Shown here: positions 1-64,000 of the stretch, piece by piece | Position numbering within the stretch: position 1 is the stretch's first letter | How the letters are laid out: every line of letters starts with the position of its first letter | DNA from: Candidatus Dormiibacterota bacterium | GTDB taxonomy: Bacteria > Chloroflexota > Dormibacteria > Aeolococcales > Bog-877 | Assembly (NCBI GenBank): GCA_049591595.1 | Contig: JBAWFE010000027.1 | Location: 149,812 to 213,811, forward strand | Length of the DNA: 64,000 nt | Reading direction: 5' to 3' | Notes under the pieces: generated by a model | Told to the model about the DNA's origin: nothing | Seen by the model: only the letters and a program-made list of their open reading frames with translations | Databases searched by the model: none | Translations under genes and position numbers: made by a program

Positions 1-1045
1 GAGATGGGGGGGTGCCGCTCTGCAGGATCGTGGTCAACCCGACGAGTACCGCCATGGCTCCCACCCCGGCAACTGCCATGCACGCTATCCCCACAATCAG
101 ATTGGGCGAGTTCGCCAGACCTGCTATGGCCAGTGCGATCACGAGACATCCTCCCGCCACCATGCGACCGGGACGGACGTGAAGGCTGCCCGCAGCGAGA
201 CCGCCGAGGATGCCACCCAATGCCTGGCCGGTCAGCATCAGTCCCAAGTCAGTAGCTGACCCGCCCAGATGGTGGCGCACCAGGGGCACCAGCATGACGT
301 TCAGCAGACCTTGACCAACGAATACGAATGCCACGACCGAAAAAATCACGCGCAACGGTCGACCCCCAGCAACCGTGGCCATACCCGACCACATCTCTCG
401 GATGACGCGGCGAACCGCGGTGCCCTCGAAGTCCGCCAGTAGTCCCGGCTGGTCCTCGTTTTCGGCACTCTTGCCGATCGGCCAGCTGGCGGCAGCAGCG
501 AATCCGAAGGTCGCGGCGTCCACGACCACGACTGCGAGCAGCCCGCCCGCGCCGAATAGAAGTCCGCCAATCGGCGGACCGAGAAGCCGGGCCAGATCGA
601 TGCCGAGAGCCTCAATGGCATTGGCAGAAACCAGAATCTCCGGCTCGACGATTTTGTGCACCAGCACCCCGGCGGCGGGCGCCGTGAAGACCGTGCCCAG
701 AGACTCCAGCAGCGCCACCAGATAGACGATCCAGATCTCACCGCTTCCGTGGACGGCGAGCAGGCTGAGCAGCATGAGGGCCTGGGCCGCATTGCAGAAA
801 ATCAGGACTTGACGGGTATTCCAGCGGTCGATCAGGGTCCCGGCCAGCGGTGCCAGCACCACCTGGGGCACGGTTTGGACCACGAACACCGCTCCCGTCG
901 AGACGACGGAGCCGGTGAGCGTGTAGACATAGAACGGAAGGGCGACGAACAGGGCAAAGTCGCCCAATTGGGATACCACACTGCCGGTCCAGTACCGGCG
1001 AAACTGCACGGTCCGCAAGGGCACCAAGAGTTGGGGGGACCGCAT
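1..1045 (-). CDS. MFS transporter, C-terminally truncated by the window edge
   Basis: The ORF track misses this gene. Reverse-strand translation from ATG at 1045 gives MRSPQLLVPLRTVQFRRYWTGSVVSQLGDFALFVALPFYVYTLTGS..., with many hydrophobic helices and typical MFS N-terminus motifs. The frame continues to position 1. Confidence 0.7.
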   Translation of the reverse strand, partial: MRSPQLLVPLRTVQFRRYWTGSVVSQLGDFALFVALPFYVYTLTGSVVSTGAVFVVQTVPQVVLAPLAGTLIDRWNTRQVLIFCNAAQALMLLSLLAVHGSGEIWIVYLVALLESLGTVFTAPAAGVLVHKIVEPEILVSANAIEALGIDLARLLGPPIGGLLFGAGGLLAVVVVDAATFGFAAAASWPIGKSAENEDQPGLLADFEGTAVRRVIREMWSGMATVAGGRPLRVIFSVVAFVFVGQGLLNVMLVPLVRHHLGGSATDLGLMLTGQALGGILGGLAAGSLHVRPGRMVAGGCLVIALAIAGLANSPNLIVGIACMAVAGVGAMAVLVGLTTILQSGTPPS

Positions 1046-1171
1046 CGGGCTAAGACGCCATCAGCGCGGACGCTCTTCGCCGGATCCGGTGGTGCCCAGC
1101 CACATTCGACAGTGCAGAAGAACTCGGATGTGAACCTGCACAATCGCCAAAAAACGATCGGTCACAGGCCT

Positions 1172-1825
1172 TCAGCCACCTCGCTGGGCGCGCTGACCGC
1201 CTCGGCTCGTCCCACGGCGCTGCTGCGGCTCGCTGAGGGGGTAGCTCAGGAGAAGCACCTCGACTGACCGGGAGCCGGCCGGCCGCAAAGTCCGGTCTGC
1301 TATCCGGTGGTCGAAACGATGCCAAACCTCCTGCTGGTCCTCGACCCACTTGGTGAGCTCAGTTGGAGTTACGAAGAGAACCGATTGTTGAATCGGCAAG
1401 GCCCGCCGCCATTTCACCGGGTAAGCACGGCGAGCGTGGAGCGACGCCTGAAACCGCGAAAGAGAGTGGTCGATGAAACGGTTGAGCAGTTCGTCCGTCG
1501 CCACCTCGAACCCGGGTTCTCCCTCGTCGTCCACGATGGCGAGAGAAACGTGGGACGCTCTCCACGGCCGTTCGCGGCCGCGACCGCCGGGCGCCGGTTC
1601 CACGAACCCGTACTTCGATAGCTGGCGGAGGTGAAACGAACAGCTCGAGGGGCTCTCCCCGACGATTGCTGCCGCGGCGGTGGCGGTCAGCGGTCCCTCC
1701 AGGGTGAGTTGTTGGAGTAGAGCGAGCCGGATCGGGTGGGCGAGCGCCCGGATCGAACGAGGATCGCTGAGTTGTCGGGCTGGCAACTCCTTCGACCGAG
1801 CGGGTCGGGGTTGGGGCTGTGGCAC
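1172..1825 (-). CDS. ArsR-type winged-HTH transcriptional regulator
   Basis: HTH segment IRALAHPIRLALLQQL...SPSSCSFHLRQLSKYGFVE. It lies directly upstream of the MFS gene on the same strand. The exact start is uncertain. Confidence 0.5.
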   Translation of the reverse strand: MPQPQPRPARSKELPARQLSDPRSIRALAHPIRLALLQQLTLEGPLTATAAAAIVGESPSSCSFHLRQLSKYGFVEPAPGGRGRERPWRASHVSLAIVDDEGEPGFEVATDELLNRFIDHSLSRFQASLHARRAYPVKWRRALPIQQSVLFVTPTELTKWVEDQQEVWHRFDHRIADRTLRPAGSRSVEVLLLSYPLSEPQQRRGTSRGGQRAQRGG

Positions 1826-2292
1826 TATTGAAAGATATCATTCGAAAGGTAGCGTGCGAAGGCCGAAGGGACTTCGGATGACCCCGACTGCCGAGATCAG
1901 GGCTACAGGGCCATGGGGTTGAGCATGATCCGCAGTGCTGAGCACTCACGCCGCTGCTCCGACAGCGGGCACTCCCACCCGAGTGCGGCGAACAGGCGAC
2001 CGCATCTGCATGTGGCTTGCGGTTTTGGGAGGATATCGTCCCGCACGTCGTGAACTCCTGGTCCACTCGGGTAGTGATGAACACAATCGAGCGGGCTCAC
2101 GTCTGGTGGTGGTCCCACGTGGATCGTTGCTGACTGCCGGCGCCAACGCGCAGCTCCTGTTCCGAGCGTGAGATTTATCGAACCGGTGCTGGCCCGCTCC
2201 AGACGGTGTAACGCGGCGCCGGCGATAAGTCGGTTGTCCAGTTCGGAATTGCCCTGAGTTGACCAATCGGTAGACGGTCGATAATTCCGGTT

Positions 2293-2991
2293 GTGGGCAG
2301 TCAAGTTGGCGAAGCGCCGGTCGCAGCCGCCGCCAAGCTGTTTGCGGACGGCACCCGCGCGGCCTTCTGCCTGGCTCTGCTCGACGGACGTTTCCGAACG
2401 GCAGGTGAACTGGCTCGCGGGGCCGGGGTCACAGCGTCCACGGCGAGCGAGCACCTTTCGCAGCTGGTAGCCGGAGGAGTCCTCGTCGCCGACCAGCAGG
2501 GCCGTCACCGGTACTTCCGACTCTCGGGGCCTGACGTCGCGACAGTCTTGGAAGCGCTGGCTGTGGTGTCGCCTGTCCGTGCTGAGTACCCGTCGCCGTG
2601 GGGCCGCGCCGTGAGCGCCTTACAGGCCGGGCGTACCTGTTACGACCATCTAGCAGGGCGCCTGGGGGTGGAGCTTACCGATGCCTTGATCGCTCTCCAG
2701 GTCATCACCGCCGAATTCACACTGGGTGACCCGGCCCGCCTGACTCCGTTTGGGATAGAGCTGCCGACCGGATCGTCTCGTCCGGTCGTTCGGCCTTGCT
2801 TGGATTGGACGGAAAGACGCCATCACGCGGCCGGGAGCTTGCCGGCGGCGCTCACTCGTCGATTCTTCGAGCTGAGCTGGCTGCATCGAGCAACCCGAGG
2901 TCGGGCCGTGCGCTTGACGGCAGTTGGCCAGCAAGGACTCAGCGAGCTTTTGGGAGTAGAGTTCCCGGTTCCGAGCGACCGCTTTACCTGA
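2293..2991 (+). CDS. ArsR-family HTH transcriptional regulator
   Basis: AAFCLALLDGRFRTAGELARGAGVTASTASEHLSQLVAGGVL is a winged-helix signature. It is divergent from the ArsR-like gene at 1825 and heads a small P450 operon. Confidence 0.6.
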   Translation: MGSQVGEAPVAAAAKLFADGTRAAFCLALLDGRFRTAGELARGAGVTASTASEHLSQLVAGGVLVADQQGRHRYFRLSGPDVATVLEALAVVSPVRAEYPSPWGRAVSALQAGRTCYDHLAGRLGVELTDALIALQVITAEFTLGDPARLTPFGIELPTGSSRPVVRPCLDWTERRHHAAGSLPAALTRRFFELSWLHRATRGRAVRLTAVGQQGLSELLGVEFPVPSDRFT

Positions 2992-3052
2992 AGCGGTTCA
3001 CTGTTCCGATGATTCGGTCCAGGCCGAAATAAACTCCGCTTACCATCACCCG

Positions 3053-4117
3053 GTGACCGGGATTGGCGAGAACGTCAAGGCGTCCCAAGCTCTTGGCCCC
3101 GCACCGTTGACGGCTGACGTCTTCTCGAAGCCAGCTGGCGCGAGTGAGTGGGTCGCGTCGCGCTACCGTGACGTGCAAGCGGTTCTGGCCGATGAGCGAT
3201 TCGAAGTGGGCACGGTTCCCCAGGTGGGCGCGGTGGGCAGCGTCTCATGGTTGCGCGCCTCGGTATCGCGGTTTGTCAACGGCGCCGAGCATCAGCGCCG
3301 CCGACAACGTGTGGAAGGTGAACTACGCCGGCTGGATCCCCAGCTTTTGCGGTCCGATTGCTATCGACGCGCGTGCGCTGCTATTCAGGAGGCGGGACAT
3401 CCGGGCGAACGCATGGACGTCATGGCGCTCCTGGCCCGGCAGATCCCGATGACGGCCGTAGCGGGGATGCTCGGTGTCGCGGATCCGACACGAGCCGCTC
3501 AGGCGGTGATCGCTTTATCAGCCGGATACTTTCCGGGATCCGATCCTGCGACTCAGCCGGCTGCTGACGTGGCGACCGCCCAGCTTGTGAGCATGCTGGA
3601 GCCCGCCGACCGGGAGCTGATCGTGAGCCGTATCGCGCTGATGGTTCAGGGCTGCGATGCGACCGCCGGTTTGATCGGCAACTCCTTGTACGTCCTGCAG
3701 GAAGCCCAGACGGCTAAATTGGCCGCGATCTGGTCCACCGAATCCCTCTTGTGGGAGACGCTGCGCCGCCATTCACCGCTGCGAGCCAGCCGGCGACTGG
3801 CCCGCGAGTCGGTGGAGTTCCAAGGGCGGCAGGTGGCTGCCGGCGCCGCCGTCGTCTGCGCCGTCGACGTCGCCAACCAGGACCCGCTCGCATTTTCCCA
3901 TCCAACCGGATTCGACCCCGACCGCGTGGGACCGGCGAGCCTGACGTTTGGATATGGGGTTCGACCGTGTCCAGGTCAGGCTCAGGCACTGGGGCTGGCC
4001 GCTGGCGTGGTCGACGCGGTCCGGGAGCACTGCTCTTTCGTACCGGGACAGCCCCTGGAATACGAACATTCGCCTGCCTTGCGGATCCCGGCGCGGCTCG
4101 AGGTGGTGTTGTCGTGA
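3053..4117 (+). CDS. cytochrome P450 (compact, 354 aa)
   Basis: Heme-thiolate loop FGYGVRPCPGQAQALG, ExxR motif (WETLRRHSP) and an I-helix-like GCDATAGLIG. GTG start at 3053. Confidence 0.75.
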   Translation: MTGIGENVKASQALGPAPLTADVFSKPAGASEWVASRYRDVQAVLADERFEVGTVPQVGAVGSVSWLRASVSRFVNGAEHQRRRQRVEGELRRLDPQLLRSDCYRRACAAIQEAGHPGERMDVMALLARQIPMTAVAGMLGVADPTRAAQAVIALSAGYFPGSDPATQPAADVATAQLVSMLEPADRELIVSRIALMVQGCDATAGLIGNSLYVLQEAQTAKLAAIWSTESLLWETLRRHSPLRASRRLARESVEFQGRQVAAGAAVVCAVDVANQDPLAFSHPTGFDPDRVGPASLTFGYGVRPCPGQAQALGLAAGVVDAVREHCSFVPGQPLEYEHSPALRIPARLEVVLS

Positions 4118-4914
4118 GCGAGCGCGGCGATGCCTTCGCGGAACTCCACCGACGGGGTGGGCCACTCTTCTTGCCCAATGCGTGGGACTTCGCTTCCGCC
4201 TGGATGCTAGCCCAGGCTGGCTATCCAGCGGTCGGCACCACCAGCCTGGGCGTGGCTGGCGCCGTCGGCAAGCCCGATGCCATGGGCTCGGTCCGAGAAG
4301 AGACGCTGGTGCTGACCCATCGGCTTGCCCGACTTCCCGTGTTGCTGACCGTGGACCTCGAGTCGGGCTTCAGTGATGACCCCGAGGAGGTGGCAGATTT
4401 GGCGGCCGAGATCAGCGCCGCCGGAGCGGTTGGCATCAATCTCGAGGACGGCACGCTGGACCAGACCATGGGGCCTAGCGATCTGCATTGCGCCAAGATT
4501 GCGGCCGTCAAGTCGAGGGTCCCAGAGCTGTTCGTCAACGCCCGCACTGATGCCTTCTGGCTCACCCACAAGGCCTCTCAGCCTGCACTCGATGACTCGC
4601 TGCGCCGGGCCCGAGACTATCTTTCAGCGGGCGCCAGCGGCATCTTCATCCCGGGACTCCAGGAGTACCAGTCGATCGAAACGGTGAGTGCCGAGATCGA
4701 CGCTCCTTTGAACATTCTGTACCAGCCGGGACGCCACACCCTGAGCCGACTGGCCCTTGCGGGCGTCGCCCGAGTCAGCACCGGATCGCTGCTCTTCCGA
4801 GCGGCCCTGCAGGCGCTGCTGCAGACCTCCCATGCGGCCCGCGATTACGCGGTACTGGAAGATCCTGAACGGCCGACCTACCGACAGATTCAGACCGCCC
4901 TGATTGGCCCCTGA
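4114..4914 (+). CDS. isocitrate lyase/PEP mutase superfamily enzyme (carboxyvinyl-carboxyphosphonate phosphorylmutase / methylisocitrate lyase-like)
   Basis: AWDFASAWMLAQAGYPAVGTTSLGVA ... LLTVDLESGF ... INLEDG ... NARTDAF. GTG start overlaps the P450 stop (GTGA). Confidence 0.7.
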   Translation: MSERGDAFAELHRRGGPLFLPNAWDFASAWMLAQAGYPAVGTTSLGVAGAVGKPDAMGSVREETLVLTHRLARLPVLLTVDLESGFSDDPEEVADLAAEISAAGAVGINLEDGTLDQTMGPSDLHCAKIAAVKSRVPELFVNARTDAFWLTHKASQPALDDSLRRARDYLSAGASGIFIPGLQEYQSIETVSAEIDAPLNILYQPGRHTLSRLALAGVARVSTGSLLFRAALQALLQTSHAARDYAVLEDPERPTYRQIQTALIGP

Positions 4915-4917
4915 CCG

Positions 4918-5526
4918 GTGAGCCGTCGCTTCCTGATAGTTCACGGCTTGGCCAACCATCGTCCGCCAGACCACTGGCAGTGGTGGCTCACAGATCAGCT
5001 TCGTCAACTCGGCGAGCAGGTGCGCTACCCGCAATTCCCCGACCCTGAAGCACCTTCCCTCGAGCCCTGGCTGGAGCTGCTAAGCGCGGAGTTCGCGATG
5101 CTGGGCGCTGGAGAGCGAGTCGCGGTCTGTCACAGTCTCGGTTGCGCTCTCTGGTATCAGGCGGCCGCTAGGGGCGTTCTCGACCTACCGGCGGACCGGG
5201 TCCTGCTGGTGGCGCCTCCCGGCCCTGGGATCCTGGCGCTGCCGGTAACCGCCGAGTTCCACAGTGGACCCTGGAACGCTCAAGCTCTCGCATCCTCGTC
5301 CCGGACCCCCATCCGGCTGGTCGCGTCTGATCTGGACACATACTGCACCGAAGGCCCGGCAAGTGCGGTCTACGGGCATCCTCTCGATCTCGATGCCGAA
5401 ACCATCGCCGGGGCCGGACACCTTAGCGTGCCCGACGGCTACGGACCGTGGCCACAGGCCCTTCGCTGGTGTCTCGACGGCACGGTCCGCTTCAGCGCTC
5501 CCCATCAGGTGCCGGCCGCCTCATGA
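4918..5526 (+). CDS. alpha/beta-fold serine hydrolase (RBBP9/YdeN-like)
   Basis: IVHGLANHRPPDHW and the nucleophile elbow CHSLGC. It starts 3 nt after the upstream gene. Confidence 0.55.
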   Translation: MSRRFLIVHGLANHRPPDHWQWWLTDQLRQLGEQVRYPQFPDPEAPSLEPWLELLSAEFAMLGAGERVAVCHSLGCALWYQAAARGVLDLPADRVLLVAPPGPGILALPVTAEFHSGPWNAQALASSSRTPIRLVASDLDTYCTEGPASAVYGHPLDLDAETIAGAGHLSVPDGYGPWPQALRWCLDGTVRFSAPHQVPAAS

Positions 5527-5643
5527 ACCGGAGCACCTCGGCGCGCATGACCTGAAGCACGAGAAGCACTCAGTCACTGCCCCGCTGTGCTGCGGGGAAA
5601 CCGACGGTCCGATCGCAGCGTTCCCTGGATCGGTATTTCGGGA

Positions 5644-6501
5644 CTACTCCCCGGTGGAGGCCACCCGTTCGCCAAGGGTGTCCAGCTCGACACGGACCAC
5701 GCCCGGCTTCTCAAGCCACACTATGTGGCCGCAGTCAGGTGCCACCGTGGTCTTGGCGTTCGGCATCAGTGCGGCGCTAGCTATCCCGTGAGCCACGGGG
5801 ATGGGGCTCTCAGCGCCGAGGAGAAAGCTGGTGGGGACCTGAGTGTGCGGGAGTTGCTGGACTAGAGTCTGGCGCTGGAAGTGATCCCGGATCGAGTCGA
5901 AGGTCTGGGAGTAGCAGGCGACTGAGATCTCCATCGGTGGCATCGGAGGCGCCTCAGCCGGGTGGGCGAAGTAGCCTGGCCAAACCAACGAGAGGCCTTC
6001 AACCTGGTCCGCATCGGTGCCCTCACCGCGAAGAGCCCGGTCGTCCAACTCCTTTGACCGAGCCGCCGCCTCGGGCGTAACCCGTTCTCCGAGGATTCGG
6101 CCCAGGTCCGCCTCCCCGCCGTCCGGCACCGCACCCAAGGGATCAATCACCAGAGCACCTGACACGCGCTCTGGGTGGGCTGCCAGGAGGTGCATGAGCA
6201 GATGGCCGCCCCAGGAATGGCCGATGATCAGCGGTCTCTCCAACCCCAGCTCATCCAGCACCGCGACCACGTCAGCCACCTGGGTTTCCACATCGAAGGG
6301 ACCCGCGGTGGAAGAGGGCGCCAGCCCGCGCTGCTGAAAACGCACCGCCGTGTAGCCGTCGACCAGTTCCGGCAGCAGACTCTCGGTGTATTCGGAGAGC
6401 CCGGGGCCGCCGTGCAGGATCACCACAGGTGGTCCGTGTCCGGCCTTCCATCCAGCGAGTCGGTGCTCTCCTGAGCCGACCTCGAAATCGGGGATTGGCA
6501 T
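5644..6501 (-). CDS. alpha/beta hydrolase (proline iminopeptidase/epoxide hydrolase-like)
   Basis: VVILHGGPG ... IIGHSWGGHLLMHL (GxSxG elbow). The likely start is ATG at 6501 (MPIPDFEV); the ORF is open up to 6666. Confidence 0.65.
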   Translation of the reverse strand: MPIPDFEVGSGEHRLAGWKAGHGPPVVILHGGPGLSEYTESLLPELVDGYTAVRFQQRGLAPSSTAGPFDVETQVADVVAVLDELGLERPLIIGHSWGGHLLMHLLAAHPERVSGALVIDPLGAVPDGGEADLGRILGERVTPEAAARSKELDDRALRGEGTDADQVEGLSLVWPGYFAHPAEAPPMPPMEISVACYSQTFDSIRDHFQRQTLVQQLPHTQVPTSFLLGAESPIPVAHGIASAALMPNAKTTVAPDCGHIVWLEKPGVVRVELDTLGERVASTGE

Positions 6502-6689
6502 GTCGACCGGAAGTCTACCGGTAAAGAAGAGCCCACGCGCATCGGTCCGAGCCCGCCTGGGCTCCGTGGCTTTCAGATCATGCCCTCGGCGTTCAGCGGA
6601 AGTACCAACAACAGGTGCCCCTCGAGTGCCCGGTACCCTGTCGGATGCGTCGCCTACCGTCGCCACACAACCGTTAGGAGAGTTGCCTC

Positions 6690-7103
6690 ATGGTCTTCAC
6701 TGACTCCGAGCTGGCGTACCTGCGCTCCCAGCGCCTCGGCCGTCTGGCGACGGTCGGACCGGACGGTGGACTTCAGAACAACCCGGTGGGTTTCCGCGTT
6801 GACGCTGCCACCGGGACAATCGAAATCGGTGGCTGGAACCTAGGTGCCAGCCGCAAGTTCCACAACATCGAAACGAATCCTCAGGTCGCCTTCGTCGTCG
6901 ACGATCTCGAGTCACTGGATCCCTGGAAGGTTCGCGGGGTGCAGGTCCGGGGGATCGCCGAGGCGCTCGCCAACCAGCCAGCCGGTGAAGCCACCCGGAG
7001 CAGCGAACTGATCCGTATCCATCCTCGCCGGGTCCAAAGCTGGGGCCTTGGAAGCGACGGCAAAGAGGGGTCGCGTCGGACCATTACCCAGCCTCGAATT
7101 TGA
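6690..7103 (+). CDS. PPOX-class (pyridoxamine 5'-phosphate oxidase fold) probable F420-dependent enzyme
   Basis: SELAYLRSQRLGRLATVGPDGGLQNNPVGF ... VAFVVDD ... IHPRRVQSWGL is typical of the Rv-type PPOX/F420 split-barrel family. Confidence 0.6.
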   Translation: MVFTDSELAYLRSQRLGRLATVGPDGGLQNNPVGFRVDAATGTIEIGGWNLGASRKFHNIETNPQVAFVVDDLESLDPWKVRGVQVRGIAEALANQPAGEATRSSELIRIHPRRVQSWGLGSDGKEGSRRTITQPRI

Positions 7104-7625
7104 GCGCACCTGAGAACCCGTCGCCGCTAGGTGAAGCCAAATCGGGCGCGCTTGCCAGATGGTCGGTGGGCAACGGTGTGGTGCACCACCGCCACGCGGC
7201 ACGGATTCTGCTCGTGGATGAAGCGGGACAGGTCCTGCTCTTCCGAACCGGCAATCCGGCCCGGCCCCGAAGCTGGCAGCTGGTGGATCACTCCGGGCGG
7301 CGGGGTCCAGGACCGTGAGTCTGCTGAGTCGGGCGCCCGCCGGGAACCGCAAGAAGAGACGGGGCTTGAGGTCGAGGAGATAGGAGAGGTGGTCCTGCGT
7401 CGCCACTTCGATCACCAGTTCGCGGGCATGCAGTTCTCTCAGGGCGAGGAGTACTTCCTGGTCCGCTGTGCGTCCTTCACACTCAACCCAGCCGAGTGGA
7501 CGGAGGAGGATCGCCGGCTTCTCGAGGAGCATCGGTGGTGGAGCCGATCAGAGCTTTATCAGACTCGAGACACCGTGTACCCGGAGGGGCTGGCCACGGT
7601 CCCTGATCGACTGGACGGGCAGTGA
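7100..7625 (+). pseudogene. NUDIX hydrolase interrupted by a +1 frameshift in a C4 homopolymer (7265-7268)
   Basis: Frame A (7100-7318) encodes ARILLVDEAGQVLLFRTGNPARP. Frame B (to 7625) encodes GSWWITPGGGVQDRESAESGARREPQEETGL, a full Nudix box GX5EX7REUXEEXGU. Removing one C restores NPARPEAGSWWITPGGG. Confidence 0.6.
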
Positions 7626-7714
7626 TTCCGGGTACTTCGGATGATCTCAATACCTAGTCCGCCGATCAGGGAGCTGAGCTAAAGGAGACGGTAGCCCCGT
7701 CAGCGACCTCCCCC

Positions 7715-8710
7715 TCAGGCCGGACGCGGCAACCTTGTAAAAGAGGAGAGGAGGCGCCGAGCCCAGCGCTGCATCCGCTCACCGCTAGGCGCGGCCGATC
7801 CGCTTGACAAGAGCACCAGACCGAGCAGAGCGAGGGGGGTCACCGCCTGCATTCCCGCGACCGCCCCTCCGACCATGGCCACTCCAGGCTCGACGGCCAT
7901 GATCAGCGCGGCCACCGAGCTTGAAACATGCTGCTGGGCCGCTGCCTGGACCGCGAAGGCGAATGCGGACGCGGCTAGGCCGCAGAACACGATGTCCGCC
8001 AAGACGGGAACTGACGGCACCGCCAGTCCGCCACTGAAGGGCACCGCCAGGCCGAGGACGGCGGCCAGCGCCAGGAGCTGCCAGGCGCCTAGGGCGACTG
8101 CAGGGACCCGGTGGCCCAGCCTGCCGACCAGCACCACCTGCACCGAGAAGGCGGCGGCGGCGAACACCTCCAGGCCCATCCCCAAGTCGGCATGCGGATG
8201 GACGGCGCCACCCTGGACGGGAACGGTCAGGCACACCAGCAAGGTGCCCCCGATCGCCAGTAACGCTCCCGCAGCCACGCGGCCCTCCGGAGCCTGGCCG
8301 CGCAGGGCCCACTCAAGTAGCGGAGTGATCACGACAACGAGGCTGGTGAGGGCCGCCGCGACACCGGGCCCAGCGCCCATCTCCAGTCCCAGCGTCTGGG
8401 CCAGGTAGGCGGTGGCCAGCACTGCGCCAAGCAGTAACAGCATGCCCTTGGGGGCTTGGCGCCAGTGACTTCGAGCAGCCGGGGAAAGTAGCCCGACCGC
8501 GACGAGGACGCTGCCCCCGACGGCGAAGCGCAAGAACAAAAATCCGACGAGTGGGTAGTCGGTGACCGCGCCGCGGGTGACCACGAAGCTGGTGCCCCAG
8601 GCGACCGCGGCCAGCACCAGGCCAAAGACGGCCAGATGGCGCGGGGTAGCCAGTGTGCCACCAATTATTCGCCAGTTATCCGTCCGATGCCGTAGGAACT
8701 TCTGTACCAT
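7715..8710 (-). CDS. EamA/DMT-family transporter (10 TM)
   Basis: Two EamA-like hydrophobic halves, with AWGTSFVV near the N-terminus. ATG at 8710; the ORF is open to 8746. Confidence 0.7.
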   Translation of the reverse strand: MVQKFLRHRTDNWRIIGGTLATPRHLAVFGLVLAAVAWGTSFVVTRGAVTDYPLVGFLFLRFAVGGSVLVAVGLLSPAARSHWRQAPKGMLLLLGAVLATAYLAQTLGLEMGAGPGVAAALTSLVVVITPLLEWALRGQAPEGRVAAGALLAIGGTLLVCLTVPVQGGAVHPHADLGMGLEVFAAAAFSVQVVLVGRLGHRVPAVALGAWQLLALAAVLGLAVPFSGGLAVPSVPVLADIVFCGLAASAFAFAVQAAAQQHVSSSVAALIMAVEPGVAMVGGAVAGMQAVTPLALLGLVLLSSGSAAPSGERMQRWARRLLSSFTRLPRPA

Positions 8711-8740
8711 GGAATTGATCATCGATCTCAGGAGCGCAGA

Positions 8741-9271
8741 TTGCAAACGAGCCGAAAGAAATTCGAAGAAAGCGCGTCGGACCCATATCTGGACGAATCC
8801 GATTCGGCGATCCTGCGATCCCTTCAGGCCGACGCTCGCACCACCCTGGCTCGAGTCGGTCGAGCCGTGGGGCTATCTCCCTCTTCCGTCCATGAGCGCC
8901 TTCGTCGCCTCCAGCGTGATGGCGTGATCCGTGGCTGGACTCTGGAACTGGACCCTCGGGCAGTCGGTCGGCCTGTGACCGCCTTCGTAGGGGTGGAGGC
9001 GGACGTGACCGGGGGAACCCTGGCCGCTCGATTGCGGGCCCGGCCGGAGGTCGACGAATTCCATAGCGTCGCTGGAGATCTTTCCTTCTTCCTGAAGGTC
9101 CGGACCGCCGACACCGAGGCGCTATTGCGGTTGGTCGACTGGATCAAGGAGCTGCCTGGAGTGCAGGCCACCCGAACCACGATCGTTCTCAAGATTGAGT
9201 TCGAACGCCACCTCTGGCTGGGTCCCGCGCCTGTCGTTGAGTCGCCCGGTGAGGATGTTTCGGATCTCTAG
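8741..9271 (+). CDS. Lrp/AsnC-family transcriptional regulator
   Basis: LDESDSAILRSLQADARTTLARVGRAVGLSPSSVHERLRRLQRDGVI (HTH_AsnC) plus a C-terminal RAM domain. TTG start. Divergent from the EamA exporter with only ~30 bp between the starts. Confidence 0.75.
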   Translation: MQTSRKKFEESASDPYLDESDSAILRSLQADARTTLARVGRAVGLSPSSVHERLRRLQRDGVIRGWTLELDPRAVGRPVTAFVGVEADVTGGTLAARLRARPEVDEFHSVAGDLSFFLKVRTADTEALLRLVDWIKELPGVQATRTTIVLKIEFERHLWLGPAPVVESPGEDVSDL

Positions 9272-9378
9272 CGGCGGCCCGCGGGAGAGTTGGGTCCTGT
9301 CTGGCGACGGGCCAGCCAGAAGACGACCGCCCTCCTCCAAACCCGTCGACTCGCTGACCAACGAGGCCCAGACTGACC

Positions 9379-9406
9379 TTGACAATTGAGCCTCCCGGTA
9401 TAACTT
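9379..9406 (+). promoter_or_regulatory. candidate sigma-A-type promoter (TTGACA-16 nt-TAACTT) upstream of the GNAT gene
   Basis: TTGACA at 9379-9384 and TAACTT at 9401-9406, seen directly in the sequence. Confidence 0.35.
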
Positions 9407-9425
9407 GGAGATGAGTCGTACCCCG

Positions 9426-9926
9426 ATGGAGGTCCCGATCCGGCCGGCGCGCCCGACTGACTGCCAGGCAGTCGCCCATTTGTACGGCGGTTACGTGCGG
9501 ACGTCGCTGGCTACCTTCGAGCTCGAGGCTCCGACCGTGGAGAGCTGGCAGTCCAAACTGGCCGAACTGGAAGAGGCGGGATTGCCTTTCCTGGTCGCCT
9601 TACACGGTGCCGACCTAGTCGGCTACGCGCTAGCGACTCCCTGGCGTCCCCGACCTGGTTATCGCTTTACCGTCGAGGACTCCATCTATATCGATTCTCA
9701 GCGCAAGGGCCAGGGTCTTGGGCGGCGGTTACTTGCGGAGCTCATCACGGAGCTCCGAGCATGGGGTGCCAAGCAGGTGATCGCGGTGATCGCGGATTCC
9801 GGGGAGCCCGCCTCGGCCGCGCTCCACCTAGGGGCTGGCTTTGTGGAGGTGGGCCGTCTGCGCCAGGTGGGCTTCAAGCAGGGACGCTGGGTCGACACGC
9901 TTCTGATGCAGCTGACGCTCGAGTAG
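9426..9926 (+). CDS. GNAT N-acetyltransferase (phosphinothricin/MSO acetyltransferase-like)
   Basis: IRPARPTDCQAVAHLY ... ATFE ... RKGQGLGRRLLAELI is a PAT-family layout. The start is uncertain (TTG 9405, ATG 9411 or ATG 9426). Confidence 0.6.
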   Translation: MEVPIRPARPTDCQAVAHLYGGYVRTSLATFELEAPTVESWQSKLAELEEAGLPFLVALHGADLVGYALATPWRPRPGYRFTVEDSIYIDSQRKGQGLGRRLLAELITELRAWGAKQVIAVIADSGEPASAALHLGAGFVEVGRLRQVGFKQGRWVDTLLMQLTLE

Positions 9927-9954
9927 CCCTGATGCTCGGGGCCGGATCGCGCGT

Positions 9955-10833
9955 CTACTTCAGCAGGCGCGAGAGCCGCCGGTCGGCGAGCCGCCGGCCC
10001 TTCGTCTGACAGGTCGGGCAGTACTGCAGCGACTTGGTGGCGAAGGCCACGTGGCAGATGGTGTCTCCGCAGGTCAGACAGGCCAACCCGGTGCGCCCAT
10101 GCACTCTCATGGCCCAGCGCTTCTCGCGCTTCAGACCGCCTGCCTCGAAGCCGGTGCGCTCTGCCACCGCCGTCGTCAGCAGCCCCACCAGCGCAGCGTG
10201 GAGAGCTATCACTTCCTTCTCTGAGAGGTTTTGCGCGGGTTTGAACGGCGACAGCCGGGCGGCGTGGAGGACCTCGTCCGAGTAGGCATTCCCGACTCCC
10301 GCCAATAAAGTCTGATTGGTTAGTGCCGATTTGATGTTCTCCGGGGCGTGACCGAGCAGCTTGGCCAGGGTCCCAGCGGTGAAGGACTGGTCAAGGGGGT
10401 CGACCCCGAGGCTCGCCACGGCCTCGATCCGTTCGGGATGTTCTACAACCCATATCGCGAGACGCTTCTCAGTGCCAGCCTCGGTGAGGTCGATGCCCGG
10501 GCCCCTTTGCGCATCGCCGTCAAGGCCGAACTCCATCCGAAGCGCCAAGGGTCCTCGGCCAAGTCGGACGGGGCCCACTGGAAGGTCGTCGTACCATCGG
10601 ACCCAGCCACTTCGGGCCAGATGTACGACCAGCCAGTTAGTTTCGGTCTCCAGGCAGAGGTACCTACCGCGGCGTCGCCACCCGACAACCGTGCGTCCGA
10701 CGAGGTCGCCCAGTTGGGGTTGGACCGTTTTGAGAGCTGCGAACGAGGCTTGCTCTACTCGGGCAATCTGGCTGCCGCTGGTGCGGAGGTCGAGATAGCG
10801 CACCAGGGCCTCTACCTCGGGCAGCTCAGGCAT
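9955..10833 (-). CDS. formamidopyrimidine-DNA glycosylase / endonuclease VIII family (Fpg/Nei)
   Basis: N-terminal MPELPEVE (catalytic Pro2/Glu3), an H2TH region and a C-terminal zinc finger CLTCGDTICHVAFATKSLQYCPTCQ. Confidence 0.85.
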   Translation of the reverse strand: MPELPEVEALVRYLDLRTSGSQIARVEQASFAALKTVQPQLGDLVGRTVVGWRRRGRYLCLETETNWLVVHLARSGWVRWYDDLPVGPVRLGRGPLALRMEFGLDGDAQRGPGIDLTEAGTEKRLAIWVVEHPERIEAVASLGVDPLDQSFTAGTLAKLLGHAPENIKSALTNQTLLAGVGNAYSDEVLHAARLSPFKPAQNLSEKEVIALHAALVGLLTTAVAERTGFEAGGLKREKRWAMRVHGRTGLACLTCGDTICHVAFATKSLQYCPTCQTKGRRLADRRLSRLLK

Positions 10834-11210
10834 CCGAGCGATCCTTGTCAGTGTCGGGAGAGTGCTTCAGGGTCGCTCCATGCCCAAGGCCGCGGCGCGG
10901 TGACCCGGCGCCGAAAGGCGGTCCTGCGCTGACCGGATCTCCGTGCCCATGGTATTGACCGAGATGTGGGTGGCCCCCACTTCGCGCCAGTTGTCAGCCA
11001 GGGGCGCAACCGTGGAGACGCCCGCCGAGCGCCAGCTGATGCGCTTGAATGCCGAGCCGCGAGGGATCCCGGCCCCATTCCCGAGCGCCTCAGTCAGTGA
11101 CAGTGCCTCTCGCACGAGCAGCTTACGTGTTGACCGCCCCGCCGTAACACGCGGCCCAGCGCTGCCAGTGGGGATTCTGGTCCGGTGAACGGTTGGCCCT
11201 TCGAATCAGA

Positions 11211-13271
11211 TCAGGGAAGGAGGTGGACCGGACTCCCGAGGTACTGGACTTCGACGCTGATGGTGTCTCCCGCAGTGGTTCCTGCCGCAACGTTGTAGTA
11301 CAGGTCCCAGTATGAGGCGAGAGTGGAGGATGGATCGTAATTGGAGGGCACCTGGATGTCGAACTGAACCCATTGTCCGTTGAACAAGGAACCGCCACCA
11401 ACGCTGGTTTCGACCACCGCGGATGTGGTGCTGAACGTGTAGGTGGCCGGGGACGGACCGTCCGTGGTGATTCGAGTGCTCGCACCTCCAGCTTCATACG
11501 CAGCCAGGCTTACACCAAGATTGTCGACCGCAGGCTCGTTGGTCGTGTCGAGAGCCAGCGTGGCGTAGTCCTCTGGATAAGTCTCCGACAATCCGGTGCT
11601 GGGGTTTATGCCCGTGTAGCTCGGCTGGAGGATCCCCAAGTAGGCCGTACCGCTCACATCACCGGGGTCGAAGACTCTGACGGCGATGGTCTTACCCGCA
11701 TATTCCACCGGCAAGGAGAAGAGGGGGACTTGGAAGGAGCCCCCTCCGGCGCCCGCCTGGATCGGGGTATAGATGCACAGATCGGCCATTGCCGAGACGG
11801 TGCAGGAGGTACTGCTGTCGTTGCAAGAGTTGTTCGTCAGACTACTGCTTCCCGGAGTGACGACCCGCAAGGCGTAGGCGTTGTGTGCGAGCGGATAGCT
11901 GTCGGGCAGGCTGGCGCTGTTAACTGGCGATGGGCTGTAGATGACGGTCTGACTCGAGTTGATCACGGCACCGTTCCACATGAGGGTGTCCACGCGCAGG
12001 CGGTAATAGCTGCCCGTGGTCGCGGCGCCGGTAAGAGCAGTAGATGAGCCGCTGCCACTCTCGTAGCTGGCCAGGCTCGGGCTGGTGAAGGAGGCGTTGA
12101 AGAGCTTGGTGCTGTTGCCTCCGGTGTAGCTCAAGAGAGAAACATAGTTCTGAAACACCGTCGGCGTCGTACCTGAAACGGTAGTCGGAGAACCGGGAAT
12201 CGATGAGTTGGGGTTGTTGCAGTTTGCGTAGTACGTGTAGCTAACCGCTCCGCCGTCCTCGATTCCGTAGGCGTCGAAGGGGCAAAAGATATCCTGCTTC
12301 AGGGGAACGTCATCTCCGCGGTTGTTGATATCAGGCACCGCGAAGAGGGTGAACCCCATCGCGGCATAGTCATATGCCGGAGGTTGGGTACCAGTCGTAG
12401 TGTCCGGGAAGCTACTGTCGTCGTCGTGGTAGCTGTTGACGTCAGCATCGTTGTCAGTCCCGGGATCGAAGCTAGGGTTGTAAATCTGAACGTCGTCGGT
12501 GTCTCCGGGTGGGACGTAGATGAGGTAGTCGTACCCACCAGTGTCATTCACGCACATGTTGCCGGTCGTCCCATTCGCGACCCCGCACTTGGTGTCAGTG
12601 GCACCCGAGCAGAGATCGTCGCCCTCGATGCAGCTGATTTGGTGTACGTCCGGACTTGAGACATCGGAGCAATTTCCGTTGCAGCCGGTCGTATTGTCGT
12701 CGTAGGGGGTGGGTGTGAAGGCATCACCCTCGGAACGAGGGTTGCCGTACCCTTCGGTCCGCAGGAAGTACTCACCGGTTTGATCCGCGATCTCCTGCTC
12801 GGTCGACCCGAGCGAGTTCCCGGGCTGACCGAGTTGTATCGGAGGCAGGTACTCCGCAGTGGCCGAGGACGTTACCTCATGCTGGCCAAACCCGAACAGG
12901 TCCAGGAAATACACCGGCGCGGGAGCCGTGATCGACACCGTCAGCTCGTTGGTGGTGTTCGCAGGTTCGGAGACCGACACGGTGATCGCCGAGGTGGGAG
13001 TGCCCGAGGTGTTGGTGTACCCGTCGCGCTGCGCCGTGAGCAACGCTTCGCGGGTGGCGTCAGTCATGTCGCCCGGAAGATAGGACACGCCCGAGAGGGC
13101 AGCGGCAGAGGCCGCCTTCTCCTGTTGGTCACTGTGGAGATAGGAGATGCCGGCGTCTATGGCCAAACCCATGATCGCAAAGAGCACAATGGCGGTCAGG
13201 GCGAAGATCAGCAGGACCTGCCCCTTTTGGGTATGGTGCCAGGACTTCCTGGGTGACTGGCGGCTGGTCAT
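11211..13271 (-). CDS. TadG-like Flp-pilus assembly protein (large, Cys/Ser/Thr/Asn-rich extracellular)
   Basis: N-terminus QKGQVLLIFALTAIVLFAIMGLAIDAGISY matches the Tad TadE/G-like signature (pfam13400-like). 686 aa, many Cys pairs. Lower GC than the surroundings. Confidence 0.6.
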   Translation of the reverse strand: MTSRQSPRKSWHHTQKGQVLLIFALTAIVLFAIMGLAIDAGISYLHSDQQEKAASAAALSGVSYLPGDMTDATREALLTAQRDGYTNTSGTPTSAITVSVSEPANTTNELTVSITAPAPVYFLDLFGFGQHEVTSSATAEYLPPIQLGQPGNSLGSTEQEIADQTGEYFLRTEGYGNPRSEGDAFTPTPYDDNTTGCNGNCSDVSSPDVHQISCIEGDDLCSGATDTKCGVANGTTGNMCVNDTGGYDYLIYVPPGDTDDVQIYNPSFDPGTDNDADVNSYHDDDSSFPDTTTGTQPPAYDYAAMGFTLFAVPDINNRGDDVPLKQDIFCPFDAYGIEDGGAVSYTYYANCNNPNSSIPGSPTTVSGTTPTVFQNYVSLLSYTGGNSTKLFNASFTSPSLASYESGSGSSTALTGAATTGSYYRLRVDTLMWNGAVINSSQTVIYSPSPVNSASLPDSYPLAHNAYALRVVTPGSSSLTNNSCNDSSTSCTVSAMADLCIYTPIQAGAGGGSFQVPLFSLPVEYAGKTIAVRVFDPGDVSGTAYLGILQPSYTGINPSTGLSETYPEDYATLALDTTNEPAVDNLGVSLAAYEAGGASTRITTDGPSPATYTFSTTSAVVETSVGGGSLFNGQWVQFDIQVPSNYDPSSTLASYWDLYYNVAAGTTAGDTISVEVQYLGSPVHLLP

Positions 13272-13273
13272 GG

Positions 13274-13948
13274 CTATGAGCCCTCCGGCGGAAAAGTGAT
13301 CGCGGTATATGAGCTATCGGTCTGCGAGTAGTAGGCAAGTCCGGGCGACGTGAAATGGAACCAGACGGCGACGCCGATTGCCTCCTCATCGTCCACGGAC
13401 TGGGAGCGCAGGTTGAGTGCGTACTCTCCAGTACCGCCTGTAAAACATCCTGATGCGCCAGACGCGCTGGCTCCATCGGTGGCATCGAGGTTCCAGCTTC
13501 CCGTCGTCGAGCAGAAGGTGTAATCGTCCTGCTCGGTGGCTCCGGCCGGGTTACCTTGCGCCACGGAGCAAGTGGAAAGGGCTGGGAGGACTCCGCCTGA
13601 CGGCATACACGAGGCCGGTTGATAAATCTCGATCAGGGTTGGGGTGGAGTTGGAGAGCTGGTTCAGTGACGGCAGCATCGCCGAGAGGATCTCTTCGTCT
13701 ACGGCACAGGGGTCATCAGCGGTCGTCTGGCACGTGGAGTCCTCCTCACATGTCAGCGAACCACTCTGCTCTCCGCAGGTGCTTCCGATTTCGGCGGCGA
13801 TCCTCGCGCCGTAGCCGGTCGCCTGGGCGACACTGTCGTTGTTGGCGATCAAAGCCGCCCCTGTCCACGCTCCGAGGAACACCAGCAGGATCACCGGAAA
13901 AATGATCACGAGCTCGATCAGGGCTTGGCCGCGTTCGCTTCGGCGCAT
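13274..13948 (-). CDS. TadE-like pseudopilin
   Basis: MRRSERGQALIELVIIFPVILLVFLGAWTGA is a TadE N-terminal motif. Its ATG shares a base with the upstream tadE stop (TGATG on the minus strand). Confidence 0.6.
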   Translation of the reverse strand: MRRSERGQALIELVIIFPVILLVFLGAWTGAALIANNDSVAQATGYGARIAAEIGSTCGEQSGSLTCEEDSTCQTTADDPCAVDEEILSAMLPSLNQLSNSTPTLIEIYQPASCMPSGGVLPALSTCSVAQGNPAGATEQDDYTFCSTTGSWNLDATDGASASGASGCFTGGTGEYALNLRSQSVDDEEAIGVAVWFHFTSPGLAYYSQTDSSYTAITFPPEGS

Positions 13949-14580
13949 CACAGGCTTTGCGGCTCCAAGCGGCAGACCACCGATGCGGTGAGGTGGAATG
14001 TCGCCCAACCTCCGATCGTGCTGAAGGTGTAGTCGACCTTGACTAGCGCGAAGTCAGGCGTGCCCACCAGGCCCGAGCTCTGGCTGGTGATGCGATCCTC
14101 GGCTGGCCAACTGCAAGTGGTGTTGACCGTACCGGTGCAGCTCCAGCCTGTCGGGTCGGTGCCGGTGACCCCAGTATGGGTGTAGATCATTTCACAGGGA
14201 ACGCCGCTACCGCAGCCGTCAGTGTCCAGGACGAGGTTCTCGCCCGAGGAACCACTCACCTGGTCTTCCCGTTGTACGGAGATCGAAGTGACTGTGGAGA
14301 GGACGGTATTGTTCAGGCCGGCTGGCTCCATCAGCTGAATGGCCAGTTGGTCCGCGTCCAAGGTGTTCGTCCCCTGGACCTCGGTGCCGTTGCCCTCAGC
14401 AGCGATCTCGGCTGCGCCGACATCGACGGCGTGTTGGAGGGCGTTCCTGGAGAACAGGAGAAGTCCGCCATTTATGATCGAAAAGAAGATAAAAAAGAAG
14501 ATCGGGGCCGCCAGGGCGAATTCGATCGTCGACTGAGCCCGCTGACCCCGTCCCGGACGGAGCAGCCGGTAGAAGAACAT
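13948..14580 (-). CDS. TadE-like pseudopilin
   Basis: RGQRAQSTIEFALAAPIFFFIFFSIINGGLLLF is a TadE motif. The ORF is open to 14607. Confidence 0.6.
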   Translation of the reverse strand: MFFYRLLRPGRGQRAQSTIEFALAAPIFFFIFFSIINGGLLLFSRNALQHAVDVGAAEIAAEGNGTEVQGTNTLDADQLAIQLMEPAGLNNTVLSTVTSISVQREDQVSGSSGENLVLDTDGCGSGVPCEMIYTHTGVTGTDPTGWSCTGTVNTTCSWPAEDRITSQSSGLVGTPDFALVKVDYTFSTIGGWATFHLTASVVCRLEPQSL

Positions 14581-14936
14581 CACACTGCTCCCAGCCCACT
14601 GGACCAATGTCGTTTGGTCGTAGCGAGTGGCAGGTAGGAAGTCGGCCGGGCCAGAGGGAACACGGTGCCGCTGCCCAGGCTCAAGGATGGCTCCTCACGT
14701 CCGCCTGATCGCTGCGCAGCGACGGCCGCGCAAGCAGGCTAGCGCCCGCCCCTGAGGGGCAAACGCAGCCGAGCCAAAATGGATGCTTCACATCCCCCAG
14801 TTTCATGATGTGGCTGGAGCGTATCCGGGCCTGGTCACACCGCGTCCGTACAAACTGTGACGCTTCGGTAACAGCTTCTTTCACTTGTCCAGTTCAGGCC
14901 AGCTGCAGGCTAGCACGCAAAGGGGGCACCGAGTTC

Positions 14937-15797
14937 GTGACGTTGACCCTAGTCGACATCCTGCGCAGCTCCTCCGCTTATTTGGGTCGAGCTGGCGTCG
15001 ATCGCCCACGACTGGAGGCGGAGTTGCTGATCGGACATGTACTGCATCTTGAACGTCTCCAACTGTACGTTCAATTCGAACGGCCTCTGGACGAGCCGGA
15101 GTTGGGCGTCCTCCGCTCCATCCTCAAACGACGGGCGGGAGGTGCGCCTCTGGCCTACTTGATCGGGGAGCGGGAGTTCTTCGGTCTGAGTTTTTTGGTC
15201 CGAGAAGGAGTTCTGATCCCTCGCCCCGAATCCGAACTCGTTGTCGAGCTTGGGCTGGCCCGAATCGCTGCCCAGGGCGGCCCTGTCCGAGCTGCCGACC
15301 TGGGCACCGGAAGTGGCTGCCTGGGGATCGCTCTGACAGCCAGGTCCAGTTACCTGCAGATGGACGCAGTGGATGTGTCGATGGTCGCAGTCGATGTGGC
15401 CCGCGAAAATGCGAGCCGACTGGGGGTGCGCGACCGGTTCACGGTGCTCCCGGGCTCTTGGTGCGATCCGCTGCTTGACCGCGGCCCCTACGACCTCGTC
15501 GTCAGCAACCCGCCCTACGTCACCACCCAGGAGCTGACGCTGCTGGAGCCCGTCGTCCGGGACTTCGAACCACACTTGGCACTGGAGGCTGGAGAGGATG
15601 GGCTTGACTCGTACCGGGCCCTTCTTGCCGAGTTGCCTAGGATCACCGCCCCCGGGGCGACCGTCCTGCTCGAAGTTGACCCGCGTCGGGCACAGGCGGT
15701 GGTTGAAGTGGCGACTCAGATTTGGGCAGGCCCCAATTCGGTCATTCACCGGGATCTCACCGGACGGGATCGGGTGGTCGAGGTCACTGTGCCGTGA
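14937..15797 (+). CDS. prmC: release-factor glutamine N5-methyltransferase
   Basis: SAM motif DLGTGSGCLGIAL and substrate motif NPPY (VVSNPPYV). GTG start at 14937. Confidence 0.85.
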   Translation: MTLTLVDILRSSSAYLGRAGVDRPRLEAELLIGHVLHLERLQLYVQFERPLDEPELGVLRSILKRRAGGAPLAYLIGEREFFGLSFLVREGVLIPRPESELVVELGLARIAAQGGPVRAADLGTGSGCLGIALTARSSYLQMDAVDVSMVAVDVARENASRLGVRDRFTVLPGSWCDPLLDRGPYDLVVSNPPYVTTQELTLLEPVVRDFEPHLALEAGEDGLDSYRALLAELPRITAPGATVLLEVDPRRAQAVVEVATQIWAGPNSVIHRDLTGRDRVVEVTVP

Positions 15798-16432
15798 GTG
15801 GCCAGCTGTGGAGAGCGGATCCCGCCGGGTTCGAGCAGGCGGTCCGGGCGCTCGAGGCTGACCATTCGATCGGCTTTCCCACCGACACCGTGTACGGCCT
15901 CGCCTGCTCGGCTGCCAGTGAAGCGGCGATCGCCAGACTCTGCGAGGTCAAGGGGCGCTCGGCCTCTCAGCCGCTCATCCTGATGGCCGCCGCCACGGTG
16001 GACCTTGAGGGATACGTCAGCTGGCCTGCGGCGGCCGCCAAGCTCATCGATCGATTCTGGCCCGGTCCCCTCACCTTGATCGTCGAGGCCAGACCCCGGG
16101 CCGCATTACTCGGGGGCCAAGGCACGGTCGGAGTGAGGATCCCGTCCCACTCCGTAGCCCTCAACCTGCTGCGCCGAACTGGACCGCTGGCCACCACCAG
16201 CGCCAACCGCCACGGGGAGGAACCGGCGGCGGACGCCATCTCGGCCCTGAGGCTCCTGCCGGGACTCCAAGGGGCGCTAGAGGACCCGCGACCAGCTACG
16301 GAGCCAGGCGCACCCTCATCTATACTCGACCTCACTCGGGATCAGCCCGTCCTACTTCGCGAGGGCAGGCTCAGCGCCCGCGAGTTGGGGGTATCTGCGC
16401 CAGCGCAGGACCCTGGGATTCGGAGGGACTGA
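15794..16432 (+). CDS. tsaC: L-threonylcarbamoyladenylate synthase (YrdC/Sua5 family)
   Basis: IGFPTDTVYGLACSA is a YrdC signature. The GTG start overlaps the prmC stop (GTGA). Confidence 0.8.
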   Translation: MSGQLWRADPAGFEQAVRALEADHSIGFPTDTVYGLACSAASEAAIARLCEVKGRSASQPLILMAAATVDLEGYVSWPAAAAKLIDRFWPGPLTLIVEARPRAALLGGQGTVGVRIPSHSVALNLLRRTGPLATTSANRHGEEPAADAISALRLLPGLQGALEDPRPATEPGAPSSILDLTRDQPVLLREGRLSARELGVSAPAQDPGIRRD

Positions 16433-16433
16433 G

Positions 16434-17693
16434 ATGGCGATTGCAGAACAGCGGCTCAGTGCCCTGCACGAAGCGGATCCCGAGCTCGCGGCCCTGCTGG
16501 AGTCTGAGCTAGATCGCCAGCAGTACACGTTGGAGCTGATCCCCTCCGAGAACGTCGCCAGCCCCGCCGTGCTGGAGGCGGTCGGATCGTGGCTGACCAA
16601 CAAGTACGCCGAAGGCACCCCAGGAAAGCGCTATTACGGCGGTTGCCAGTTCGTTGACCAGATAGAGATCTTGGCCCAGGAACGGGCCTGCGAGCTGTTC
16701 GGGGCGGAACACGCCAATGTCCAGCCGCACTGCGGTAGCTCGGCCAACATGGCCGCCTACATGGCATTCTGCCAGCCTGGCGACACGATCCTGGGGCTGG
16801 ACCTGAGTCATGGTGGACATCTGTCCCACGGCTCGCCGGTCAGCTTCAGCGGGATCGTGTATCACGCGGAGACCTACGGGGTCAGCCGCGAGACTGAGCA
16901 GCTCGATTACGAGGAGATCCGCCGCCGCGCCCGCGAAGTCAGGCCCAAGGTCCTGGTGGCCGGGGCCAGTGCCTATCCTCGGATCTTCGATTTCCCCCAG
17001 CTGGCCGAGATCGCGCACGAGGTCGGCGCGGTGCTCTTCGTGGACATGGCCCATTTTGCGGGGTTGGTGGCGGGGCGCGCCCACCCCAGCCCTGTGCCGT
17101 ATGCCGACGTGGTCACCTTGACCACTCACAAGACCCTGCGGGGCCCGTGGGGCGGCATGATCCTCGCCCCGGAGGAGCACGCCAAGGCGATCGACAAGGC
17201 GGTCTTCCCGGGGGTCCAGGGCGGCCCACTGCTGCACGCCATCGCAGGCAAGGCGGCTGCCCTGCGGGCCTGGGGGCAGCCCGAGATGGAGGGATACGCC
17301 CAACGAGTGGTGGCCAACGCCCAGCGGTTGGCGGCCGGGCTGCTCGGTGAGGGGCTACGCCTGGTCAGCGGCGGTACCGACAACCATTTGATGCTGATCG
17401 ATCTCCGGCCGCTGGGACTCACCGGGCGCCAGGTCCAGGAGGTCTTCGACCGGGCCGGGATCACGGTCAACCGAAATTCCATCCCGTTTGACGAAGCCAG
17501 CAAGTTCAATCCCAGCGGGATCCGGCTCGGTACCCCAGCGGTGACCACCAGGGGGATGGGGCTGGAGCAGATGGACGAGATCGCTTCGATGATCTCCCGC
17601 ACCATCCAGAATCTGGGGGAACCGGCGGTGGAACGGGAGGTGGCTGCTCGGGCGCGACTCCTGTGTGAGGCCTTCCCGCTGCCGTACCGCTGA
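16434..17693 (+). CDS. glyA: serine hydroxymethyltransferase
   Basis: LIPSENVASPAVLEAVGSWLTNKYAEGTPGKRYYGGCQFVDQIE ... TTHKTLRGPWGGMI (PLP-Lys motif). Confidence 0.95.
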   Translation: MAIAEQRLSALHEADPELAALLESELDRQQYTLELIPSENVASPAVLEAVGSWLTNKYAEGTPGKRYYGGCQFVDQIEILAQERACELFGAEHANVQPHCGSSANMAAYMAFCQPGDTILGLDLSHGGHLSHGSPVSFSGIVYHAETYGVSRETEQLDYEEIRRRAREVRPKVLVAGASAYPRIFDFPQLAEIAHEVGAVLFVDMAHFAGLVAGRAHPSPVPYADVVTLTTHKTLRGPWGGMILAPEEHAKAIDKAVFPGVQGGPLLHAIAGKAAALRAWGQPEMEGYAQRVVANAQRLAAGLLGEGLRLVSGGTDNHLMLIDLRPLGLTGRQVQEVFDRAGITVNRNSIPFDEASKFNPSGIRLGTPAVTTRGMGLEQMDEIASMISRTIQNLGEPAVEREVAARARLLCEAFPLPYR

Positions 17694-17707
17694 CCGGGGC
17701 GCTGCTC

Positions 17708-18805
17708 GTGCCCACCATCGGTGACCACTACCTCAGCGCTCTTCCCATCATGTTGGTGGCGGTGGTCGTGACCATGGCCAGCGTGCCGGTGGCGCGCTGG
17801 ATCAGCTTTCAGGTGGGCGCCGTGGCCGAGCCTGGTGGGCGCCACATCCACGAGCGGCCGACCGCCCGGCTGGGCGGTCTGGCGATCATGTCCGGCTTCG
17901 TGGTGGCGATGGCCATCTTCGGCCGCCAGGTCCAGGACTGGCTTCAGATTGTGGTGATCGCCGTGGCGGTCGCCGGGCTGCTGGCGGCCGACGACATCCT
18001 GGGACTGGCCTACTGGACGAAGCTCGTGATTCAGGCGCTCTGCTCATTGGCGGTGGCCTGGCTGTTCGCCATCAGCATTCACTCGGTCAATCTGCCGGGA
18101 CTGGCGATCCACTTGGCTTGGGCGACGATTCCCATCACCATGATCTGGCTCATGGGGATGCAGAACTCGATCAACCTGCTCGATGGGGTCGACGGCCTGG
18201 CGGCCGGGGTCGTTGCCATCGTGGGCGCGGTGCTGTACCTGGCGGCGGTGAACCGCCTCGGCGTCGAACCGAGCCAGGGAGGGGTGATCCTGCTCTCCTC
18301 CGCCTTGATCGGGTGCTGCATCGGCTTCCTGGTCTTCAACTTCGCGCCGGCCCGGATCTTCATGGGGGATTCGGGCAGCCATCTGCTCGGGATGCTGGTC
18401 GGAATCGTCACGATCCTGGGGGTAGCCAAGGTGACCGTGGCGCTGGCCCTCTTCGTTCCCGTGCTGGCGCTCGCCTTGCCCATTGGGGACACCGCCTTCG
18501 CAATCTTTCGGCGCCGCCGGCAAGGGGTGGGATTCGCCCACGCTGACGCCCGCCACCTCCATCACCGGCTGCTGGCGCTGGGCCTGACGGCCAGGGAGAC
18601 GGCGATCACCTTCTACCTTGTGACCGCCATCCTGGGATGTCTCGGCCTGGCGGTGTTCGGTCATCGCCGCATCCTGGCTGTGGCGCTCGGACTGTTGGTC
18701 GTGGCTCTGGGGCTACTCGGATGGCGGATCTGGCGCCGGGGCGGCTTCGCCTTTCAGAAACCGACTGACTCTGAGGCGACCCACCTGGACCGCCCCCATG
18801 TCTGA
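17708..18805 (+). CDS. wecA: polyprenyl-phosphate N-acetylhexosamine-1-phosphate transferase (MraY/WecA family)
   Basis: DDILGL, NLLDGVDGLAAG and FMGDSGSHLLG are conserved in the MraY/WecA family. 10-11 TM. Its position after tsaC/glyA matches the actinobacterial rfe locus. Confidence 0.7.
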   Translation: MPTIGDHYLSALPIMLVAVVVTMASVPVARWISFQVGAVAEPGGRHIHERPTARLGGLAIMSGFVVAMAIFGRQVQDWLQIVVIAVAVAGLLAADDILGLAYWTKLVIQALCSLAVAWLFAISIHSVNLPGLAIHLAWATIPITMIWLMGMQNSINLLDGVDGLAAGVVAIVGAVLYLAAVNRLGVEPSQGGVILLSSALIGCCIGFLVFNFAPARIFMGDSGSHLLGMLVGIVTILGVAKVTVALALFVPVLALALPIGDTAFAIFRRRRQGVGFAHADARHLHHRLLALGLTARETAITFYLVTAILGCLGLAVFGHRRILAVALGLLVVALGLLGWRIWRRGGFAFQKPTDSEATHLDRPHV

Positions 18806-20099
18806 TGCCCAGATCGGCGACGCCACCGGTGCCAACCAAGAGTTGGTGATCGTCGGACAGGCTCCACTGCGCGGCCGGGTGACCGTCAGCGGCAGCAAGA
18901 ACGCCGCTCTCCCGCAGATGGCGGCGGCGATCCTGACCGATGGACCGCTCCGGCTCAGCAACGTCCCGGCCATCGAGGACGTGGAGACCATGTGCCGTCT
19001 GCTGCGCGGGCTGGGGGCCCGGGTGGATCGATCCGACGGTGAGGTGGAGATCGATGCGCAAACCATCACCCGGACCGAACCAGACGCCGAGCTGGGGCGG
19101 CGGATGAGGGCCTCCCTTCTGGTTCTGGGACCACTCCTGGTCTCCCGTGGAGAGGCTGCCCTGCCGCTGCCAGGCGGCGATGACATCGGCATGCGGCGGG
19201 TGGAGCAGCACCTAGAGGGCCTGCGAGCGATGGGGGCGGAGGTGCTAGAGAACGAATTCGGGATCCAGGCGCGGGCCAGCCACCTCCACGGGGCCCACAT
19301 CCAGCTCGACATGCCCACTGTGACCGGCACCGAGAACCTGATGATGGCGGCCGCTCGGGCAGAGGGGATCACGGTTATCTCCAACGCCGCCCGGGAGCCC
19401 CACGTGGTGGATCTAGCCCTCTGCCTGAAGGCGATGGGTGCCCGGATCGCGGGGGCGGGTGGCGACCGCATCGTGATCGAAGGGGTGCCCCGGCTTCACC
19501 CTACCGAGCATCGGGTGCGGGCCGACTACATCGAAGCCGGTACCTTCGCGATGGCGGCGGCGGCCACCGGCGGCGAGGTCCTCATCGACCACCTCTTCTG
19601 CGACGACCTGGATCAGGTCCTGAACAAGCTGAGGCGGGCCGGTTGTGAGGTTGAGGAGGGGGGGACGTGGCTGAAGCTGTCGTGTCCTAACGGGCTGCGT
19701 GCGGTGGACATGACCACCTGGCCACACCCCGGCTTCGCCACTGACCTTCAGGCCCAGTTTGTGGCGCTGATGACTCAGGCCAAGGGCATCAGCACCGTAT
19801 CGGAGGCGCTCTTCGAGAACCGCTTCCAACACGTTGAGCAGCTTCTCCGCCTGGGTGCACAGATCACCCTCCACGGCAGAAGCGCGATGATCCGGGGCGG
19901 TGCTCCGTTGCGGGGCGCCCGCCTGAACATCTCCGACATCCGCTCCGGTGCGGCACTGGTGATCGGCGCTCTCTGCGCAGAGGGGACCAGCCAACTCACC
20001 AACGTGCGGCACCTTGACCGGGGATACGAAGACCTGGTGGGCAAGCTCACGGGCCTAGGGGCCAGCCTCGAGCTCAAGCCGACTGACGGGGCGGTCTGA
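18798..20099 (+). CDS. murA: UDP-N-acetylglucosamine 1-carboxyvinyltransferase
   Basis: RVTVSGSKNAALPQMAAAIL ... EPS-synthase fold repeats. The start overlaps the wecA end by 8 nt. Confidence 0.9.
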   Translation: MSDAQIGDATGANQELVIVGQAPLRGRVTVSGSKNAALPQMAAAILTDGPLRLSNVPAIEDVETMCRLLRGLGARVDRSDGEVEIDAQTITRTEPDAELGRRMRASLLVLGPLLVSRGEAALPLPGGDDIGMRRVEQHLEGLRAMGAEVLENEFGIQARASHLHGAHIQLDMPTVTGTENLMMAAARAEGITVISNAAREPHVVDLALCLKAMGARIAGAGGDRIVIEGVPRLHPTEHRVRADYIEAGTFAMAAAATGGEVLIDHLFCDDLDQVLNKLRRAGCEVEEGGTWLKLSCPNGLRAVDMTTWPHPGFATDLQAQFVALMTQAKGISTVSEALFENRFQHVEQLLRLGAQITLHGRSAMIRGGAPLRGARLNISDIRSGAALVIGALCAEGTSQLTNVRHLDRGYEDLVGKLTGLGASLELKPTDGAV

Positions 20100-20105
20100 G
20101 CGGTC

Positions 20106-20924
20106 ATGGCATTGCGCCGATTCGGCATCGATCTCTCTCCGGACCAGGTGGCCGTTTGGGCGAGAGGCGATGGACTGGTGATCGAGGAGCCGGCCGCCCT
20201 GGCCCGGCAGCGAGGAAGCGGCCGGGCGCTCGCCTTCGGGACAGCCGCGTTGGAGCTGGCCGCCGACCGTGGCGACGAGGTTGAGCTCAGCTGGCCGCTG
20301 GGGGTGGAACGGCTGGCGGACACCGCTGCCGCCGAGCAGTTTCTCCGCCAGGTGATTTTCCGGGTCGTCGGCCGGCTGCTCTTCTCGCGCCACGAGTTGA
20401 TGCTCGGGGTCTCAGCTGAGCTCTCTACCGGATCGCGCCGGGCCTTGCTTCAGGTCGCCATGGCGTCAGGGGCTCGGATGGCTCACATGATGGATCTGCC
20501 CTTGGCGGCGGCCCTCGGTGCCGGCCTGCCGATTGCCGCCTGGACACCGCTTCCATTGATCTTCCTGCTGCCGCAGTCCGCCCAACTGGCGGTCGTCTGC
20601 CACGAGGGGCTGCTGGGCCACCGGGCTATCGCGCCGATCGGTGGATCCTGGGAGAGTGAGGGCGGGATGCGGGAGCTCGCCGCCGTCGCCACCGGTCTGA
20701 TGGATGAGCTCCCACCTCGGGTGCGGGAGCAGGCAGCAGAATCCGGGATCGCCCTGGCCGGACGGGTTCAGGGTCTCGCGGCGATCGGGAGCGGACTGCA
20801 GGAGGCAACCGGAGTGGCCGTCCGCCTGATCGCCGACCCCAACCACTGCGTTGCCAAGGGCACCGAGGTGGCACTCGCCCGGATCGAGTCACTCGGCAGC
20901 GAGGGTCTCCTCTACCTGCGCTGA
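20106..20924 (+). CDS. MreB/actin-like fold protein with degenerate nucleotide-binding motifs
   Basis: Collinear with MreB: GIDLSPDQVAVWARGDGLVIEEPAALA, MDLPLAAALGAGLPI, IADPNHCVAKGTE. Phosphate-1 (DLGTANT becomes DLSPDQV), phosphate-2 (DIGGGTT) and adenosine (LTGGGA) motifs are lost. 272 aa. Confidence 0.4.
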   Translation: MALRRFGIDLSPDQVAVWARGDGLVIEEPAALARQRGSGRALAFGTAALELAADRGDEVELSWPLGVERLADTAAAEQFLRQVIFRVVGRLLFSRHELMLGVSAELSTGSRRALLQVAMASGARMAHMMDLPLAAALGAGLPIAAWTPLPLIFLLPQSAQLAVVCHEGLLGHRAIAPIGGSWESEGGMRELAAVATGLMDELPPRVREQAAESGIALAGRVQGLAAIGSGLQEATGVAVRLIADPNHCVAKGTEVALARIESLGSEGLLYLR

Positions 20925-20983
20925 GCGCCGCGGCGGTCGCTCCTGGAGGGACTGTTGTCCCGGGCCTCCGAGCCTGTTCCGAA

Positions 20984-21013
20984 TTGACAGCCTCGCCGAG
21001 CCCCGACTAAGCT
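20984..21013 (+). promoter_or_regulatory. candidate promoter (TTGACA-18 nt-TAAGCT) for the iron ABC operon
   Basis: TTGACA at 20984-20989 and TAAGCT at 21008-21013. Confidence 0.35.
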
Positions 21014-21024
21014 CAGTCTAAGAG

Positions 21025-21043
21025 CGAGGTTAGCCGGACCTAA
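21025..21043 (+). promoter_or_regulatory. DtxR/IdeR-like iron box
   Basis: cgAGGTTAGCCGGACCTAA compared with the DtxR consensus TTAGGTTAGCCTAACCTAA gives 15/19 matches, including a perfect left half-site AGGTTAGCC. It sits just downstream of the putative -10 and ~85 nt upstream of the Fe(III)-binding protein start. Confidence 0.45.
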
Positions 21044-21127
21044 CGCGAGAGTCGGCAGACCGCCCATCTGTCACCCCGCGCGCTCTCGGCGGCTTGCTGA
21101 ATGGGGCGCCCGTCCAACGGAGGATTG

Positions 21128-22171
21128 ATGGCAAGACCCACTGGCGCGACCAGCAAGTGGCTAGTGGCGACCGCCCTCGCATCCATCCTGGTGGCCGCCC
21201 TTGCCGGCTGCCAAGCCTCCCCAGGGTCGGCTCGTACAACCCTCATCCTCTACAACGGCCAGCACCCTCAGACGACAGATTCCCTAGTAACCGCCTTCGA
21301 GCATCAAACCGGGATTCAGGTGGAGGTGCGCTCTAATGATGAGGATGTCCTCGCCGACCAGATCGAAGAGGAGGGCTCAGCCTCACCCGCCGACCTGATC
21401 TACACCGAGAACTCTCCGGCGCTGGAATACCTACAGGGGAAGCACCTGCTCGCCCGAGTGCCCCGGTCGACGCTCTCCCACGTTCCGGCCAAGTACAACT
21501 CGCCGGCCTCCGACTGGGTCGGAGTCTCGGCGCGGGTTAGCGTCCTCGTATACAACACGACCCTGCTCAAACCGAGCCAGCTGCCAACGTCGGTGCTGGG
21601 CCTCGCGGACCCAAAGTGGCGGGGACTGTTGGCGATCGCACCCGGAGAGACCGACTTCCAACCGATCATCACCTCGATCGCCAGAACCTACGGTAAGGTC
21701 ACCGCACTGAAGTGGCTCGAAGGCGTCGGGGCCAACGCCGAGCAGCACGTCTACCCGGACAACGAGACCATCACCGATCGGGTTAACTCCGGTCAGGCGG
21801 CGATCGGGATCATCAACCAGTACTACTGGTATCGCCTCCGAGCCGAGACCGGCTCATCCCAAATGCACTCGGCGATCGCCTACTTCGCACCCCGCAACCC
21901 GGGTTACGTGGTGGACGTCTCCGGGGCCGCGGTGCTCAGGTCGTCCCGGTACAAGGCGGCGGCCGACCGGTTCCTGGCGTTCTTGGTTAGCCGCCAGGGC
22001 CAGGAGATCCTGGCGCACAGCGACAGCTTCGAGTACCCGCTTGGGTCGGGGGTGGTCACCGCCCGCGCCTTGCGACCCTTTGCCAGCCTGCAGCCGGCTC
22101 CACTCACCATCGCTGACCTGGGAGATGGAGCTGAGGCAGTCGCGCTACTCCACCAGTCGCAGCTGCTGTGA
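21128..22171 (+). CDS. Fe(III) ABC transporter substrate-binding lipoprotein (FbpA/SfuA/AfuA family)
   Basis: Signal peptide with lipobox LAGC, and a periplasmic-binding fold (YNGQH...YTENSP...). RBS GGAGG before ATG 21128. Confidence 0.8.
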   Translation: MARPTGATSKWLVATALASILVAALAGCQASPGSARTTLILYNGQHPQTTDSLVTAFEHQTGIQVEVRSNDEDVLADQIEEEGSASPADLIYTENSPALEYLQGKHLLARVPRSTLSHVPAKYNSPASDWVGVSARVSVLVYNTTLLKPSQLPTSVLGLADPKWRGLLAIAPGETDFQPIITSIARTYGKVTALKWLEGVGANAEQHVYPDNETITDRVNSGQAAIGIINQYYWYRLRAETGSSQMHSAIAYFAPRNPGYVVDVSGAAVLRSSRYKAAADRFLAFLVSRQGQEILAHSDSFEYPLGSGVVTARALRPFASLQPAPLTIADLGDGAEAVALLHQSQLL

Positions 22172-22186
22172 GCCGCAACTAGCCCG

Positions 22187-23773
22187 ATGGCAACACTTGC
22201 CACGGGGCTGAACCTGCCCGGACTGGTGCGTGCCCGTCGGCGCATCCCCCGGGCGGTGCTGGTCGCCAGCTGTCTGGTGGCTGTGCTGCTCCTGCTACCG
22301 CTGGCGTTTCTCCTGCTCGAGGCTCGCCAGGTCGGATGGGCCGATCTCTCCGGGCTGCTCTTCCGTCGAGTCACCGCCAACTTGCTGTGGAACATGGCGC
22401 AATTGGCGGTGGTGGTCACCGCGCTGGCGGCCGTCATTGGGACCGGAGCCGCCTGGTGTGTTGAGCGCAGCGATCTGCCGGGCCGGCGCCTCTTGGCGAT
22501 GCTTCTGGTGCTGCCGCTGGCGATCCCCGACTTCGTGGTTGCCTTTGGGTGGGTCTCTGTGCTGCCAGCGGTCAGCGGCTACGGCGGCGCCGTGCTGGTG
22601 ATGACCGCTGGGCTCTATCCGCTCGTCTACCTGCCGGTAGCAGCCAGCCTTCGGGGTGCCGATCCTAGTCAGGAGGAGACGGCTCGCACCCTGGGTCTGG
22701 GACCGTGGCGCGCCTTCTGGCACGTCACCCTACGGCAGACGAGGCCTACCATCCTCGCCGGCTGCCTTCTGGTCTCCCTGGCCCTGCTCGCCGAATACGG
22801 CGCCTTCGAGATCCTGGGCTACCAGACCTTCACCACCGAGATCTTCACTGAGTTCCAGGCGGCGATCAACGCCCCAGCCGCCTGCGCTCTCTCGTTGGTG
22901 GTGGTTTTGATCGGACTGATGATCCTGGCGGGGGAGGGGTCGCTGCGGGACCGGGGCCGGGTGGCCAGAGCGGCCCACAACTCGAGACGGGCGGCTCCCC
23001 GCCACCAGTTGGGGCGCTGGCGCTGGCCGGTCGCAGGGGCATTGGGAAGCTTGATCGCGGTGGCGCTGGGCATGCCGATCGGGGTGATCGTCTACTGGAT
23101 TGTGCGGGGGGGTAGCTCGACCCTGCCCCAGTCGGCTTCGGTCGCCAATGCCGCCGGTCATACCGTCCTCTACAGTGCAGCCGCCGCGGCCGTCGCCACC
23201 GCGCTGGCGACGCCAGTCGCGCTGCTGGCAGTTCGCTCGCCGATCCGCTCAGTCCGGCTCTTGGAGCGCAGTACCTACATAGTTCAGGGGCTGCCCGGCC
23301 TGGTCATCGCTCTGGCTTTGGTGTACTTCGCCCTGCACTACCTGCCCTTCGTCTACCAGACCAGTGGTCTCCTGATCGGTGCCTACGCGATCCTCTTCTT
23401 TCCTCTCGCCTACGTGGCCGTTCGCGCGTCCGTGATGCAGGCTCCGATAGCCCTCGAGGAGGTAGCCAGGTCGCTCGGACGCCGCCCCTTGGCGGTGCGA
23501 TTGCGAGTCACCCTGCCCTTGATCGCCCCGGGACTGGCCGCCGCATTCTGTCTGGTCTTCCTCTCGGCGGTCACGGAGCTCACCGCCACGCTGATCCTGG
23601 TCCCGACCGGTGTCCAGACACTGGCCACCCAGTTCTGGGCCTTCACCGGCAACGTCTCCTACGGGGCAGCCGCCCCTTACGCTGCCGCCATGGTCGCCAT
23701 CTCGGTGGTCCCGGGAATCCTGCTTGGTCGCTGGTTCGACCGCCGACCTGCTCGCTCGCTGGACCTCTCTTGA
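22187..23773 (+). CDS. Fe(III) ABC transporter permease (fused double BPD_transp_1, FbpB/SfuB-like)
   Basis: Two tandem permease halves of ~6 TM each (528 aa), with EAA-like loops. Confidence 0.8.
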   Translation: MATLATGLNLPGLVRARRRIPRAVLVASCLVAVLLLLPLAFLLLEARQVGWADLSGLLFRRVTANLLWNMAQLAVVVTALAAVIGTGAAWCVERSDLPGRRLLAMLLVLPLAIPDFVVAFGWVSVLPAVSGYGGAVLVMTAGLYPLVYLPVAASLRGADPSQEETARTLGLGPWRAFWHVTLRQTRPTILAGCLLVSLALLAEYGAFEILGYQTFTTEIFTEFQAAINAPAACALSLVVVLIGLMILAGEGSLRDRGRVARAAHNSRRAAPRHQLGRWRWPVAGALGSLIAVALGMPIGVIVYWIVRGGSSTLPQSASVANAAGHTVLYSAAAAAVATALATPVALLAVRSPIRSVRLLERSTYIVQGLPGLVIALALVYFALHYLPFVYQTSGLLIGAYAILFFPLAYVAVRASVMQAPIALEEVARSLGRRPLAVRLRVTLPLIAPGLAAAFCLVFLSAVTELTATLILVPTGVQTLATQFWAFTGNVSYGAAAPYAAAMVAISVVPGILLGRWFDRRPARSLDLS

Positions 23774-24828
23774 GCGCCATCAGCATCGCTGGACTGTACA
23801 AGGCATTCCGGGATACCGCGGTGCTTCGGGGCCTTGATCTGGAGATCGAGCGAGGCTCGCTGGCGGCGATCCTGGGGCCGTCCGGAAGCGGCAAAACCAC
23901 CCTGCTCCGAGTGATCGCGGGGTTGGATCGGTCAGACCGCGGTCAGCTCAGCCTGGCCGGTGAGGTGGTCGACGACGGCCGCCACTTCGTTCGCCCGGAG
24001 CGCCGCCGGGTGGGATACGTGCCCCAGGAAGCCTCGCTTTTCCCCCACCTCACCGTGGAGCAGAACATCGGATTCGGGATCTCCCGCCAGGCGCGCCGGG
24101 GTGCCCAGGTCCGCGGACTGTTGGAGATGGTGGGTCTGGGGGGGCTGGGGGGCAGGTATCCCCACGAGCTCTCCGGCGGACAGCAGCAGCGGGTGGCGCT
24201 GGCCCGGGCCCTGGCGATCGAACCCCAGCTTCTCTTGCTGGATGAACCCTTCTCTGCGCTTGATCCCAGCCTTCGAGCCAGCGTGCGCGAGGAGGTCCGA
24301 GGAATCCTGGCGACCACAGGCATCACCACCCTGCTGGTGACTCACGACCAGGAGGAGGCGCTCTCCGTGGCTGATCAGGTGGCCGTCCTGCGCGATGGCC
24401 GGGTGGCCCAGTTCGGCACGCCCGAGCAGCTTTATTCGGATCCCGTCGACCTTCAGATGGCCCGTTTCCTTGGGGATGCCAACCTGGTCGATGGCACCGT
24501 GGCCGGTCCCATGATCCAGACCCCGCTCGGGGCGCTGACGGTGCGCCCATCCGAGCGTGCGACCGTGCCGCTGTCGGGGGCCGCAGTGGTGCTGGTGCGT
24601 CCCGAACAGATCGTCATCTCCTCGGCTCTCGGCGAGGGAGCGCCCGGCCGGGTGCTGCACTCCGAGTTCCACGGCCACGACAGCGTCATCGAAGTGGCTA
24701 GTGAGACGCCACTTCTCAGAGGGGTCATCAGGGTCAGGGTTCAAGGCGCCGCGAACCTCAAACCTGAGGCCCGGGTGACTCTCTCTGCGAGCGGCGAGGC
24801 CCAGGCCTGGCCTACGCCGGCTGACTAG
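23770..24828 (+). CDS. Fe(III) ABC transporter ATP-binding protein (FbpC-like, with C-terminal TOBE-like domain)
   Basis: Walker A GPSGSGKTT, signature LSGGQQQRVALARAL, Walker B LLLDEPFSALD and a C-terminal beta-rich extension. Confidence 0.85.
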   Translation: MSAISIAGLYKAFRDTAVLRGLDLEIERGSLAAILGPSGSGKTTLLRVIAGLDRSDRGQLSLAGEVVDDGRHFVRPERRRVGYVPQEASLFPHLTVEQNIGFGISRQARRGAQVRGLLEMVGLGGLGGRYPHELSGGQQQRVALARALAIEPQLLLLDEPFSALDPSLRASVREEVRGILATTGITTLLVTHDQEEALSVADQVAVLRDGRVAQFGTPEQLYSDPVDLQMARFLGDANLVDGTVAGPMIQTPLGALTVRPSERATVPLSGAAVVLVRPEQIVISSALGEGAPGRVLHSEFHGHDSVIEVASETPLLRGVIRVRVQGAANLKPEARVTLSASGEAQAWPTPAD

Positions 24829-25948
24829 GCGAAACCGCCAGACGGAGCTCGCTGGCCAACAGCCCAGCATGGGCTCCCGCCGATCGGTCCCAGCTGTAGC
24901 GTGACGCCCGGGCCAGGCCGAGTTCTCTCAAGTGCTCTCGCAGTCCGGGCTCCTGAAAGAGGCGGAGCAGCCCGTCCACCCAGCCTGGGCCATCCCCGAC
25001 CGGAACCAGCAGGGAGGACCCCGCCCCGACCTCCTGCACTCCGCCGACGTCGTTGGCCAGAACCGGAGCACCGCAGGCCATCGCCTCCAATGCGGGGAGT
25101 CCGAAGCCCTCGTAAAGAGAGGGGATGCAGGCGGCGACCGCCCCGCTGTAGAGGGCAGCCAGACGCTCGCCAGAGACATGGTCAAAGGTGGTCACGCGGG
25201 TCTCGAGACCCACCTGGGCGGCCTGGGCGAGGAGCTCGTGGGCGCGCTGGCCACCAGCATTGGTGACCACCAGCCGCACTGGCGCGGAAGTTTGGGATGG
25301 GAACGCCCGGGCGAACTGCTCAATCAGGAAGGGGACGTTCTTGCGCGGGTGGTGCGCGCCGACGACGAGGAAGTACGGGGGCTCAACGCCCAGCTCTCGT
25401 AGCAGTGTCTCCCGGCGAGGGGATGCGAGCGGGTGCAGTTCCGCCGAGATTCCGTGGGGGATGACGGTGATGAGGGCGGGATCGGCCTGGTAGAGGTTCA
25501 CCAGGTCGGCTTTGGTGGTCTCAGAGGGGGTTATCACCCGGGATGCCCGCCGCAGCGTGTCCTGCACAAACGACTCCACCGCCTCTGCCAGCTGGCCGGG
25601 GTAGGCGCCCGGGGCGAAGCGGTGCTCCACTCCGTGCACCGTAACCACCGACCGGGGAAGCCGACCCGGAGGCAGGCGATAGGCAGGAATCCAGAGCAGA
25701 TCCGGAGCCTGGCGCTGTAACTCCCAGCGGAGGCGGAAGGCGGTCCAGCCCCGGGGCAGCGGAATGCAGCGCCACGCCGAACCCCGAGGCAACTCTGGGG
25801 CGGTCTCCGGAGGGCGCCTTTGATTGAGGTAGAGCCGCATCGGGGCTGGAGGCGATTCGAGGAGTCGGGAGATCACCTCGGTGGCGTAGACCCCGATGCC
25901 GGTGGGTTGTGGTTGAAAGGCCCGGCTGGCGTCGATTCCGATCTCCAC
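24812..25948 (-). CDS. GT4-family (GT-B) glycosyltransferase
   Basis: C-terminal EGFGLPALEAMACGAPVLANDVGGVQEV is the GT4 E-x7-E region. Convergent with the ABC ATPase gene, overlapping its 3' end by 17 bp. Confidence 0.75.
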   Translation of the reverse strand: MEIGIDASRAFQPQPTGIGVYATEVISRLLESPPAPMRLYLNQRRPPETAPELPRGSAWRCIPLPRGWTAFRLRWELQRQAPDLLWIPAYRLPPGRLPRSVVTVHGVEHRFAPGAYPGQLAEAVESFVQDTLRRASRVITPSETTKADLVNLYQADPALITVIPHGISAELHPLASPRRETLLRELGVEPPYFLVVGAHHPRKNVPFLIEQFARAFPSQTSAPVRLVVTNAGGQRAHELLAQAAQVGLETRVTTFDHVSGERLAALYSGAVAACIPSLYEGFGLPALEAMACGAPVLANDVGGVQEVGAGSSLLVPVGDGPGWVDGLLRLFQEPGLREHLRELGLARASRYSWDRSAGAHAGLLASELRLAVSPSQPA

Positions 25949-26064
25949 CGGGGCAGTTTACGAACCGCCGAGAAGCGGTCTTGGAAGGCGGTCGCAGGTG
26001 GCCCCGGCGGAAGCCGCACTCCCTTCGGTCAGGTGCCTGTTGGCCGTGATAAGATCCCGCCGAA

Positions 26065-26295
26065 TTGTCCCCGAAGGGCGATCCGCGGCGGCCCGGAAGA
26101 GTAGCGGGTCCCGGAGACGCCCTTGCGTTGGTAGGAGTCTTCTCGATCACGGTCGGAAGTGGGGTCGTGGCCGGGGTTCTGTTGGATGAGCACTTTCGCA
26201 CGCTCCCATTGCTGACCCTGGTCGGTCTGGCGCTGGGATTGGTGGGAGGAAGTCTGGCGGTGTACCGCGGGCTCGCGCCCTTCCGGGGGCAGTAG
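26065..26295 (+). CDS. AtpZ-like small membrane protein (ATP synthase operon gene 1)
   Basis: Two predicted TM helices (ALALVGVFSITVGSGVVAGVLL and LPLLTLVGLALGLVGGSLAVY). Its position at the head of the atp operon fits AtpZ. Start uncertain (TTG 26065 or a later TTG). Confidence 0.4.
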   Translation: MSPKGDPRRPGRVAGPGDALALVGVFSITVGSGVVAGVLLDEHFRTLPLLTLVGLALGLVGGSLAVYRGLAPFRGQ

Positions 26296-26299
26296 GTCG

Positions 26300-26665
26300 A
26301 TGATGCTGGAGGCGGACGAACTGGCGGGTGCGGTGCGCTCCGCATGGATTGCCGCCGTTGGCGCCGTGATCGTGGTGGTGGCCGTCGCCTTTCTGATTGC
26401 TGGCATTGAGGGAGCGGGACTCGCCCTTGGGGGAGGCCTGCTGGGCGTTGCCAACCTGCGGTTCGCGGCATTCGCCCTCGGTCGGGCCCCGATCGCTTTC
26501 CTGGGCTCCAGCCTGCCTCGGCTGGCTCTGATCACCGTGGTCTTGGTGGTGTTGGTGATGGCGCTCGGCCCGATCGGGGTCTGGGGGCTGGTAGGGCTTC
26601 TGGCGACCCACCTGGCCCAGGTCGGGGCGATGCTTAGGGTCGGGATCAAGGCGGCCAGCAAGTGA
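26300..26665 (+). CDS. atpI: ATP synthase protein I-like membrane protein
   Basis: ~120 aa, 4 hydrophobic helices, immediately before atpB with a 4-nt overlap. Confidence 0.5.
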   Translation: MMLEADELAGAVRSAWIAAVGAVIVVVAVAFLIAGIEGAGLALGGGLLGVANLRFAAFALGRAPIAFLGSSLPRLALITVVLVVLVMALGPIGVWGLVGLLATHLAQVGAMLRVGIKAASK

Positions 26666-27423
26666 GCCCCATGGTCCTGTCCCAGATCGAGGTGGGAAAC
26701 CACTGGACGGCCCACATTTTCGGCATGTCGCTCTACCTGGACACGTTGGTGAGCAGCCTGGTGGCTTTTGCCATTGTGCTGGGGGCGGGGCTCTATCTAC
26801 GCCACGTGGTGACCGCGGGGGTTCCCGGTCGGTTCCAGGCCCTGATCGAGATGGTCTGGGAAACCGTGGACGACTATGTGACCCGGATGATCGGGCCCTT
26901 CGCTAAGTGGGCGGTACCGCTGTGCACGGTGCTGTTCTTCTACATCCTGGTCAGCAACTGGTTGGAGCTGATCCCGACCGGGGACCGGCTGACCTCGGCC
27001 ACCGCCGACGTCAACGACACCGCCGCCTTGGCAGTAATCGTCATCTTTATGGTGCATTACACCTCGATCCGCCAGCGGGGATTCGGGGGCTACATCAAGA
27101 CCAACTATCTGCATCCGGCCGGGATGCCCAAGGCGTTCTACTTCTTGCTGGCTCCGATCAACGTGATCTCCCAGATCTCCTATCCCATCTCCTTGACGCT
27201 AAGGCTCTTCGGCAACATGTTCGCCGCTGCCTTGATGCTGCAGATCATCGCCCTGCTTCCGATCTACCTGTCCTGGGCCTTCAACGGGGTCTGGAAGCTA
27301 TTTGAGGGCGTCTTCGTCGACGTGATTCAGGCCTTCATCTTCGCCTTGCTGACGGTGATCTACCTCAGCATGGCGACCATGGAGCACCACGATGAGTCGG
27401 CGGCCGAGGCCGCCACAGCCTAG
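26662..27423 (+). CDS. atpB: F-type ATP synthase subunit a
   Basis: Conserved TM4/5 region [23 protein letters not shown] with the essential Arg in LRLFGN. Confidence 0.9.
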
Positions 27424-27460
27424 GGGCCTGGCCCCATACCGAGACCTGGGAGGAATTCAA

Positions 27461-27706
27461 TTGGCGCTCGACACGTCTCACGCAATCGTGTACGCCGGGG
27501 CCATGATCGGCACCGGGGTAGGCGCCGTCGGTGCGGCCATAGGTGATGGTCTAGCCGGGGCGCAGCTGATCGCCGGAATTGCCCGGCAGCCGGAGGCTCA
27601 ATCCCGACTGCTGACCTGGACCTTCCTGACTGTTGGTCTGGCCGAAGCCGTGTACTTCATCAACCTGGCGTTGATGTTCGTCTTCATCAGTCTGGCCGGA
27701 AAGTAG
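27461..27706 (+). CDS. atpE: F-type ATP synthase subunit c
   Basis: [62 protein letters not shown] with the ion-binding Glu in LAEAV. RBS GGGAGG is 7 nt before TTG 27461; the ORF is open from 27392. Confidence 0.85.
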
Positions 27707-27716
27707 GCGATCCCGG

Positions 27717-28226
27717 GTGCCACTAGTCGCCGCCGCCAGCCCGCTATCGCTCAACCTGACCTTTCCCGTCGAGATCGTCGTCTTCCTGGCACTCCTGTAC
27801 CTGTTGGCGCGGTATGTCTTCCCGCCGATCGTCAAGGCTCTCGACGCCCGGAAGCAGCAGATCGCCCTGGCCCTGGCAGAGGCCGAGGCGGCACGCCGCG
27901 AGGTCGAGGAGGCCCGCCGCCAGGAGAAGACCGATCTGGCGGACGCCCGGCGCCAGGCCCAGGAGATCCTCGACAAGGCCCAGAAGCTCGGTGAGGAGCT
28001 CCGCGAAGAGCTGCGCCAGAAGGGCCGGGAGGAGCAGGAGGCGATGCTCACCAGGGCCCGGGCCGAGCTCGCCCAGGAGAGAGAGCAGGCCGTCAGCCAA
28101 CTGCGGCGTCAGGTAGCCGACCTGGTGCTTTCGGCCACCCAGAAGATCCTTGAAGAGGAGCTCGACCCGAAGCGTCAGCGCCGCCTCATCGACGAGGCCC
28201 TGGCGGAGGTCGAGCTGAGTGCCTGA
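27717..28226 (+). CDS. atpF: F-type ATP synthase subunit b
   Basis: Single N-terminal TM followed by a long charged coiled coil (EAEAARREVEEARRQE...). Confidence 0.85.
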   Translation: MPLVAAASPLSLNLTFPVEIVVFLALLYLLARYVFPPIVKALDARKQQIALALAEAEAARREVEEARRQEKTDLADARRQAQEILDKAQKLGEELREELRQKGREEQEAMLTRARAELAQEREQAVSQLRRQVADLVLSATQKILEEELDPKRQRRLIDEALAEVELSA

Positions 28227-28785
28227 CGCCCCCCGGGTCCCCAGTACCGCCCGCCATTACGCGGAGGCGGTCTTCCAGCTAGCCCAGGACGAGGGAGCGT
28301 TCGCGCCATGGCTAGCACGGTTGGGGCGGCTGCGCCAGCTGCTGGAGTCGAGCGACCTGGGCAAGACGCTCGCCGACCCCTCCCTCAGGATCGCCCAGAA
28401 GCTGGAGCTCTGCCGAGCGATCCTGACCGAGGACCGGGAGATCGACAAGCTGGCTGGCAACCTGCTCTTGGTGCTGGTGAGTAGCCAGCGCCAGCGACTA
28501 CTACCGGCGATCGAAGCCGGCTACCAGCAGCTGGTGGACAAGCGCGAGGGCCGGGTCCTGGCCCAGCTGACGACCGCAGTCCCGGTGAGTCCCGCCGAGC
28601 AGACGGAGCTGGCGCAGAAGCTCTCGGAGCGGCTCCGACTCGATGTCAGATTCGAGGCCAAGGTTGACCCCGCCCTCTTGGGCGGGGCAGTGGTGCGGGT
28701 GGGAGATCGGGTTTTCGACGCGAGCCTGACCACCCGGCTCCAGCAGTTACGCCAGGACCTGCTTTCTCAAGTGCCAAATAGATGA
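28219..28785 (+). CDS. atpH: F-type ATP synthase subunit delta (OSCP)
   Basis: OSCP-like 188 aa protein between atpF and atpA. Confidence 0.85.
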
Positions 28786-28792
28786 GGAAAAC

Positions 28793-30328
<1,536 letters not shown>

Positions 30329-30336
30329 ACAGCCAC

Positions 30337-32836
<2,500 letters not shown>

Positions 32837-32837
32837 C

Positions 32838-33260
32838 TTGGCCGTCCCCACCAGGCTGCTGGCGGCCGTAAGGCCGCTCTTCGAGGGTGACTGCGACTTC
32901 ATCGTGGCCAGAGGCTCCGACGGCGAACTCGGGGTGCTGCCTGGCCATGCGCCGCTTCTCACCTGGCTCAAGCCCGGCGAGCTGATGCTGCGCCAAGGCC
33001 GTGACGAGCACTTTTTCTTCCTCGAAGGAGCCTACCTGGAGGTGCTCCGCGACCGGGTCTCGATCCTCGCCGATAGAGCTGTTCCCGTCAGCGAGATCGA
33101 CGCCGCCGCGGCGGAGGAGGCGAGGCGAGCCGCCCAGGAAGCCCTGGCCAGGACGACTAGTCCAGGGTCGGAGGAGTTGGCGGAGCTGCAAGGGGAGTTG
33201 GAGGTGGCGGAGTACCGGCTGCAGGCCGCCGAGCGCGACCGCCGGCGGCGCCGGGACTAG
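32838..33260 (+). CDS. atpC: F-type ATP synthase subunit epsilon
   Basis: GVLPGHAPLLTWLKPGELMLRQG is the beta-sandwich signature. C-terminal helical hairpin. TTG start 2 nt after the atpD stop. Confidence 0.85.
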   Translation: MAVPTRLLAAVRPLFEGDCDFIVARGSDGELGVLPGHAPLLTWLKPGELMLRQGRDEHFFFLEGAYLEVLRDRVSILADRAVPVSEIDAAAAEEARRAAQEALARTTSPGSEELAELQGELEVAEYRLQAAERDRRRRRD

Positions 33261-33320
33261 CGCTCTCCTCCGGGCTCGGTAACGACCCGGTCGCAGCCGG
33301 GCCCGGCAGGCAACCCGCCA

Positions 33321-33326
33321 TATACT
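33321..33326 (+). promoter_or_regulatory. candidate -10 hexamer TATACT placed 6 nt upstream of a GTG start (possible leaderless transcript)
   Basis: TATACT at 33321-33326 and GTG at 33333. TATACTC(C)GG also recurs at 40795 (upstream of flp) and 60038 (upstream of ftsE). Confidence 0.3.
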
Positions 33327-33332
33327 CGGCCG

Positions 33333-34124
33333 GTGCCAGGGGCCGGCGTCTCGCCCACTTCCATCTCTCCCGGTCCACTCACCGACGGCCCCGCGCGCCT
33401 GGAGGTGCTGGGGGTACCGGTGGACAGCTGCACCCTCCCACAAGCGCTGGCCCGCTGCGAAGCCGCAGCCACCCACGCACACGGTCCCTTGCAGGTGGTG
33501 ACCCTGAATCCGGAGATGGTCATGCAGGCGCGCCGGCAGCCCACCCTTGCTCAGGCGATCCGAGCTGCCGGGCTGATCCTCCCCGACGGTGCAGGGGTGG
33601 TCTGGGCAAGCCGCCGACTCGGGACGCCGGTCCCGGGGCGAATCGCGGGAGCTGACTTCCTGCACGACCTGGCGGGGCTGTCCGCCGACCGTGGCTGGTC
33701 GATCTTTCTGTTGGGGGCGGCTCCGGGAGTTGCCCAGGCGGCGGCCAATACGCTGGCGGAGACCCACCCGGGACTGCTGGTGGCCGGACTCTGGAGTGGC
33801 TCCCCAGACGAGAGTGAGGCGGTCGGCATCGCCGAGCGGATTCGGCAGTCTGGCGCCACCGTGCTGGCGGTCGCCTTCGGCGTGCCCCACCAGGATCTCT
33901 GGCTTGCTCACCACCTCGGCTCGACGGGGGCCCGGGTCGGAATCGGCGTGGGCGGCACGCTCGACTATCTCGCAGGCAGAGTGAGGCGGGCGCCCGAACC
34001 GCTGCGCAAGGCAGGGTTGGAGTGGAGCTTCCGACTGTTCCGCCAGCCCTGGCGACTACCGAGGATGCTCCGTGGTGCTCCCTTCTTTTGGGACGTGCTG
34101 AAGGAATCGCGGAGATCGTCCTGA
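33333..34124 (+). CDS. WecB/TagA/CpsF-family (GT26) glycosyltransferase
   Basis: LEVLGVPVDSCTLPQALARCEAA ... VVTLNPEMVMQARRQP ... ILPDGAGVVWASRRLG ... QDLWLAHH is GT26-collinear. Confidence 0.75.
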   Translation: MPGAGVSPTSISPGPLTDGPARLEVLGVPVDSCTLPQALARCEAAATHAHGPLQVVTLNPEMVMQARRQPTLAQAIRAAGLILPDGAGVVWASRRLGTPVPGRIAGADFLHDLAGLSADRGWSIFLLGAAPGVAQAAANTLAETHPGLLVAGLWSGSPDESEAVGIAERIRQSGATVLAVAFGVPHQDLWLAHHLGSTGARVGIGVGGTLDYLAGRVRRAPEPLRKAGLEWSFRLFRQPWRLPRMLRGAPFFWDVLKESRRSS

Positions 34125-34126
34125 CC

Positions 34127-34861
34127 TTGAGCGGAGGGCCGATCGAGCTCAGCCTTGTGCTGCCAGCCTATAACGAGGTGGTGCGGCTGCCGCCCTCTCT
34201 GGAGGCCATCCGCAAGTACCTGGACCTGGCGGGGAGACCGTACGAGGTGCTGGTGGTTGACGACGGGAGTTCAGATGGGACGCGGCGGATGGTGGAGCAG
34301 GTCATGGCGGACTGGCCCCAACTTCAGCTGATCGTCTTCGATCGCAACGAGGGCAAGGGGGCAGCCGTCCGAGCCGGCATGCTGCAGGCGGTCGGGCAGC
34401 TCCGGCTGTTCAGCGATGCCGACCTCTCGACCCCGATCTCGGAAATGGGAAAGCTGGAGACCGCGATCGCCAAAGGGGCGGGGGTGGCGATCGGGTCTCG
34501 GGCGCTTCCTGAATCCCAGGTTGAGCTACACCAGCCGCTCTATCGAGAGCTGATGGGCAAGACCTACAACCAGGCCCTGCGCCGACTGGTCCTTCCCGGG
34601 CTGAGGGACACCCAGTGCGGCTTCAAGATGTTCACTGCCGCCGCCGCCCAGAGCTGCTTCGCTCCGCTGCGGACGCCGGGCTTCGGCTTCGACGCCGAGG
34701 TGCTGCTGCGGGCGCGGCTGCAGGCCATTCCCATCGCCGAGGTTCCCGTCATCTGGCGCAACGCCGTCGGCACTCGGGTCAGTTCGTTTCGCGATGGGGG
34801 GCTGATGCTGGCAGATCTGCTGCGCCTGCGTCGGCGCGTCGGCTCGGACCCCACGGCGTGA
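34127..34861 (+). CDS. GT2 polyprenol-phosphate mannosyltransferase-like (Ppm/DPM1-like synthase)
   Basis: LSLVLPAYNE ... YEVLVVDDGSSDGT ... DADLS. The TTG start is 3 nt after the GT26 stop. Confidence 0.7.
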   Translation: MSGGPIELSLVLPAYNEVVRLPPSLEAIRKYLDLAGRPYEVLVVDDGSSDGTRRMVEQVMADWPQLQLIVFDRNEGKGAAVRAGMLQAVGQLRLFSDADLSTPISEMGKLETAIAKGAGVAIGSRALPESQVELHQPLYRELMGKTYNQALRRLVLPGLRDTQCGFKMFTAAAAQSCFAPLRTPGFGFDAEVLLRARLQAIPIAEVPVIWRNAVGTRVSSFRDGGLMLADLLRLRRRVGSDPTA

Positions 34862-36411
34862 GCCAGGAGCTGTCGCCTCGGCGCCAAGGGCTGGGGCCCG
34901 GGTTCTTCGACCTCGACCGGGCGGCCGGCTGGGCCCACGCGTTGCTTCGAGCGACCTCAGGTCGAGGGTGGTCGATCGCCGCTGCTGGGACGTTGGTCAT
35001 CGGAGGCGCGGCCGCCGGACTGCACGCCCCGACTTCGGGGGCGTGGTTCTGGCACGTGGCGAACGGAGAGCTGATCAGCCGCCACGGGCTAAGCGGCACC
35101 GCGCTGTCCCTGGCCCGACCGGGAGCGGTGCTCGACCTGCGCAGCTGGCTGGCCGATCTGGGGCTCTTCCTCATATATAGGAGCACCGGCCTCGTTGGTC
35201 TCGCGGTGACTGGCGCCGTCGCGGGCGCTCTGATCGGCGGTTGCCTGATCCTTGCGATCAGGGCTACCGCCAGGTCTCACCCGTTGGTGGCCCTCCTAGC
35301 TGGGGGGCTCGGACTTGGAGCCTTGGCACCGGTCATCACTGATTTGTCTTCGGAGCTGCTCGCCGTCCTCGCCGCCCTCTTGGTTCTCACCTTGACCTTT
35401 GCCGGGAGGCGGAGCTGGTGGGGAGCCGGTGCCGCGGTGGCGTTGATCGTCGTCTGGACCAATGCCCAGGCGGACGCCGGGATTGCCGTGGTGGTCATCT
35501 GGGGGTGGGTGGTCCTGGGCCACTGGGACGCCAACCGGCCGGGGCGCCCGACCGCGCCGAGCTGGTGGGTGATCCCGCTCGCCGGGGTGGCCCTGATCCT
35601 AAGTCCGAGGGGGATTGGTGCGGTCGCCCAGCTGCCGCTGAGCCTGGGTATGCAGGGCGAGAATCCGCTCTTGGCAGCGTGGTCCAGCATCAACTTCCAT
35701 CCCTGGACCGCCCGGGTGGCGGAGCTGGCGGGGATGGTGCTGTTGGTCGCGTACTGGCTCGCGGGTTCACGACTCCGCCGCACGGACGCCTTTCTGGGGC
35801 TCGGCACCGGCGTGCTGGCCCTCCTGTGGGCCAATTACCTGCCCTGGTTTCTGGTGGTGGCCGCAGTCCAGAGCAGCTGGTACCTGTCGGTAGCTTGGCT
35901 GCCGCGCGGGGCGGTCGATGGCTTGGCACCCACCTCCAGTCAAAGGGGAGGTGCAGGGAGTCACCGGGCCGCCGTGGCCGCGGCGATTCCGATCCTGATC
36001 GCGATTCTTGTGCTGGGATCCGGGTTGGCGGCTGTCTCAAGGCGGGGAGGGGTCAGCGGGCAGACTAAGGCTCAACTTCCGGTCCAGGCGGCGCGCTGGT
36101 TGGCTGTCCACCCGGCTCGCGGCGCCTGGTTCACCACCCCGAGCTTCGGAGACTATCTGAGCAGTCGGTTCCCCTCCGGTCACAATTTACTTTGCATCGA
36201 CGACCCCGTGCCCATGGCAGGCGCGGCGCTGGGTCAGTGCGAGGCGCTAGCGGAGCTCAATGCGGGATCCCTTGCGATCCTGCGGTCCCTGGGGGCGAAG
36301 CTGGCGGTCCTGCCCAGGGCCGCGCCGGCGGCCGCTTTCCTGCGAGCTGAGGGATGGGAGATCCGGTATCGTGACCCCACCACGGTGGTTCTAGCGCCCA
36401 GGAATCTCTAA
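34858..36411 (+). CDS. polytopic membrane protein (paralog of 37974-39566; possible GT-C-type glycosyltransferase)
   Basis: The GTG start overlaps the Ppm-like gene stop (GTGA). >10 predicted TM helices. WFWHVANGELI motif and a C-terminal soluble domain PVQAARWL...FGDYLS...WEIRYRD shared with the paralog. Confidence 0.5.
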   Translation: MSQELSPRRQGLGPGFFDLDRAAGWAHALLRATSGRGWSIAAAGTLVIGGAAAGLHAPTSGAWFWHVANGELISRHGLSGTALSLARPGAVLDLRSWLADLGLFLIYRSTGLVGLAVTGAVAGALIGGCLILAIRATARSHPLVALLAGGLGLGALAPVITDLSSELLAVLAALLVLTLTFAGRRSWWGAGAAVALIVVWTNAQADAGIAVVVIWGWVVLGHWDANRPGRPTAPSWWVIPLAGVALILSPRGIGAVAQLPLSLGMQGENPLLAAWSSINFHPWTARVAELAGMVLLVAYWLAGSRLRRTDAFLGLGTGVLALLWANYLPWFLVVAAVQSSWYLSVAWLPRGAVDGLAPTSSQRGGAGSHRAAVAAAIPILIAILVLGSGLAAVSRRGGVSGQTKAQLPVQAARWLAVHPARGAWFTTPSFGDYLSSRFPSGHNLLCIDDPVPMAGAALGQCEALAELNAGSLAILRSLGAKLAVLPRAAPAAAFLRAEGWEIRYRDPTTVVLAPRNL

Positions 36412-36460
36412 GCCACTTCGGCTACGATCCGGGCAGATCGATCGGCTCAGGCAGGAGAAC

Positions 36461-37432
36461 ATGTCCAAAAAGTCGATGGCCGCCCGGCGGCAGATGCGGG
36501 AGGCGGCGGCCGAGGGCCGGGTAGCCGGGTCCCGCCAGCAGACTCGCGGCCGGACCAAAGGCCGTAACTACCGCCGCAACACCTCCGGGCGGCCGTGGGG
36601 TCTGATCTCCGCAGTGGTCGGGGTGGTCGCGGTCTTCGTGATCGTGGTGGTGCTCATCGACGGCTCCGTCCAGGGCGCCTTGAAACAGGACACCCAGGTG
36701 CTGCCCGCGCCCGCATCTTTGGTGAGCGCGCTGGGTCACATTCCGGCGAAGACCCTGGACGCCGTGGCGGGGGGGAGTATCGCTAACTATCCGGTCAATA
36801 TCCCGGCCTCATACAAGCCGGTGGCGCTTAGCGCCAAGGGGCTGCCTGAGTTGGCCTTCGTCGGCGCGGAGTATTGCCCTTTCTGCGCAGTCCAGCGCTG
36901 GTCCCTGATCATTGGACTGAGCCCATTCGGCACGTGGTCGGGGTTACACATAATCCGGTCGTCGGTGTACGACACTCCGTCCAACCTGCCCACTTTCACT
37001 TTCGCCTATGGTGCGAAATTCAAGAGCAAATATCTAAACTTCTCGACCCGCGAACTCGAGAGCAACGTGTCAATAAACAAGGACGGTTCGCCCTACAAAT
37101 CCCTGCAAGCGATAACCGGCGAGCTGGAATCCGCCTTTACCAACATCGGCTCTGGGGGATACCCCTTTTTGGACTACGCCGGTAAAGTGGCCCAGGCGGG
37201 CAGCGAGGAGGGGAGCAGCTCGACCGACGTGGCCGCGTTGCAGGGCCTGAGCTGGAACCAGGTATTGACCCACTTGCGTAATAACCCCAATTCGGCGATA
37301 AGCCAGGTGGTCTTGGGCGGGGCCAACTATGTGACGGCGGCCACCTGCAGCATGACGGGCAATAAGCCCGCGGCGGTCTGCAACAGCTCGAGGATCAAGA
37401 CCCTGGAGAGTCAAGTGGCCGCGAGCGCGTGA
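36461..37432 (+). CDS. thioredoxin-fold protein with CPFC active site (DsbA-like; resembles DUF929)
   Basis: N-terminal Arg-rich cytoplasmic tail, one TM (LISAVVGVVAVFVIVVVLI), then FVGAEYCPFCAVQRWSLI (CxxC). RBS AGGAGA before the ATG. Confidence 0.5.
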   Translation: MSKKSMAARRQMREAAAEGRVAGSRQQTRGRTKGRNYRRNTSGRPWGLISAVVGVVAVFVIVVVLIDGSVQGALKQDTQVLPAPASLVSALGHIPAKTLDAVAGGSIANYPVNIPASYKPVALSAKGLPELAFVGAEYCPFCAVQRWSLIIGLSPFGTWSGLHIIRSSVYDTPSNLPTFTFAYGAKFKSKYLNFSTRELESNVSINKDGSPYKSLQAITGELESAFTNIGSGGYPFLDYAGKVAQAGSEEGSSSTDVAALQGLSWNQVLTHLRNNPNSAISQVVLGGANYVTAATCSMTGNKPAAVCNSSRIKTLESQVAASA

Positions 37433-37962
37433 GCAAATCTCGGAGTCGTCGACGGATGGTGCCGGCCACCGCCGGAGCCGACTCGGGAACTGAGCTCAGA
37501 TCCCCCGATGAGCGCTCTGAGTCGTCGCCGCTGGGGGCGGTGGCACTGGTCGTGCTCGCTCTCGTTGGAATGGGTCTTGCGGGGTACCTGACGGCGGTCC
37601 ACTATGCCCCCACGCTGTTGGTCTGCAGCAACAGCGGGGTGATCAACTGTGAGGCAGTACTGACCAGTAGCTTCTCGCTGATCCCGGGCACCTCGATTCC
37701 CATCACCGTGCCTGGGCTGGCCTTCTTCCTAGTCAGCTTGGCGCTGGCGGGGTCGCAGCTGCGTCGGCCGGAGAACTATCAGCTCCGCCAGGCCCACGCG
37801 GTGTGGGGAGGTCTGGGTCTGCTGACCGCGCTCTACTTGGTGTTTGTGGAAGTGATGGAGGTGCACAACATTTGCCTCTGGTGCTCCTGCGTGCATCTGA
37901 CCCTCCTGCTCACCTTCCTCATCACTCTATGGCGCCTCTACCCCAAGCCGAACGCCCGGTAA
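37429..37962 (+). CDS. vitamin K epoxide reductase (VKOR) family membrane oxidoreductase
   Basis: 4 TM. Loop cysteine pair CSNSGVINC and CxxC at the start of the last TM (CLWCSC). The GTG start overlaps the upstream stop (GTGA). Confidence 0.65.
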   Translation: MSKSRSRRRMVPATAGADSGTELRSPDERSESSPLGAVALVVLALVGMGLAGYLTAVHYAPTLLVCSNSGVINCEAVLTSSFSLIPGTSIPITVPGLAFFLVSLALAGSQLRRPENYQLRQAHAVWGGLGLLTALYLVFVEVMEVHNICLWCSCVHLTLLLTFLITLWRLYPKPNAR

Positions 37963-37973
37963 AACTGTGCTGG

Positions 37974-39566
37974 TCAGGGCAGGGCCCTGGCCTGGCTGGC
38001 ACAGGCGGCGATACCTCTGGACCGCCAGCTGGCCGCCGTAGGGTTGGCGGGCAGGTGCAGGGTGCTGAGCAGGCTGGTCCGCTCAAAACCCTCGACCCGG
38101 CGGTCCCGGTAGACGAGGGTCCACTCCTTCGATTGCTGAAGCGCATCCGGGAAGGCGGTGCCCCGTTCGAACACGACCACCTGGGAGGGGCTGGAGTCGA
38201 GGTTTTTGAGCCAGTTGGGGCTCAAGTCGATAATCGAGGCGTAGCGCTCCAGCAGCTGGCTGCCCATCAGCGCTGCGTCACCGAAGATGAACACCTTGTC
38301 CTTCGGCACTGAGTAAGCGAGGAAGCCACCGTCACCGTACTGGTTGAAGATGCGCAGCTGCCCCGGTGCGGAATCAAGCCACCTCGCGGCGCAGACGGGA
38401 AAGGAGTTGATGTAGGTCGAGGAGTTCAGCGCCGGGCTACCGCCGGTGTCCACCTGGACAGTCAGGAGGGCCAGTAGGAAGACGAACTCCAGCAGCTCGA
38501 CCAAAATCACCACCGGCGGCTGGCGCAGCCTCAGGTGGGGACGCCACCGTCGGGCCAGGTCAAGTCGGGCGCGGTCAGCCAGATTGATCCAGACAGGGGC
38601 GCCGGCCGCCAAGAGGAAGACACTGTTGCGTACCGACTGGAGGGTGAGGAAGAGGCTCAGGGCCAGCACTAGCCCGTCGCGCAGCGAGATCGATCGATAC
38701 CGGACCAGAAGCACCCCCAGGCTGAGGATGAAGATCAAAAGGGGGAGCAGCACCGCCGCGTGAAAGTCCGGGCTCTGCCACTCCTGGATCAGCGCCTGCT
38801 GGGCGGTGTTGAACTGTGTCTCGAAGGGGTAGGCGATGATCGCCGGTCCGTTGGGGTTGAGCAGGCATACAGCAACCGAGCAGCCGGTCGCCCATCCGAG
38901 TTGCACGATCCGATGTCGGTCTAGGGCGGACCGGCGCCGGGCCAGGACCAGGCCGCCCTCCACCACCATGATGGCCAGCAGGAAGATCAGCCCAAGGATG
39001 AATCCGGCATGCAGGTTGGACCAGATCAGGAAGATCGGGGGTAGCAGCCAGGCGGCGAACCCACCCCGCCGCAGTTGACGCTCCGCCAAGAGGAGCACCA
39101 ACGCCGTGAGCATGTATGAATCCATCTGGGAGCGCGGTCCCAGGATCGGATAGGCGGCCAGAGCTGCCAGCAGGATGCCCACCGCTAGGGTCGCGCCGTG
39201 GGCGGGTCCCAGCTCTCGGGATCGCAGCCAGATGAGCAGGAACAGGGCCAGGGTAATCAGCTCGTAGACGATCACCACACCTAAGCGGCCGGAGGCGGCG
39301 GCGACTGCCGCCATCCAGGACTCACTCAGCCACTCCTGCATCACCCAGTGGCGACCCACCGCCATGAAGGCGTACGGGTTGACGTGGATGAGAGCGTTGG
39401 TGGCCAGCAGGGTCTTGCCGTTCCGCAGGTGCCACCAGAAGTCCGGGTCCGAGACCTCGGGTCGTGCCAGGAGCATGGCCGCCAGGAGCCCACTCAGGGC
39501 GAGGAACCGAGGCAAGGTCAACCACTGGCGCCGCGTGGTCGCCCGCCTCAGCTGATCCGGTGGCAC
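37974..39566 (-). CDS. polytopic membrane protein (paralog of 34858-36411)
   Basis: DFWWHLRNGKTL / IHVNPYAF motifs, >10 TM, and a C-terminal domain PVCAARWL...YGDGGFLA...WTLVYRD matching the paralog. Confidence 0.5.
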   Translation of the reverse strand: MPPDQLRRATTRRQWLTLPRFLALSGLLAAMLLARPEVSDPDFWWHLRNGKTLLATNALIHVNPYAFMAVGRHWVMQEWLSESWMAAVAAASGRLGVVIVYELITLALFLLIWLRSRELGPAHGATLAVGILLAALAAYPILGPRSQMDSYMLTALVLLLAERQLRRGGFAAWLLPPIFLIWSNLHAGFILGLIFLLAIMVVEGGLVLARRRSALDRHRIVQLGWATGCSVAVCLLNPNGPAIIAYPFETQFNTAQQALIQEWQSPDFHAAVLLPLLIFILSLGVLLVRYRSISLRDGLVLALSLFLTLQSVRNSVFLLAAGAPVWINLADRARLDLARRWRPHLRLRQPPVVILVELLEFVFLLALLTVQVDTGGSPALNSSTYINSFPVCAARWLDSAPGQLRIFNQYGDGGFLAYSVPKDKVFIFGDAALMGSQLLERYASIIDLSPNWLKNLDSSPSQVVVFERGTAFPDALQQSKEWTLVYRDRRVEGFERTSLLSTLHLPANPTAASWRSRGIAACASQARALP

Positions 39567-39679
39567 GTCATATCCCGAGCGATCACGGGCGCCAGTGTAG
39601 GTGGGGCCGGCGGCCCCTCACTGTGGCGTCGCCTGACCAGCCCCGGGCATTTCTTTGGGCCACCACGTACCCTTTGGGC

Positions 39680-40741
39680 GTGGCCGCTCGACCCCAGTCG
39701 CCCGTCGCGTCTCCTCTCGGGGAGCTCCAGCTGGTCCTGGAGGAGGAGGTGCTCCGGGTGGAGAACGCCCTCCTCACCATCGACGAGGAGGTCATGCAGC
39801 TGCTCTCCGCCCTGGACCAGGTCGGGGACCGGCTGGAGGACTCCGACATCGTGCGCCGCCATGTCCTGCGTGACCACGCGCGCTTCACTTCCGCCGAGGT
39901 GGAGGCCGCCATCGGTCGCTGCTTCGCTTTGAGATCAGAGATGACCTTGGCTAGGCTGCGCCTCGCCCACTGTCGGAGCTGGGCGAAGGAGTTGCGCTAC
40001 TGGCACTCCCTGATGAAGGCAGCCGCCGAACAGTTGGAGGACCACCGACCTCCCGACGGCACCCTGGAGGAGGGTCTGGCGCGCTATCGAAGCGCGTCGC
40101 GGCAGGTCTTCCAGACCATCGACGAGGAGCGGATGCGGATTGCCCGGGATATGCACGACGGACCCGCTCAGTCGATGTCCAATCTGGTGCTTCGGGCCGA
40201 GATTCTCGAGCGCATGGTCGATCGGGAGCCAGAGCGGGCCAAAGCGGAGGTTCAGAGCTTCAAGGATGCGATGAAGGGGGTGTTGGACGAGACCAGACAG
40301 CTGATCTTCGACCTGCGCCCTATGACCCTTGACGACCTTGGGGTGATTCCGACTCTGCGACGGCTGGTCAACGAGTTCCGGGACGCGGAGGGGATCGAGG
40401 GCCGGCTCTCGGTGATCGGAACTGAACGGCGACTCCCGGCGGCCACCGAGGGAGCTCTCTTCCGGATCGTCAAGGAAGCTCTGGTCAACGTCCGCAAGCA
40501 CGCTCGAGCGCACAGCCTGGATGTACTAATTAATTTGCAGCCGCAGCGGGTGAGCGCGGTCATCAAGGACGATGGGGATGGCTTCGACCTAGCGGCGGTG
40601 GAGGTGCGGCTTGCTCGCGAACCACACTTCGGACTGATCTCGATGCGGGAGCGCGCCGACCTCGAGCAAGGTCAACTGGAAATCCTCTCCCAGGTCGGCC
40701 GAGGCACCGAAGTGCGAGTAACGCTGCCGATCGAACCGTGA
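39680..40741 (+). CDS. cytoplasmic sensor histidine kinase (HisKA_3 + HATPase_c, DegS/NarX-type)
   Basis: H-box RMRIARDMHDGPAQSMSNL, an N-terminal coiled coil, no TM segment, and an ATPase G-box region DDGDGF. Start uncertain (TTG 39674 or GTG 39680). Confidence 0.7.
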   Translation: MAARPQSPVASPLGELQLVLEEEVLRVENALLTIDEEVMQLLSALDQVGDRLEDSDIVRRHVLRDHARFTSAEVEAAIGRCFALRSEMTLARLRLAHCRSWAKELRYWHSLMKAAAEQLEDHRPPDGTLEEGLARYRSASRQVFQTIDEERMRIARDMHDGPAQSMSNLVLRAEILERMVDREPERAKAEVQSFKDAMKGVLDETRQLIFDLRPMTLDDLGVIPTLRRLVNEFRDAEGIEGRLSVIGTERRLPAATEGALFRIVKEALVNVRKHARAHSLDVLINLQPQRVSAVIKDDGDGFDLAAVEVRLAREPHFGLISMRERADLEQGQLEILSQVGRGTEVRVTLPIEP

Positions 40742-40868
40742 TTCCTGACAGGAAAGTTACGCAGCGGTTACACGGATTGCTGGCTACCTGACCATATACT
40801 CCGGCTGCCATAGCTAGGCCTAGGGATTCAGTTTCCTAGATTGAGAACGGCAAGGAGGTCTGAAAGGT

Positions 40869-41072
40869 ATGCTCGGAAGTTGGTACGTACGGCTGCGTGA
40901 CCGGATCGGTCAGGTAGTCTCGCACCGCGACTCGGACGAAGAGGGCCAGGGGATGGTTGAGTACGCGTTGATCCTGGTGCTGATCGCGATCGTTGTCATC
41001 GTTATCCTCACTGTGGTGGGACACCGCGTCAGCGACGTCTTCTCCAACATCAACACTGGTCTCGGCGGCTGA
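40869..41072 (+). CDS. flp: Flp-family type IVc prepilin
   Basis: GQGMVEYALILVLIAIVVIVILTVVG matches the Flp motif G/xxxxEY followed by a hydrophobic helix. AAGGAGG RBS 7 nt upstream. 67 aa. Confidence 0.65.
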   Translation: MLGSWYVRLRDRIGQVVSHRDSDEEGQGMVEYALILVLIAIVVIVILTVVGHRVSDVFSNINTGLGG

Positions 41073-41176
41073 TTCGTCGTAGCACTCAAGCGCGCGGCGG
41101 GGCGACCCGCCGCGCGTTTGTCCAATCCACCCAACGGCCCCGCGGCCCGCGGTAATCCCAGCGGAGGTTTTCGACG

Positions 41177-42328
41177 GTGACGACCGATTTGAAAGGACGG
41201 GTCAATCAGGTCTGGATCGCCATAGGGCTGATCCTCGCGATCCTCGCGTTCGGCGCGGCTTATTACTTCACTCGCGCCAACACCAATAACACTCGAGTGG
41301 CCCCGGCCACCGGCCAGTTGGTGGTGATCGCGAAGGTCTCGATCCCCAGCGGTACGCTGATCACCGCCGGCATGCTCGAGGAGACCCGGATCAAGGGTCT
41401 GCTACCCCTCGATTCGTACAGCTCGTGTGTGCAACTCGTGCGCACCGCCTGTGCTGCAACTGCCGGTGTGTCGGCATCGCAGTCGACGTCAACCTCCGCC
41501 TCGGACTATTACGCCGTCGTTCCGATCACCCCCAACACGGTGATCACTCAGAACAACGTCTCCGTAAACCGAGCAACCCAGTCACCATCTTTCGGCAACT
41601 TGAATCTGCCGGCTGGTGAAGTTGCCGTGGCTATTCCGATTACCGCCGCGGAGTCGGTCGCCGGCTACCTCCAGGTGGGTGACCGGATTGACATCATCGG
41701 TCTTGACTCGAGCGGAAACACCGACTTCACCTTCGAGGACCTTCCGGTGATCAGCATCGGATCTCCGTCGACGGCGACCGGGGCAGCGAGCAGCTCGTCA
41801 GGCGGCGGACTGATCGTTCTTCAGCTGACGCGCAGCGAGGCCCTTGGCGTGACCGAGATGGTCAACGACGGTTCCATATACACGATCGCGCTGCGGTCCA
41901 GTGCGGACTACGGCCACGGCTACATTCCGATCACTTCGACGCCGGCTGACGAGTACACCCAGGCCTGCGTGGCGGGGAGCTCCGTCAACCCGATCATCCA
42001 AGAGGACATGCAGACGGCTCAGCTGTCGGTCACGGCGGCGTCCAAGACCTACACCACCGCCCACAAGCAATACAACAAGGACAACACCGCGCTGCAGAGC
42101 ATGTCGGGCACCGGCTCGGCCGAGCAGGCCGCCAAGGCCCAAGTGCTCACGGATGCGGCCACCTTGGCCCAGGATCAGTTCGCCCTGATCGAGGCCCAGA
42201 ATGAGCTGGCTTCCGACCAAGCGGTCCTGTACTGCGGATCCACCAATGCCGCCAGCTCGTCATCGTCGGCGGGCAACAATTCCGGTAGCTCGCAGATGCT
42301 GCAGAACCTCTTTGGCTTCAAACCCTGA
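41177..42328 (+). CDS. cpaB: CpaB/RcpC-family Flp pilus assembly protein with C-terminal extension
   Basis: N-terminal TM (WIAIGLILAILAFGAAYYF) then a SAF-like region QLVVIAKVSIPSGTLITAGML. ~150 aa extra C-terminal coiled coil and Ser-rich tail. Confidence 0.6.
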   Translation: MTTDLKGRVNQVWIAIGLILAILAFGAAYYFTRANTNNTRVAPATGQLVVIAKVSIPSGTLITAGMLEETRIKGLLPLDSYSSCVQLVRTACAATAGVSASQSTSTSASDYYAVVPITPNTVITQNNVSVNRATQSPSFGNLNLPAGEVAVAIPITAAESVAGYLQVGDRIDIIGLDSSGNTDFTFEDLPVISIGSPSTATGAASSSSGGGLIVLQLTRSEALGVTEMVNDGSIYTIALRSSADYGHGYIPITSTPADEYTQACVAGSSVNPIIQEDMQTAQLSVTAASKTYTTAHKQYNKDNTALQSMSGTGSAEQAAKAQVLTDAATLAQDQFALIEAQNELASDQAVLYCGSTNAASSSSSAGNNSGSSQMLQNLFGFKP

Positions 42329-42367
42329 TCCTGAGGGACGAGCGCACCTCAGGGTAGCCGGTAGTTC

Positions 42368-43627
42368 GTGAGCACCACGGTGGCGGATAAGACCGTCATC
42401 CGCGTGGTGGTGGTCGACGACATCGCCAGCACCCGAGAGAACCTCAAGAAGTTGCTCTCCTTCGAGGAGGACATTGAGGTTGTCGGGACCGCTGGCGATG
42501 GCCGGACCGGCATCGACGTGACCCGGCAACTCTCGCCGCACGTGGTGCTGATGGACGTCAACATGCCGGGAATGGACGGGATCGCCGCGACTGAGACCCT
42601 GGCAGTGGAATCGCCCAACTCCCCGGTCGTGATCATGTCCGTCCAGGGGGAGCGGGACTACCTGCGCCGCGCGATGCAGTCGGGTGCTCGGGAGTTCCTC
42701 ATCAAGCCCTTCACCGGCGACGAGCTGGTGTCCAGCATCCGCCGGGTCTACGAGATGGAGGAGAAGAAGGGATCCTACCTGCCGCGCCAGCCTCCCCCCC
42801 AGGAGCAGGTAGGCGACCTGCCCCCAACCGGTTGCCAGGTGTGTCTGGTTCTCAGCGGGAAGGGGGGCTGCGGCAAGACCTTCTTGGCCATCAACCTCGC
42901 CGCCGCCCTGCGGACGGAGACGGGCGGTCGGGTCTGCCTGGTCGATCTCGATCTCCAGTTCGGCGACATCGGCGTGATGCTCAATTTGGACCACGCCAAG
43001 ACGATCACCGAACTGGTGGACAGCGAGAGTGCGTTGGACTGGGAGTTCGTCGACGACATCCTGGCCGATGGTCCAGAGGGGATTCGGGTCCTGCTGGGTC
43101 CCTTCAGCCCGGAGTTCGGGGACCTAGTCCGGGCGGAGCATGTGCGCGCCATCGTCGACGTTCTGCGACGAGAGTTTGACTATGTCGTCGTGGACAGTGG
43201 GAGCCAACTATCGGAGGCTACCCTCGAAGCAACCGAGTTGGCCGATCACGTGATCGTGGTCGGTGAGCTCACTATTCCCGCGATCAAGGACACTCGCCTG
43301 ATGCTGAAGATGCTGGAGTCGCTCAAAGTGGACCGCTCGCGGGTCATGGTCGCGGTCAACGCCCATGACGCGCATGCCGTCTATGACGCAGCCAGCATCG
43401 AGCGCAATCTGCGGTTCCCGGTCAAGCTGCAGATACCCTCGGAGCCTCGCCTGGTGGGCGGATCGATCCATCGGGCGATCCCGCTGGTCGTCTCCCACCC
43501 GGATTCCGACATCTCCTTGCTCTTCCGCAACCTGGCCCGAAGCCTGGCACCGGAAGGGGCAGCTCAGCCTGAACTCAAGGCCGAGGCCAAGGCGCCCACC
43601 GCCCGTCGCTTCGGGCTTCGGCGCTAG
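42368..43627 (+). CDS. tadZ: TadZ/CpaE: response-regulator receiver fused to a MinD/ParA-like ATPase
   Basis: REC domain with an intact phospho-acceptor region (VVVDD...VVLMDVNMPGMDG...FLIKPF), then a deviant Walker A LSGKGGCGKTFLAINLAAAL. Confidence 0.75.
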   Translation: MSTTVADKTVIRVVVVDDIASTRENLKKLLSFEEDIEVVGTAGDGRTGIDVTRQLSPHVVLMDVNMPGMDGIAATETLAVESPNSPVVIMSVQGERDYLRRAMQSGAREFLIKPFTGDELVSSIRRVYEMEEKKGSYLPRQPPPQEQVGDLPPTGCQVCLVLSGKGGCGKTFLAINLAAALRTETGGRVCLVDLDLQFGDIGVMLNLDHAKTITELVDSESALDWEFVDDILADGPEGIRVLLGPFSPEFGDLVRAEHVRAIVDVLRREFDYVVVDSGSQLSEATLEATELADHVIVVGELTIPAIKDTRLMLKMLESLKVDRSRVMVAVNAHDAHAVYDAASIERNLRFPVKLQIPSEPRLVGGSIHRAIPLVVSHPDSDISLLFRNLARSLAPEGAAQPELKAEAKAPTARRFGLRR

Positions 43628-43653
43628 GCCCAGTCGAGGAGTACTGCCAGGCC

Positions 43654-45225
43654 ATGTCACTGCTGGAGAGAGTTCGGACCAAGGACGGATCGGAGCCGGA
43701 GCCCGGCCCCGAAGTGTCCGCGCCAGTCGAGGAGAAGCCCAAGGCCAGGACGCCTGAGCCGGCAGCTGCGGCCCCCCCCGCTCCACCTCCCGCTGCTCCT
43801 TCTCGCCTAGCGGCCGCCCTGGCTGCCGCCAAGCCTCCGGCCGTAGCCGCCCCGGCCAAGTCGCCAGGATGGCGGGAGCGGTCCCAGACCAATCGGGAGA
43901 ACCCCTCGGCGGTGGTCGAGCCCCGGGCGGCTCATCACCCGCAGTACATGTCGATCAAGGCGCGGGTGACCCAGGCCCTACTGGAGGAGTACACCGACGT
44001 CTCCCAGGCGCCCCGCGAGCGGTTGGTCGCCAAGATCGGGGAGCTCTGCAATTCGGTCCTGGAAGAGCTGAGCATTTCGATCACCCGCACCGATCGGCAG
44101 CGGATGGTGGAGCAGCTGATCAGCGACGTGCTCGGCCTGGGCCCGCTGGAGATGATTCTCAAGGACCCGGAGATCAGCGAAATCATGATCAACGGCCCGG
44201 AGGATGTCTACGTCGAGCGCCAGGGAAGGATCTATCGCTACCCGGCCAAGTTCGACAACACGGACCACCTGATGCAGATCATCGACCGGATCGTCAGCTC
44301 GATCGGACGCCGAGTCGATGAGAGCTCGCCGATGGTGGACGCCAGACTCAAAGACGGCTCCCGGGTCAACGTGATCATCCCGCCGCTGGCGCTCCAGGGA
44401 CCGACTTTGACCATCCGGCGCTTCTCCAAGGACCCCTACACGGTGGAGGATCTGATCAACTTCGGAACTCTCACCGCTGAGATGGCGACGTTCATCCGGG
44501 CCTGCGTGCGGGCCAGGTTCAACGTGCTGATCTCAGGAGGCACCGGGTCCGGTAAGACGACCACTCTGAACGTGCTCTCCGGCTGGATCCCCGACGACGA
44601 GCGGATCATCACAATTGAGGACGCAGCCGAGTTGCAGCTGCGCCAAGACCACGTTGTGACCCTGGAGTCGCGCCCCTCCAACATCGAGGGCCGAGGACGG
44701 GTCAGCATTCGTGATCTGGTCATCAACAGCCTGCGGATGCGGCCGGATCGGATCGTCGTCGGTGAGTGTCGGGGAGGTGAGGCCCTGGATATGCTCCAGG
44801 CGATGAACACAGGCCACGACGGCTCACTTACCACTGTTCACGCCAACACTCCAGCCGACGCTTTGACCCGACTGGAGACCATGACGTTGATGGCCGGCAC
44901 CGACCTCCCGTCGCGGGCCATCCGCGAGCAGATCGCGTCGGCTATCCACCTGGTGGTTCAGCAAGCTCGCCTTCGCGATGGCACCCGGCGCATCATCGCC
45001 ATCTCCGAAGTCCGGGGCTTCGACGGGGAACGGGTCGAGATCGCGGACATCTTCCAGTACCGCCAGAAGGGCCTCGATGACCAGGGGATGGTGATCGGCC
45101 AGTTCGAAGCGGTCCAGGTTCCCAAGCGCCTCGATGATCTGGCCGCCGCTGGCGAGGGGTTGGAGGAATCGCTGTTTGCTCCTCCTTCCAAGGGCAAAAT
45201 AGCAGCAGGAGAGACCGCCGCATGA
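43654..45225 (+). CDS. tadA: CpaF/TadA secretion ATPase (VirB11/PilB superfamily) with Pro/Ala-rich N-terminal extension
   Basis: Walker [24 protein letters not shown], Asp/His boxes [17 protein letters not shown]. ~130-aa low-complexity N-terminus. Confidence 0.9.
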   Translation: MSLLERVRTKDGSEPEPGPEVSAPVEEKPKARTPEPAAAAPPAPPPAAPSRLAAALAAAKPPAVAAPAKSPGWRERSQTNRENPSAVVEPRAAHHPQYMSIKARVTQALLEEYTDVSQAPRERLVAKIGELCNSVLEELSISITRTDRQRMVEQLISDVLGLGPLEMILKDPEISEIMINGPEDVYVERQGRIYRYPAKFDNTDHLMQIIDRIVSSIGRRVDESSPMVDARLKDGSRVNVIIPPLALQGPTLTIRRFSKDPYTVEDLINFGTLTAEMATFIRACVRARFNVLISGGTGSGKTTTLNVLSGWIPDDERIITIEDAAELQLRQDHVVTLESRPSNIEGRGRVSIRDLVINSLRMRPDRIVVGECRGGEALDMLQAMNTGHDGSLTTVHANTPADALTRLETMTLMAGTDLPSRAIREQIASAIHLVVQQARLRDGTRRIIAISEVRGFDGERVEIADIFQYRQKGLDDQGMVIGQFEAVQVPKRLDDLAAAGEGLEESLFAPPSKGKIAAGETAA

Positions 45226-46253
45226 ACGCTCTAGTACTGGTCCTGGACGGGGTCGGTGCCTTGGCCTTGGGAGCCGCGGTCGCCTACCTGCTCGCCTCCT
45301 GGCGCTCGAAGTCGGGAAGTGCCGACATGGATGAGCGGGTGCGCCGCTTCGCCGAAGCCGGCGCCGGACTGGCGATCTCCGTCCCCGGTGATGAGGACTT
45401 TGGCGAATCGGCCGGCAGCCTGCAGGATCGAGCCAAGAAGCTGCTGGCGCGGCTGCGCCGCCAGGTTGAAGGAGGCAGTAAGGCGGCGGGCGTAGCCCAG
45501 CGACCTAGGTCGGTGCAAGTGGCGGAGGCGTTGGCGCGGGCTGATGTCAAGCTGCGACCGACAGAGTGGTATCTGATTCGAATCGGGGCGGTGGTGCTGC
45601 TGGCGCTGATCGGTCTCGCCCTCTACCGCAGCCTCATCTTCGCGCTCATCCTCGGAGTGATCGGTGTCTTCGTTCCTCCGTTGGTGCTGCGCTTTCGAGC
45701 CCGACGCCGCCTCGGCCGCTTCAATGACCAGCTCGGGGACACCCTGATCCTCCTCAGCAACGCGCTCAAGGCCGGTTACAGCTTTCCCCAGGCGATGGCC
45801 AGCATCGCCCGCTCGGCGCCACCGCCGACCTCGGAGGAGTTCGCCCGGGCAACCCGGGAGGTGCAGCTGGGGGTGACCACCGACGCGGCGCTCACCCACA
45901 TGGTCCATCGGATCCAGTCCGACGACCTCGACCTGGTAGTTACCGCCGTGCAGATTCAGCGCGTCGTGGGCGGCAATCTGGCCGAGATCTTCGACAACAT
46001 CGCCTTCACCATCCGGGAGCGTATCCGGATCAAGGGTGAGATCAAGACCCTGACCGCCCAGGCCCGGGCCTCGAGCTTCATCATCACCGGATTGCCGATC
46101 GGCTTGGGACTGATCCTGGAGGCGATCAACCCCAACTACATCGCCCCCCTGCTCTCCTTCAAGGGCCCTGGTCCGTACATCCTGATTGGATGCCTGATCT
46201 CCATTGCCTTCGCCTTCTACGTGATGCAGCGCATCGCCAACATCGAGGTCTGA
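45222..46253 (+). CDS. tadB: TadB (T2SS-F domain inner-membrane platform protein)
   Basis: T2SSF-like domain. 4-nt overlap with tadA. Confidence 0.8.
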   Translation: MNALVLVLDGVGALALGAAVAYLLASWRSKSGSADMDERVRRFAEAGAGLAISVPGDEDFGESAGSLQDRAKKLLARLRRQVEGGSKAAGVAQRPRSVQVAEALARADVKLRPTEWYLIRIGAVVLLALIGLALYRSLIFALILGVIGVFVPPLVLRFRARRRLGRFNDQLGDTLILLSNALKAGYSFPQAMASIARSAPPPTSEEFARATREVQLGVTTDAALTHMVHRIQSDDLDLVVTAVQIQRVVGGNLAEIFDNIAFTIRERIRIKGEIKTLTAQARASSFIITGLPIGLGLILEAINPNYIAPLLSFKGPGPYILIGCLISIAFAFYVMQRIANIEV

Positions 46254-46256
46254 GCG

Positions 46257-47174
46257 ATGTCTTATGAAGCGCTGATCGTCGGTTTGATCGCCGCCGCCGC
46301 GGTCTTCCTGGTCTTTGCCGGGCTGATCAAGCGCCAACCCCAGGTGAACCTCCTGGACGCGCGGCTCGCCGTGTATGACGAGCCAACAGGTCCCAGGACG
46401 CTCGATGAGATCGAGATGAGCCAGCCCTTCACGGAGCGCTTCCTGCGCCCCTTCTTCGACCGCATCGGTCGGCGGGTGGCGGCTCTTCAGCCGCGGGACC
46501 GCGCCCAGAAACTCCAGATTCTCATCGACCTGGCCGGCCGGCCGATGGGGATGAACGCGGGTAGCTTCGTGGCCGCCCAGATCGTGCTCGCAGTGCTGGG
46601 GGCCGTCGTGGGTCTCGGCCTGGCGGTCCTGCTTTCCTTGCCTTGGTTCCTCGGCTTGGTCTTCGGCGCCGTGCTCGGTTACATCGGCCCGCAGTACCAG
46701 CTGAAGCGGATCGTGAGCGCAAAGCAGAAGGAGATCTCGCTGGCGCTACCCAACGCCCTCGACCTCCTCTGCATCAGCGTGGAGGCCGGTCTGGGATTCG
46801 ACGCCGCCTTGGCTCGGGTGATCGAGAAATTTGATAACGCCCTCTCACGGGAATTCGCCTTCGTGCTCAACGAAATCCGGCTGGGGCGACCCCGCCACGA
46901 GGCGCTCGAGGATCTCGGCAAGCGCTCAGGGGTTCAGGAGCTGGCGTCCTTCATCCAGGCGCTGGTGCAGTCCGATCAACTTGGGGTGGGCATCGCCCGC
47001 GTTTTGCGCATCCAGTCCGACGAGATGCGCCGCCGCCGGCGTCAGAAGGCGGAGGCCAAGGCTCAGCAGGCGAGCCTGAAGATGCTCTTCCCGATGGTCG
47101 GCTGCATCTTCCCGGTGCTGTTCGTGATCCTGCTGGGTCCGCCGGCTGTGGCGTTGATCTTCCATGTCACCTAA
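46257..47174 (+). CDS. tadC: TadC (T2SS-F domain inner-membrane platform protein)
   Basis: Second T2SSF-like protein, 3 nt after tadB. Confidence 0.75.
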   Translation: MSYEALIVGLIAAAAVFLVFAGLIKRQPQVNLLDARLAVYDEPTGPRTLDEIEMSQPFTERFLRPFFDRIGRRVAALQPRDRAQKLQILIDLAGRPMGMNAGSFVAAQIVLAVLGAVVGLGLAVLLSLPWFLGLVFGAVLGYIGPQYQLKRIVSAKQKEISLALPNALDLLCISVEAGLGFDAALARVIEKFDNALSREFAFVLNEIRLGRPRHEALEDLGKRSGVQELASFIQALVQSDQLGVGIARVLRIQSDEMRRRRRQKAEAKAQQASLKMLFPMVGCIFPVLFVILLGPPAVALIFHVT

Positions 47175-47637
47175 TTCGGCTCCGGCGAACACCGCCGGTC
47201 CCCGTTCGCGAACGGTGGTGGTGCGCGCCGCCGACGGCGCGGTGGTGGCCCGTCGGGTGACCGTGGCGGATCGCTTCGGACCCCGCCTGATGGGGCTGAT
47301 GGGTCGCGCCCAGCTCGACCCTGACGAGGGACTGTGGCTGGTGCCGTGCAACAGTGTTCACATGTTCTTCATGCGGACCCCGTTGGACATTGCCTATCTC
47401 GACCGCCAGCTGCGGGTGGTGCGCTGCGTGCCGGAGATGCGGGAATGGCAGGTCAAGCTGCTGCCGGTGCGGCATGCGCATAGCGCCCTCGAGCTGGCCC
47501 CGGGCACCCTGCGTCGCACGGGAGTCAGCGAGGGCGATGAGCTAAAGATAGGGTCGGAGCCCGCGAGTGTCGCGGAGTTAGCCCCGGAGATGTCCGGCAC
47601 CGGTTCAGCGGTGTTCAGTTCCAGTGTCAGGGAGTAG
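47164..47637 (+). CDS. DUF192 (COG1430) domain protein
   Basis: GLMGRAQLDPDEGLWLVPCNSVHMFFMRTPLDIAYLDRQLRVV ... ALELAPG follows the DUF192 consensus. It overlaps tadC by 11 nt. Confidence 0.55.
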   Translation: MSPNSAPANTAGPRSRTVVVRAADGAVVARRVTVADRFGPRLMGLMGRAQLDPDEGLWLVPCNSVHMFFMRTPLDIAYLDRQLRVVRCVPEMREWQVKLLPVRHAHSALELAPGTLRRTGVSEGDELKIGSEPASVAELAPEMSGTGSAVFSSSVRE

Positions 47638-47640
47638 TCA

Positions 47641-48834
47641 ATGAGTCCGGTCCTTACCGAAGAAGAGAGGCTGCAAGGCATGGAGGGATACCTCCAGGCC
47701 CTCGGTCCGCTGCGGGTTCTAGTGGAAGATGACAGTCTCACCGAGATCATGGTCGTCGGTCCGGACATGGTGTACGTGGAGGCCCAGGGCAAGATCGTGC
47801 TCACCGACGTCCGCTTCCGCGACAACGAGCATCTCCTCAAGGTGATCGACCTGATCGTCGCCGCGGTCGGACGCCGCGTTGACGTTCGTCAGCCACTCTG
47901 TGACGCACGTTTGCTGGACGGCTCCCGCGTCAACGCGGTGGTGCCCCCGGTGTCTATCGACGGACCAATTCTGACCATCCGTAAGTTCGCCAAAGAGCGC
48001 CTGCGGATCACCGACCTGATCCATTTCGGCACCATCGATGAGGCGGGTGCATCGTTCATGCAGGCCTGCGTGCTGGCCCGCGCGAACATCCTCATCTCGG
48101 GAGGCACCGGCGCCGGCAAGACGACGCTGCTGAACATCTGCTCAGGCTTCATTCCTCCCGACGAGCGCATCGTCACCATCGAGGACGCCGCAGAGCTGCA
48201 GATGCACCAGGAGCATGTCTGTCGGCTGGAGTCGCGTCCCCCGGACGTGCGTGGCGAGGGCCGGATCAACATCCGCGACCTGGTCATCAACGCCCTCCGG
48301 ATGCGACCTGATCGAATTGTGGTCGGTGAGGTTCGAGGCGGTGAGGCTCTGGACATGCTTCAGGCCATGAACACGGGCCATGACGGCTCCATGACCACCG
48401 TCCACGCCAACACCCCTCGAGACAGTCTCTCCCGTCTGGAGACCCAGGTATTGATGGGTGGCGTGGAGCTGCCCTCGAAGGCGATTCGTCAGCAGATCTC
48501 CAGCGCCATCGACATCATCGTGCAGCTCAACCGCCTCCGCGACGGCAGCCGTCGGATCACCGCGATCAGCGAGGTGGTCGGGATGGAGGGCGACACGATC
48601 ACGATGCAGGACATCTTCGTGATGAAGGCCGAGGGCATGGATCAGCAGGGCAACCTGAAGAATGAGTTCGAGCTGACCGGGGTCAGGCCGCAGATCCTCG
48701 ACCGTCTCTTCGACATGGGCTTGGCGGTTCCACCCGAGATCTCAAGGCTCTTCCCGGACCGGCGCACCGACCAGGTGGCGGCGATCAAGTTGCCGACACC
48801 ACCCCCCGGTCCATTGCAGAGGCGTCTTGGCTGA
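47641..48834 (+). CDS. second CpaF/TadA-like secretion ATPase paralog (N-terminally shorter, 397 aa)
   Basis: [40 protein letters not shown]. ~80% nt identity to the tadA core over ~100 nt (44758-44850 vs 48319-48420). Confidence 0.85.
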
Positions 48835-49666
48835 TGTCCGGACTCGGCGGGGGGCGGTAACCCGCCGACTCGCAAAGGGGTTCGGTGGCGTCTTTTTGGG
48901 GGCAATCCTGACTTTGACGCTGCCCGGCCTCCTGGCGGCCCCCGTGTTTGCCCAAACACCAGGCAGTGGAACTGGGTACAACGAAGAGCTAGTCAGTCTC
49001 ACCAACAACGACCGCACCAGTAACGGATTGGCGGCCCTGGCGGAGAACGGCGCCCTCGACGACATCGGAGAGAGTGGGGATTACGGTGGCTGCTCTCGAC
49101 CTATCTACGGACGGGCGGACGACATGATCACCAATGACTACTTCTCCCACGTCATTCCGGGATGCAGCGCCGACGGGGGCTACGTCTGGCCGATCATGTC
49201 GGCGTACGGAGTCGATTTCAGTTCAGCAGGCGAGAATGTCGGCTGGAACAGCGGCTACGCGGACCCGGCGGCCGGGGTGAACACCCAGTTCATGGACTCC
49301 GCTCCCCACCGGGCAAACATCCTGGGGGCATTTGACGAGCTTGGAGTCGGGTCCTGGTACACCTCAAGCTCCTGGAACTACCCGGGCAGCGGTGGCGGAC
49401 CCTGGACCGGCGTCTACATGTTCGCCGAGGAGTTCGCCCAGGTCGGCGGGTACACTCCGCCTCCGTCGTCGGGTGGCGGAGGTGGTGGCGGTGGTGGCGG
49501 TACGGCACCTAGCCCACCGGCAACGCCGGCTCCCACTCCGGTCCCGACCCCGACTCCCACCCCGAAGCCCCCTCCGCCCGGAGTGGGGTCAAAGTCGCCG
49601 AAGCTGGCCCAGGGATTGCTATCCAGCACAATTGACCAGGTGATCAGCAGCTACCTAGATGAGTGA
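48827..49666 (+). CDS. secreted CAP/SCP/PR-1-domain protein with Gly10 + Pro/Thr-rich linker
   Basis: Signal peptide (...LLAAPVFAQT), a CAP core (NNDRTSNGLAAL ... GENVGWN ... HRANIL) and GGGGGGGGGGTAPSPPATPAPTPVPTPTPTPKPPPPG. Confidence 0.6.
   Translation: MADVRTRRGAVTRRLAKGFGGVFLGAILTLTLPGLLAAPVFAQTPGSGTGYNEELVSLTNNDRTSNGLAALAENGALDDIGESGDYGGCSRPIYGRADDMITNDYFSHVIPGCSADGGYVWPIMSAYGVDFSSAGENVGWNSGYADPAAGVNTQFMDSAPHRANILGAFDELGVGSWYTSSSWNYPGSGGGPWTGVYMFAEEFAQVGGYTPPPSSGGGGGGGGGGTAPSPPATPAPTPVPTPTPTPKPPPPGVGSKSPKLAQGLLSSTIDQVISSYLDE
49468..49582 (+). repeat. low-complexity Gly10 / (Pro-Thr)n coding repeat
   Basis: ggtggcggaggtggtggcggtggtggcggt... followed by ccgac/ccgactcc-type PT repeats. 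Confidence 0.7.
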
Positions 49667-50474
49667 GGCGCCCGCCCCAGTCGAAAAGGGCGAGGTGGCA
49701 GGCCAGGCAGTGTTGGAAGCGACGGGACTTCACAAGAGCTTCTCCATCAGCAAGACCCCTCACGAAGTGGTTCGCCAGGTCTCACTGACGGTCAACCCCG
49801 GGGAGTTCTTCGCGGTGATGGGCCCCAGTGGATGCGGCAAGTCGACGCTGCTGAACATGCTCGGTGGGCTGGAAGCTCCCGACCAGGGCAAGGTGGTGGT
49901 AAGGGGGACCGATCTCTACTCCTTGAGCGAAGGCGAAAGGGCGGCGTTCCGACGTCGGCAGATCGGGTTCATCTTCCAGTTCTTCAACCTGCTCCCCAGC
50001 CTGACGGCCGCCGAGAACGTGATGCTGCCCTACCGCTTGGAGCGCAATCGCGCGTGGCCGCTGCGAGGGCTGGGACGAGACCGAGACGCGCGGGCCCGGG
50101 CCCACGATCTGATGGCGATGCTGGGGCTGAAGGGGCTGCAGGGACACCGACCTGACGAGATTTCTGGTGGTGAGCAGCAGCGGGTCGCGGTCGCCCGGGC
50201 CCTAGTCTCCGACCCGGCCATCCTGCTGGCGGACGAGCCCACCGGTACCTTGGACTACCACGCCGGTCGAGGCGTGCTGGAGCTGTTGCTGCGGCTGAGT
50301 CGGCAGGAGGGTCGGACCATCGTCCTGGTGACCCACGACGTCCGGACCGCCGCCTACGCCGAACGGGTGGCGATCATGCTCGACGGGGAGTTCAAGGAGG
50401 TGGTGCGGTTGGGTCACCGGACAGTTCACGACACCGCCCCACTGCTGGAAAGGCTCGGGACTCATGGTCTCTGA
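49659..50474 (+). CDS. ABC transporter ATP-binding protein (MacB/LolD/FtsE-like)
   Basis: [37 protein letters not shown]. 8-nt overlap with the CAP gene (ATGAGTGA). Confidence 0.9.
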   Translation: MSEAPAPVEKGEVAGQAVLEATGLHKSFSISKTPHEVVRQVSLTVNPGEFFAVMGPSGCGKSTLLNMLGGLEAPDQGKVVVRGTDLYSLSEGERAAFRRRQIGFIFQFFNLLPSLTAAENVMLPYRLERNRAWPLRGLGRDRDARARAHDLMAMLGLKGLQGHRPDEISGGEQQRVAVARALVSDPAILLADEPTGTLDYHAGRGVLELLLRLSRQEGRTIVLVTHDVRTAAYAERVAIMLDGEFKEVVRLGHRTVHDTAPLLERLGTHGL

Positions 50475-50489
50475 GGTCGGCTCCGGGAG

Positions 50490-53000
50490 TTGATCCCCCT
50501 CCTTTGGCGCCGAGCGGCGCTGGCCCGCCTGGCCCTCGGAGTGGCCGCGCTGGCGCTGGGTGGCGGGGCGGTCCTGGGTACCCAGCTGACCTCGGGTGCG
50601 CTCCATCAGCAGGCGACCGCGGCGGTACAGCAACGAGCGGGTGCCGCCGAGTACGACATTCAACCGTTTGCCCGTCAGGGCTTCACGACTGCCCAGCTCA
50701 AGGCCATAGCCAAGCTCAAGGTGGTCACCTCGGCATCCCCATTGGAGGAGAAGGCCGATCTGGCCCGCCTCCCTTCCAAGGCCTTCCGGGAGGTGGTCCT
50801 GGTGGCGACCAGCGCCAGGGGGGTGGCGCTGCGCCCGCTGCCGGTAATTAAAGGGAGCAGCCCTCGGTCGGAGGATGAGGTGGCGGTGAGCCAGAACCTG
50901 GCCCCGGGCATCTCGCTCACCTCGGGTGCGGCTACCCCGGGCAAGGTCAGGATCGGCCAGCAGCTGCAGCTGGTCGAGTCCAAGGGGGTCAAGAAGTTCA
51001 CGGTGGTGGGAGTTGTCGCCAACTCCAGCTTGGGAGCGCCGTTCACCGCTGACGCCGTCTACATCAACCAGGCGACAGCCCAGAAGCTCTTCTCCTCGGG
51101 GCTGCAGGTGACCGAGGTCGCGGTCAGGCTCCGGCCCGGTGCGACCGTGCCCCAGCTGCTCAGCGAGCTCTCCCACTCTGTCCACACCCAGTACACCGTC
51201 AGCAACCCGAGATCAGTTCCGGAGGGAGATCCGGTGGGGGAGTTGCAGCCCATCCTTGACGGCATCACCGCGTTGAGCCTGGTGCTCGCCTTCGCGGTGA
51301 TCGCGGCGACCTTCAGCTCCCTGGTCCTCGACCGCCGCCGCGAGATTGGTTTACTCCGGCTAGCCGGAGCCAGCCGAGGTCTGATCTTCCGCAGCTTCTT
51401 GCGCGAAGCGATCGCCGCCTCGGCGCTGGGCGCCGCGATCGGGGTCGGGGTCGGGTACCTGCTGGCCCTGGTGCTGATCGCGGTCTCCACCCCCTCCGGG
51501 GTGAGCCCAGCGCCTCGAATCCAGGCCGACGTTGGTTGGACGGTAGTCGCCTTCCTGCTGGTACTGCTTCTGGGGGTGCTCGCGGCCGCGTTCCCGGCGG
51601 TCCAGGCAGCCCGGATACCGCCCCTGGTTGCGGTGCGACCGCCCGGCCTTCGACTCGGGCGGGGGTGGGCCTGGCAGCTTCCGCTGTTTGTGCTGGGAGT
51701 GATCGGGGCCGATTTCTTCTTCGAGAATGGAGGAGCGTTGGGAGTGGGCCTGGGCGCCGGTTTCGCCTACCTGGCTGTCTGCGCCGCCCTGGGGTGGATC
51801 GGTCCCCGCCTGGTGCGCATCCTGAGTATGGTCTTGGGCCCGCTGATCGGCACGCCGGTGGCAGCCATCTCCGCCCGCGGACGTACCCGTCCTGCCCGCA
51901 CCTCGCTCGCCCTGGCGGCCCTCTTCGTCAGCGTGGCGACGGCCATCGGCCTGGTGGGGCTCTCCAGTGCCGCCCTCACCGCGGGTCAGGTCTGGGTGAA
52001 CCACCTCTTCGTAGGCCAGTACCTCCTGGTCAGCCCGGTCGTCCAGACCACCAAGGTGGAGCAGCAGGTGCTGACCGCGATCTCGGCCAAAACCAGCAAC
52101 ACCACCGTGGTTGCTTCCGCCCCAGTCCGATTCGTGGCGGGGCGGGTGGGCCACGAGGCGATCTCCCTGGCGGCCACCTCGGCCACGGCCTACGGAATCA
52201 GCGGGGCGCTTCAGTTCATTCATGGCGACCGGGACTCGGCTCTGGCCCATCTCTCCGCCGGTCAGGGGGTGGTGCTGCCTCTTGAGCTCTCCGAGTCTCT
52301 GCACGCCTCGGTCGGCTCCAAAATCAAGGTGATCTCCGCCAGCGGATCCGGGTCGTTCCGGGTGGTCGGCGTGGTCGCCCACAGCCTCCCTGGCCCCTCC
52401 GGAGAGGAGTCGGCGGTGATCGACAGCGCCGCTGCCAAGAAGGACTTTGGCGCCGCCGCCGAGGGCTTCAACCTCATCCAGCTGGAGCTGCGGGGCGGGG
52501 CAGACCTTCAGCATCAGGTGGCCTTGGCCGCCTTCCGATACGGGTTGGAGGAGGAGACCGTCTCTACCGTGCGCCGGGGGGTGGACCTTGGCGTGCAGCA
52601 CGATATAGCGGCTCTCTCGGCGCTGGCCCTGGTGGGAGTGGTGATCGGCATCTTGGCCGCCATCAACACGGTCGTCCTCGGAGCCCGCGAGGGAACTCGA
52701 GACATGGCGCTGCTGCGGGTGGTGGGACTCAGCCGGGCGGAGACCCGTCGGGCGGTGATAGGGGAGGCGCTGGCCACCGCCATCGCCGGCTGTGCGGTCG
52801 GGATCGCTGTCGGGATCGGCCTGATCTCGCCAGAAGTTCACGTGGCGAACTCGGCCGCTCTGCCTCTCAGCTTCGGAGTCCCAGTCCTGGTGATCCTCGC
52901 GGTGGTTCTGGCGGTGGTCGTGGCCATCGTGCTGGCCGCCGTGATTCCGGCTCGCCAGCTCAGCAATCTCGATCCGGTGGCGGCGCTGAGCGTGGAGTGA
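50490..53000 (+). CDS. ABC transporter permease with two FtsX domains (MacB-type, 836 aa)
   Basis: Two repeats of one N-terminal TM, a ~200-aa extracytoplasmic domain, and 3 TM of FtsX type (LRLAGASRGLIFRSF... / LRVVGLSRAETRRAV...). Confidence 0.85.
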   Translation: MIPLLWRRAALARLALGVAALALGGGAVLGTQLTSGALHQQATAAVQQRAGAAEYDIQPFARQGFTTAQLKAIAKLKVVTSASPLEEKADLARLPSKAFREVVLVATSARGVALRPLPVIKGSSPRSEDEVAVSQNLAPGISLTSGAATPGKVRIGQQLQLVESKGVKKFTVVGVVANSSLGAPFTADAVYINQATAQKLFSSGLQVTEVAVRLRPGATVPQLLSELSHSVHTQYTVSNPRSVPEGDPVGELQPILDGITALSLVLAFAVIAATFSSLVLDRRREIGLLRLAGASRGLIFRSFLREAIAASALGAAIGVGVGYLLALVLIAVSTPSGVSPAPRIQADVGWTVVAFLLVLLLGVLAAAFPAVQAARIPPLVAVRPPGLRLGRGWAWQLPLFVLGVIGADFFFENGGALGVGLGAGFAYLAVCAALGWIGPRLVRILSMVLGPLIGTPVAAISARGRTRPARTSLALAALFVSVATAIGLVGLSSAALTAGQVWVNHLFVGQYLLVSPVVQTTKVEQQVLTAISAKTSNTTVVASAPVRFVAGRVGHEAISLAATSATAYGISGALQFIHGDRDSALAHLSAGQGVVLPLELSESLHASVGSKIKVISASGSGSFRVVGVVAHSLPGPSGEESAVIDSAAAKKDFGAAAEGFNLIQLELRGGADLQHQVALAAFRYGLEEETVSTVRRGVDLGVQHDIAALSALALVGVVIGILAAINTVVLGAREGTRDMALLRVVGLSRAETRRAVIGEALATAIAGCAVGIAVGIGLISPEVHVANSAALPLSFGVPVLVILAVVLAVVVAIVLAAVIPARQLSNLDPVAALSVE

Positions 53001-53007
53001 CTCGGCG

Positions 53008-54474
53008 GTGACCGCAGTGCCCGAGGAGGGGAGCCTAGAGGATCTGCTGGGCAACCGCGGCCGCCGGCTGCGGCGCCTGGTGTTGCTGGTCTCCCTGGGC
53101 TGTGTATTGGGGCTGGCCGCTTTCGCCATGCCTCACGAGTTTCCCCCCCGTCCGGGCGGACTGGCCTCCGACTACCGCGTCTTCTACGCAGCCGGTCAGC
53201 TGATCGCCAAAGGTGTGAACCCCTACCACCTCGGCACTCTTCAGGCGGCTGAGCAGGCGGCATACCGGTACCCGGGCCTGAACGCGGTCCTGGACAGCTT
53301 CGTGGATCCTCCGATCGCAGCCTGGGTGCTGGTGCCGCTGTCCCACCTTCCGTTCTGGGTCAGCTACGCCCTGCTCAGCGCCTTGGGCTTGATCTTGATG
53401 GTGCTCACAGCCACCTTGCTGGCGCGGGATCTCGGCTGGCGACACACGGGCATTCTGGCGGCGGCTGTGGTCTGCTCTTGGATCGGACTGCTGGGGTTGA
53501 TTGACGGTCAGTTCGATGCAATCCTCTTCGCGGCCCTGGCCGGCTCGATGCTCTTGGCTTGGCACGAGCGTAGCCTGGCCGCAGGATTGGTCTTGGGGCT
53601 GACCTTGCTGAAACCCACCTTGCTCTGGCCCGTCCCGATCTTCATGTTTCTGGCGCTCTGGCCGGACCGCCGGCGGGCTGTTCACTTCGCCGCCGGGTTC
53701 GTGTTGGTGGCCGCGGGTTTCCTGCTCGCCAGCGGGACCTGGCTCGGTTCATGGTGGCACCAGTTGAGCGTGTTTGGGGGGGCGATCGGGACGCAGCAAC
53801 CGGACCTCTCCGGTCTTCCCGGACTGCTCGGGGCAGCGCCGCACTCATGGCGGCTGGGCACGGGGTTGAGCTCGCCAACCACGATCGGACTGGTGGTTCT
53901 GGCCCTGGCATCGATGGTGGTCTTCGCTGTCTGGATGATGTTCTCTCCGGACTGGCGTCGGGTGAGCCCCGTGGGTCGGGTCACCTGGGCGGTTGCCCTG
54001 CCGGTCGGAATCTGGCTGCTGGCGATTCCCTACGCCCATCCCAACGACGACCTGTTGCTGCTGCCGCTGTTCATGCTGACGGTCGGTCGCGATGCACGAC
54101 GGGTCCATGGGCTAGGACTCGGCCTCTCGGCGGCAACGCTGGTGCTGCTCTTGCTCATCTGGCCGGCTAACGTCGTTCCTTGGCCAGCTGGATTGCTGGC
54201 GCTGGCGCTGCTCTCGGCCGCGGTCTGGCATTGGCGGACCGACATCCGACTGACCGGCTTCGGGGCGGGCCTATGCGTCCTGGCCTTGGCGACCCTGCCC
54301 CCGGTCTGGAGCTTTCACCTACTCGCGGTCGGCCTGACTCCGATCGCGGTACTTATCGTGGTGGTGGAGGGTGCGCGAACCTGTTGGATGGAGGTCGGCG
54401 GCGCGGGCACCGGCCCTGCTTACTTCGAAGAGCCTAGTGCGCTGGGGATTGCCCAGCCGGTAGGCGGGGCATAA
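53008..54474 (+). CDS. GT87/DUF2029-family polytopic membrane glycosyltransferase (polyprenol-P-sugar dependent type)
   Basis: DYRVFYAAGQLIAKGVNPYH matches the DUF2029/GT87 loop motif. >10 TM. Confidence 0.5.
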   Translation: MTAVPEEGSLEDLLGNRGRRLRRLVLLVSLGCVLGLAAFAMPHEFPPRPGGLASDYRVFYAAGQLIAKGVNPYHLGTLQAAEQAAYRYPGLNAVLDSFVDPPIAAWVLVPLSHLPFWVSYALLSALGLILMVLTATLLARDLGWRHTGILAAAVVCSWIGLLGLIDGQFDAILFAALAGSMLLAWHERSLAAGLVLGLTLLKPTLLWPVPIFMFLALWPDRRRAVHFAAGFVLVAAGFLLASGTWLGSWWHQLSVFGGAIGTQQPDLSGLPGLLGAAPHSWRLGTGLSSPTTIGLVVLALASMVVFAVWMMFSPDWRRVSPVGRVTWAVALPVGIWLLAIPYAHPNDDLLLLPLFMLTVGRDARRVHGLGLGLSAATLVLLLLIWPANVVPWPAGLLALALLSAAVWHWRTDIRLTGFGAGLCVLALATLPPVWSFHLLAVGLTPIAVLIVVVEGARTCWMEVGGAGTGPAYFEEPSALGIAQPVGGA

Positions 54475-54486
54475 TCCACTGAAGTA

Positions 54487-57186
54487 ATGAGTGTCTTCAG
54501 TCGGATCTACGACCCCACCCGCCGCGAGGTCCGCCGTCACACCGGCGAAGTGGAGGAGATTGGCGAGGTCGGAGAGGAGCTCAAGCCCCTATCGGACGAC
54601 GAGCTGCGGGCCAAGACTGACGAGTTCAAGGGCCGCCTCGAGGAGGGTGAGACCCTCGACGACCTCCTCGTCGAGGTCTTTGCGGTAGCTCGAGAGGCGG
54701 CCCAGCGTCACGTCGGGATGCGACCCTTTGACGTGCAGTGCCTGGGGGGCATTGTCCTGCACCAGGGGAAGATCGCCGAGATGAAGACCGGCGAGGGAAA
54801 GACGTTGGTGGCGGCCCTGCCCCTCTACCTGAACGCCCTGTCGGGAAGAGGCTGCTTCTTGGTCACCGTCAATGACTTTCTGGCTCGCCGTGACGCCGGC
54901 TGGAACGCCCCGATGTTCCATGCCCTGGGGATGCAGGTAGGGGTGATCATCCCCGACCAATCTCTGGTCTATGACCCGGAGTACACCGACGAGGCGCATA
55001 GCGATGTGCGGCTTCGGCACCTGCGACCGGTGTCGCGTGGCGAGGCGTATCAGGCAGATGTCGTGTACGCCACCAACAACGAGATGGGATTCGACTACCT
55101 GCGCGACAACCTCGCCAGGTCGCTCGACCAGAAGGTGCAGCGAGACCGCTACTTCGCGATCATCGACGAAGTCGACTCGATCCTCATCGACGAAGCTCGC
55201 ACGCCTCTGATCATCAGCGGACTGGGTGAAGAAGCGCCGGAAAAATACTACCAATACGCGCGACTTATTCCCCGGCTGACGGCGGAGGTCGACTACACCA
55301 TCGACGAGAAAACCAAGTCGGGAAGCCTCACTGACGAGGGGATCGAGAAGATCGAGCGGATGACCGGGGTGGCCAACATTTATGACATCGAGCATGTGGA
55401 GGAGGCGCACCACATCAACCAGGCCTTGCGGGCCCACGCGCTCTACCTCAAGGACCGCGAGTACATCGTTCGGGATGGCGAGGTGGTGATCGTCGACGAA
55501 TTCACTGGACGCACCATGCCCGGCCGACGGTGGTCGGACGGTCTGCACCAGGCGATCGAGGCCAAGGAGGGGGTCAAGGTACAGCAGGAGCAGCGGACGC
55601 TGGCCACTGTGACTTTCCAGAACTACTTCCGCACCTTCGAAGTGCTGGCCGGGATGACCGGGACGGCCATCACCGAGGCGGAGGAGTTCCACAAGATCTA
55701 CCGCCTGGAGGTGGTGCCGATACCGACCAACAAGCCGATGGTGCGACTCGACGAACCGGACCTCATCTTCCGCTCGGAGGAGGTCAAGTTCAAGGCCATC
55801 GCCGACGAGATTGAGGAGCGTAGCCGGAAGGGTCAGCCGGTGCTGGTGGGCACGGTGAGTATCGAGAAGAGCGAGCGCCTCTCGCGACTCCTGGAGAAGC
55901 GGGGCGTCACCCACGAGGTTCTCAACGCCAAGCAGCACGAACGCGAGGCCGAGGTGGTGGCGGCGGCAGGTCAGCGGTCAGCGGTAACCATCGCCACCAA
56001 CATGGCCGGTAGGGGTACTGACATCGTGCTCGGGCAGGGTGTCCAGGAGCTGGGCGGTCTCTACATCATGGGTACCGAAAGACATGAGTCACGGCGGATC
56101 GACAACCAGCTGCGAGGCCGTGCGGGACGACAGGGTGACCGCGGTGAGAGTCGCTTCTTCCTCTCCTTTGAGGATGACCTGATGCGCGTGTTCGGTGGGG
56201 AGCGGATGCGGGGATTGATGGCGCGGTTCGGAATGGACGAGGACGTGCCCATCGAATCCGGAATGGTCAGTCGCCAGATCGAGTCGGCGCAGTCACGGGT
56301 GGAGGGCGCCAACTTCGATAGTCGACGTTACGTCGTTGAATTCGATGACGTGGTCAACATGCAACGCGCCATCATCTACGCAGAGCGGGACCGAATCCTG
56401 GAAGGTGTCGACACCCGCGACAACATCAATCAGTGGACCGAAGAAGTTGTCCGGGACCTGATCACGGTCTATTGCCCCGGCCGACACCAAGCCCAGTGGG
56501 ACCTGGATGGGCTGTGGAATCGTCTGCGCTACGTTTTTCCCTTCCCACCTGCTGAGGAGGTCGAACTAGAACAGCTCGGCGAAAGCCCGGAAGAGGTGAC
56601 CGACACCCTGATCCACGAGGCAGAGCGCCTCTATACGGAGAAGGAGGCGCTCTACACCGAGGACGTGGTGAGGATTGCCGAGACGCAGCTAATGCTGCAG
56701 TTGATCGACCAACGGTGGGCGGACTATCTCACCACTCTGGAACATCTCAAGGATGACATCCGCTGGCAGTCGTTGGGTCAGCGAGACCCGCTCGTCGAGT
56801 TCAAGGCTGAGGCCTTCTCCGCTTTCTCGTCCTTCCAGGAGTCGCTCAAGCAGGAGATCGTCCGCTACCTGTTCCATGCGGAGATCCAGGTCACCCCAGC
56901 GGAGGCAGCCCCGCTCGAGGGGGTGGCTGTGCATCCTGATGCAGGACGGCCCGGAGAGGTCGGCTCCGATCCTAGGGCCATGCTGACGAATCCCGCTTCC
57001 TTGGAGGAGGCGCCCCAAGCGGTGGCCGGGCCACCAGCCAGGTCGATGACTAGTCCTAGCCAGCCCCTCCGCAGCGGTGCGACAGCTCAGGTAGCCGCGG
57101 CCGGCGGGGCTCCAGTCAGCCGCAATGCTCTTTGTCCATGCGGTTCTGGCCGTAAGTACAAGCGGTGCCACGGAGCGACCGAATGA
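54487..57186 (+). CDS. secA: preprotein translocase ATPase SecA
   Basis: DEAD-motor motifs (MKTGEGKT, IIDEVDSILIDEARTPLIIS, TNMAGRGTDI). C-terminal zinc-binding CPCGSGRKYKRCHG. Confidence 0.97.
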   Translation: MSVFSRIYDPTRREVRRHTGEVEEIGEVGEELKPLSDDELRAKTDEFKGRLEEGETLDDLLVEVFAVAREAAQRHVGMRPFDVQCLGGIVLHQGKIAEMKTGEGKTLVAALPLYLNALSGRGCFLVTVNDFLARRDAGWNAPMFHALGMQVGVIIPDQSLVYDPEYTDEAHSDVRLRHLRPVSRGEAYQADVVYATNNEMGFDYLRDNLARSLDQKVQRDRYFAIIDEVDSILIDEARTPLIISGLGEEAPEKYYQYARLIPRLTAEVDYTIDEKTKSGSLTDEGIEKIERMTGVANIYDIEHVEEAHHINQALRAHALYLKDREYIVRDGEVVIVDEFTGRTMPGRRWSDGLHQAIEAKEGVKVQQEQRTLATVTFQNYFRTFEVLAGMTGTAITEAEEFHKIYRLEVVPIPTNKPMVRLDEPDLIFRSEEVKFKAIADEIEERSRKGQPVLVGTVSIEKSERLSRLLEKRGVTHEVLNAKQHEREAEVVAAAGQRSAVTIATNMAGRGTDIVLGQGVQELGGLYIMGTERHESRRIDNQLRGRAGRQGDRGESRFFLSFEDDLMRVFGGERMRGLMARFGMDEDVPIESGMVSRQIESAQSRVEGANFDSRRYVVEFDDVVNMQRAIIYAERDRILEGVDTRDNINQWTEEVVRDLITVYCPGRHQAQWDLDGLWNRLRYVFPFPPAEEVELEQLGESPEEVTDTLIHEAERLYTEKEALYTEDVVRIAETQLMLQLIDQRWADYLTTLEHLKDDIRWQSLGQRDPLVEFKAEAFSAFSSFQESLKQEIVRYLFHAEIQVTPAEAAPLEGVAVHPDAGRPGEVGSDPRAMLTNPASLEEAPQAVAGPPARSMTSPSQPLRSGATAQVAAAGGAPVSRNALCPCGSGRKYKRCHGATE

Positions 57187-57290
57187 TGTGGCGAGTCCCC
57201 CGCTGACCGGCGCGTAATCCAGCGCCAGGAAGGTGGCACCGACGATCCGGCGACTCCTGAAATAGACGACCGCCTGCTAGTCAAGCGACG

Positions 57291-58673
57291 TCAGACGGCC
57301 GATGCGGTTGCCTGGCCGACCGGCGCAAGTGCCGGGGCCGGTGCACTGCCGGGTACCTCTTCGAGTTGCCAATCTCCTGACAAGGCGGAACTCCCGGCCG
57401 CCAGCGCTGCCCACATGGCGGCGAAGGCCACGAAGTAGTAATCGATGAAGGCGAACTTGGCAAAAAACATGGCAAAAATCGTGACTACCGCGGCATCGGT
57501 GAGAATCCCCCCGAACCCCTGAGTGGGCCGGGTCATGATCAAGGCGAGGACCAATCCGGCGGCGGCGATGCCGAGGAACCCCGGGAGGGGATGGTGACCA
57601 ATCAGGGTCAGGATCCCGGCCAACGACAGCGAACCGGTACCCACCTGGCCATGAAAGTGGACGCCGATCGTGTAGTACCAGTAGCGGCCAATTCCTGTCC
57701 ACAACGCGAAGCACGCGACGATCACCAACCCGATGCCGACCGCCGCCACTATCTCCGTCATCATTCGACGGCTGCGCAGAAATAGGACCAGCAGGAGCGG
57801 GCCGGCCTGCACCGGCGCACACCCCATGGTCAGGCCAAGCACGATGATGGAGGCGGTGCGGTGGGAGCGGCGCAGCACCAACCACCAGGCGATGCCGGCG
57901 ATGACCACCAGCATCGGCCAGGCGTTGATTACCATCGCAACCATCAGCGGCGCCAGGCAGACCGTGACTGCAACCCGCAGCCCCTCAGCCCGGGAGCCGG
58001 CCAGCCGATACAGCGCGGCAGCCAACCCGGCGGCCGCCAGCACTGAGATCACCCGGGGATCCCCGAAGAGCAGGCCCACAGCGGCCAGTACGGCCACGAT
58101 GGGGCCGTAGGTGAAGTGAACTAGACGGGGAGCTCCGATGGTGGTGGAGCGGTGGACGGCCAAGTAGGGGTCAGCGCCGTGGAGTAGAGCATGCCCGGCT
58201 GAGCGCAGCCCGAAGAGCACGTCGATCTGGGAGGGGTCCCACCGCCAGGTCAAGGCGAGGAAGGTCAGGGCTCCCACGCCCGCCACCACCAACGCGACTT
58301 GGTCATGACCTGTGGCGATCAACGCCGCTGCCGCCAAGGCTGCCAGCACGTAGACCCAGACCGACCAGCCGTGCGGCCATGCGCTGAAATTTGCCAGCAG
58401 CAGAGAGAGACCGAGCGCGGCCACCGCAGCCGCCCAGAGCCATGTCGGGGGCGAGCCACTGGGCAGGCTGCGGCAGATCAGGAGGAGAGCGACGGTGGCG
58501 CCCAGGGCAACCAGCGCCAGGTCGCTGATGTACCCAGCGTGATTGACAAGCGCCAGATCCAGGGTGAAGAGAGCCAGCAGGAGGGCGCCTTCACGAGTCA
58601 GCGACGGCAGCGGTACTGACGAGGGCCAGAACCTTGCCAGGGGCGACCTGGGCACACCCGCCGGGGCCTCCAT
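57291..58673 (-). CDS. DUF2029/GT87-like polytopic membrane protein
   Basis: HALLHGADPYLAVH loop motif and ~12 TM. The likely start is ATG 58673 (MEAPAG...); the ORF is open to 58826 but that would overlap the prfB start. Confidence 0.45.
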   Translation of the reverse strand: MEAPAGVPRSPLARFWPSSVPLPSLTREGALLLALFTLDLALVNHAGYISDLALVALGATVALLLICRSLPSGSPPTWLWAAAVAALGLSLLLANFSAWPHGWSVWVYVLAALAAAALIATGHDQVALVVAGVGALTFLALTWRWDPSQIDVLFGLRSAGHALLHGADPYLAVHRSTTIGAPRLVHFTYGPIVAVLAAVGLLFGDPRVISVLAAAGLAAALYRLAGSRAEGLRVAVTVCLAPLMVAMVINAWPMLVVIAGIAWWLVLRRSHRTASIIVLGLTMGCAPVQAGPLLLVLFLRSRRMMTEIVAAVGIGLVIVACFALWTGIGRYWYYTIGVHFHGQVGTGSLSLAGILTLIGHHPLPGFLGIAAAGLVLALIMTRPTQGFGGILTDAAVVTIFAMFFAKFAFIDYYFVAFAAMWAALAAGSSALSGDWQLEEVPGSAPAPALAPVGQATASAV

Positions 58674-58789
58674 CCGGCGATTATCCGAGGCGTGAGAGGG
58701 GCATCGGTGACGGCAGGGTCGCAAATCGGCAGCTTTACGCCGCGTCAGACGGCGGACCGTTGATCGGAGAACGGTAGACTCAGCTGCAA

Positions 58790-59906
58790 ATGGATGAGTT
58801 GAGCACCCGCGCCCAGCAGCTAGCACGACGAGCCGCTCAGCTCAAGGAGCATCTTTGACTTCGCGGGCAAGGGAGCTCGGGCTGAGCTCCTAGAGGAGGA
58901 ACTAGGCCGCGAGGGAGCGTGGGACGACCCTACCCGCGCCCAGGAAGCGTCGCAGGAGCTGAGCCGGCTGCGCGGCGAACTCCAGGAGCTCTCCACGCTG
59001 GACAGACGGGCCCAGGACGCCATTGAACTGGCCGAGCTTCTGGAGGAGGACGCCTCGGGAGCGGACGAGGTGGTGGCCGAGTTGACGCTGATCGAGAAGG
59101 AGCTGGACCGCCGCGAGCTGGAGCTGCTGTACCAAGATCCTTACTCCAACTACCCCGCCCTGCTCTCGGTCCATTCGGGTGCCGGCGGTACCGACGCCCA
59201 GGACTGGAGCGAGATGCTGCTGCGGATGTATCTCAAGTGGGGTGAATCTCACCGGATGGAGACCCATCTCCTCGATCAGTCCGAAGGCGAAGAGGCAGGT
59301 ATCAAGAGCGTGACCGTGCGCTTCACGGGAACCCACGCCTACGGCCAGCTGCGGGCAGAAAAGGGAGTACACCGACTGGTGCGGATCAGTCCCTTTGACG
59401 CGGCACACCGGCGTCACACGGCGTTCGCGCTGGTAGAGGTCTATCCCGAGATACCCGACGAAGTTGAGGTGGAGATCGACGAGAAGGACGTGCGCGTCGA
59501 TGTCTACCGGAGCTCGGGCGCCGGAGGCCAGCACGTCAACAAGACCTCGTCGGCGGTCCGGCTCACGCACATCCCGACCGGGATCGTGGTGACCTGTCAG
59601 AACGAGCGCTCACAGCAGCAGAACCGGGAGGCCGCCTGGCGGGTGCTGCGCTCTCGGTTGCTGGACTACCAAAGGGCCCAGCGGCTGGATCATTTGGCCG
59701 ACCTGAAGGGCGACCTGATCTCCCCCGAATGGGGCAACCAGATCCGCTCCTATGTGCTCCAGCCATACACCCTGGTCAAGGACAACCGCACCGCGGTGGA
59801 GGTGGGGAACGTGGAAGCCGTGCTGCAGGGCGAGATCGACCCGTTTATCGAGGCTTACTTGCGCCTGGAGGCCACCAACCGCGAGCAGGAAGGCGGGGCG
59901 GCGTAG
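58790..59906 (+). CDS. prfB: peptide chain release factor 2, requiring a programmed +1 ribosomal frameshift at 58853-58859
   Basis: The zero frame MDELSTRAQQLARRAAQLKEHL stops at TGA 58856-58858. The +1 frame from 58857 continues DFAGKG... through SPF and GGQ (SGAGGQHVNKTSSAVRLTHIPTGIVVTCQNERSQ) to 59906. The site AAGGAGcatCTTTGAC has the same architecture as E. coli prfB. Confidence 0.9.
58844..58859 (+). promoter_or_regulatory. prfB autoregulatory +1 frameshift site (internal SD AAGGAG, 3-nt spacer, CUU UGA C)
   Basis: aaggag cat ctt tga c, read directly from the sequence. Confidence 0.85.
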
Positions 59907-60183
59907 GTTCCCACATCAGTTCGCCGATTTTGGCTTGCGGGAACGCGAATGCGTGTGCAGGTGACGGCCCAAACACGCCATGTACCGAGACTGACCCCTT
60001 CGGTGGGTCGCGGGTCGCAGGTACCGGTCACGAAAGGTATACTCGGGCCAAAATCGAGAACGGCCAAGGGCTTCAACACTCTCCCATTTTGGGGGTCCGC
60101 CCGTCGGCTGCCAGTCCGCCTGGCACGAGGACCAAGCCTCCCCTGATGTCGATTTCCACCAGCCCGCCGGTACCGGTCGTGAT

Positions 60184-60925
60184 GACCGGGGCTCGGAGCA
60201 GTGACCTGGCTCGGAGCGAGCCACCGATCATCGTCTTCGAGCAGGTCACCAAGATCTACGCCAACGGTCAGGCGGCGATCCGTGACGCCTCGTTCACGGT
60301 GCGGCCGCGCGACTTCGTCTTCGTGGTGGGGGCCAGCGGGGCCGGCAAGTCCACCGTCATCCGGCTCCTGATCCGAGAAGAGCGGGCGACCCAGGGCCAC
60401 GTCCTGGTCGAGGGTCAGGATCTGGCCCGGCTGAAGCACCGTCACCTGCCCCGGCTGCGTCGCAAGATGGGCATCGTCTTCCAGGACTTCAAACTGCTTC
60501 CCAGCCTCACCGTGGAGCAGAACGTCGCATTCGCCATCCAGGTAACCGATCCAGGTCGACCCCATCTCAAAGAGAAGGTCGGGGAAGCTCTCTACATCGT
60601 CGGACTGGAGGACAAGCTCAACGCCTACCCCACGGAACTCTCCGGTGGGGAGCAACAGCGGGTGGCCATCGCCAGAGCGCTGGTGCATCGGCCCCGAATA
60701 TTCCTGGCCGATGAGCCCACCGGAAACCTTGACCCCGACGCCGGCTGGGGCATCGTCCAGTTGCTCCAGCAGATCAACCACCGGGGAGCCACCGTGGTGA
60801 TGGCCACCCATAACCGTGAGGTGGTCGACCTCTGTCGCCGCCGAGTGCTAGCGATCGAGGACGGCCGGATCGTCCGAGATGAGGCTGAAGGGGCTTATCT
60901 CCGGGATGGGGATGCCATCTTATGA
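60184..60925 (+). CDS. ftsE: cell-division ABC ATPase FtsE
   Basis: [45 protein letters not shown]. Start uncertain (ATG 60184 or ATG 60146). Confidence 0.85.
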
Positions 60926-61818
60926 ATCCCATCCCCGCCCTCAAGTTCGTCACCCGGGTGGCGATCCAGAACATCCTGCGCAACCGCGGCATCGCGGTGG
61001 CCAGCGTCCTGACGATCACCCTCACCCTACTCGGAGCCGGCGTGGCCGTGGTGGTGGTGCACGCCCTCGACGGGGTGCTCCACACCGAGGAGTCGCAGGC
61101 TTCGGTCTTGAAGGTGTTCATGGCGGACCACGTCGCATTCGCCAGTGAGGTGAATCTGGAGCAGAACCTAGGCAACTCGCCCTCGGTCGCCAAGACCACC
61201 TTCGAGAACAAGGATCAGGCGGCCCAGCAGGCCGGCAGCAGCCTCGGTCTCACCCAGGCGATCAATCTGCTGGAGAAGTCGGGAGCCGGCAACCCGCTGC
61301 CCGCATCGATCAACTTCCAGCTGCGCAACATCAAGGCGGTCTCGCAACTGAACCGCGAGGTCCGGACGTCGGCTCTTCTGGACAGCGGACCTCACCCCAC
61401 CGACTACAACGCCGACGTCGTCCCCCGCCTGGAGCGCTACATATTTGTGGCCCAGCTGGGCGGCGGGCTGGTGGTGGGCGTGGTCGGCGCCGTGGCACTG
61501 GTGATCATCACCATCTCGGTGCGAACGGCGGCCTACGTCCGACGGCGAGAGATCGAGATCATGAAACTGGTGGGGGCGACCGATTGGTTTGTGCGCTGGC
61601 CCTTCGTGCTGGAGGGAGTCATCGTGGGGGTGATCTCGGCGCTGGTGGCCTCGCTCATCCTGCTCGGGGTGGGCTTCGGATTCGGCGGCGGCCAGGGCTT
61701 GGCCCTGGGGGTGGGGGCCAGATTTGCCCTCCTCACCGTCTTGGCCCTGGTGGTCGCCGGGGGCGCGCTCGGTTCGGTCGGTAGTTTCGTCGGGGTGCGG
61801 CGCTCGCTGGCGACCTGA
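60922..61818 (+). CDS. ftsX: cell-division permease-like protein FtsX
   Basis: The ATG overlaps the ftsE stop (ATGA). FtsX topology and the motif EIEIMKLVGATDWFVRWPF. Confidence 0.85.
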   Translation: MNPIPALKFVTRVAIQNILRNRGIAVASVLTITLTLLGAGVAVVVVHALDGVLHTEESQASVLKVFMADHVAFASEVNLEQNLGNSPSVAKTTFENKDQAAQQAGSSLGLTQAINLLEKSGAGNPLPASINFQLRNIKAVSQLNREVRTSALLDSGPHPTDYNADVVPRLERYIFVAQLGGGLVVGVVGAVALVIITISVRTAAYVRRREIEIMKLVGATDWFVRWPFVLEGVIVGVISALVASLILLGVGFGFGGGQGLALGVGARFALLTVLALVVAGGALGSVGSFVGVRRSLAT

Positions 61819-61912
61819 TCCAGCCGACCTGCCCGACTTCGACCAGCCGACCCGATTGCTGGCGGCGCTAGGATGGCGCGGGTCCTCGCGAGTTGATGGA
61901 GGCAGGCAAGCG

Positions 61913-62917
61913 ATGGCACTGACCGAGTCGGCGCCGGTGGGGGTAGCGGGGCTCACGCGCGACCGGCTGCGATCGATGTATCGGGACATGCTCCTCGGCC
62001 GACTCCTCGACCAGCGGGTGCTGGTTCTCAATCGGCAAGGAAGAGCGCCGTTCGCGATCTCAGGACAGGGCCACGAAGGAGCCCAGGTAGGAGTCGGGTA
62101 CGCCCTTCGGCGGGACTACGACTGGATCATTCCCTACTACCGCGACATCTCCCTGGTGCTGGTGATGGGAATGGAGCCGCGAGACCAGCTGCTGGCAGCT
62201 CTCGCCAAGGCCGGGGATCCCAACAGTGGCGCCCGTCAGATGCCCGCTCACTACTCCTCGAGGAAACACAACATCGTGACTGGCGGGAGCCCGGTGGCGA
62301 CCCAGATCCTGCACGCAGTCGGAGTCGCCCAGGCATTCAAGTACCGCAAGGAGGACCGGGTGGTGGTGGCCTCGGTGGGAGAGGGGGGCACCAGCGAGGG
62401 TGACTGGCACGAGGGACTCAACTGGGCCGCCATCCACCAGCTGCCGGTGATCTTCCTGGTCGAGAACAACTCGTTTGCGATCAGCGTCCCGCAGTCCCTG
62501 CAGATGGCGGTGGAGCACGTGTCCGAGCGAGCGTCCGGCTACGGGATGCCCGGGCAGTGGGTGGATGGGGGCGACGTCCTGGCGGTGTACCGAGCGGCCA
62601 GCGAGGCGGTCGCGCGTGCCCGTCGCGGAGGCGGCCCGACGCTTTTGGAAGCGGCCTGCGTCCGGCTCCAATCCCACAGCAGCGACGACGACCAGCGCCG
62701 CTACCGCAGCCCCGAGGATCTGGAGGAGATGCGCCGGCACGACCCGCTGGAGCGCTTCCGAGCGGACCTGGAGTCAAGCTCGATCCTCGCCGAGGGAGAG
62801 GCGGATCAGATCCGCCTGGAGTGCCAGAGCCTGATCGACCAAGCCCAGGACGAAGCCGACCAGGCACCGGCTCCGGACCCGTCGACCGCCCTTCAGCATG
62901 TCTACGGCGAGGCCTGA
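61913..62917 (+). CDS. 2-oxo-acid (pyruvate/branched-chain/acetoin) dehydrogenase E1 component alpha subunit
   Basis: TPP-binding region SVGEGGTSEGDWHEGLNWAAIHQLPVIFLVENN. ATG 61913 after GGAGG; the ORF is open from 61724 but that overlaps ftsX. Confidence 0.85.
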   Translation: MALTESAPVGVAGLTRDRLRSMYRDMLLGRLLDQRVLVLNRQGRAPFAISGQGHEGAQVGVGYALRRDYDWIIPYYRDISLVLVMGMEPRDQLLAALAKAGDPNSGARQMPAHYSSRKHNIVTGGSPVATQILHAVGVAQAFKYRKEDRVVVASVGEGGTSEGDWHEGLNWAAIHQLPVIFLVENNSFAISVPQSLQMAVEHVSERASGYGMPGQWVDGGDVLAVYRAASEAVARARRGGGPTLLEAACVRLQSHSSDDDQRRYRSPEDLEEMRRHDPLERFRADLESSSILAEGEADQIRLECQSLIDQAQDEADQAPAPDPSTALQHVYGEA

Positions 62918-62920
62918 TAG

Positions 62921-63910
62921 GTGACGGAAATCACCTACGTGGAGGCCGTTCGCGACGCGCTCCGAGACGAGATGCGCCGTGACGACCGGGTCATCGTCAT
63001 GGGGGAGGATGTGGGGGTCAAGGGCGGGGTGTTCGGGGCCACCGCGGGACTCTTTCAGGAGTTCGGGGAGGAGCGGGTGATAGACAGCCCGCTCGCCGAG
63101 GCGGCGATCGTCGGCGTGGCGATCGGCTGCGCCTTGGCGGGCCTCCGGCCGGTGGCGGAGATTCAGTTCCTGGACTTCATCCCGCCGGCCATGGATCAGC
63201 TCATCAGCGAGGCCGCCAAGATTCGTTACCGATCCAACAACGACTGGAGCTGCCCCATGGTGGTGCGTGCCCCCTGCGGTGGTGGGGTCCACGTCCATGG
63301 TGCCCTCTACCACTCTCAGATGCTGGAGGCGCTCTTCGCCCACGTACCGGGGCTCAAGGTAGTGCTGCCGTCCAATCCCTACGACGCCAAGGGCCTGCTG
63401 CTGTCAGCGCTCCGCGATCCCGATCCGGTCTGCTTTTTCGAGCACAAGGGTCTCTACCGCTCGATGCGCCAGGAGGTCCCCGACGAGGAGTATCTGGTCC
63501 CCATCGGCAAGGGCCAGATCGTGCGCCCGGGCCGCGACATCAGTTGCTTCACCTACGGGGCTACCGTGCACGAGGTGGTGAGCGCGGCTGAGAGTCTTGG
63601 CCGCGACGGGATTGAGGTCGAGGTGGTGGACCTTCGCACGGTCCGGCCGTTGGACCGAGAACTGATCGTCGAGAGTGCAACCAGAACTGGCAAGGTGCTG
63701 GTTGCTCACGAGGCCAACCTGTCGGTTGGAGTAGGGGCCGAGGTCGCGGCCCTGGTTGCCGAGGAGTGCTTCGAGACGCTTGACGGCCCGGTGATGCGGA
63801 TTGGTGGACCTGAGATCCCAGCCATCCCCTTCGCCGAGTCCCTGGCAGAGGTCTACTGCCTCGGACCTCAGAAGATCGAGAGAAAGCTCAGGGAGTTGGC
63901 CGCGTACTAA
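62921..63910 (+). CDS. 2-oxo-acid dehydrogenase E1 component beta subunit
   Basis: VIVMGEDVGVKGGVFGATAGLFQEFGEERVIDSPLAE (transketolase-like pyrimidine domain) and a C-terminal transketolase_C. Confidence 0.9.
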   Translation: MTEITYVEAVRDALRDEMRRDDRVIVMGEDVGVKGGVFGATAGLFQEFGEERVIDSPLAEAAIVGVAIGCALAGLRPVAEIQFLDFIPPAMDQLISEAAKIRYRSNNDWSCPMVVRAPCGGGVHVHGALYHSQMLEALFAHVPGLKVVLPSNPYDAKGLLLSALRDPDPVCFFEHKGLYRSMRQEVPDEEYLVPIGKGQIVRPGRDISCFTYGATVHEVVSAAESLGRDGIEVEVVDLRTVRPLDRELIVESATRTGKVLVAHEANLSVGVGAEVAALVAEECFETLDGPVMRIGGPEIPAIPFAESLAEVYCLGPQKIERKLRELAAY

Positions 63911-63937
63911 GCCGGCCAATTAAGGTAAGAAGAGCAC

Positions 63938-64000
63938 ATGGCGATCACCGTCAAGATGCCCCAGCTGGGCGAGTCAGTCACCGAGGGCACAATCGGTACC
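63938..64000 (+). CDS. dihydrolipoamide acyltransferase E2 (N-terminal lipoyl domain start; truncated by window end)
   Basis: MAITVKMPQLGESVTEGTIG is the classic lipoyl-domain N-terminus. Confidence 0.5.
   Translation, partial: MAITVKMPQLGESVTEGTIGT

What the first reader, a model, noticed from the sequence alone, without database searches (positions are those of the whole stretch)
2293..5526. ArsR-headed mini-operon: compact P450, PEP-mutase/isocitrate-lyase-superfamily enzyme and a serine hydrolase, with overlapping junctions
The four genes run co-directionally. The P450 and mutase-family genes overlap (GTGA), and the hydrolase starts 3 nt later. A P450 (only 354 aa) coupled to a PEP-mutase-family enzyme is unusual. 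It could be a small-molecule tailoring or degradation cassette (phosphonate or 2-oxo-acid chemistry) under metalloregulator-type control. The intergenic region in front (1826-2292) is long (467 bp), relatively AT-rich and shared with a second, divergent ArsR-MFS unit.
Basis: inference. Interest (0 to 1): 0.5.

Follow-up and report, generated by a model that had tools for sequence, protein, structure and literature searches.

The report
Coupled compact P450 and PEP-mutase-like pair
A small heme enzyme (P450) and a PEP-mutase-family enzyme sit overlapping behind their own regulator; the pairing recurs in many soil bacteria, is sometimes fused into one protein, and has no known job.

Summary
The window comes from a Candidatus Dormiibacterota MAG.

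- **Conserved core.** It has three genes, not four: a long ArsR-type regulator (232 aa), a compact cytochrome P450 (354 aa, heme-cysteine pocket intact) and a DFA0005-type member of the isocitrate-lyase/PEP-mutase superfamily (266 aa).
- **Linkage.** Of 80 genomes carrying this P450 family, 60 have the mutase-family gene directly downstream. In 52 of the 59 measurable junctions the overlap is the same 4 nt. 53 have the regulator upstream on the same strand.
- **Fusions.** In Streptomyces and Microtetraspora the two enzymes are one polypeptide.
- **Mutase-family protein.** It lacks both the lyase loop (KRCGH) and the PEP-mutase motif (EDKx5NS), so it is neither a methylisocitrate lyase nor a phosphonate-forming mutase. 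It keeps the Mg2+/oxyanion residues.
- **Hydrolase.** The serine hydrolase is a Dormiibacterota-only addition.
- **Regulator.** It lacks the classical ArsR metal sites but has an invariant Cys/His-bearing C-terminal domain.

Function is unknown. My best reading is a physically associated heme plus 2-oxo-acid enzyme pair. The pairing is not described in the literature I could search. Interest is moderate to fairly high.

The parts
1826..2292 (.). 467-bp intergenic region shared with the divergent ArsR1-MFS unit; presumed promoter region of the regulator gene
   Evidence: GC is 60.2% against about 66% in the flanking genes. No Rfam hit and no sigma-70 consensus. Only weakly alignable with the equivalent region of L001.
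2293..2991 (+). Long ArsR-type winged-helix regulator (232 aa): an N-terminal wHTH plus a C-terminal domain of about 130 aa carrying invariant RTCYDHLAG and CxDWTERxxH motifs
2992..3052 (+). 61-nt spacer between the regulator and the P450; candidate operator, internal promoter or translation-initiation region
   Evidence: The 86-nt alignment across the spacer has 65 identical columns (about 76%) between the window and L001, although the flanking proteins are only 68-83% identical. No function was tested.
3053..4117 (+). Compact cytochrome P450 (354 aa) of an uncharacterised family: heme-thiolate pocket intact, I-helix Thr replaced by Ala, shortened F/G region, N-terminal 22 residues disordered
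   Evidence: PF00067 scores 41 bits. Motifs: FGYGVRPCPG with invariant C306, ExxR (E235/R238), and invariant heme-propionate residues H80/R83/R84/R247/R248/R304. AF2 pLDDT 86, and Foldseek TM 0.75-0.80 to P450BioI, CalO2 and PikC. About 25 residues are missing between the F and G helices relative to PikC and MycG.
4114..4914 (+). ICL/PEP-mutase-superfamily TIM-barrel enzyme (266 aa) of the DFA0005-type orphan clade; its start overlaps the P450 stop (GTGA)
   Evidence: PF13714 scores 235 bits. A family profile matches the orphans 2ZE3, 4MG4, 4LSB and 2QIW at E 1e-57 to 1e-35, against 1e-24 or weaker for named or characterised members. Invariant GTTSLG, D81xE83, E111-D112 and N142-x-R144-x-D146; no KRCGH and no EDKx5NS.
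4918..5526 (+). YdeN-type serine hydrolase (202 aa), 3 nt after the mutase-family gene; a lineage-specific accessory
   Evidence: PF06821 scores 92.6 bits. Matches B. subtilis YdeN (1UXO) at E 3.5e-8. Among the 80 related loci a homologue appears only in L001.

Best explanation
The core is a three-gene module. A dedicated ArsR-type repressor carries a Cys/His-bearing sensory domain. It is followed by a compact heme-thiolate P450 and a DFA0005-type ICL/PEP-mutase-fold enzyme, which are made together through translational coupling and work as a physically associated pair on one small carboxylate metabolite. Shown: the three genes are co-inherited across Dormiibacterota and several orders of Actinomycetota; the P450 stop and the mutase-family start overlap by 4 nt almost everywhere; and the two proteins occur as a single fused polypeptide in some genomes. 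Inferred: the TIM-barrel partner binds a 2-oxo- or 2-hydroxy-carboxylate through Mg2+ and its conserved oxyanion hole and performs enolate chemistry (decarboxylation, tautomerisation or C-C cleavage), not the Cys-dependent lyase reaction and not P-C bond formation. Inferred: the P450 oxidises the same molecule or its product, with O2 activation assisted by the substrate because the I-helix Thr is Ala, as in P450 EryF. Inferred: the regulator keeps the operon off until its C-terminal domain senses an unknown signal (metal, redox state or the metabolite). In this Dormiibacterota lineage a YdeN-type serine hydrolase has been added downstream, possibly to release the substrate from an ester.
For: Linkage: 60 of 80 genomes with this P450 family have the mutase-family gene directly downstream, 52 of 59 junctions overlap by exactly 4 nt, and the regulator lies upstream on the same strand in 53. 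The lineages include Dormiibacterota, Acidimicrobiales and Streptosporangiaceae MAGs, many Micromonospora species, Sphaerisporangium, Microbispora and Solihabitans. More distant versions keep the pairing even when gene order changes: Streptoalloteichus has a 282-aa P450 overlapping the mutase-family gene, and Allokutzneria has P450, mutase-family gene and HTH_20 regulator all overlapping. Every pairwise combination occurs: regulator plus mutase-family gene in L090, regulator plus P450 in L003 and L020. Rosetta-stone fusions exist: a 598-aa protein in Microtetraspora niveoalba and 566-568-aa proteins in three Streptomyces isolates. In the 598-aa protein the N-terminal half is 38% identical to the window P450 and the C-terminal half is 51% identical to the window mutase-family protein; the N-terminal half of the 566-aa Streptomyces protein is 37% identical to the window P450. 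Heme-binding residues are invariant and the P450 fold is predicted with confidence. The Mg2+/oxyanion residues of the barrel are invariant, while the lyase and mutase signatures are absent.
Against: No substrate, product or phenotype is known for any member, and no paper was found. No ferredoxin or reductase gene is in the first 10 kb of the window or in the called neighbourhoods. That is common for bacterial P450s but leaves the electron source open. The P450 occurs without the mutase-family gene nearby in 20 of 80 loci, and close mutase-family homologues occur alone, so the partnership is frequent but not obligatory. A large subfamily of partners has shrunk to 247-300 aa and lost the C-terminal sheet, and in some members much of the strand region after the K helix as well. 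That is hard to reconcile with a conventional enclosed monooxygenase pocket and favours the sensor or accessory rivals.
Confidence: 0.45

Rival explanations
1. The P450-derived protein is a heme-based sensor or regulatory subunit, not a substrate-oxidising enzyme. It reports O2, NO, CO or redox state to the mutase-family enzyme, in the way the heme-thiolate domain of cystathionine beta-synthase modulates its catalytic domain.
For: Heme-ligand residues stay invariant while the substrate-binding periphery is progressively lost. At least 34 of the 150 best family representatives are 247-300 aa and end right after the L helix. In the fusions it is this minimal form that is joined to the barrel. 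The I-helix Thr needed for normal O2 activation is Ala or Gly throughout the family, and the acid residue is not invariant in the minimal forms. No redox partner is encoded nearby.
Against: The window protein belongs to the long subfamily, which keeps the C-terminal sheet and a complete P450 fold. The P450 is found alone in 16 of 80 loci, with neither partner gene nearby, where a dedicated sensor subunit would have nothing next to it to regulate. Thr-to-Ala is compatible with catalysis in EryF (own knowledge).
Confidence: 0.2
2. The P450-derived protein is a non-catalytic activator or chaperone of its downstream partner. This is the same logic as the P450-derived glycosyltransferase activators (DesVIII, EryCII, TylM3), which are encoded just upstream of the enzyme they stabilise.
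For: The best NCBIfam model for the window P450 is TIGR04515, 'P450-derived glycosyltransferase activator'. It aligns end to end (residues 32-351 to model positions 53-385) at E 2e-23, better than any true P450 model. The gene arrangement is the same: directly upstream of the partner and translationally coupled.
Against: The score is 83 bits against a cut-off of 343. The defining feature of that family is loss of the heme cysteine (own knowledge), and here the cysteine and all heme-propionate residues are invariant. The partner is not a glycosyltransferase.
Confidence: 0.1
3. An alpha-keto-acid-driven P450. The barrel domain binds a 2-oxo acid whose oxidative decarboxylation supplies the two electrons for O2 activation at the heme, replacing ferredoxin and reductase in the way 2-oxoglutarate does for non-heme iron oxygenases.
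For: No redox partners are encoded near the pair. The two domains are fused or translationally coupled. The closest solved relative, DFA0005 (2ZE3), was crystallised with 2-oxoglutarate (own knowledge). Among the functionally named solved relatives matched more distantly is an oxaloacetate decarboxylase, PA4872.
Against: There is no precedent and no direct evidence. The barrel's chemistry in known relatives is redox-neutral. Either partner can occur alone.
Confidence: 0.08
4. A phosphonate biosynthesis or degradation cassette, with the mutase-family protein acting as a PEP mutase, CPEP mutase or phosphonopyruvate hydrolase.
For: The Pfam family name is PEP_mutase. There is weak similarity to CPEP mutase (TIGR02319, 56 bits; 4IQD at E 3e-24 with the family profile).
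Against: The EDKx5NS motif used to define true Ppm (PMC8942020) is absent; the loop reads EDGTLDQTMGPSD. All three equivalog models score far below their cut-offs. No phosphonopyruvate decarboxylase or other phosphonate gene appeared among the neighbours examined, which were Pfam-annotated for only part of the loci.
Confidence: 0.03
5. The genes are unrelated neighbours that merely happen to be adjacent.
For: Each gene family also occurs alone. The flanking genes differ between lineages.
Against: The same 4-nt overlap occurs in 52 of 59 junctions across distant lineages. The triad persists after gene-order rearrangement. Gene fusions occur in two separate genera.
Confidence: 0.02

Closest known systems
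CYP107-type bacterial P450s (MycG, PikC, EryF) and the carrier-protein-dependent P450BioI and CalO2
   Same: Same fold (Foldseek TM 0.75-0.80). Best sequence-profile matches in the PDB (E about 1e-30). Cys-pocket FxxGxRxCxG, ExxR and heme-propionate residues are all present. The I-helix has Ala in place of the conserved Thr, as in EryF (own knowledge).
   Different: About 20-24% identity in the structural alignments. It is 45-60 residues shorter: about 25 residues are missing in the F/G region, there is no H helix, and the N-terminus is trimmed. An invariant Cys sits next to the I-helix acid (QGCDATAG). The obligatory-looking partner is an ICL/PEP-mutase-fold protein, which none of those enzymes has.
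P450-derived glycosyltransferase activators (TIGR04515: DesVIII, EryCII, TylM3)
   Same: A P450-derived protein encoded immediately upstream of, and coupled to, the enzyme it works with. This is the best-scoring NCBIfam model for the window protein.
   Different: The score is far below the cut-off (83 against 343). Those proteins have lost the heme cysteine (own knowledge), whereas here it is invariant. The partner here is a TIM-barrel ICL/PEPM enzyme, not a GT-B glycosyltransferase.
DFA0005 (2ZE3) and the structural-genomics orphans 4MG4, 4LSB and 2QIW of the ICL/PEP-mutase superfamily
   Same: Closest solved relatives (E 1e-57 to 1e-35 with the family profile). Same length class (255-294 aa) and the same short loop lacking KRCGH.
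   Different: None has an assigned function, and whether any is paired with a P450 was not examined here. They give a fold but no reaction.
Methylisocitrate lyase PrpB, PEP mutase, and PA4872 oxaloacetate decarboxylase
   Same: Same superfamily and barrel. The Mg2+-binding acids and the oxyanion hole are conserved.
   Different: No catalytic KRCGH loop and no EDKx5NS motif. Equivalog HMM scores are 26-56 bits against cut-offs of 320-420. PA4872 matches only at E 2e-14 with the family profile.
ArsR/SmtB repressors (CzrA, SmtB, CadC) and SufR-like COG2345 regulators
   Different: The classical alpha3 (CxC) and alpha5 (His/Asp/Glu) metal sites are absent. It scores below the NCBIfam metalloregulator cut-off. 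The C-terminal domain has no PDB match. Its Cys-x2-His ... Cys-x8-His pattern differs from the three-Cys cluster site described for SufR.

Membership tests
Cytochrome P450 (PF00067) | Profile match above the curated cut-off | tested here: met
   41.3 bits against a gathering score of 22.8.
Cytochrome P450 (PF00067) | Heme-thiolate pocket FxxGxRxCxG with the ligand Cys | tested here: met
   FGYGVRPCPG is present. F299, G300, G302, R304, C306 and P307 are invariant and G308 nearly invariant in 27 family members.
Cytochrome P450 (PF00067) | K-helix ExxR motif | tested here: met
   E235-T-L-R238. R238 is invariant and E235 nearly invariant.
Cytochrome P450 (PF00067) | I-helix acid-alcohol pair (A/G-G-x-D/E-T-T/S) for O2 activation | tested here: not met
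   The sequence is QGCDAT. The acid D202 is present, but the alcohol position is Ala or Gly throughout the family.
Cytochrome P450 (PF00067) | P450 fold | tested here: met
   AF2 pLDDT 86 and pTM 0.87. Foldseek TM 0.75-0.80 to P450BioI, CalO2 and PikC.
Cytochrome P450 (PF00067) | Binds heme and gives a 450-nm Fe(II)-CO band | not testable with these tools
   Needs purified protein.
P450-derived glycosyltransferase activator (TIGR04515) | Profile score above the cut-off | tested here: not met
   83.3 bits against 343.
P450-derived glycosyltransferase activator (TIGR04515) | Loss of the heme-ligand Cys; glycosyltransferase partner downstream | tested here: not met
   The Cys is invariant. The downstream partner is PF13714, not a glycosyltransferase.
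ICL/PEP-mutase superfamily (PF13714) | Profile match, with conserved Mg2+ ligands and oxyanion hole | tested here: met
   235 bits against 31.5. GTTSLG, D81, E83, E111, D112 and R144 are invariant.
PEP mutase (Ppm, TIGR02320) | EDKx5NS motif (PMC8942020) and equivalog score | tested here: not met
   The loop is EDGTLDQTMGPSD. 26.4 bits against 319.6. The motif definition was read.
Methylisocitrate lyase / isocitrate lyase | Catalytic K(K/R)CGH gating loop and equivalog score | tested here: not met
   No KRCGH or KKCGH anywhere in the 29-sequence alignment. TIGR02317 scores 56.3 bits against 354.4.
DFA0005-type orphan clade of the superfamily | Closest profile similarity; short gating loop; length about 255-295 aa | tested here: met
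   2ZE3 at E 2.8e-57, 4MG4 at 8e-55, 4LSB at 3e-45 and 2QIW at 3e-35, against 1e-24 or weaker for named or characterised members.
ArsR/SmtB metalloregulators (NF033788) | Subfamily profile above the cut-off | tested here: not met
   45.6 bits against 55. Pfam HTH_20 is met at 37.6 bits against 27.
ArsR/SmtB metalloregulators (NF033788) | Winged-helix fold of the family | tested here: met
ArsR/SmtB metalloregulators (NF033788) | Canonical alpha3 CxC or alpha5 Asp/His/His/Glu metal site | tested here: not met
   By inspection of A2, there is no Cys in the alpha3 region and no His in alpha5. The only invariant Cys of the wHTH is C26.
SufR-like COG2345 regulators | GRP AT-hook in the wing and three cluster-binding Cys in the C-terminal domain | tested here: inconclusive
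   The wing reads QGRHRY (G70 and R71 invariant). The C-terminal domain has two invariant Cys and two invariant His. No COG or CDD model was available to score.
YdeN-type serine hydrolase (PF06821) | Profile match; Ser-Asp-His triad | tested here: met
   92.6 bits against 22. Matches 1UXO (YdeN) at E 3.5e-8. HSLG, SDLD and GAGH segments are present in the translation; the triad assignment is by inspection only.

The most novel reading that the evidence does not exclude
The P450-like protein and the ICL/PEP-mutase-fold protein form a new kind of composite heme/TIM-barrel enzyme. Either the barrel supplies the substrate-binding site, or a 2-oxo-acid electron source, to a P450 heme domain that in many lineages has been stripped down to 247-300 residues. 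Or that minimal heme-thiolate domain acts as a built-in gas or redox sensor for the barrel enzyme. Either way, these would be the smallest P450-derived heme domains I know of with an implied function, and a P450 partnership type not described before.
Probability: 0.2. Interest if true: 0.85.

Novelty: new variant of a known kind. Interest (0 to 1): 0.58.

Why it matters
P450s are among the best-studied enzymes, yet this family appears to have been overlooked. It has 463 representative clusters at E ≤ 1e-30 and is present in many Micromonospora species and several other actinomycete genera, plus uncultured Dormiibacterota and Actinomycetota MAGs. Two reasons are likely: public annotation labels the fusions only 'isocitrate lyase/PEP mutase family protein', and at least one P450 census set short P450 hits aside as fragments (PMC7369989).

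A heme-thiolate domain that is translationally coupled or fused to a TIM-barrel 2-oxo-acid enzyme gives a concrete, cloneable system. It can be used to ask how small a functional P450 can be, and whether P450 heme domains have been recruited for sensing or for partner-assisted catalysis. It also gives a first functional handle on the DFA0005-type orphan clade, which has four solved structures and no known reaction.

Tried and rejected
- **Wider gene cluster.** I clustered all high-GC3 ORFs of the 80 loci. The flanks differ by lineage, for example tsaB-rimI-tsaD / groES-groEL in Streptosporangiaceae MAGs, and GH43, asparagine synthase and MerR genes in Micromonospora. Nothing beyond the triad recurs.
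- **Recurrent accessory genes.** The serine hydrolase appears only in L001. VOC/glyoxalase genes sit next to the pair in L088 and L091 but nowhere in the 80 genome loci. Genes just downstream of P450-only or P450-plus-mutase loci (adenosine kinase, PPOX, aminotransferase, cation efflux) are unrelated to one another.
- **Redox partners.** None was found in the first 10 kb of the window or in the called neighbourhoods.
- **Regulatory RNA or promoter.** Nothing was found upstream. Inverted repeats in the intergenic region are short and unconvincing. Alignment of the long intergenic region with L001 shows little conservation.
- **Literature.** Searches for the P450/PEP-mutase combination, for DFA0005 and for small P450s found nothing relevant.
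- **One apparent mini-P450 rejected.** The 244-254-aa ORF in L087 is probably a 5'-truncated copy of a full-length relative, not a true minimal form. I did not count it as evidence.

Full report
**Observation**

ORF listing confirms four co-directional ORFs at 2293-2991, 3053-4117, 4114-4914 and 4918-5526. Pfam assigns them to HTH_20 (ArsR type), p450, PEP_mutase (PF13714) and Ser_hydrolase (PF06821), all above the curated cut-offs.

- The P450 TGA at 4115-4117 overlaps the GTG at 4114.
- The hydrolase GTG at 4918 follows the mutase-family TGA after 3 nt.

All four exact protein sequences exist in NCBI as consecutive accessions, MGA9920484 to MGA9920487, on a 221,687-bp contig of a 'Candidatus Dormiibacterota bacterium' MAG. 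This both identifies the source and supports the gene calls.

The upstream 467-bp intergenic region has GC 60.2% against about 66% in the genes. It has no Rfam hit and no sigma-70-type promoter. The divergent ArsR-like gene (1172-1825, minus strand) is followed by an MFS_3 transporter that runs off the left end of the window. The two ArsR-like proteins are not close paralogues.

**The P450**

It is 354 aa and cannot be longer, because a stop codon precedes the start. The heme pocket is intact in 27 family members:
- FGYGVRPCPG, with C306 invariant.
- ExxR (E235, R238).
- Heme-propionate residues H80, R83, R84, R247, R248 and R304.

The I-helix reads QGCDATAG. Aligned with PikC's AGHETT, the acid is kept but the conserved Thr is Ala or Gly throughout the family.

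AlphaFold2 gives a confident model (pLDDT 86, pTM 0.87), with only residues 1-22 disordered. Foldseek places it among bacterial P450s: P450BioI, CalO2 and PikC at TM 0.75-0.80 and 20-24% identity. Against PikC and MycG, about 25 residues are missing between the F and G helices, and both termini are trimmed.

The best NCBIfam model is the P450-derived glycosyltransferase activator TIGR04515. It aligns end to end, but at 83 bits against a cut-off of 343.

**The mutase-family protein**

It hits PF13714 at 235 bits but fails every equivalog model:

| Model | Score (bits) | Cut-off (bits) |
|---|---|---|
| prpB (methylisocitrate lyase) | 56 | 354 |
| CPEP mutase | 56 | 420 |
| PEP mutase | 26 | 320 |

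In a 29-sequence alignment the Mg2+/oxyanion scaffold is invariant: GTTSLG, D81-x-E83, E111-D112 and N142-x-R144-x-D146. The gating loop reads EDGTLDQTMGPSD. It has neither the K(K/R)CGH lyase loop nor the EDKx5NS motif used to define true PEP mutases (PMC8942020).

A family profile matches four functionally orphan structures best: 2ZE3 (DFA0005), 4MG4, 4LSB and 2QIW, at E 1e-57 to 1e-35. All named or characterised members score 1e-24 or weaker.

**Conserved linkage**

A genome scan with the P450 family alignment returned 80 loci. tblastn with the window proteins, followed by start/stop analysis, gave these counts:

| Feature | Count |
|---|---|
| Mutase-family gene immediately downstream of the P450 | 60 of 80 loci |
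| Junctions with exactly a 4-nt overlap | 52 of 59 measurable |
| Long ArsR-like gene present | 55 loci (53 upstream on the same strand) |
| Full triad | 51 loci |

The lineages are Dormiibacterota, Acidimicrobiales and Streptosporangiaceae MAGs, dozens of Micromonospora species, Sphaerisporangium, Microbispora and Solihabitans.

Starting instead from mutase-family homologues gave a consistent picture:
- Streptoalloteichus has a 282-aa P450 relative (28% identity, E 6e-33, Cys kept) overlapping the mutase-family gene.
- Allokutzneria has a 249-aa P450, the mutase-family gene and an HTH_20 regulator, all overlapping but in a different order.
- A metagenome contig (L088) has a divergent regulator, a 268-aa P450 and the mutase-family gene.
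- L090 has the regulator followed by the mutase-family gene, with no P450.
- L003 and L020 have the regulator and the P450, with no mutase-family gene.
- The mutase-family gene stands alone in a Streptomyces, a Planosporangium and a Streptosporangiales MAG.
- The P450 has neither partner gene nearby in 16 loci, for example between tsaD and groES in Streptosporangiaceae MAGs.

The serine hydrolase was found only in the other Dormiibacterota locus, L001. No further gene recurs.

**Fusions and minimal forms**

A profile search of 1.84 billion representatives found 463 clusters at E ≤ 1e-30.

Two of the best 150 are 566 and 598 aa. Pfam finds a full PEP_mutase domain in their C-terminal halves. 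In the 598-aa protein the N-terminal half is 38% identical to the window P450 and stops right after the L helix, and the C-terminal half is 51% identical to the window mutase-family protein; the N-terminal half of the 566-aa protein is 37% identical to the window P450 and stops at the same point.

These fusions are RefSeq proteins of Microtetraspora niveoalba and of three independent Streptomyces isolates, one from a 7.8-Mb contig, so they are not assembly errors.

At least 34 of the 150 best representatives are 247-300 aa and end at the same profile position just after the L helix. Those I retrieved keep the Cys pocket. Alignment shows that these forms lack the C-terminal sheet, and some also lack much of the strand region after the K helix. 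One apparent mini form (L087) looks like a 5'-truncated gene, and I did not count it.

**The regulator**

The C-terminal domain of about 130 residues is modelled confidently but has no PDB match. Across 32 homologues it carries invariant RTCYDHLAG and CxDWTERxxH motifs, both on predicted beta-hairpins. I read this as a possible Cys2His2 metal or redox site; that is an inference.

This regulator family is very large, with more than 7,000 hits among the candidates scored. Its overall architecture recalls SufR-like regulators, but I could not test membership.

The 61-nt spacer between the regulator and the P450 is about 76% identical between the window and L001. That suggests a functional element, which I did not test.

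**Interpretation**

Three observations together make a physical and functional partnership the best-supported reading: co-inheritance across phyla, a nearly universal 4-nt overlap, persistence of the triad after rearrangement, and gene fusions in two separate genera.

What the pair does is not known, and I found no paper on it. My preferred mechanism has two parts:
- Mg2+-dependent enolate chemistry on a 2-oxo- or 2-hydroxy-carboxylate by the barrel.
- Heme-dependent oxidation by the P450, under a dedicated repressor.

The erosion of the P450's substrate-binding periphery in many relatives, the Thr-to-Ala change and the absence of nearby redox partners keep three rivals alive: a heme-sensor subunit, a non-catalytic activator in the manner of EryCII, and a keto-acid-driven P450. 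The window copy itself is a complete, if compact, P450.

**Novelty**

The parts belong to known superfamilies. The partnership, its fused forms and the minimal heme domains appear undescribed. Public annotation calls the fusions simply 'isocitrate lyase/PEP mutase family protein'. At least one P450 census set short P450 hits aside as fragments (PMC7369989). I rate it a new variant of a known kind, of moderate to fairly high interest.

Noticed in passing
Related proteins P0413, P0446, P0477, P0499 and others; loci L083:5156-6004, L085:4252-5001, L088:2708-3514: There is a large subfamily of 'mini-P450s' of 247-300 aa. They keep the I helix, the Cys pocket and the L helix, lack the C-terminal sheet, and end right after the L helix. 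Some also lack much of the strand region after the K helix, and one lacks the K-helix Glu. They are usually encoded just upstream of a PEP-mutase-family gene.
   Followed up: partly
P0435 (Microtetraspora niveoalba, WP_067184915.1; L092:6001-7797) and P0506, P0520, P0521 (Streptomyces spp.; L091:2494-4194): Single polypeptides fuse a mini-P450 to a complete PEP_mutase domain. Public databases annotate them only as 'isocitrate lyase/PEP mutase family protein'.
   Followed up: yes
window 1-1825 (minus strand): A second ArsR-like gene (1172-1825, 217 aa, also with a long C-terminal extension) is followed by an MFS_3 transporter that runs off the window. A palindrome, CTATTGAAAGATATCATTCGAAAGGTA, lies at 1825-1851 at the ArsR1 start and could be its operator.
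   Followed up: partly
window 2992-3052: The regulator-P450 spacer is about 76% identical to that of L001. It includes TCCAGGCCGAAA and TCCGCTTACCATCA blocks, and there is no obvious Shine-Dalgarno sequence before the GTG start.
   Followed up: partly
window 5580-5597: A GC-rich hairpin (CCCCGC-TGTGCT-GCGGGG) lies between the convergent hydrolase genes (4918-5526 on the plus strand, 5644-6666 on the minus strand). It has no T-tract and may be a bidirectional terminator.
   Followed up: no
window 6690-7103: This gene encodes an F420-dependent PPOX-class oxidoreductase (TIGR04023, 161 bits). An F420-type enzyme in a Dormiibacterota MAG is notable. A PNPOx-family gene also lies near the pair in L020 and L083.
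   Followed up: no
window about 26300-33260: A run of co-directional genes has the sizes of an F1Fo ATP synthase operon. The 511-aa product of 28793-30328 is named ATP synthase subunit alpha in NCBI.
   Followed up: no
L004-L006, L008-L010, L013 (Streptosporangiaceae and other actinomycete MAGs): The compact P450 sits between the tsaE-tsaB-rimI-tsaD genes and groES-groEL, a normally conserved housekeeping stretch. In L006 the mutase-family gene accompanies it.
   Followed up: partly
L087:2740-3504: A P450 ORF of at most 254 aa starts in the middle of the family alignment (position about 124), upstream of an intact mutase-family gene. It is probably a 5'-truncated or frameshifted copy in a long-read MAG.
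   Followed up: partly

Follow-up and report, generated by a model that had tools for sequence, protein, structure and literature searches.

Why does a 64-kb stretch of DNA from Candidatus Dormiibacterota (hereafter the window) carry three pilin-like genes ~26 kb from its tad operon, on the opposite strand and at lower GC than their flanks, and what do these genes do? Dormibacterota are a widespread, uncultured soil phylum; to our knowledge, their surface structures are almost entirely uncharacterized, and our literature search found nothing specific on their pili. We consider it probable that the three genes belong to a single operon with translational coupling and encode the TadE, TadF-equivalent, and TadG/CpaL-equivalent minor-pilin set of a Dormiibacterota Tad (type IVc) pilus, presumably serving the core Tad machinery of the same window (Table 1).

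Table 1. Positions of the trio and of associated features in the window
Feature	Position	Strand	Basis
tadE-like minor pilin 1 (TadE1), 210 aa	13948..14580	-	ORF and Pfam TadE
tadE/tadF-like minor pilin 2 (TadE2), 224 aa	13274..13948	-	ORF and Pfam TadE
tadG/cpaL-like large minor-pilin-like protein, 686 aa	11211..13271	-	ORF and homolog family
Divergent intergenic region, tadE1 to longest prmC ORF	14581..14804	.	Gene layout
DUF929 and VKOR gene pair	36461..37962	+	Pfam DUF929 64.3 bits, VKOR 72.1 bits
Core Tad machinery	40869..48834	+	Pfam and NCBIfam matches; flp ORF

Gene order and the two small TadE-type proteins

An earlier note on this DNA had described three minus-strand genes with TadE/TadG identities and translational coupling, and both descriptions hold. 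The ORFs encode two TadE-type pseudopilins and a TadG-type protein in the order tadE, tadE/F, and tadG, the first two genes overlapping by 1 base and the last two lying 2 nt apart. Base 13948 is shared by the tadE1 stop TGA (13950–13948) and the tadE2 start ATG (13948–13946), giving TGATG at 13946–13950, and the gap at 13273–13272 separates tadE2 from the 686-aa gene as TAG-CC-ATG. The starts used by NCBI and by other gene calls are the ATGs at 14580, 13948, and 13271, the first of which is preceded by GGGAG. The longest prmC ORF begins at 14805, while gene callers set the prmC start ~130 nt further in, near 14938. The intergenic region between tadE1 and prmC is the presumed promoter region, placed there by layout only, because no sigma-70-like consensus was found within it. 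A promoter and terminator scan of positions 10800–14900 gave sites no commoner than in shuffled sequences.

Both small proteins exceed the gathering score of Pfam TadE (PF07811; 42.3 bits for TadE1 and 27.0 bits for TadE2 against 22.9), confirming the family assignment, and a profile comparison of TadE2 with the TadE1 family by hhalign gave 97.6% probability; NCBIfam had no meaningful match to any of the three proteins. Each small protein starts with a G/A-X4-E/F prepilin-peptidase motif followed by a hydrophobic helix (RA↓QSTIEFAL in TadE1 and RG↓QALIEL in TadE2), in agreement with the published cleavage consensus G/A-X4-F/E (PMC12607857). The leader of TadE1 is MFFYRLLRPGRGQR-A↓QSTIEFAL (A at −1) and that of TadE2 is MRRSERG↓QALIELVIIFP (G at −1); both have E at +5. 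In the homolog alignments E is kept at +5 and A or G at −1, where TadE1 homologs vary between the two.

The alignments also reveal conserved C termini, RLEPQSL in TadE1 and ITFPPEGS in TadE2, and conserved cysteines. TadE1 has four family-typical cysteines, C123 and C129 being invariant, and TadE2 has eight conserved ones, of which C67, C73, C81, C114, C127, and C146 are invariant, C58 occurs in 17/18, and C168 in 16/18 homologs; a second count in our analysis gives seven of the eight as invariant and the eighth in 16/18. The folds predicted by AF2 look pilin-like, with a long N-terminal helix and a beta-sheet in TadE2, the latter at a moderate confidence (pLDDT only 66.7) that counts against the minor-pilin reading. 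NCBI annotation already covers the trio: TadE1 is 100% identical to a Candidatus Dormiibacterota entry named "TadE/TadG family type IV pilus assembly protein," and the 686-aa protein is named TadG-related. The trio is an ordinary, known kind of gene set, and its sole unusual part is the large end domain of the 686-aa protein, to which no function is assigned.

The 686-aa protein and its distal module

The 686-aa protein had been thought much larger than typical, which is not the case: the lengths in its family range from ~600 to 740 aa, and CpaL has ~600 residues (PMC12918778). It is predicted to comprise a Tad-type hydrophobic helix (residues 17–62; KG↓QVLLIFAL, with no Glu5), a pilin-like head (Tad_C; ~63–173), loops with cysteines (~174–246), and an all-beta distal module (~247–686) whose terminal strand, ..GSPVHLLP, is conserved. 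For residues 12–173 the AF2 model has a helix and a sheet (pLDDT mostly >85) and, for the ~510-residue distal part, a well-folded and nearly all-beta structure (pTM 0.85). At the C terminus, G679 and P681 are invariant in the family and H683 and L684 nearly so, and the model places a strand at residues 682–684. Recognition by the Pfam profiles was mixed, the protein itself scoring just under the cut-offs (Tad, PF13400, 21.0 vs 22.3; Tad_C, PF09977, 19.5 vs 22.1) whereas most of its full-length homologs match: 33/45 are hit by Tad (best E value 7.8e-08) and 23/45 by Tad_C. Two features count against the minor-pilin reading, the scores of the protein under both gathering thresholds and its lack of Glu or Phe at +5. 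A residue of this kind after the G-Q motif is found in 0 members of the family, and because it is missing (KG↓QVLLI), the processing of the protein is uncertain.

CpaL and many, though not all, TadG proteins have a vWA/MIDAS domain. The vWA/adhesin domain search suggested earlier for the 686-aa protein found no vWA, and the distal module had no Pfam match. A sequence search of PDB with the whole protein gave no match even at E ≤ 10, and a Foldseek search of PDB gave none at E ≤ 1e-3, returning only weak jelly-roll and CBM-like matches. The family nevertheless conserves a set of polar residues, with invariant Asp and Arg (D208, D285, D321, R424, and D428) and near-invariant His (H210, H282, H463, and H683). 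We tentatively propose, as a possibility that we would not favor, that residues ~175–686 represent a previously undescribed pilus-tip domain family restricted to Dormibacterota and some Chloroflexota-like lineages. The module could act as an adhesin of a new type, or even be an enzyme that depends on metal and is carried on a Tad pilus. Where a genome has two paralogous trios, an exchange of tips like that of Myxococcus is possible.

The description of the products as Cys-rich applies to TadE2 (3.6%) and TadE1 (2.4%) and fails for the 686-aa protein, whose 11 cysteines (1.6%) are no more than in cytoplasmic neighbors. The proposal of extracellular, disulfide-stabilized subunits fared better. 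Cysteines across the TadG-like family are gained and lost in pairs (197/201, 214/221, 229/240, 273/280, 330/351, 438/443, 483/490, and others), with Jaccard indices of 0.9–1.0 for the co-occurrence of the paired columns, and because of this covariation and of the eight conserved cysteines of TadE2, multiple intramolecular disulfides are supported as a prediction from the sequences. Also in line with this, the window holds, outside the trio operon, a DUF929–VKOR gene pair, a candidate extracytoplasmic disulfide-forming system that could oxidize the Cys pairs of the tip proteins. The 686-aa protein contains 12 N-x-S/T sequons, not significantly more than the 7.6 ± 2.4 in shuffled sequences, and glycosylation of the trio proteins would be pure speculation.

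Function and origin of the trio

The main tad operon is as remote from the trio as the earlier note had claimed. It encodes an flp pilin (G↓QGMVEYAL), the only Flp-type motif of the window, followed by cpaB, receiver-cpaE/tadZ, cpaF/tadA, tadB, tadC, DUF192, and a second tadA-like ATPase; secretin, prepilin peptidase, and tadE/F/G genes are all absent from it. That the operon has Flp pilin and machinery and no minor pilins of its own speaks for the minor-pilin reading of the trio, while the failure of a crude hydrophobicity screen of the ORFs of the 64-kb window to find a prepilin peptidase candidate speaks against it. Of the 44 full-length family loci that extend ≥1.5 kb upstream, 39 have a TadE gene directly before the large gene and 25 have both TadE types. 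Where ≥8 kb of sequence flanks a related locus on each side (25 loci), only one has a tad core gene nearby (within 8–10 kb). Across Dormibacterota the trio recurs as a conserved cassette that stands alone, and one genome (ENA contig_16369) carries more than one paralogous set.

By analogy with the Kil Tips of Myxococcus and with CpaJKL of Caulobacter, the trio is best read as a TadE/F/G minor-pilin complex for the pilus tip and for initiation. The two small TadE-type proteins would be inserted into the membrane, and a prepilin peptidase whose gene lies beyond the window would cut them at [G/A]↓Q-x-x-x-E; with the N-terminal pilin-like module of the 686-aa protein they would assemble into a heterotrimer joined by a three-helix bundle. 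The bundle would prime the polymerization of Flp pilin from the core operon and remain at the pilus tip, where the beta-rich, disulfide-braced module of the 686-aa protein would be shown at the distal end and confer adhesive binding specificity on the pilus.

A less likely reading, to which we give a minor share, follows the classical view of TadG: the 686-aa protein would be an uncleaved, membrane-anchored assembly or stabilizing factor whose beta-rich domain would sit in the wall zone, leaving the two TadE proteins as the only ones to enter the pilus. The family-wide lack of Glu5 or Phe5 fits this, and an operon of monoderm type without a secretin could need a wall-spanning factor. The older literature, which counts against the tip reading, also describes TadG as a cytoplasmic-membrane assembly factor and not a pilus subunit, required for piliation in Aggregatibacter actinomycetemcomitans and Micrococcus luteus (PMC6916266).

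A further possibility is that the trio arrived horizontally, as an adhesion islet of foreign, A/T-richer DNA not related to the resident tad operon. GC per kb is 59.3–61.9% across the cluster against ~65% in the flanks, positions 12001–13000 being the lowest-GC 1-kb window of the whole 64 kb, so the DNA does have the distinct GC noted earlier. The dip arises because GC1 falls (0.54–0.57 vs ~0.70), a consequence of Ser/Thr/Asn-rich and Arg/Lys-poor proteins; as had been noted, Ser, Thr, Asn, Gly, and Asp make up 39–44% of the trio proteins and 23–29% of cytoplasmic neighbors. Other exported proteins of the window (CpaB and a YkwD-like protein) show the same GC1 drop. GC3 (0.72–0.77 vs 0.69–0.79 in adjacent genes) and the synonymous-codon score (inside the range of fpg, GNAT, prmC, and sua5) match the neighbors, and therefore the DNA does not look foreign; on these two measures we rejected a foreign or atypical origin. 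An islet would agree with the remote, opposite-strand location and with flanking genes that vary between several genomes, but the prmC–trio–fpg position is kept in a genome with a diverged trio (its TadE2 homolog, P0134, is 53% identical to that of the window), integrase, tRNA, and repeats are all absent beside the cluster, and horizontal acquisition is thus very improbable. Neither Rfam nor tRNA scans gave a match anywhere in the window.

Least probable of all is a function in protein secretion or DNA uptake, the trio building a short pseudopilus instead of an adhesive pilus tip, as the role of Tad-like systems in M. luteus competence (as cited in PMC6916266) and the second TadA-like ATPase of the core operon might suggest, since profile searches of the trio and of homologs of the 686-aa protein detected no secreted-substrate or DNA-binding domain and the large, beta-sandwich-rich distal module with weak CBM- and lectin-like similarities better suits binding.

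Relation to known Tad systems

The locus shows monoderm-type Tad pilus genes in Dormibacterota, with the minor-pilin tip set as a separate, conserved operon that sometimes occurs in two paralogous copies. Our reading opens no new mechanism; it would extend the recent idea of modular Tad tips, developed in Myxococcus and Caulobacter, to a distant lineage. For annotation, the trio would become a tip and initiation complex and the GC dip would not be evidence of horizontal transfer, and the lineage-specific distal domain is defined well enough to be expressed and tested for binding.

The GspI–GspJ–GspK pseudopilus tip of the type II secretion system (PDB 3CI0) belongs to a different system; weak similarity to it is confined to the pilin module, and the trio shares no sequence similarity with it. 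Closer is tadE–tadF–tadG of A. actinomycetemcomitans, which has the same gene order and Pfam families (TadE twice, then Tad/Tad_C) and in which all three genes are required for piliation (Tomich et al. 2007, as cited in PMC6916266); those genes close the tad locus on its 3′ side, whereas the trio here, like most Dormibacterota loci, is a separate operon. CpaJ–CpaK–CpaL of Caulobacter crescentus similarly combines two small minor pilins with a minor-pilin-like protein of ~600 residues (PMC12607857, PMC12918778). [quoted passage not shown]

The most extensive parallels are with the Kil "Tip" clusters of Myxococcus xanthus (Herrou et al. 2025, PMC12075869). These comprise TadE/F/G-like genes that lie beyond the core locus, with many predicted disulfides and a large KilN pilin that has a domain without PDB homologs (PMC12075869). 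Unlike the predatory Myxococcus, the host of the trio belongs to a soil lineage that is not predatory, is apparently monoderm, and has no associated T3SS, and a motif scan of the 64-kb window found no adapter Flp gene (KilK/KilO-like) beside the trio. KilN has long helices in its distal domain whereas that of the 686-aa protein is nearly all beta, and sequence kinship between the two is not established. In both systems, however, a three-gene set of TadE/TadF/TadG-like minor pilins (KilL/KilM/KilN) includes a large pilin whose distal domain has no homolog in PDB, many intramolecular disulfides are predicted, the set is encoded apart from the core machinery, as in several Kil Tip clusters, and a genome may hold more than one paralogous set.

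Identity and composition of the trio

The three minus-strand genes (the trio), encoding the tadE-like TadE1, the tadE/F-like TadE2 and a tadG/cpaL-like protein, form a real, correctly identified operon of tadE-tadF-tadG type that is already annotated publicly. NCBI holds all three proteins; its records from Candidatus Dormiibacterota MAGs call the 686-aa product "pilus assembly protein TadG-related protein" and the product of 210 aa "TadE/TadG family type IV pilus assembly protein". Independent gene calls in three public contigs with the identical locus place the starts at ATG 14580 (TadE1, 210 aa), ATG 13948 (TadE2, 224 aa) and ATG 13271 (686 aa), and the homolog alignments of TadE1 and TadE2 begin at those sites. 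Shine-Dalgarno motifs of GGGAG/GGAGG type lie 5' of ATG 14580 and ATG 13271. The overlapping or near-abutting junctions described in the earlier note were borne out: read on the minus strand, TGATG at 13950-13946 shares base 13948 between the first stop and the second ATG, and genes two and three are spaced by two bases (TAG-CC-ATG).

The proposed TadE/TadG identity held for both small proteins, which score above the Pfam TadE cut-off (PF07811; 42.3 bits for TadE1 and 27.0 for TadE2, gathering score 22.9), and less cleanly for the 686-aa protein, which falls just under those of Tad (PF13400; residues 17-62, 21.0 bits against 22.3) and Tad_C (PF09977; residues 49-139, 19.5 against 22.1). Its 45 full-length homologs match Tad in 33 cases (best E 7.8e-08) and Tad_C in 23, with no other Pfam family anywhere in any of them, and the assignment is firmer at the family level than from the window protein alone. 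TadE1 and TadE2 are distant paralogs (hhalign probability 97.6%, 109 columns). The leaders of TadE1, TadE2 and the core-operon Flp pilin match the published prepilin consensus G/A-X4-F/E (PMC12607857). Processing of the 686-aa protein is uncertain, because its +5 residue is hydrophobic in all homologs.

The DNA had been described as A/T-richer and compositionally distinct. The dip is real, at 59.3-61.9% GC per kilobase against about 65% (no kilobase of the window is lower than 12001-13000), and is carried by GC1 (0.54-0.57 against about 0.70). GC3 (0.72-0.77) is like that of the adjacent fpg, GNAT, prmC and sua5 (0.69-0.77), and the synonymous-codon likelihood, corrected for amino-acid content, puts the three genes inside the neighbour range (-0.085 to -0.110 against -0.108 to -0.171). 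The cause of the dip is protein composition: S+T+N+G+D make up 39-44% of the trio proteins against 23-29% in cytoplasmic neighbours, and K+R 2-4% against 6-13%. The same GC1 drop occurs in other exported proteins of the window (CpaB, the YkwD-like protein and DUF929). Horizontal transfer was rejected as the source, since protein chemistry explains the composition; neither per-codon-position GC nor synonymous-codon likelihood gave a sign of foreign origin.

Features of the trio, its products and the core operon (slash, -1/+1 junction)
Feature	Position	Strand	Remarks
82-aa ORF	10867-11115	-	between tadG-like gene and fpg; called in two of three public records (L001, L003); no Pfam match on record
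ORF, 686 aa	11211-13271	-	ORF listing; C-terminus ..GSPxHLLP (11211-11240); leader KG/QVLLIF, -1 G, +5 I
ORF, TadE2	13274-14008	-	ORF listing, consecutive with neighbours; C-terminus ..ITFPPEGS (13274-13300); leader RG/QALIEL, -1 G, +5 E
ORF, TadE1	13948-14607	-	ORF listing, consecutive with neighbours; C-terminus ..RLEPQSL (13948-13975); leader RA/QSTIEF, -1 A (G in some homologs), +5 E
686-aa protein, helix	residues 12-62		AlphaFold2 model
686-aa protein, second helix	residues 69-82		AlphaFold2 model
686-aa protein, pilin-like head	residues 97-173		AlphaFold2 model; beta-sheet
686-aa protein, loop-rich stretch	residues ~174-246		AlphaFold2 model; lower confidence; CNGNC, CIEGDDLC
686-aa protein, near-pure beta region	residues 247-686		AlphaFold2 model; short final strand 682-684
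DUF929 and VKOR genes	36461-37962	+	overlapping pair
Histidine-kinase-like ORF	39464-40741	+	immediately upstream of flp
Core operon	40869-48834	+	Flp pilin (leader G/QGMVEY, -1 G, +5 E), CpaB/RcpC, receiver-fused CpaE/TadZ, CpaF/TadA, TadB, TadC, DUF192 protein, second TadA-family ATPase
CpaE/TadZ ATPase	42368-43627	+	N-terminal response-regulator receiver domain
First TadA/CpaF-family ATPase	43654-45225	+	523 aa; TIGR03819, E 1e-100
DUF192 gene	47164-47637	+	follows tadB and tadC, between the ATPase genes
Second TadA/CpaF-family ATPase	47641-48834	+	397 aa; no N-terminal extension; TIGR03819, E 2e-90
YkwD/CAP-like protein	48827-49666	+	signal peptide, 12-glycine run, Pro/Thr-rich tail

Cysteines and predicted structure

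Of the products called Cys-rich and disulfide-stabilised, the 686-aa protein is not enriched (11 cysteines, 1.6%; TadE2 has 8, 3.6%, and TadE1 5, 2.4%), and conservation tells more than counts. Across 18 homologs, seven TadE2 cysteines are invariant or almost so, with the eighth (C168) found in 16; in TadE1 the C123/C129 pair is invariant and a second pair is present in 11-12 of 16 homologs. In the TadG-like family, columns 197/201, 214/221, 229/240, 273/280, 330/351, 438/443 and 483/490 are gained and lost jointly (Jaccard 0.9-1.0), as would be expected of disulfides. The DUF929-VKOR pair is likely an extracytoplasmic disulfide-bond-forming system relevant to these tip-protein cysteines. Because of the paired pattern and this gene pair, disulfide-stabilised extracellular subunits are supported indirectly. 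The sequon count (12 against 7.6 +/- 2.4) does not support glycosylation.

AlphaFold2, run on a 45-sequence alignment, modelled the 686-aa protein with confidence (pLDDT 83.5, pTM 0.85); a PDB sequence search found no match for the protein, and Foldseek none at E<=1e-3. Residues G679, P681, H683 and L684 are among the best-conserved parts of its family. The extreme C-termini of all three proteins are strongly conserved and could provide strands for beta-strand complementation between subunits of a tip complex.

Distribution and the core operon

A word-indexed search returned 119 homologs of the 686-aa protein, nearly all full-length and of 600-740 aa, so the size, noted as far above that of typical minor pseudopilins, is usual for the family. 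With the distal 546 residues, an exhaustive HMMER pass over 1.84 billion cluster representatives retrieved only 207 at E<=1e-3, most with the same architecture. Among GTDB species representatives, members come from Dormibacterota MAGs, some of which carry the label "Chloroflexi bacterium CF_"; MAGs of Chloroflexia and Limnocylindrales have remoter forms, and the matches in Acidimicrobiia are partial.

Among the 44 full-length loci that have 1.5 kb or more of upstream sequence, 39 carry a TadE gene immediately upstream and 25 carry both TadE types. Where 8 kb or more is available on each side (25 loci), only one locus has a tad core gene nearby. A trio set apart from the core is common without being universal: in L024 (3000-11800), from a Dormibacteraceae MAG, the tadG-like gene, which follows a TadE1-type gene, directly adjoins the cpaB-cpaE-cpaF-tadB-tadC operon, and the two are transcribed divergently. 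Unlike other loci, the complete Dormibacteraeota chromosome OY970355.1 (L019) has CpaF-like ATPase genes on both sides of the trio (about 7000 and about 12500). The prmC-trio-fpg position is shared with the 2.39-Mb ENA contig_16369 of a Dormibacterota genome, whose trio proteins are diverged (TadE2 homolog P0134 is 53% identical). That contig carries two paralogous trios ~125 kb apart, L004 (10001-12112) and L007 (8681-10840), one adjoining enolase and the other between prmC and fpg.

The core operon, ~26 kb away, lacks tadE/F/G, secretin and prepilin peptidase genes, and a motif scan of the window found no second Flp-type gene. The trio thus complements the core operon by providing what it lacks, and in our assessment most likely encodes the complex for initiation and for the tip of the Tad pilus in Dormibacterota. 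The lack of a secretin fits a published comparative analysis that groups Dormibacteraeota, Chloroflexi and CPR in one monoderm clade (bioRxiv 10.1101/2021.05.31.446380). The shorter ATPase may serve for retraction alone or as a second motor for extension. The receiver-fused CpaE/TadZ and the histidine-kinase-like ORF suggest phosphorelay control of pilus assembly. The YkwD/CAP-like gene begins within the 3' end of the second ATPase gene and so may be co-transcribed with the operon.

Comparison with known Tad tips

The remoteness, size, cysteines and coupling all have published precedent in the Myxococcus Kil Tips and Caulobacter CpaL; what is left as new is an uncharacterised distal domain and a trio cassette that is occasionally duplicated. 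The Kil Tad pilus of Myxococcus carries interchangeable "Tip" complexes that are built from TadE/F/G-like trios (KilL/M/N) and have many predicted disulfides, three of four trios are encoded outside the core cluster, and the large KilN has a distal domain without PDB homologs; TadEFG were proposed as general tip-formers (Herrou et al. 2025, PMC12075869). [quoted passage not shown] Unlike that of CpaL, the distal module of the 686-aa protein is not vWA, and it differs from KilN in secondary structure; judged by the homologs retrieved, it appears restricted to this lineage. The two trios of contig_16369 recall the multiple interchangeable Tips of Myxococcus.

Follow-up and report, generated by a model that had tools for sequence, protein, structure and literature searches.

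A predicted DtxR-family operator ahead of an FbpABC-type ferric-iron importer operon in Dormibacterota

IdeR and DtxR recognize a 19-bp iron box, TTAGGTTAGSCTAACCTAA, which is built from four CCTAA repeats and accommodates two repressor dimers on opposite faces of the DNA (PMC8464063). In Saccharopolyspora erythraea, each IdeR subunit contacts one CCTAA repeat, and the two dimers take repeats 1+3 and 2+4 (PMC8464063). A single IdeR dimer also binds to half sites, one designed (KD 78 nM) and one occurring naturally in this species (C23S1; KD 102 nM) (PMC8464063). The manganese (Mn) sensor DR2539 of Deinococcus radiodurans binds the dr1709 operator, ATTTTAGTCGCGCCTAAAAT, which contains the palindrome TTAG-N6-CTAA. 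Streptococcal ScaR, SloR, and MtsR control Mn importers and bind AT-rich operators unlike CCTAA repeats. In proteobacteria, the ferric-iron importer operons FbpABC, HitABC, and SfuABC are under Fur control.

Here, we examine an importer operon of the latter type in a 64-kb window (the whole stretch of DNA analyzed) from an uncultured soil bacterium of the Dormibacterota, together with a palindromic site that precedes it. A literature search for DtxR or IdeR in Dormibacterota or Chloroflexi found nothing relevant, and no regulatory site of Dormibacterota was found among the papers searched either. The comparative evidence makes it quite likely that a metal-dependent repressor of the DtxR family uses the site as its operator and thereby controls the three-gene fbpABC-type ferric-iron importer.

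The importer operon and its neighborhood

The operon comprises three genes on the forward strand. The first (21128–22171) encodes an FbpA-like Fe(III)-binding lipoprotein of 347 aa, with a Pfam SBP_bac_6 domain and the lipobox LAGC (Cys28); gene callers agree on its start at 21128. After a spacing of 15 nt follows the gene for an FbpB-like permease of 528 aa (22187–23773), in which two transmembrane domains are fused, each visible as a BPD_transp_1 stretch. This gene overlaps by 4 nt with that of an FbpC-like ATPase of 352 aa (23770–24828), which carries ABC_tran and TOBE_2 domains. The ATPase matched the ferric ABC ATPase model NF008513 with an E value of 1e-70, below the model cut-off, and no NCBIfam equivalog was found at cut-off for the binding protein or for the Dormibacterota regulator described below.

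Among solved structures, the binding protein matched HitA (6iwf; E 1.5e-69), and SfuA, FbpA, and YfuA were matched too. Residues His46, Glu94, and Tyr232-Tyr233 align with identical residues of HitA (6iwf), and we take these to be the positions of the Fe(III) ligands in FbpA. An identical binding protein occurs in the metagenome-assembled genomes (MAGs) GCA_049578365.1 and GCA_049578905.1. A homolog of FbpA, HitA, and SfuA with aligned ligands, encoded in one operon with a double-domain permease and a TOBE ATPase, places the system among FbpABC-type importers and supports the iron-importer label for the ABC system of the window. The operon therefore shares with FbpABC, HitABC, and SfuABC the binding protein with its His/Glu/Tyr-Tyr set, the fused double permease, and the TOBE ATPase. 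It differs from them in its lipoprotein-anchored binding protein, its occurrence in an uncultured phylum, and its predicted DtxR-type operator.

Upstream of the operon lie an EPSP synthase gene and an MreB-like gene (20106–20924) that ends at 20924. The MreB-like protein (272 aa) aligns with the MreB profile over the N-terminal half alone (residues 5–176), and its C-terminus reads ...LLYLR; its gene is the conserved upstream neighbor of the operon in Dormibacterota relatives. The gene after the ATPase is on the opposite strand. Elsewhere in the window, an F-type ATP synthase operon (a, alpha, gamma, beta; 26662–32836, forward strand) lies downstream of the importer locus. A 686-aa open reading frame without a Pfam match (11211–13271, reverse strand) adjoins a TadE-like gene (13274–14008, reverse strand).

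The palindromic site, its promoter, and their conservation

A sequence-only reading of this DNA had placed a TTGACA-18-TAAGCT promoter at 20984–21013 and a DtxR/IdeR-type box 12 nt beyond it. Direct reading agrees on both counts. The −35 hexamer TTGACA occupies 20984–20989 and the −10 hexamer TAAGCT 21008–21013, both on the forward strand, and the 19-mer CGAGGTTAGCCGGACCTAA (21025–21043, no strand assigned) begins 12 nt past the last base of TAAGCT. A scan for consensus sigma-70 promoters and terminators returned no call, including none for TTGACA-18-TAAGCT, because TAAGCT matches TATAAT at only 3/6 positions. It is conservation that points to this candidate promoter, the −10 hexamer being weak, and transcription would start near 21020.

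The conservation was assessed in 24 syntenic loci of Dormibacterota, drawn from both genomes and metagenomes, of which the 22 that bear the box represent 16 distinct sequences. The closest genomic relatives of the window are Candidatus Dormibacterota MAGs, namely L001 (92% identity) and L002–L009; more distant relatives belong to Acidimicrobiales, Solirubrobacterales, and Streptosporangiaceae. The arrangement TTGACA-18-TAAGCT-16-TTAG-N6-CTAA recurs without any change in length in 22/24 syntenic loci. The −35 hexamer reads TTCACA in one sequence and TTGACG in another, otherwise TTGACA, and always stands 18 nt from the −10 hexamer, which is itself conserved in 14 of the 16 distinct sequences. 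Across these 16, TTAG and CTAA are invariant, whereas identity amounts to 53% at the six central box bases and to 47% in the 18-nt promoter spacer. The syntenic lineage L008/L104 has kept the MreB-like neighbor and lacks both the TTGACA-18-TAAGCT pattern and the box, which suggests regulatory turnover.

As the sequence-only reading had claimed, CGAGGTTAGCCGGACCTAA matches the DtxR consensus TTAGGTTAGCCTAACCTAA at 15/19 positions. Its reverse strand likewise scores 15/19 against the IdeR form, which has G at the center. In a scan of the 64 kb, this was the top-scoring 19-mer, with the runner-up at 12/19. At the base composition of the window (65% G+C), the number of matches of at least 15/19 expected by chance is 0.029 for the two strands of the 64 kb and 9e-5 for a 200-bp upstream region. 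The perfect left half-site that had also been claimed does not stand. Mismatches fall at positions 1, 2, 12, and 13, and each half of the 19-mer therefore matches at 7/9 positions (cgAGGTTAG on the left).

What is intact in the 19-mer is TTAG-N6-CTAA (21030–21043); of the four CCTAA repeats, it comprises the second and the fourth (GCTAA and CCTAA). Repeats 1 and 3 read CCTCG and CCGGA, with 3/5 matches each, and the positions they occupy (1–5 and 10–14) are unconserved among syntenic relatives. Hence, the selected unit would be one dimer site, and occupancy of the full 19-mer by two dimers is rejected. The stretch 21030–21043 fits the published definition of a "half binding site" and not that of a full two-dimer box. 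As judged from its bases, then, the site is a single-dimer half site. The actinobacterial IdeR/DtxR box shares with it the repeat unit, the spacing, and the setting in an iron-uptake promoter, and orthologous actinobacterial operons carry the full box; the window site, in contrast, has room for one dimer on repeats 2 and 4 only. The CIRCE element of HrcA has the form TTAGCACTC-N9-GAGTGCTAA. It was considered as an identity for the palindrome and rejected on the basis of its different spacing.

This conserved core, hereafter box 2, is a perfect 14-bp palindrome frame, TTAGCCGGACCTAA (21030–21043, no strand assigned). It begins 16 nt after the −10 hexamer and lies 85 nt before the start codon of the FbpA-type gene. 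Exact TTAG-N6-CTAA occurs once in the 64-kb window, with 0.04 occurrences expected. When one mismatch is allowed, the window contains just two such sites, 22 bp apart, with 2.55 expected over its whole length. The second of them, box 1, is the imperfect palindrome TAAGCTCAGTCTAA (21008–21021, no strand assigned), which contains the −10 hexamer TAAGCT. Its single mismatch falls on repeat position 4 and preserves the A at position 2 of that hexamer. Box 1 is kept as TAAG-N6-CTAA in 12/16 distinct syntenic sequences and degraded in the other four, and four bases between its halves are variable. The S. erythraea site C10S1 has the same T-for-A change at repeat position 4 and is nevertheless bound by IdeR (PMC8464063). 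Box 1 is probably a second dimer site overlapping the −10 hexamer. Compared with the IdeR half sites, box 2 likewise offers one CCTAA pair with repeats 10 bp apart. Those half sites come from an actinobacterium with a canonical IdeR, whereas the box 2 frame is the conserved form across a clade of another phylum, and the window adds an imperfect unit 22 bp upstream, over the −10 hexamer.

The position of box 2 also raises the question of a function in RNA. The repeat is downstream of the predicted transcription start, and GUUAG/CUAAC pairing would be possible, as expected if the 5′ untranslated region contained a hairpin or a leader element. Against this, the consensus fold of nine syntenic leaders reached −3.3 kcal/mol with a positive covariation term (RNAalifold), and the leader folds no better than its shuffles (z = 0.68). 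A search of 20500–21600 against Rfam at E values up to 10 gave no match, with sub-threshold snoRNA-like noise only. The rest of the 108-nt leader is poorly conserved and holds no other conserved element in the syntenic alignment besides the Shine-Dalgarno sequence GGAGGA (21119–21124, forward strand), in which GGAG is invariant among nine aligned loci. The four core pairs never vary, and the palindrome therefore shows no covariation. Invariant half-sites around a variable center, in combination with this lack of covariation, point to DNA bound by a protein and not to a stem in the RNA, and an RNA element appears extremely improbable.

The operator reading gains further weight from operons beyond the clade. 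The ortholog set comprised 78 loci and 1.5 Mb, with the upstream region defined as the 300 bp before the binding-protein gene. TTAG-N6-CTAA occurs within this region in 63/78 loci. In total, 84 of the 92 sites in these loci fall within it, and the other eight lie 440–892 bp upstream. This corresponds to a density of 3.6 per kb in the upstream regions versus 0.0055 per kb elsewhere, i.e., an enrichment of approximately 650-fold. Actinobacterial orthologs carry canonical IdeR boxes, with 19/19 matches in L038, L039, and L070 and 18/19 in many others.

The arrangement of the units varies in these promoters. Many Solirubrobacterales loci have a single TTAG-N6-CTAA unit only, for example, TTAGGGCACCCTAA. 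In promoters of Acidimicrobiaceae and Solirubrobacterales (L019, L025, L035, L041, L043, L045, L050, L051, L058, L060, and L069), two tandem 14-bp TTAG-N6-CTAA palindromes with an offset of 14–16 bp precede the binding-protein gene; in the canonical 19-mer, two such units overlap by 5 bp instead.

A four-mismatch site in one sequence is weak when taken alone, and 15/19 is attained in 5 of 100 Markov-simulated windows once the consensus is relaxed to a W/S-degenerate form. A chance resemblance without function is nonetheless refuted by the fixed-position conservation in divergent relatives and by the ~650-fold enrichment upstream of orthologs, which leave it with a probability close to nil. Chance as the origin of the 15/19 match is excluded. 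The window site thus combines a CCTAA palindrome, a location in the promoter and leader of a metal gene, and conservation and enrichment at metal genes, all features of DtxR/IdeR operators. The core of the sequence-only reading, a DtxR-type operator after the promoter of an fbpABC-like operon, draws support from the fixed-position conservation, the enrichment, and the IdeR boxes of the orthologs.

DtxR-family regulators and the metal signal

The sequence-only reading had stated that the regulator is not encoded in the window. Indeed, a tblastn search of the 64 kb with a Mycobacterium tuberculosis IdeR sequence and four Dormibacterota regulators gave no match to a DtxR-family gene. Seven NCBI-sourced homologs examined as possible regulators of the MAG to which the window belongs were all from other assemblies. 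In other Dormibacterota (L042 and L049) and in the metagenome loci L117 and L142, a 227-aa DtxR-family gene stands directly upstream of the orthologous operon. These regulator genes lie at 9108–9791 in L049 and 6802–7485 in L042, and further regulator genes of this clade lie in L081–L089 and L174–L177. The protein has the three-domain IdeR/DtxR architecture, with Fe_dep_repress (PF01325), Fe_dep_repr_C (PF02742), and FeoA (PF04023) domains, and its nearest solved structure is IdeR (E 2e-30). A 19-bp palindrome, TTAGCTTAGACTAAGCTAA, overlaps the stop codon of its gene.

Homologs that NCBI assigns to Dormibacteria share the neighborhood thiL-tsaE-tsaB-rimI-tsaD-dtxR-X-groES-groEL, and every examined Dormibacterota tsaD-groES region contains the DtxR-family gene. 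X is an FTR1 permease in L081 and L088 and a ZIP transporter in L082–L085, with exactly one box of 17–18/19 between the regulator and the transporter gene in all six. More generally, wherever a transporter (FTR1, ZIP, or fbpABC) follows the regulator, a box of 16–18/19 lies between the genes; in L086, where groES is the next gene, no metal box is present. Across 383 kb of Dormibacterota DNA, 26 sites were found versus 0.7 expected, all of them upstream of fbpA, FTR1, or ZIP genes. The enrichment of the motif at iron genes, which had been proposed as a check, is thus seen both among the 78 orthologous loci and at the metal transporters of Dormibacterota (26/26 sites).

In L086, the regulator gene is directly followed, at approximately 4715–4745 and ahead of groES, by the CIRCE-like inverted repeat gTTAGCAGTC-N9-GAGTGCTAA. 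Its TTAG and CTAA ends are those of the metal box, and its spacing is different. A further type of DtxR-family regulator adjoins the orthologous operon in L112, L114, L139, L161, and L169, divergently in 3/5. This type has Glu at the Gln43 and Met10 positions of IdeR and Gly at Cys102, and it retains His98, Glu105, and His106; four of the five proteins contain CPHGN, and the L114 protein ends before that part. TTAG-N6-CTAA is missing from the vicinity in most of the five loci, and their operator may therefore be of another type.

That an unrelated transcription factor recognizes TTAG-N6-CTAA would be conceivable insofar as no regulator gene adjoins the operon in the window and the link to the DtxR family is a prediction. 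Three observations oppose such a factor, and we rate it as very unlikely. Orthologous promoters show a continuous gradation from the motif to complete 19-bp IdeR boxes. Within the 383 kb of Dormibacterota DNA, the motif is confined to the intervals that separate DtxR-family genes from metal transporters. In addition, the Dormibacterota regulators keep Ser37, Pro39, and Thr40, which make base contacts in IdeR.

In IdeR, direct hydrogen bonding is limited to Gln43, which contacts the first C of the repeat (PMC8464063). For the Dormibacterota regulators, this residue is Val in 116/120 relatives. Repeat position 1 is G in 21, C in 15, A in three, and T in three cases in Dormibacterota sites and C in 124/158 actinobacterial cases, with related sequences included in these counts. 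The loss of the C bias would fit the Gln43-to-Val replacement, a correspondence that is suggestive only.

The metal-binding residues also depart from those of canonical IdeR. Met10 and Cys102 raise selectivity for Fe2+, and MntR proteins have Asp/Asn and Glu at these positions (PMC10317159). At the IdeR positions, the Dormibacterota regulators have Arg or His for Met10, Asp for His98, Ser or Ala for Cys102, and Val, Ser, or Ala for Glu105; His106 is retained. They lack both the complete set of primary-site ligands of canonical IdeR/DtxR (Met10, Cys102, Glu105, and His106) and the MntR signature (Asp/Asn at 10, Glu at 102). Their best-preserved metal site consists of His79, Glu83, and a Cys-Pro-His motif, the last present in 115/120 relatives. 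It resembles site 1 of ScaR, SloR, and MtsR, which in the MtsR/SloR type is formed by His76, Glu80, Cys123, and His125 (PMC9253540). With these streptococcal regulators, the Dormibacterota proteins further share three domains and a FeoA-like C-terminus. The same Cys-containing site is found in the archaeal Thermoplasma IdeR. The original IdeR/DtxR reading is supported with one correction: DtxR-family regulators do occur in the phylum beside the same motif, but they are not canonical IdeR proteins, with Met10, Cys102, Glu105, and Gln43 replaced.

These replacements raise the possibility that the operator and the regulator family are as proposed and that the signal is manganese or another divalent metal, detected by a sensor akin to MntR, TroR, or ScaR. 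The substitutions at Met10, Cys102, and Glu105 and the match of the Cys-Pro-His site to site 1 of streptococcal Mn sensors (PMC9253540) are in line with such a signal. So are the JGI label "Mn-dependent" for the Dormibacterota regulators and the presence, among the adjacent targets, of ZIP transporters, for which several metals are possible. DR2539, itself an Mn sensor, binds an operator with TTAG-N6-CTAA inside, and the motif alone therefore cannot name the metal. DR2539 and the Dormibacterota regulators are alike in their single pseudo-palindrome and in the absence of Gln43 (Gly in DR2539, Val in Dormibacterota). They differ in that the primary site of DR2539 is of the acidic Mn type (Asp11, Glu102, Glu105, and His106), whereas Dormibacterota have Arg/His, Ser/Ala, Val/Ser, and His, and in that the Dormibacterota targets are Fe-type transporters.

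Several lines of evidence argue against manganese. The MntR signature is absent from the clade (rule from PMC10317159), and the Cys-containing site is shared with Thermoplasma IdeR, taken to be iron-dependent because of its name. Rather than Mn importers of the MntH or TroA type, the targets comprise FTR1 iron permeases and an FbpA-type protein whose Fe(III) ligands are intact. Moreover, the actinobacterial orthologs of the operon carry canonical IdeR boxes. A signal other than iron thus appears unlikely. As read here, neither the motif nor the sensor sequence identifies the metal. We infer iron as the signal from the target genes and not from the sensor sequence: the binding protein is of the Fe(III) type, FTR1 permeases are among the targets, and orthologs in actinobacteria carry IdeR boxes.

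Predicted mechanism and biological meaning

When metal is plentiful, most likely Fe2+, a metal-loaded repressor dimer would sit on box 2 at about +11 to +24. A second dimer would probably sit on box 1 at about −12 to +2, over the −10 hexamer. The box centers are 22 bp apart, or two helical turns, so that both dimers would lie on the same face of the DNA. Repressor on the two boxes together would block either binding or escape of RNA polymerase. When iron is scarce, the apo-repressor would be released and the importer transcribed. The repressor itself would be encoded outside the window, as illustrated by the tsaD-dtxR-(metal transporter)-groES slot in other Dormibacterota. The transcription start, the sensing of iron, repressor binding, including that at box 1, and the resulting repression are all predictions of this model.

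On a broader and more tentative level, Dormibacterota and some neighboring lineages may possess a distinct DtxR-family clade dedicated to iron uptake, an idea that we hold to be possible rather than probable. Its members would have lost the classical primary site (Arg/His10, Ser/Ala102, and Val/Ser105) and would sense metal through the His-Glu-Cys-Pro-His set, in the manner of ScaR and the Thermoplasma IdeR. Val in place of Gln43 would mean that (N)CTAA is read rather than CCTAA. The operators of such a clade would be modular, with 14-bp TTAG-N6-CTAA units occurring singly, overlapping by 5 bp, or, in the form present in the window, set as a pair at a distance of two helical turns, one of them merged with the −10 hexamer.

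The predicted switch is of an ordinary kind and introduces no new regulatory principle; it is proposed for a phylum in which such regulation is unstudied. For Dormibacterota, the analysis proposes a concrete cis-element and models the promoter as TTGACA-18-TAAGCT; the predicted metal regulon is small and comprises fbpABC, FTR1, and ZIP genes. Three features are of modest interest: the single dimer site as the conserved architecture, the likely second unit embedded in the −10 hexamer, and a regulator clade of an uncultured phylum that departs from the canonical type. Half sites occupied by one dimer, which in vitro work recently established for IdeR, would here represent an evolutionarily conserved form of operator in nature.

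Follow-up and report, generated by a model that had tools for sequence, protein, structure and literature searches.

GT-C glycosyltransferases make many of the key glycans of the cell surface. Polyprenyl-phosphate mannose synthases that carry no transmembrane (TM) helix need a membrane partner, as in human DPM1 with DPM2/DPM3 and mycobacterial Ppm1 with Ppm2. Flp/Tad pili are thought to be derived from archaeal filaments, which are themselves glycosylated by AglB. The three-component systems GtrB/GtrA/Gtr*, CsbB/GtcA/YfhO, and ArnC/ArnEF/ArnT (PMC11127046, PMC5836110) resemble the locus described here in that a GT2 of the DPMS/GtrB/ArnC type lies beside, and is translationally coupled to, the gene of a GT-C-fold protein. 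In the group IV type IVa pili of P. aeruginosa, the pilin is modified by the GT-C arabinosyltransferase TfpW, which is encoded directly beside the pilin gene and uses a polyprenyl-phosphate-linked sugar (bioRxiv 10.1101/2020.04.19.049825). The likeness to TfpW drawn here is one of enzyme type and gene position; the pili here are of the Flp/Tad type, and the acceptor is a proposed one. A literature search for a GT-C protein or a glycosyltransferase tied to Flp/Tad pili yielded no precedent.

The locus lies in a 64-kb window, the whole stretch of Dormibacterota DNA that was analyzed (Table 1). It encodes two membrane proteins, A and B, of a family which, as judged from the structure model of B, is one of GT-C-fold membrane glycosyltransferases with a build like that of the oligosaccharyltransferases (OSTs).

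Table 1 Features of the locus and of associated genes in the 64-kb window
Feature	Position	Strand	Support
WecA/TagO-like polyprenyl-phosphate HexNAc-1-phosphate transferase	17708..18805	+	PF00953 E 8e-34
WecG/TagA/CpsF-family (GT26) glycosyltransferase	33333..34124	+	PF03808 E 2.3e-54; NCBIfam TIGR00696 134.9 bits (cutoff 69)
DPM1/DPMS-like GT2, putative polyprenyl-phosphate hexose synthase	34127..34861	+	PF00535 E 9e-25
Paralog A, GT-C-fold membrane protein, probable non-catalytic partner	34858..36411	+	hhalign to B family
DUF929 protein, between A and B	36461..37432	+	PF06053 E 1.6e-17
VKOR-family membrane oxidoreductase (disulfide formation)	37429..37962	+	PF07884 E 6e-20
Paralog B, predicted OST-like GT-C glycosyltransferase	37974..39566	-	
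HisKA_3 sensor kinase	39464..40741	+	PF07730 + PF02518
Flp prepilin, candidate acceptor	40869..41072	+	G/MVEY cleavage motif in translation
Tad pilus assembly genes RcpC/CpaB, TadZ/CpaE, CpaF, TadB, TadC	41177..47174	+	Pfam matches
GT87-family GT-C (PimE-like)	53008..54474	+	PF09594 E 1e-14

Both reading frames singled out in the initial annotation were recovered where it had placed them (517 aa for A, 530 aa for B), and their starts are backed by orthologs of the same length, such as P0121, which has 517 aa and is 99 % identical to A. All motifs named at that time are present: the N-terminal one reads DPDFWWHLRNG in B and SGAWFWHVANG in A, while the C-terminal domain carries FPVCAARWL, YGDGG, and WTLVYRD in B versus LPVQAARWL, FGDY, and WEIRYRD in A. 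The paralogy proposed on that basis was borne out by formal pairwise alignment (BLASTP, 22 % identity over about 500 aa, E 2e-8) and by comparison of the alignments of A and B orthologs (hhalign, 99.45 % probability, E 4e-22, 455 columns). A and B are thus distant paralogs with a similarity far above chance. The gene order 5' of A is also as first described: the GTG start of A (34858-34860) overlaps the stop codon TGA of the GT2 gene (34859-34861) as GTGA, and this GT2 (PF00535) is preceded by the WecG/TagA GT26 gene (PF03808), which opens the WecG-GT2-A string just past the atp operon. The longest GT2 reading frame, with its annotated start at 34022, overlaps WecG; the TTG at 34127 fits the orthologs of 234-248 aa better and is the likelier start. 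Of the two genes that separate A from B, which overlap by 4 nt, the DUF929 gene is kept in synteny in loci L001-L003 and L006-L011, and the VKOR protein is probably outside the glycosylation chemistry. A promoter and terminator scan of positions 32800-41200 gave nothing above chance and was of no help in delimiting operons.

The fold of B was assigned using an AF2 model and searches run with that model. The closest structures were those of AglB, STT3, and PglB, the C-terminal globular domain included. B is a polytopic protein with a fold matching GT-C (7-13 TM helices); about 11 TM helices are predicted, versus 13 in the OSTs, with the N-terminus inside and a long first outer loop. Lysine and arginine make up 29 % in inner loops versus 6 % in outer loops. 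The C-terminal alpha/beta domain is predicted to be extracytoplasmic and AglB-like, with the fold of the OST CC domain. The model of A is of low confidence (pLDDT 61.6), and its weak fold matches (E of at least 7e-3), among which STT3/PglB still ranked first, were taken as corroboration only.

Known families offered no counterpart in sequence. Searches of Pfam, NCBIfam, and PDB sequences with A, B, and family profiles gave nothing meaningful. Neither A nor B nor any of 40 relatives matched the STT3 model PF02516 at thresholds as loose as E 1-10, and homology to AglB/STT3/PglB (CAZy GT66) was not detectable; PMT, PMT_2, GT87, ArnT, and other named GT-C models of Pfam did not match A or B. Weak DUF6044 matches were seen in 3 of 30 relatives (best E 0.0016). 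A profile search returned about 27,000 cluster representatives. The family, with thousands of proteins from soil phyla of high abundance (Dormibacterota, Acidobacteriota, Chloroflexota), has neither a name nor a Pfam or NCBIfam model nor an assigned function, and every source calls the relatives "hypothetical protein". The missing matches could also be taken to mean that A and B are transporters or other non-enzymatic membrane proteins with a superficial GT-C likeness, but this reading, now extremely improbable, was essentially refuted by the fold search. A 546-aa membrane protein at an A-like position in a single-copy clade (L025, 7507-9147), considered as a hidden paralog, was rejected, as hhalign to both profiles was negative (probability at most 1.3 %); it had no Pfam or PDB match.

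In B numbering, the near-invariant polar residues of the family are D40-P-D42 and H46 (in the motif DPDxWWH), E78, E82, R145, Q147, N184, H186, I260-x-E262-W263 (IxEW), and R313. By prediction, all invariant polar residues fall on the outer side, in loops or at the ends of helices; they are retained from Dormibacterota to Acidobacteriota, and B has every one of them. The acidic pair of the first loop, D40-P-D42, is near-invariant in about 100 sequences. The set formed by the invariant D40xD42, I260-x-E262, and R313, all on the predicted outer face, resembles in its motifs the metal/pyrophosphate site of OSTs, which comprises a first-loop DxD, a second acidic motif, the Glu of TIXE/SVSE, and a pyrophosphate-binding Arg, and may be its equivalent. 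The WWDYG motif of OSTs is absent from the family and an obvious DK/MI motif is missing; in the place of WWDYG, following the first strand in the C-terminal domain, stands F-N-x-Y-x-(W/D/E)-G-G-Y-L (FNxYxWGGYL), of which only Y and G could correspond. The family joins an OST-like architecture to a different acceptor-loop motif.

Together with the fold, the putative site raises the question whether B is a true en-bloc OST, for which a polyprenyl-diphosphate oligosaccharide would be assembled by WecA, WecG, and possibly the GT2, flipped, and then passed by B in one piece to an acceptor in a protein or the wall, in the way of AglB and PglB. The presence of a WecA-like gene in the window, the enzyme of which likely supplies lipid-PP-HexNAc substrate to WecG, and of WecG in the operon is consistent with such a route. 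However, besides the absent WWDYG, the smaller number of helices in the model, and the failure of STT3 models of Pfam/NCBIfam to match even at E 10, the best matches of the GT2 are synthases of polyprenyl-monophosphate sugars, the neighbors of family members in Terriglobia are GT87 and PMT_2 enzymes, users of monophosphate donors, with WecG missing, and a flippase or Wzx gene was not found nearby. An en-bloc mechanism is therefore considered rather unlikely.

The initial annotation had seen uncharacterized GT-C transferases in both paralogs. This stands as regards the GT-C fold and for B, which keeps the predicted active-site residues; for A it probably does not. A reads S-G-A at the D40-P-D42 columns and lacks 10 of the 14 invariant outer-face polar residues (D40, D42, E78, R145, Q147, H186, E262, R313, N408, and Y410), from which it follows that A is probably a non-catalytic partner. 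In sister clades, paralogs B1 and B2 are translationally coupled with an overlap of 1-4 nt, and the second paralogs show a graded, stepwise loss of the same motifs. A is nevertheless well conserved: its orthologs are 41-85 % identical (mean column identity 70 %) with many shared invariant positions, among them the polar residues R95, D100, N202, H281, R286, E289, D310, D432, and D506, and A has invariant acidic residues of its own in the first loop, D93 and D100. Across GT-C families, the catalytic Asp is found at differing places in the first loop. A could still be catalytic, with a base relocated to D93 or D100, in which case the locus would encode two transferases of differing linkage or acceptor specificity. 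The strong conservation of A and its coupling to a donor synthase speak for this, whereas the loss of residues that are invariant across phyla, including both first-loop Asp, E262, and R313, and the stepwise loss of the same residues in sister clades speak against it; it is in these very loops that the model of A is of low confidence. An active A seems possible but is the less likely outcome. If A is indeed a non-catalytic partner, the A/B pair would be a natural case in which a donor synthase is coupled to a GT-C protein that is becoming a probable pseudo-enzyme.

For the GT2, a Ppm-like character had been claimed, and every one of its best solved relatives is a synthase of polyprenyl-phosphate sugars (DPMS of P. 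furiosus, 5mlz, 6e-18; ArnC, 5e-15; GtrB, 4e-9). A hydrophobic or membrane segment was not predicted in it, unlike in GtrB and ArnC, which have C-terminal TM helices. Flippase genes of the GtrA, SMR, or MATE type, the third component of the described systems, were not found in the locus or elsewhere in the window, the small multi-TM reading frames of which are only atpI-like, atpB, and VKOR. A further difference from these systems is that the GT-C protein coupled to the GT2 is the degenerate copy, while the presumably active copy is encoded 1.5 kb off on the other strand. The combination of a TM-less catalytic GT2 with a co-expressed polytopic membrane protein of which no catalysis is required recalls DPM1 and Ppm1, although the proposed partner A would be a GT-C-fold paralog rather than a DPM3-like or Lnt-like protein. 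A GT-C-fold subunit that is not a glycosyltransferase is also known in PIG-U/GAB1 of the GPI transamidase, but that pathway is eukaryotic and unrelated, and its likeness to A is conceptual only.

Neighborhoods within 6 kb of a family member were compared in 80 species loci. GT2 and WecG orthologs are near the family member in 33 of them, in at least four different gene orders; orthologous pairs of GT2 and GT-C genes were counted in 33-34, and flp pilin or Tad genes are present in 44. Dormibacterota loci, this one among them, have flp no more than about 1.3 kb from the family gene, on the far side of a kinase gene. In six Terriglobia loci, which have no WecG, the family gene immediately precedes a co-directional flp-rcpC-secretin-tadZ-cpaF string and has GT87/PMT_2 genes beside it, and in three loci of Pyrinomonadaceae or Acidobacteriota MAGs the GT-C gene is followed by two to three flp genes, rcpC, and a secretin gene (flp adjacency on the same strand in L047, L075-L077, L081, L084, and L086-L088; divergent in L050). 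Family members have GT87 genes at their flanks in Terriglobia and in loci of other groups. Submitter taxon labels are unreliable: genes of the Dormibacterota type were found on contigs labeled Micrarchaeia, Acidoferrum, or Solibacter. For this reason, the spread across phyla was judged from loci that have secretins and distinct Flp sequences. In Anaerolineales and other Chloroflexota, Tad, GT2, and WecG neighbors were not found and the neighbors are housekeeping genes; the link to pili thus does not hold throughout the family. The occurrence of the family near Flp/Tad genes across several phyla suggests a so far undescribed system that glycosylates the pilus or the envelope, and its repeated place at the start of Flp/Tad operons also suggests that these adhesion pili, which are widespread, undergo a modification not yet described.

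The Chloroflexota members also fit a module that adds its sugar to a general glycopolymer of the envelope, whether a secondary cell-wall polymer, a lipoglycan, or a glycan linked to peptidoglycan. GtrB/Gtr and CsbB/YfhO set the three-component precedent for this (PMC11127046, PMC5836110), and the Tad adjacency would then be inherited synteny without function. Linkage units are classically made by WecA and WecG/TagA, the operon lies in a housekeeping region, and invariant residues that are identical across phyla would suit a universal acceptor; much of the synteny within Dormibacterota could indeed be inherited rather than selected. Yet Tad/flp genes are neighbors again in gene orders unrelated to one another, and diderm Acidobacteriota have the family gene immediately before a co-directional flp without the atp, WecG, and GT2 context, which makes ancestry shared with the Dormibacterota arrangement an unlikely cause. 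A general glycopolymer is therefore a tentative alternative, judged unlikely on balance.

The reading that we favor, with a modest degree of confidence, is a glycosylation module that draws on a lipid-linked sugar and acts outside the cytoplasm, with B catalytic, A a probable non-catalytic partner, and the Flp/Tad pilus as the likeliest acceptor. Paralogy, fold, conservation and loss of residues, gene coupling, and conserved neighborhoods are observations, whereas the donor, the role of A, and the acceptor are inferred. A polyprenyl-phosphate-linked donor is suggested by context, namely the adjacent DPMS-like GT2 and the GT87 neighbors. The GT2 would make this donor at the cytoplasmic face, and B, the working enzyme, would move the sugar at the outer face to an extracytoplasmic acceptor, likeliest the Flp pilin or another Tad pilus component. 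A would be a duplicate of the second, translationally coupled paralog of the family; well conserved as it is, it most likely anchors or helps the GT2, or else forms a pair with B. GT87 enzymes may extend the glycan. The only Tad pilus solved by cryo-EM, that of C. crescentus, showed no glycan density, which counts against the pilus as acceptor (PMC10710030). N-x-S/T sequons were looked for in the neighboring Flp pilins and not found; this, the absent WWDYG motif, and the lack of a flippase gene in the window also weigh against the favored reading. A bolder version would see in the family a bacterial counterpart, possibly a descendant, of archaeal AglB-type OSTs that travels with the archaeal-derived Tad/Flp machinery and glycosylates minimal pilins independently of a sequon, with A as a pseudo-GT-C that docks the GT2 and might also hand over or flip the donor, a step to which no protein of the locus is assigned; taken as a whole, this combination is improbable.

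The operon is set in a housekeeping region (prmC-sua5-glyA-wecA-murA ... atp). The GT87 gene in the window, the product of which is a possible elongating transferase, is the last of a co-directional Flp-Tad-ABC gene string. The sensor kinase gene, the start of which is probably downstream of 39464, is transcribed divergently from B, and the same divergent pairing with a family gene is found in 28 of the 80 loci.

The stretch, with a GC content of about 65 %, contains both membrane-protein genes noticed in the initial annotation, here called A and B, together with all the motifs named there. Their proposed paralogy extends over the full length of the proteins: BLASTP gave 22 % identity over about 500 residues (E 2e-8), and hhalign comparison of a 30-sequence alignment of B with a 22-sequence alignment of A gave a probability of 99.45 % (E 4e-22, 455 columns). 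The nearest relatives of A and of B are found in Dormibacterota MAGs.

Features in and around the A/B locus (nucleotide positions in the window)
Feature	Position	Strand	Remarks
prmC, sua5, glyA, WecA-like, murA	within 14805-20099		housekeeping block
WecA-like GT4-family transferase	17708-18805
ABC transporter, then GT4 gene	GT4 24812-25948	GT4 -	after murA, before atp operon
atp operon	within 26300-33260		WecG directly after
WecG/TagA (GT26)	33333-34124	+
GT2	34127-34861	+	upstream of A
A	34858-36411	+	517 aa
DUF929 + VKOR	36461-37962		between A and B; 4-nt overlap
B	37974-39566	-	530 aa
HisKA_3 sensor kinase	39464-40741		divergent from B
flp	40869-41072		after HisKA_3 kinase
rcpC, tadZ, cpaF, tadB, tadC			downstream of flp
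DUF192 protein, second T2SSE-type ATPase (397 aa), 279-aa protein without Pfam match	47164-48834		Tad cluster continued
ABC/FtsX pair			between Tad genes and GT87
GT87 (PimE-like GT-C, PF09594)	53008-54474		closes flp-Tad-ABC/FtsX string, just before secA

A and B belong to a new, unnamed GT-C family with a build like that of the oligosaccharyltransferases (OSTs). Reading the helices of the model of B as 11 TM segments and placing the N-terminus in the cytoplasm gives a Lys plus Arg content of 29 % for the inner loops and 6 % for the short outer ones, in agreement with the positive-inside rule; this topology puts the C-terminal domain on the outer side. Alignment to the family profile covered about 100 ORFs of the family, drawn from 85 loci. 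Near-universal in these are D40-P-D42-x-W-W-H46, E78, E82, R145, Q147, W182-x-N184-x-H186, P238, I260-x-E262-W263, P266-x-F268-H269, R313, P390, A393, N408, Y410, G413-G414, and D488 (numbering of B), a set that is kept across Dormibacterota, Chloroflexota, and Acidobacteriota and of which all polar residues are predicted to be on the outside, within loops or at the ends of helices. The canonical catalytic position of GT-C enzymes, a DxD directly after TM1, is occupied in B by D40 and D42. The I-x-E of a long later loop may be the counterpart of the TIXE Glu of PglB, and an Arg in the turn between TM9 and TM10 may be that of its pyrophosphate-binding Arg. In the C-terminal domain, where the first strand meets the helix after it, the family carries FNxYxWGGYL. 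B is structurally similar to the GT66 OSTs but differs from them in having no match to the STT3 model, about 11 instead of 13 TM helices, and no WWDYG, the OST hallmark. As sequence-based tests of OST membership thus turned out negative, B is not filed as an OST; an evolutionary connection of the family with OST-type enzymes is an attractive speculation.

In A and its orthologs, S-G-A replaces D-P-D in the first loop, and E78, R145, Q147, H186, E262, R313, N408, and Y410 are also lost, so that, of the 14 polar residues that are invariant on the outer face, 10 are missing. Mostly structural positions are retained (W79, W182, N184, P238, W263, F268, H269, P390, A393, W482, Y486, D488). A is conserved all the same, with a mean column identity of 70 % in the 22-sequence alignment, and its orthologs have invariant residues of their own, including D100 in the first loop; a still-active GT-C with a relocated base is retained as a rival explanation. 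In sister clades, the family gene occurs as two successive, translationally coupled paralogs (B1, then B2), which overlap by 1-4 nt in L004 and L005. Motif loss in B2 is graded: the motifs are complete in L013 and L082, loci of the L005 type have YGDEWWH, and B2 of L004 has DADADWR and has lost E262 and R313. This gradation, and the location of A at the B2 position beside the GT2 gene, suggest from sequence comparison that A is probably a descendant of B2 turned noncatalytic partner. It could partner B, as the ancestral B1/B2 pair was co-translated, or else its present coupling partner, the TM-less GT2.

The GTG of A indeed overlaps the TGA of the upstream GT2 gene, as GTGA. This GT2 (PF00535, E 9e-25), preceded by a WecG/TagA GT26 gene (PF03808, E 2e-54), was rightly labeled Ppm-like, since its best sequence matches among solved structures are the dolichol-phosphate mannose synthase (DPMS) of P. 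furiosus (6e-18), ArnC (5e-15), and GtrB (4e-9). Unlike these enzymes it has no hydrophobic segment and is therefore considered a DPM1-type peripheral enzyme. The initial interpretation, two GT-C-fold transferases served by a donor synthase, is partly supported: the fold and the coupling hold, but catalysis by A is improbable and the closest architectural likeness is to the OSTs. Three-component systems for extracytoplasmic glycosylation consist of a GT2, a flippase, and a GT-C (PMC11127046, PMC5836110); the locus is functionally similar to these in combining GT2 and GT-C, but it differs in lacking a flippase gene and in having an extra, degenerate GT-C.

The gene order of the window is kept in close relatives. 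The layout from prmC via the WecA-like gene and murA to atp is reminiscent of the wecA-atp linkage of Actinobacteria and Firmicutes. WecG and the WecA-like enzyme may make a lipid-linked primer or, alternatively, the linkage unit of a separate wall polymer. The DUF929/VKOR gene pair between the paralogs is restricted to this clade. Invariant cysteines are C392 and C522 in B orthologs and C446 and C461 in A orthologs; all four are located in the outer C-terminal domain and could be disulfide substrates of the DUF929/VKOR pair. The kinase ORF overlaps the 5' end of B by about 100 nt, and its true start is therefore probably later. The flp-Tad-ABC/FtsX-GT87 string is tightly packed and co-directional.

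Neighborhoods were surveyed by searching six-frame ORFs with the window proteins, and counts refer to the best 80 species loci. A GT2 ortholog (E 1e-55 to 1e-146) and WecG both lie within 6 kb in 33 of these, in at least four gene orders: that of the window, B1-B2-x-GT2-WecG adjoining ribosomal genes (L004), GT-C, 546-aa membrane protein, second GT2, GT2, WecG (L021-L049), and GT-C-GT2-WecG in a Bacillota MAG (L050). In a Terriglobales locus (L070), the GT2 ortholog is directly upstream of the family gene, without WecG. Adjacent paralog pairs occur at 16/80 loci, and a divergent HisKA_3 kinase at 28/80, among which are L004, L005, and the majority of the Dormibacterota loci. The gene immediately before the family gene of L005 encodes a response regulator. 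At 44 of the 80 loci, flp and/or Tad genes are present within 6 kb. This link with Tad is the most telling result, because it persists outside the Dormibacterota synteny block. In six Terriglobia loci (L077, L081, L084, L086-L088), whose family proteins share 55-58 % identity or less, the family gene directly precedes one or two flp genes that are read in the same direction, followed by rcpC, secretin, tadZ, cpaF, and tadB/C, and two or three GT87, PMT_2, or PAP2_3 genes form the divergent flank. In three Pyrinomonadaceae or Acidobacteriota loci (L047, L075, L076), the GT-C gene is followed by two to three flp genes, rcpC, and secretin, and in L050 flp is divergent from the family gene. GT87 flanks the family gene in Terriglobia and also in Chloroflexi-labeled loci (L051, L054, L057, L058, L069). 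The Anaerolineales and other Chloroflexota loci examined have no GT2, WecG, Tad, or flp neighbors.

Taken together, a pathway can be proposed in which GT2, by homology to DPMS, ArnC, and GtrB, would load a hexose on polyprenyl phosphate at the cytoplasmic face. The lipid-linked sugar would cross to the outer face, although no flippase gene for it is present within the 64-kb window, and B, with the site formed by acidic and basic residues on its outer face, would transfer the sugar to an acceptor bound by its AglB-like C-terminal domain; GT87 enzymes may extend the glycan. The likeliest acceptor is Flp pilin or another Tad component, a tentative proposal derived solely from neighborhood conservation and given somewhat less than an even chance. 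There is precedent in TfpW, a GT-C that arabinosylates the type IVa pilin encoded next to it (bioRxiv 10.1101/2020.04.19.049825). Against a pilin acceptor are the lack of N-x-S/T sequons in the neighboring Flp pilins, the Tad pilus of C. crescentus, which is without glycan density (PMC10710030), and the Chloroflexota members without Tad neighbors.

Of 1.84 billion cluster representatives searched with the family profile, 27,063 matched at E<=1e-3, 16,971 at <=1e-10, and 3,543 at <=1e-30; all of the relatives listed go by "hypothetical protein" and are without a precomputed Pfam domain. Using the motif IxEWx[SP]P[DN]F[HQ], at least 587 relatives were confirmed on contigs of a one-genome-per-species GTDB set, of which the best 80 are from Dormibacterota, Chloroflexota, Acidobacteriota, and a few other MAGs. 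Subtype A has a narrow distribution, its 35 clusters all coming from the window's own clade.

The 546-aa polytopic protein of L025 (7507-9839) and the L021-L049 clade has a C-terminal soluble domain, and its gene begins within that of a second TM-less DPM1-like GT2 (241 aa). For the L025 protein, neither Pfam nor the PDB gave a match, nor was homology to A or B detectable; the two genes form another synthase-plus-unknown-membrane-protein pair in the cluster. At several Dormibacterota loci (L004 7280-8011, L025 5249-5965), though not in the window, the family gene begins within a gene for a membrane methyltransferase of the ICMT/PEMT family. In Chloroflexia locus L055 (8472-10085), the family gene comes after a primary sigma factor gene, and the opposite strand encodes, some 1 kb downstream, a UbiA-family prenyltransferase (weak match) and a short-chain dehydrogenase; this pair, a single case below the Pfam cutoff, is reminiscent of decaprenyl-phosphoribose synthase and DprE2. 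Several MAGs labeled Micrarchaeia/Micrarchaeaceae, Acidoferrum, Acidiferrales, or Solibacter (L021, L023, L045, L053, P0059, P0126) carry family genes of the Dormibacterota type and identical, Dormibacterota-type Flp sequences; their labels or binning are probably wrong.
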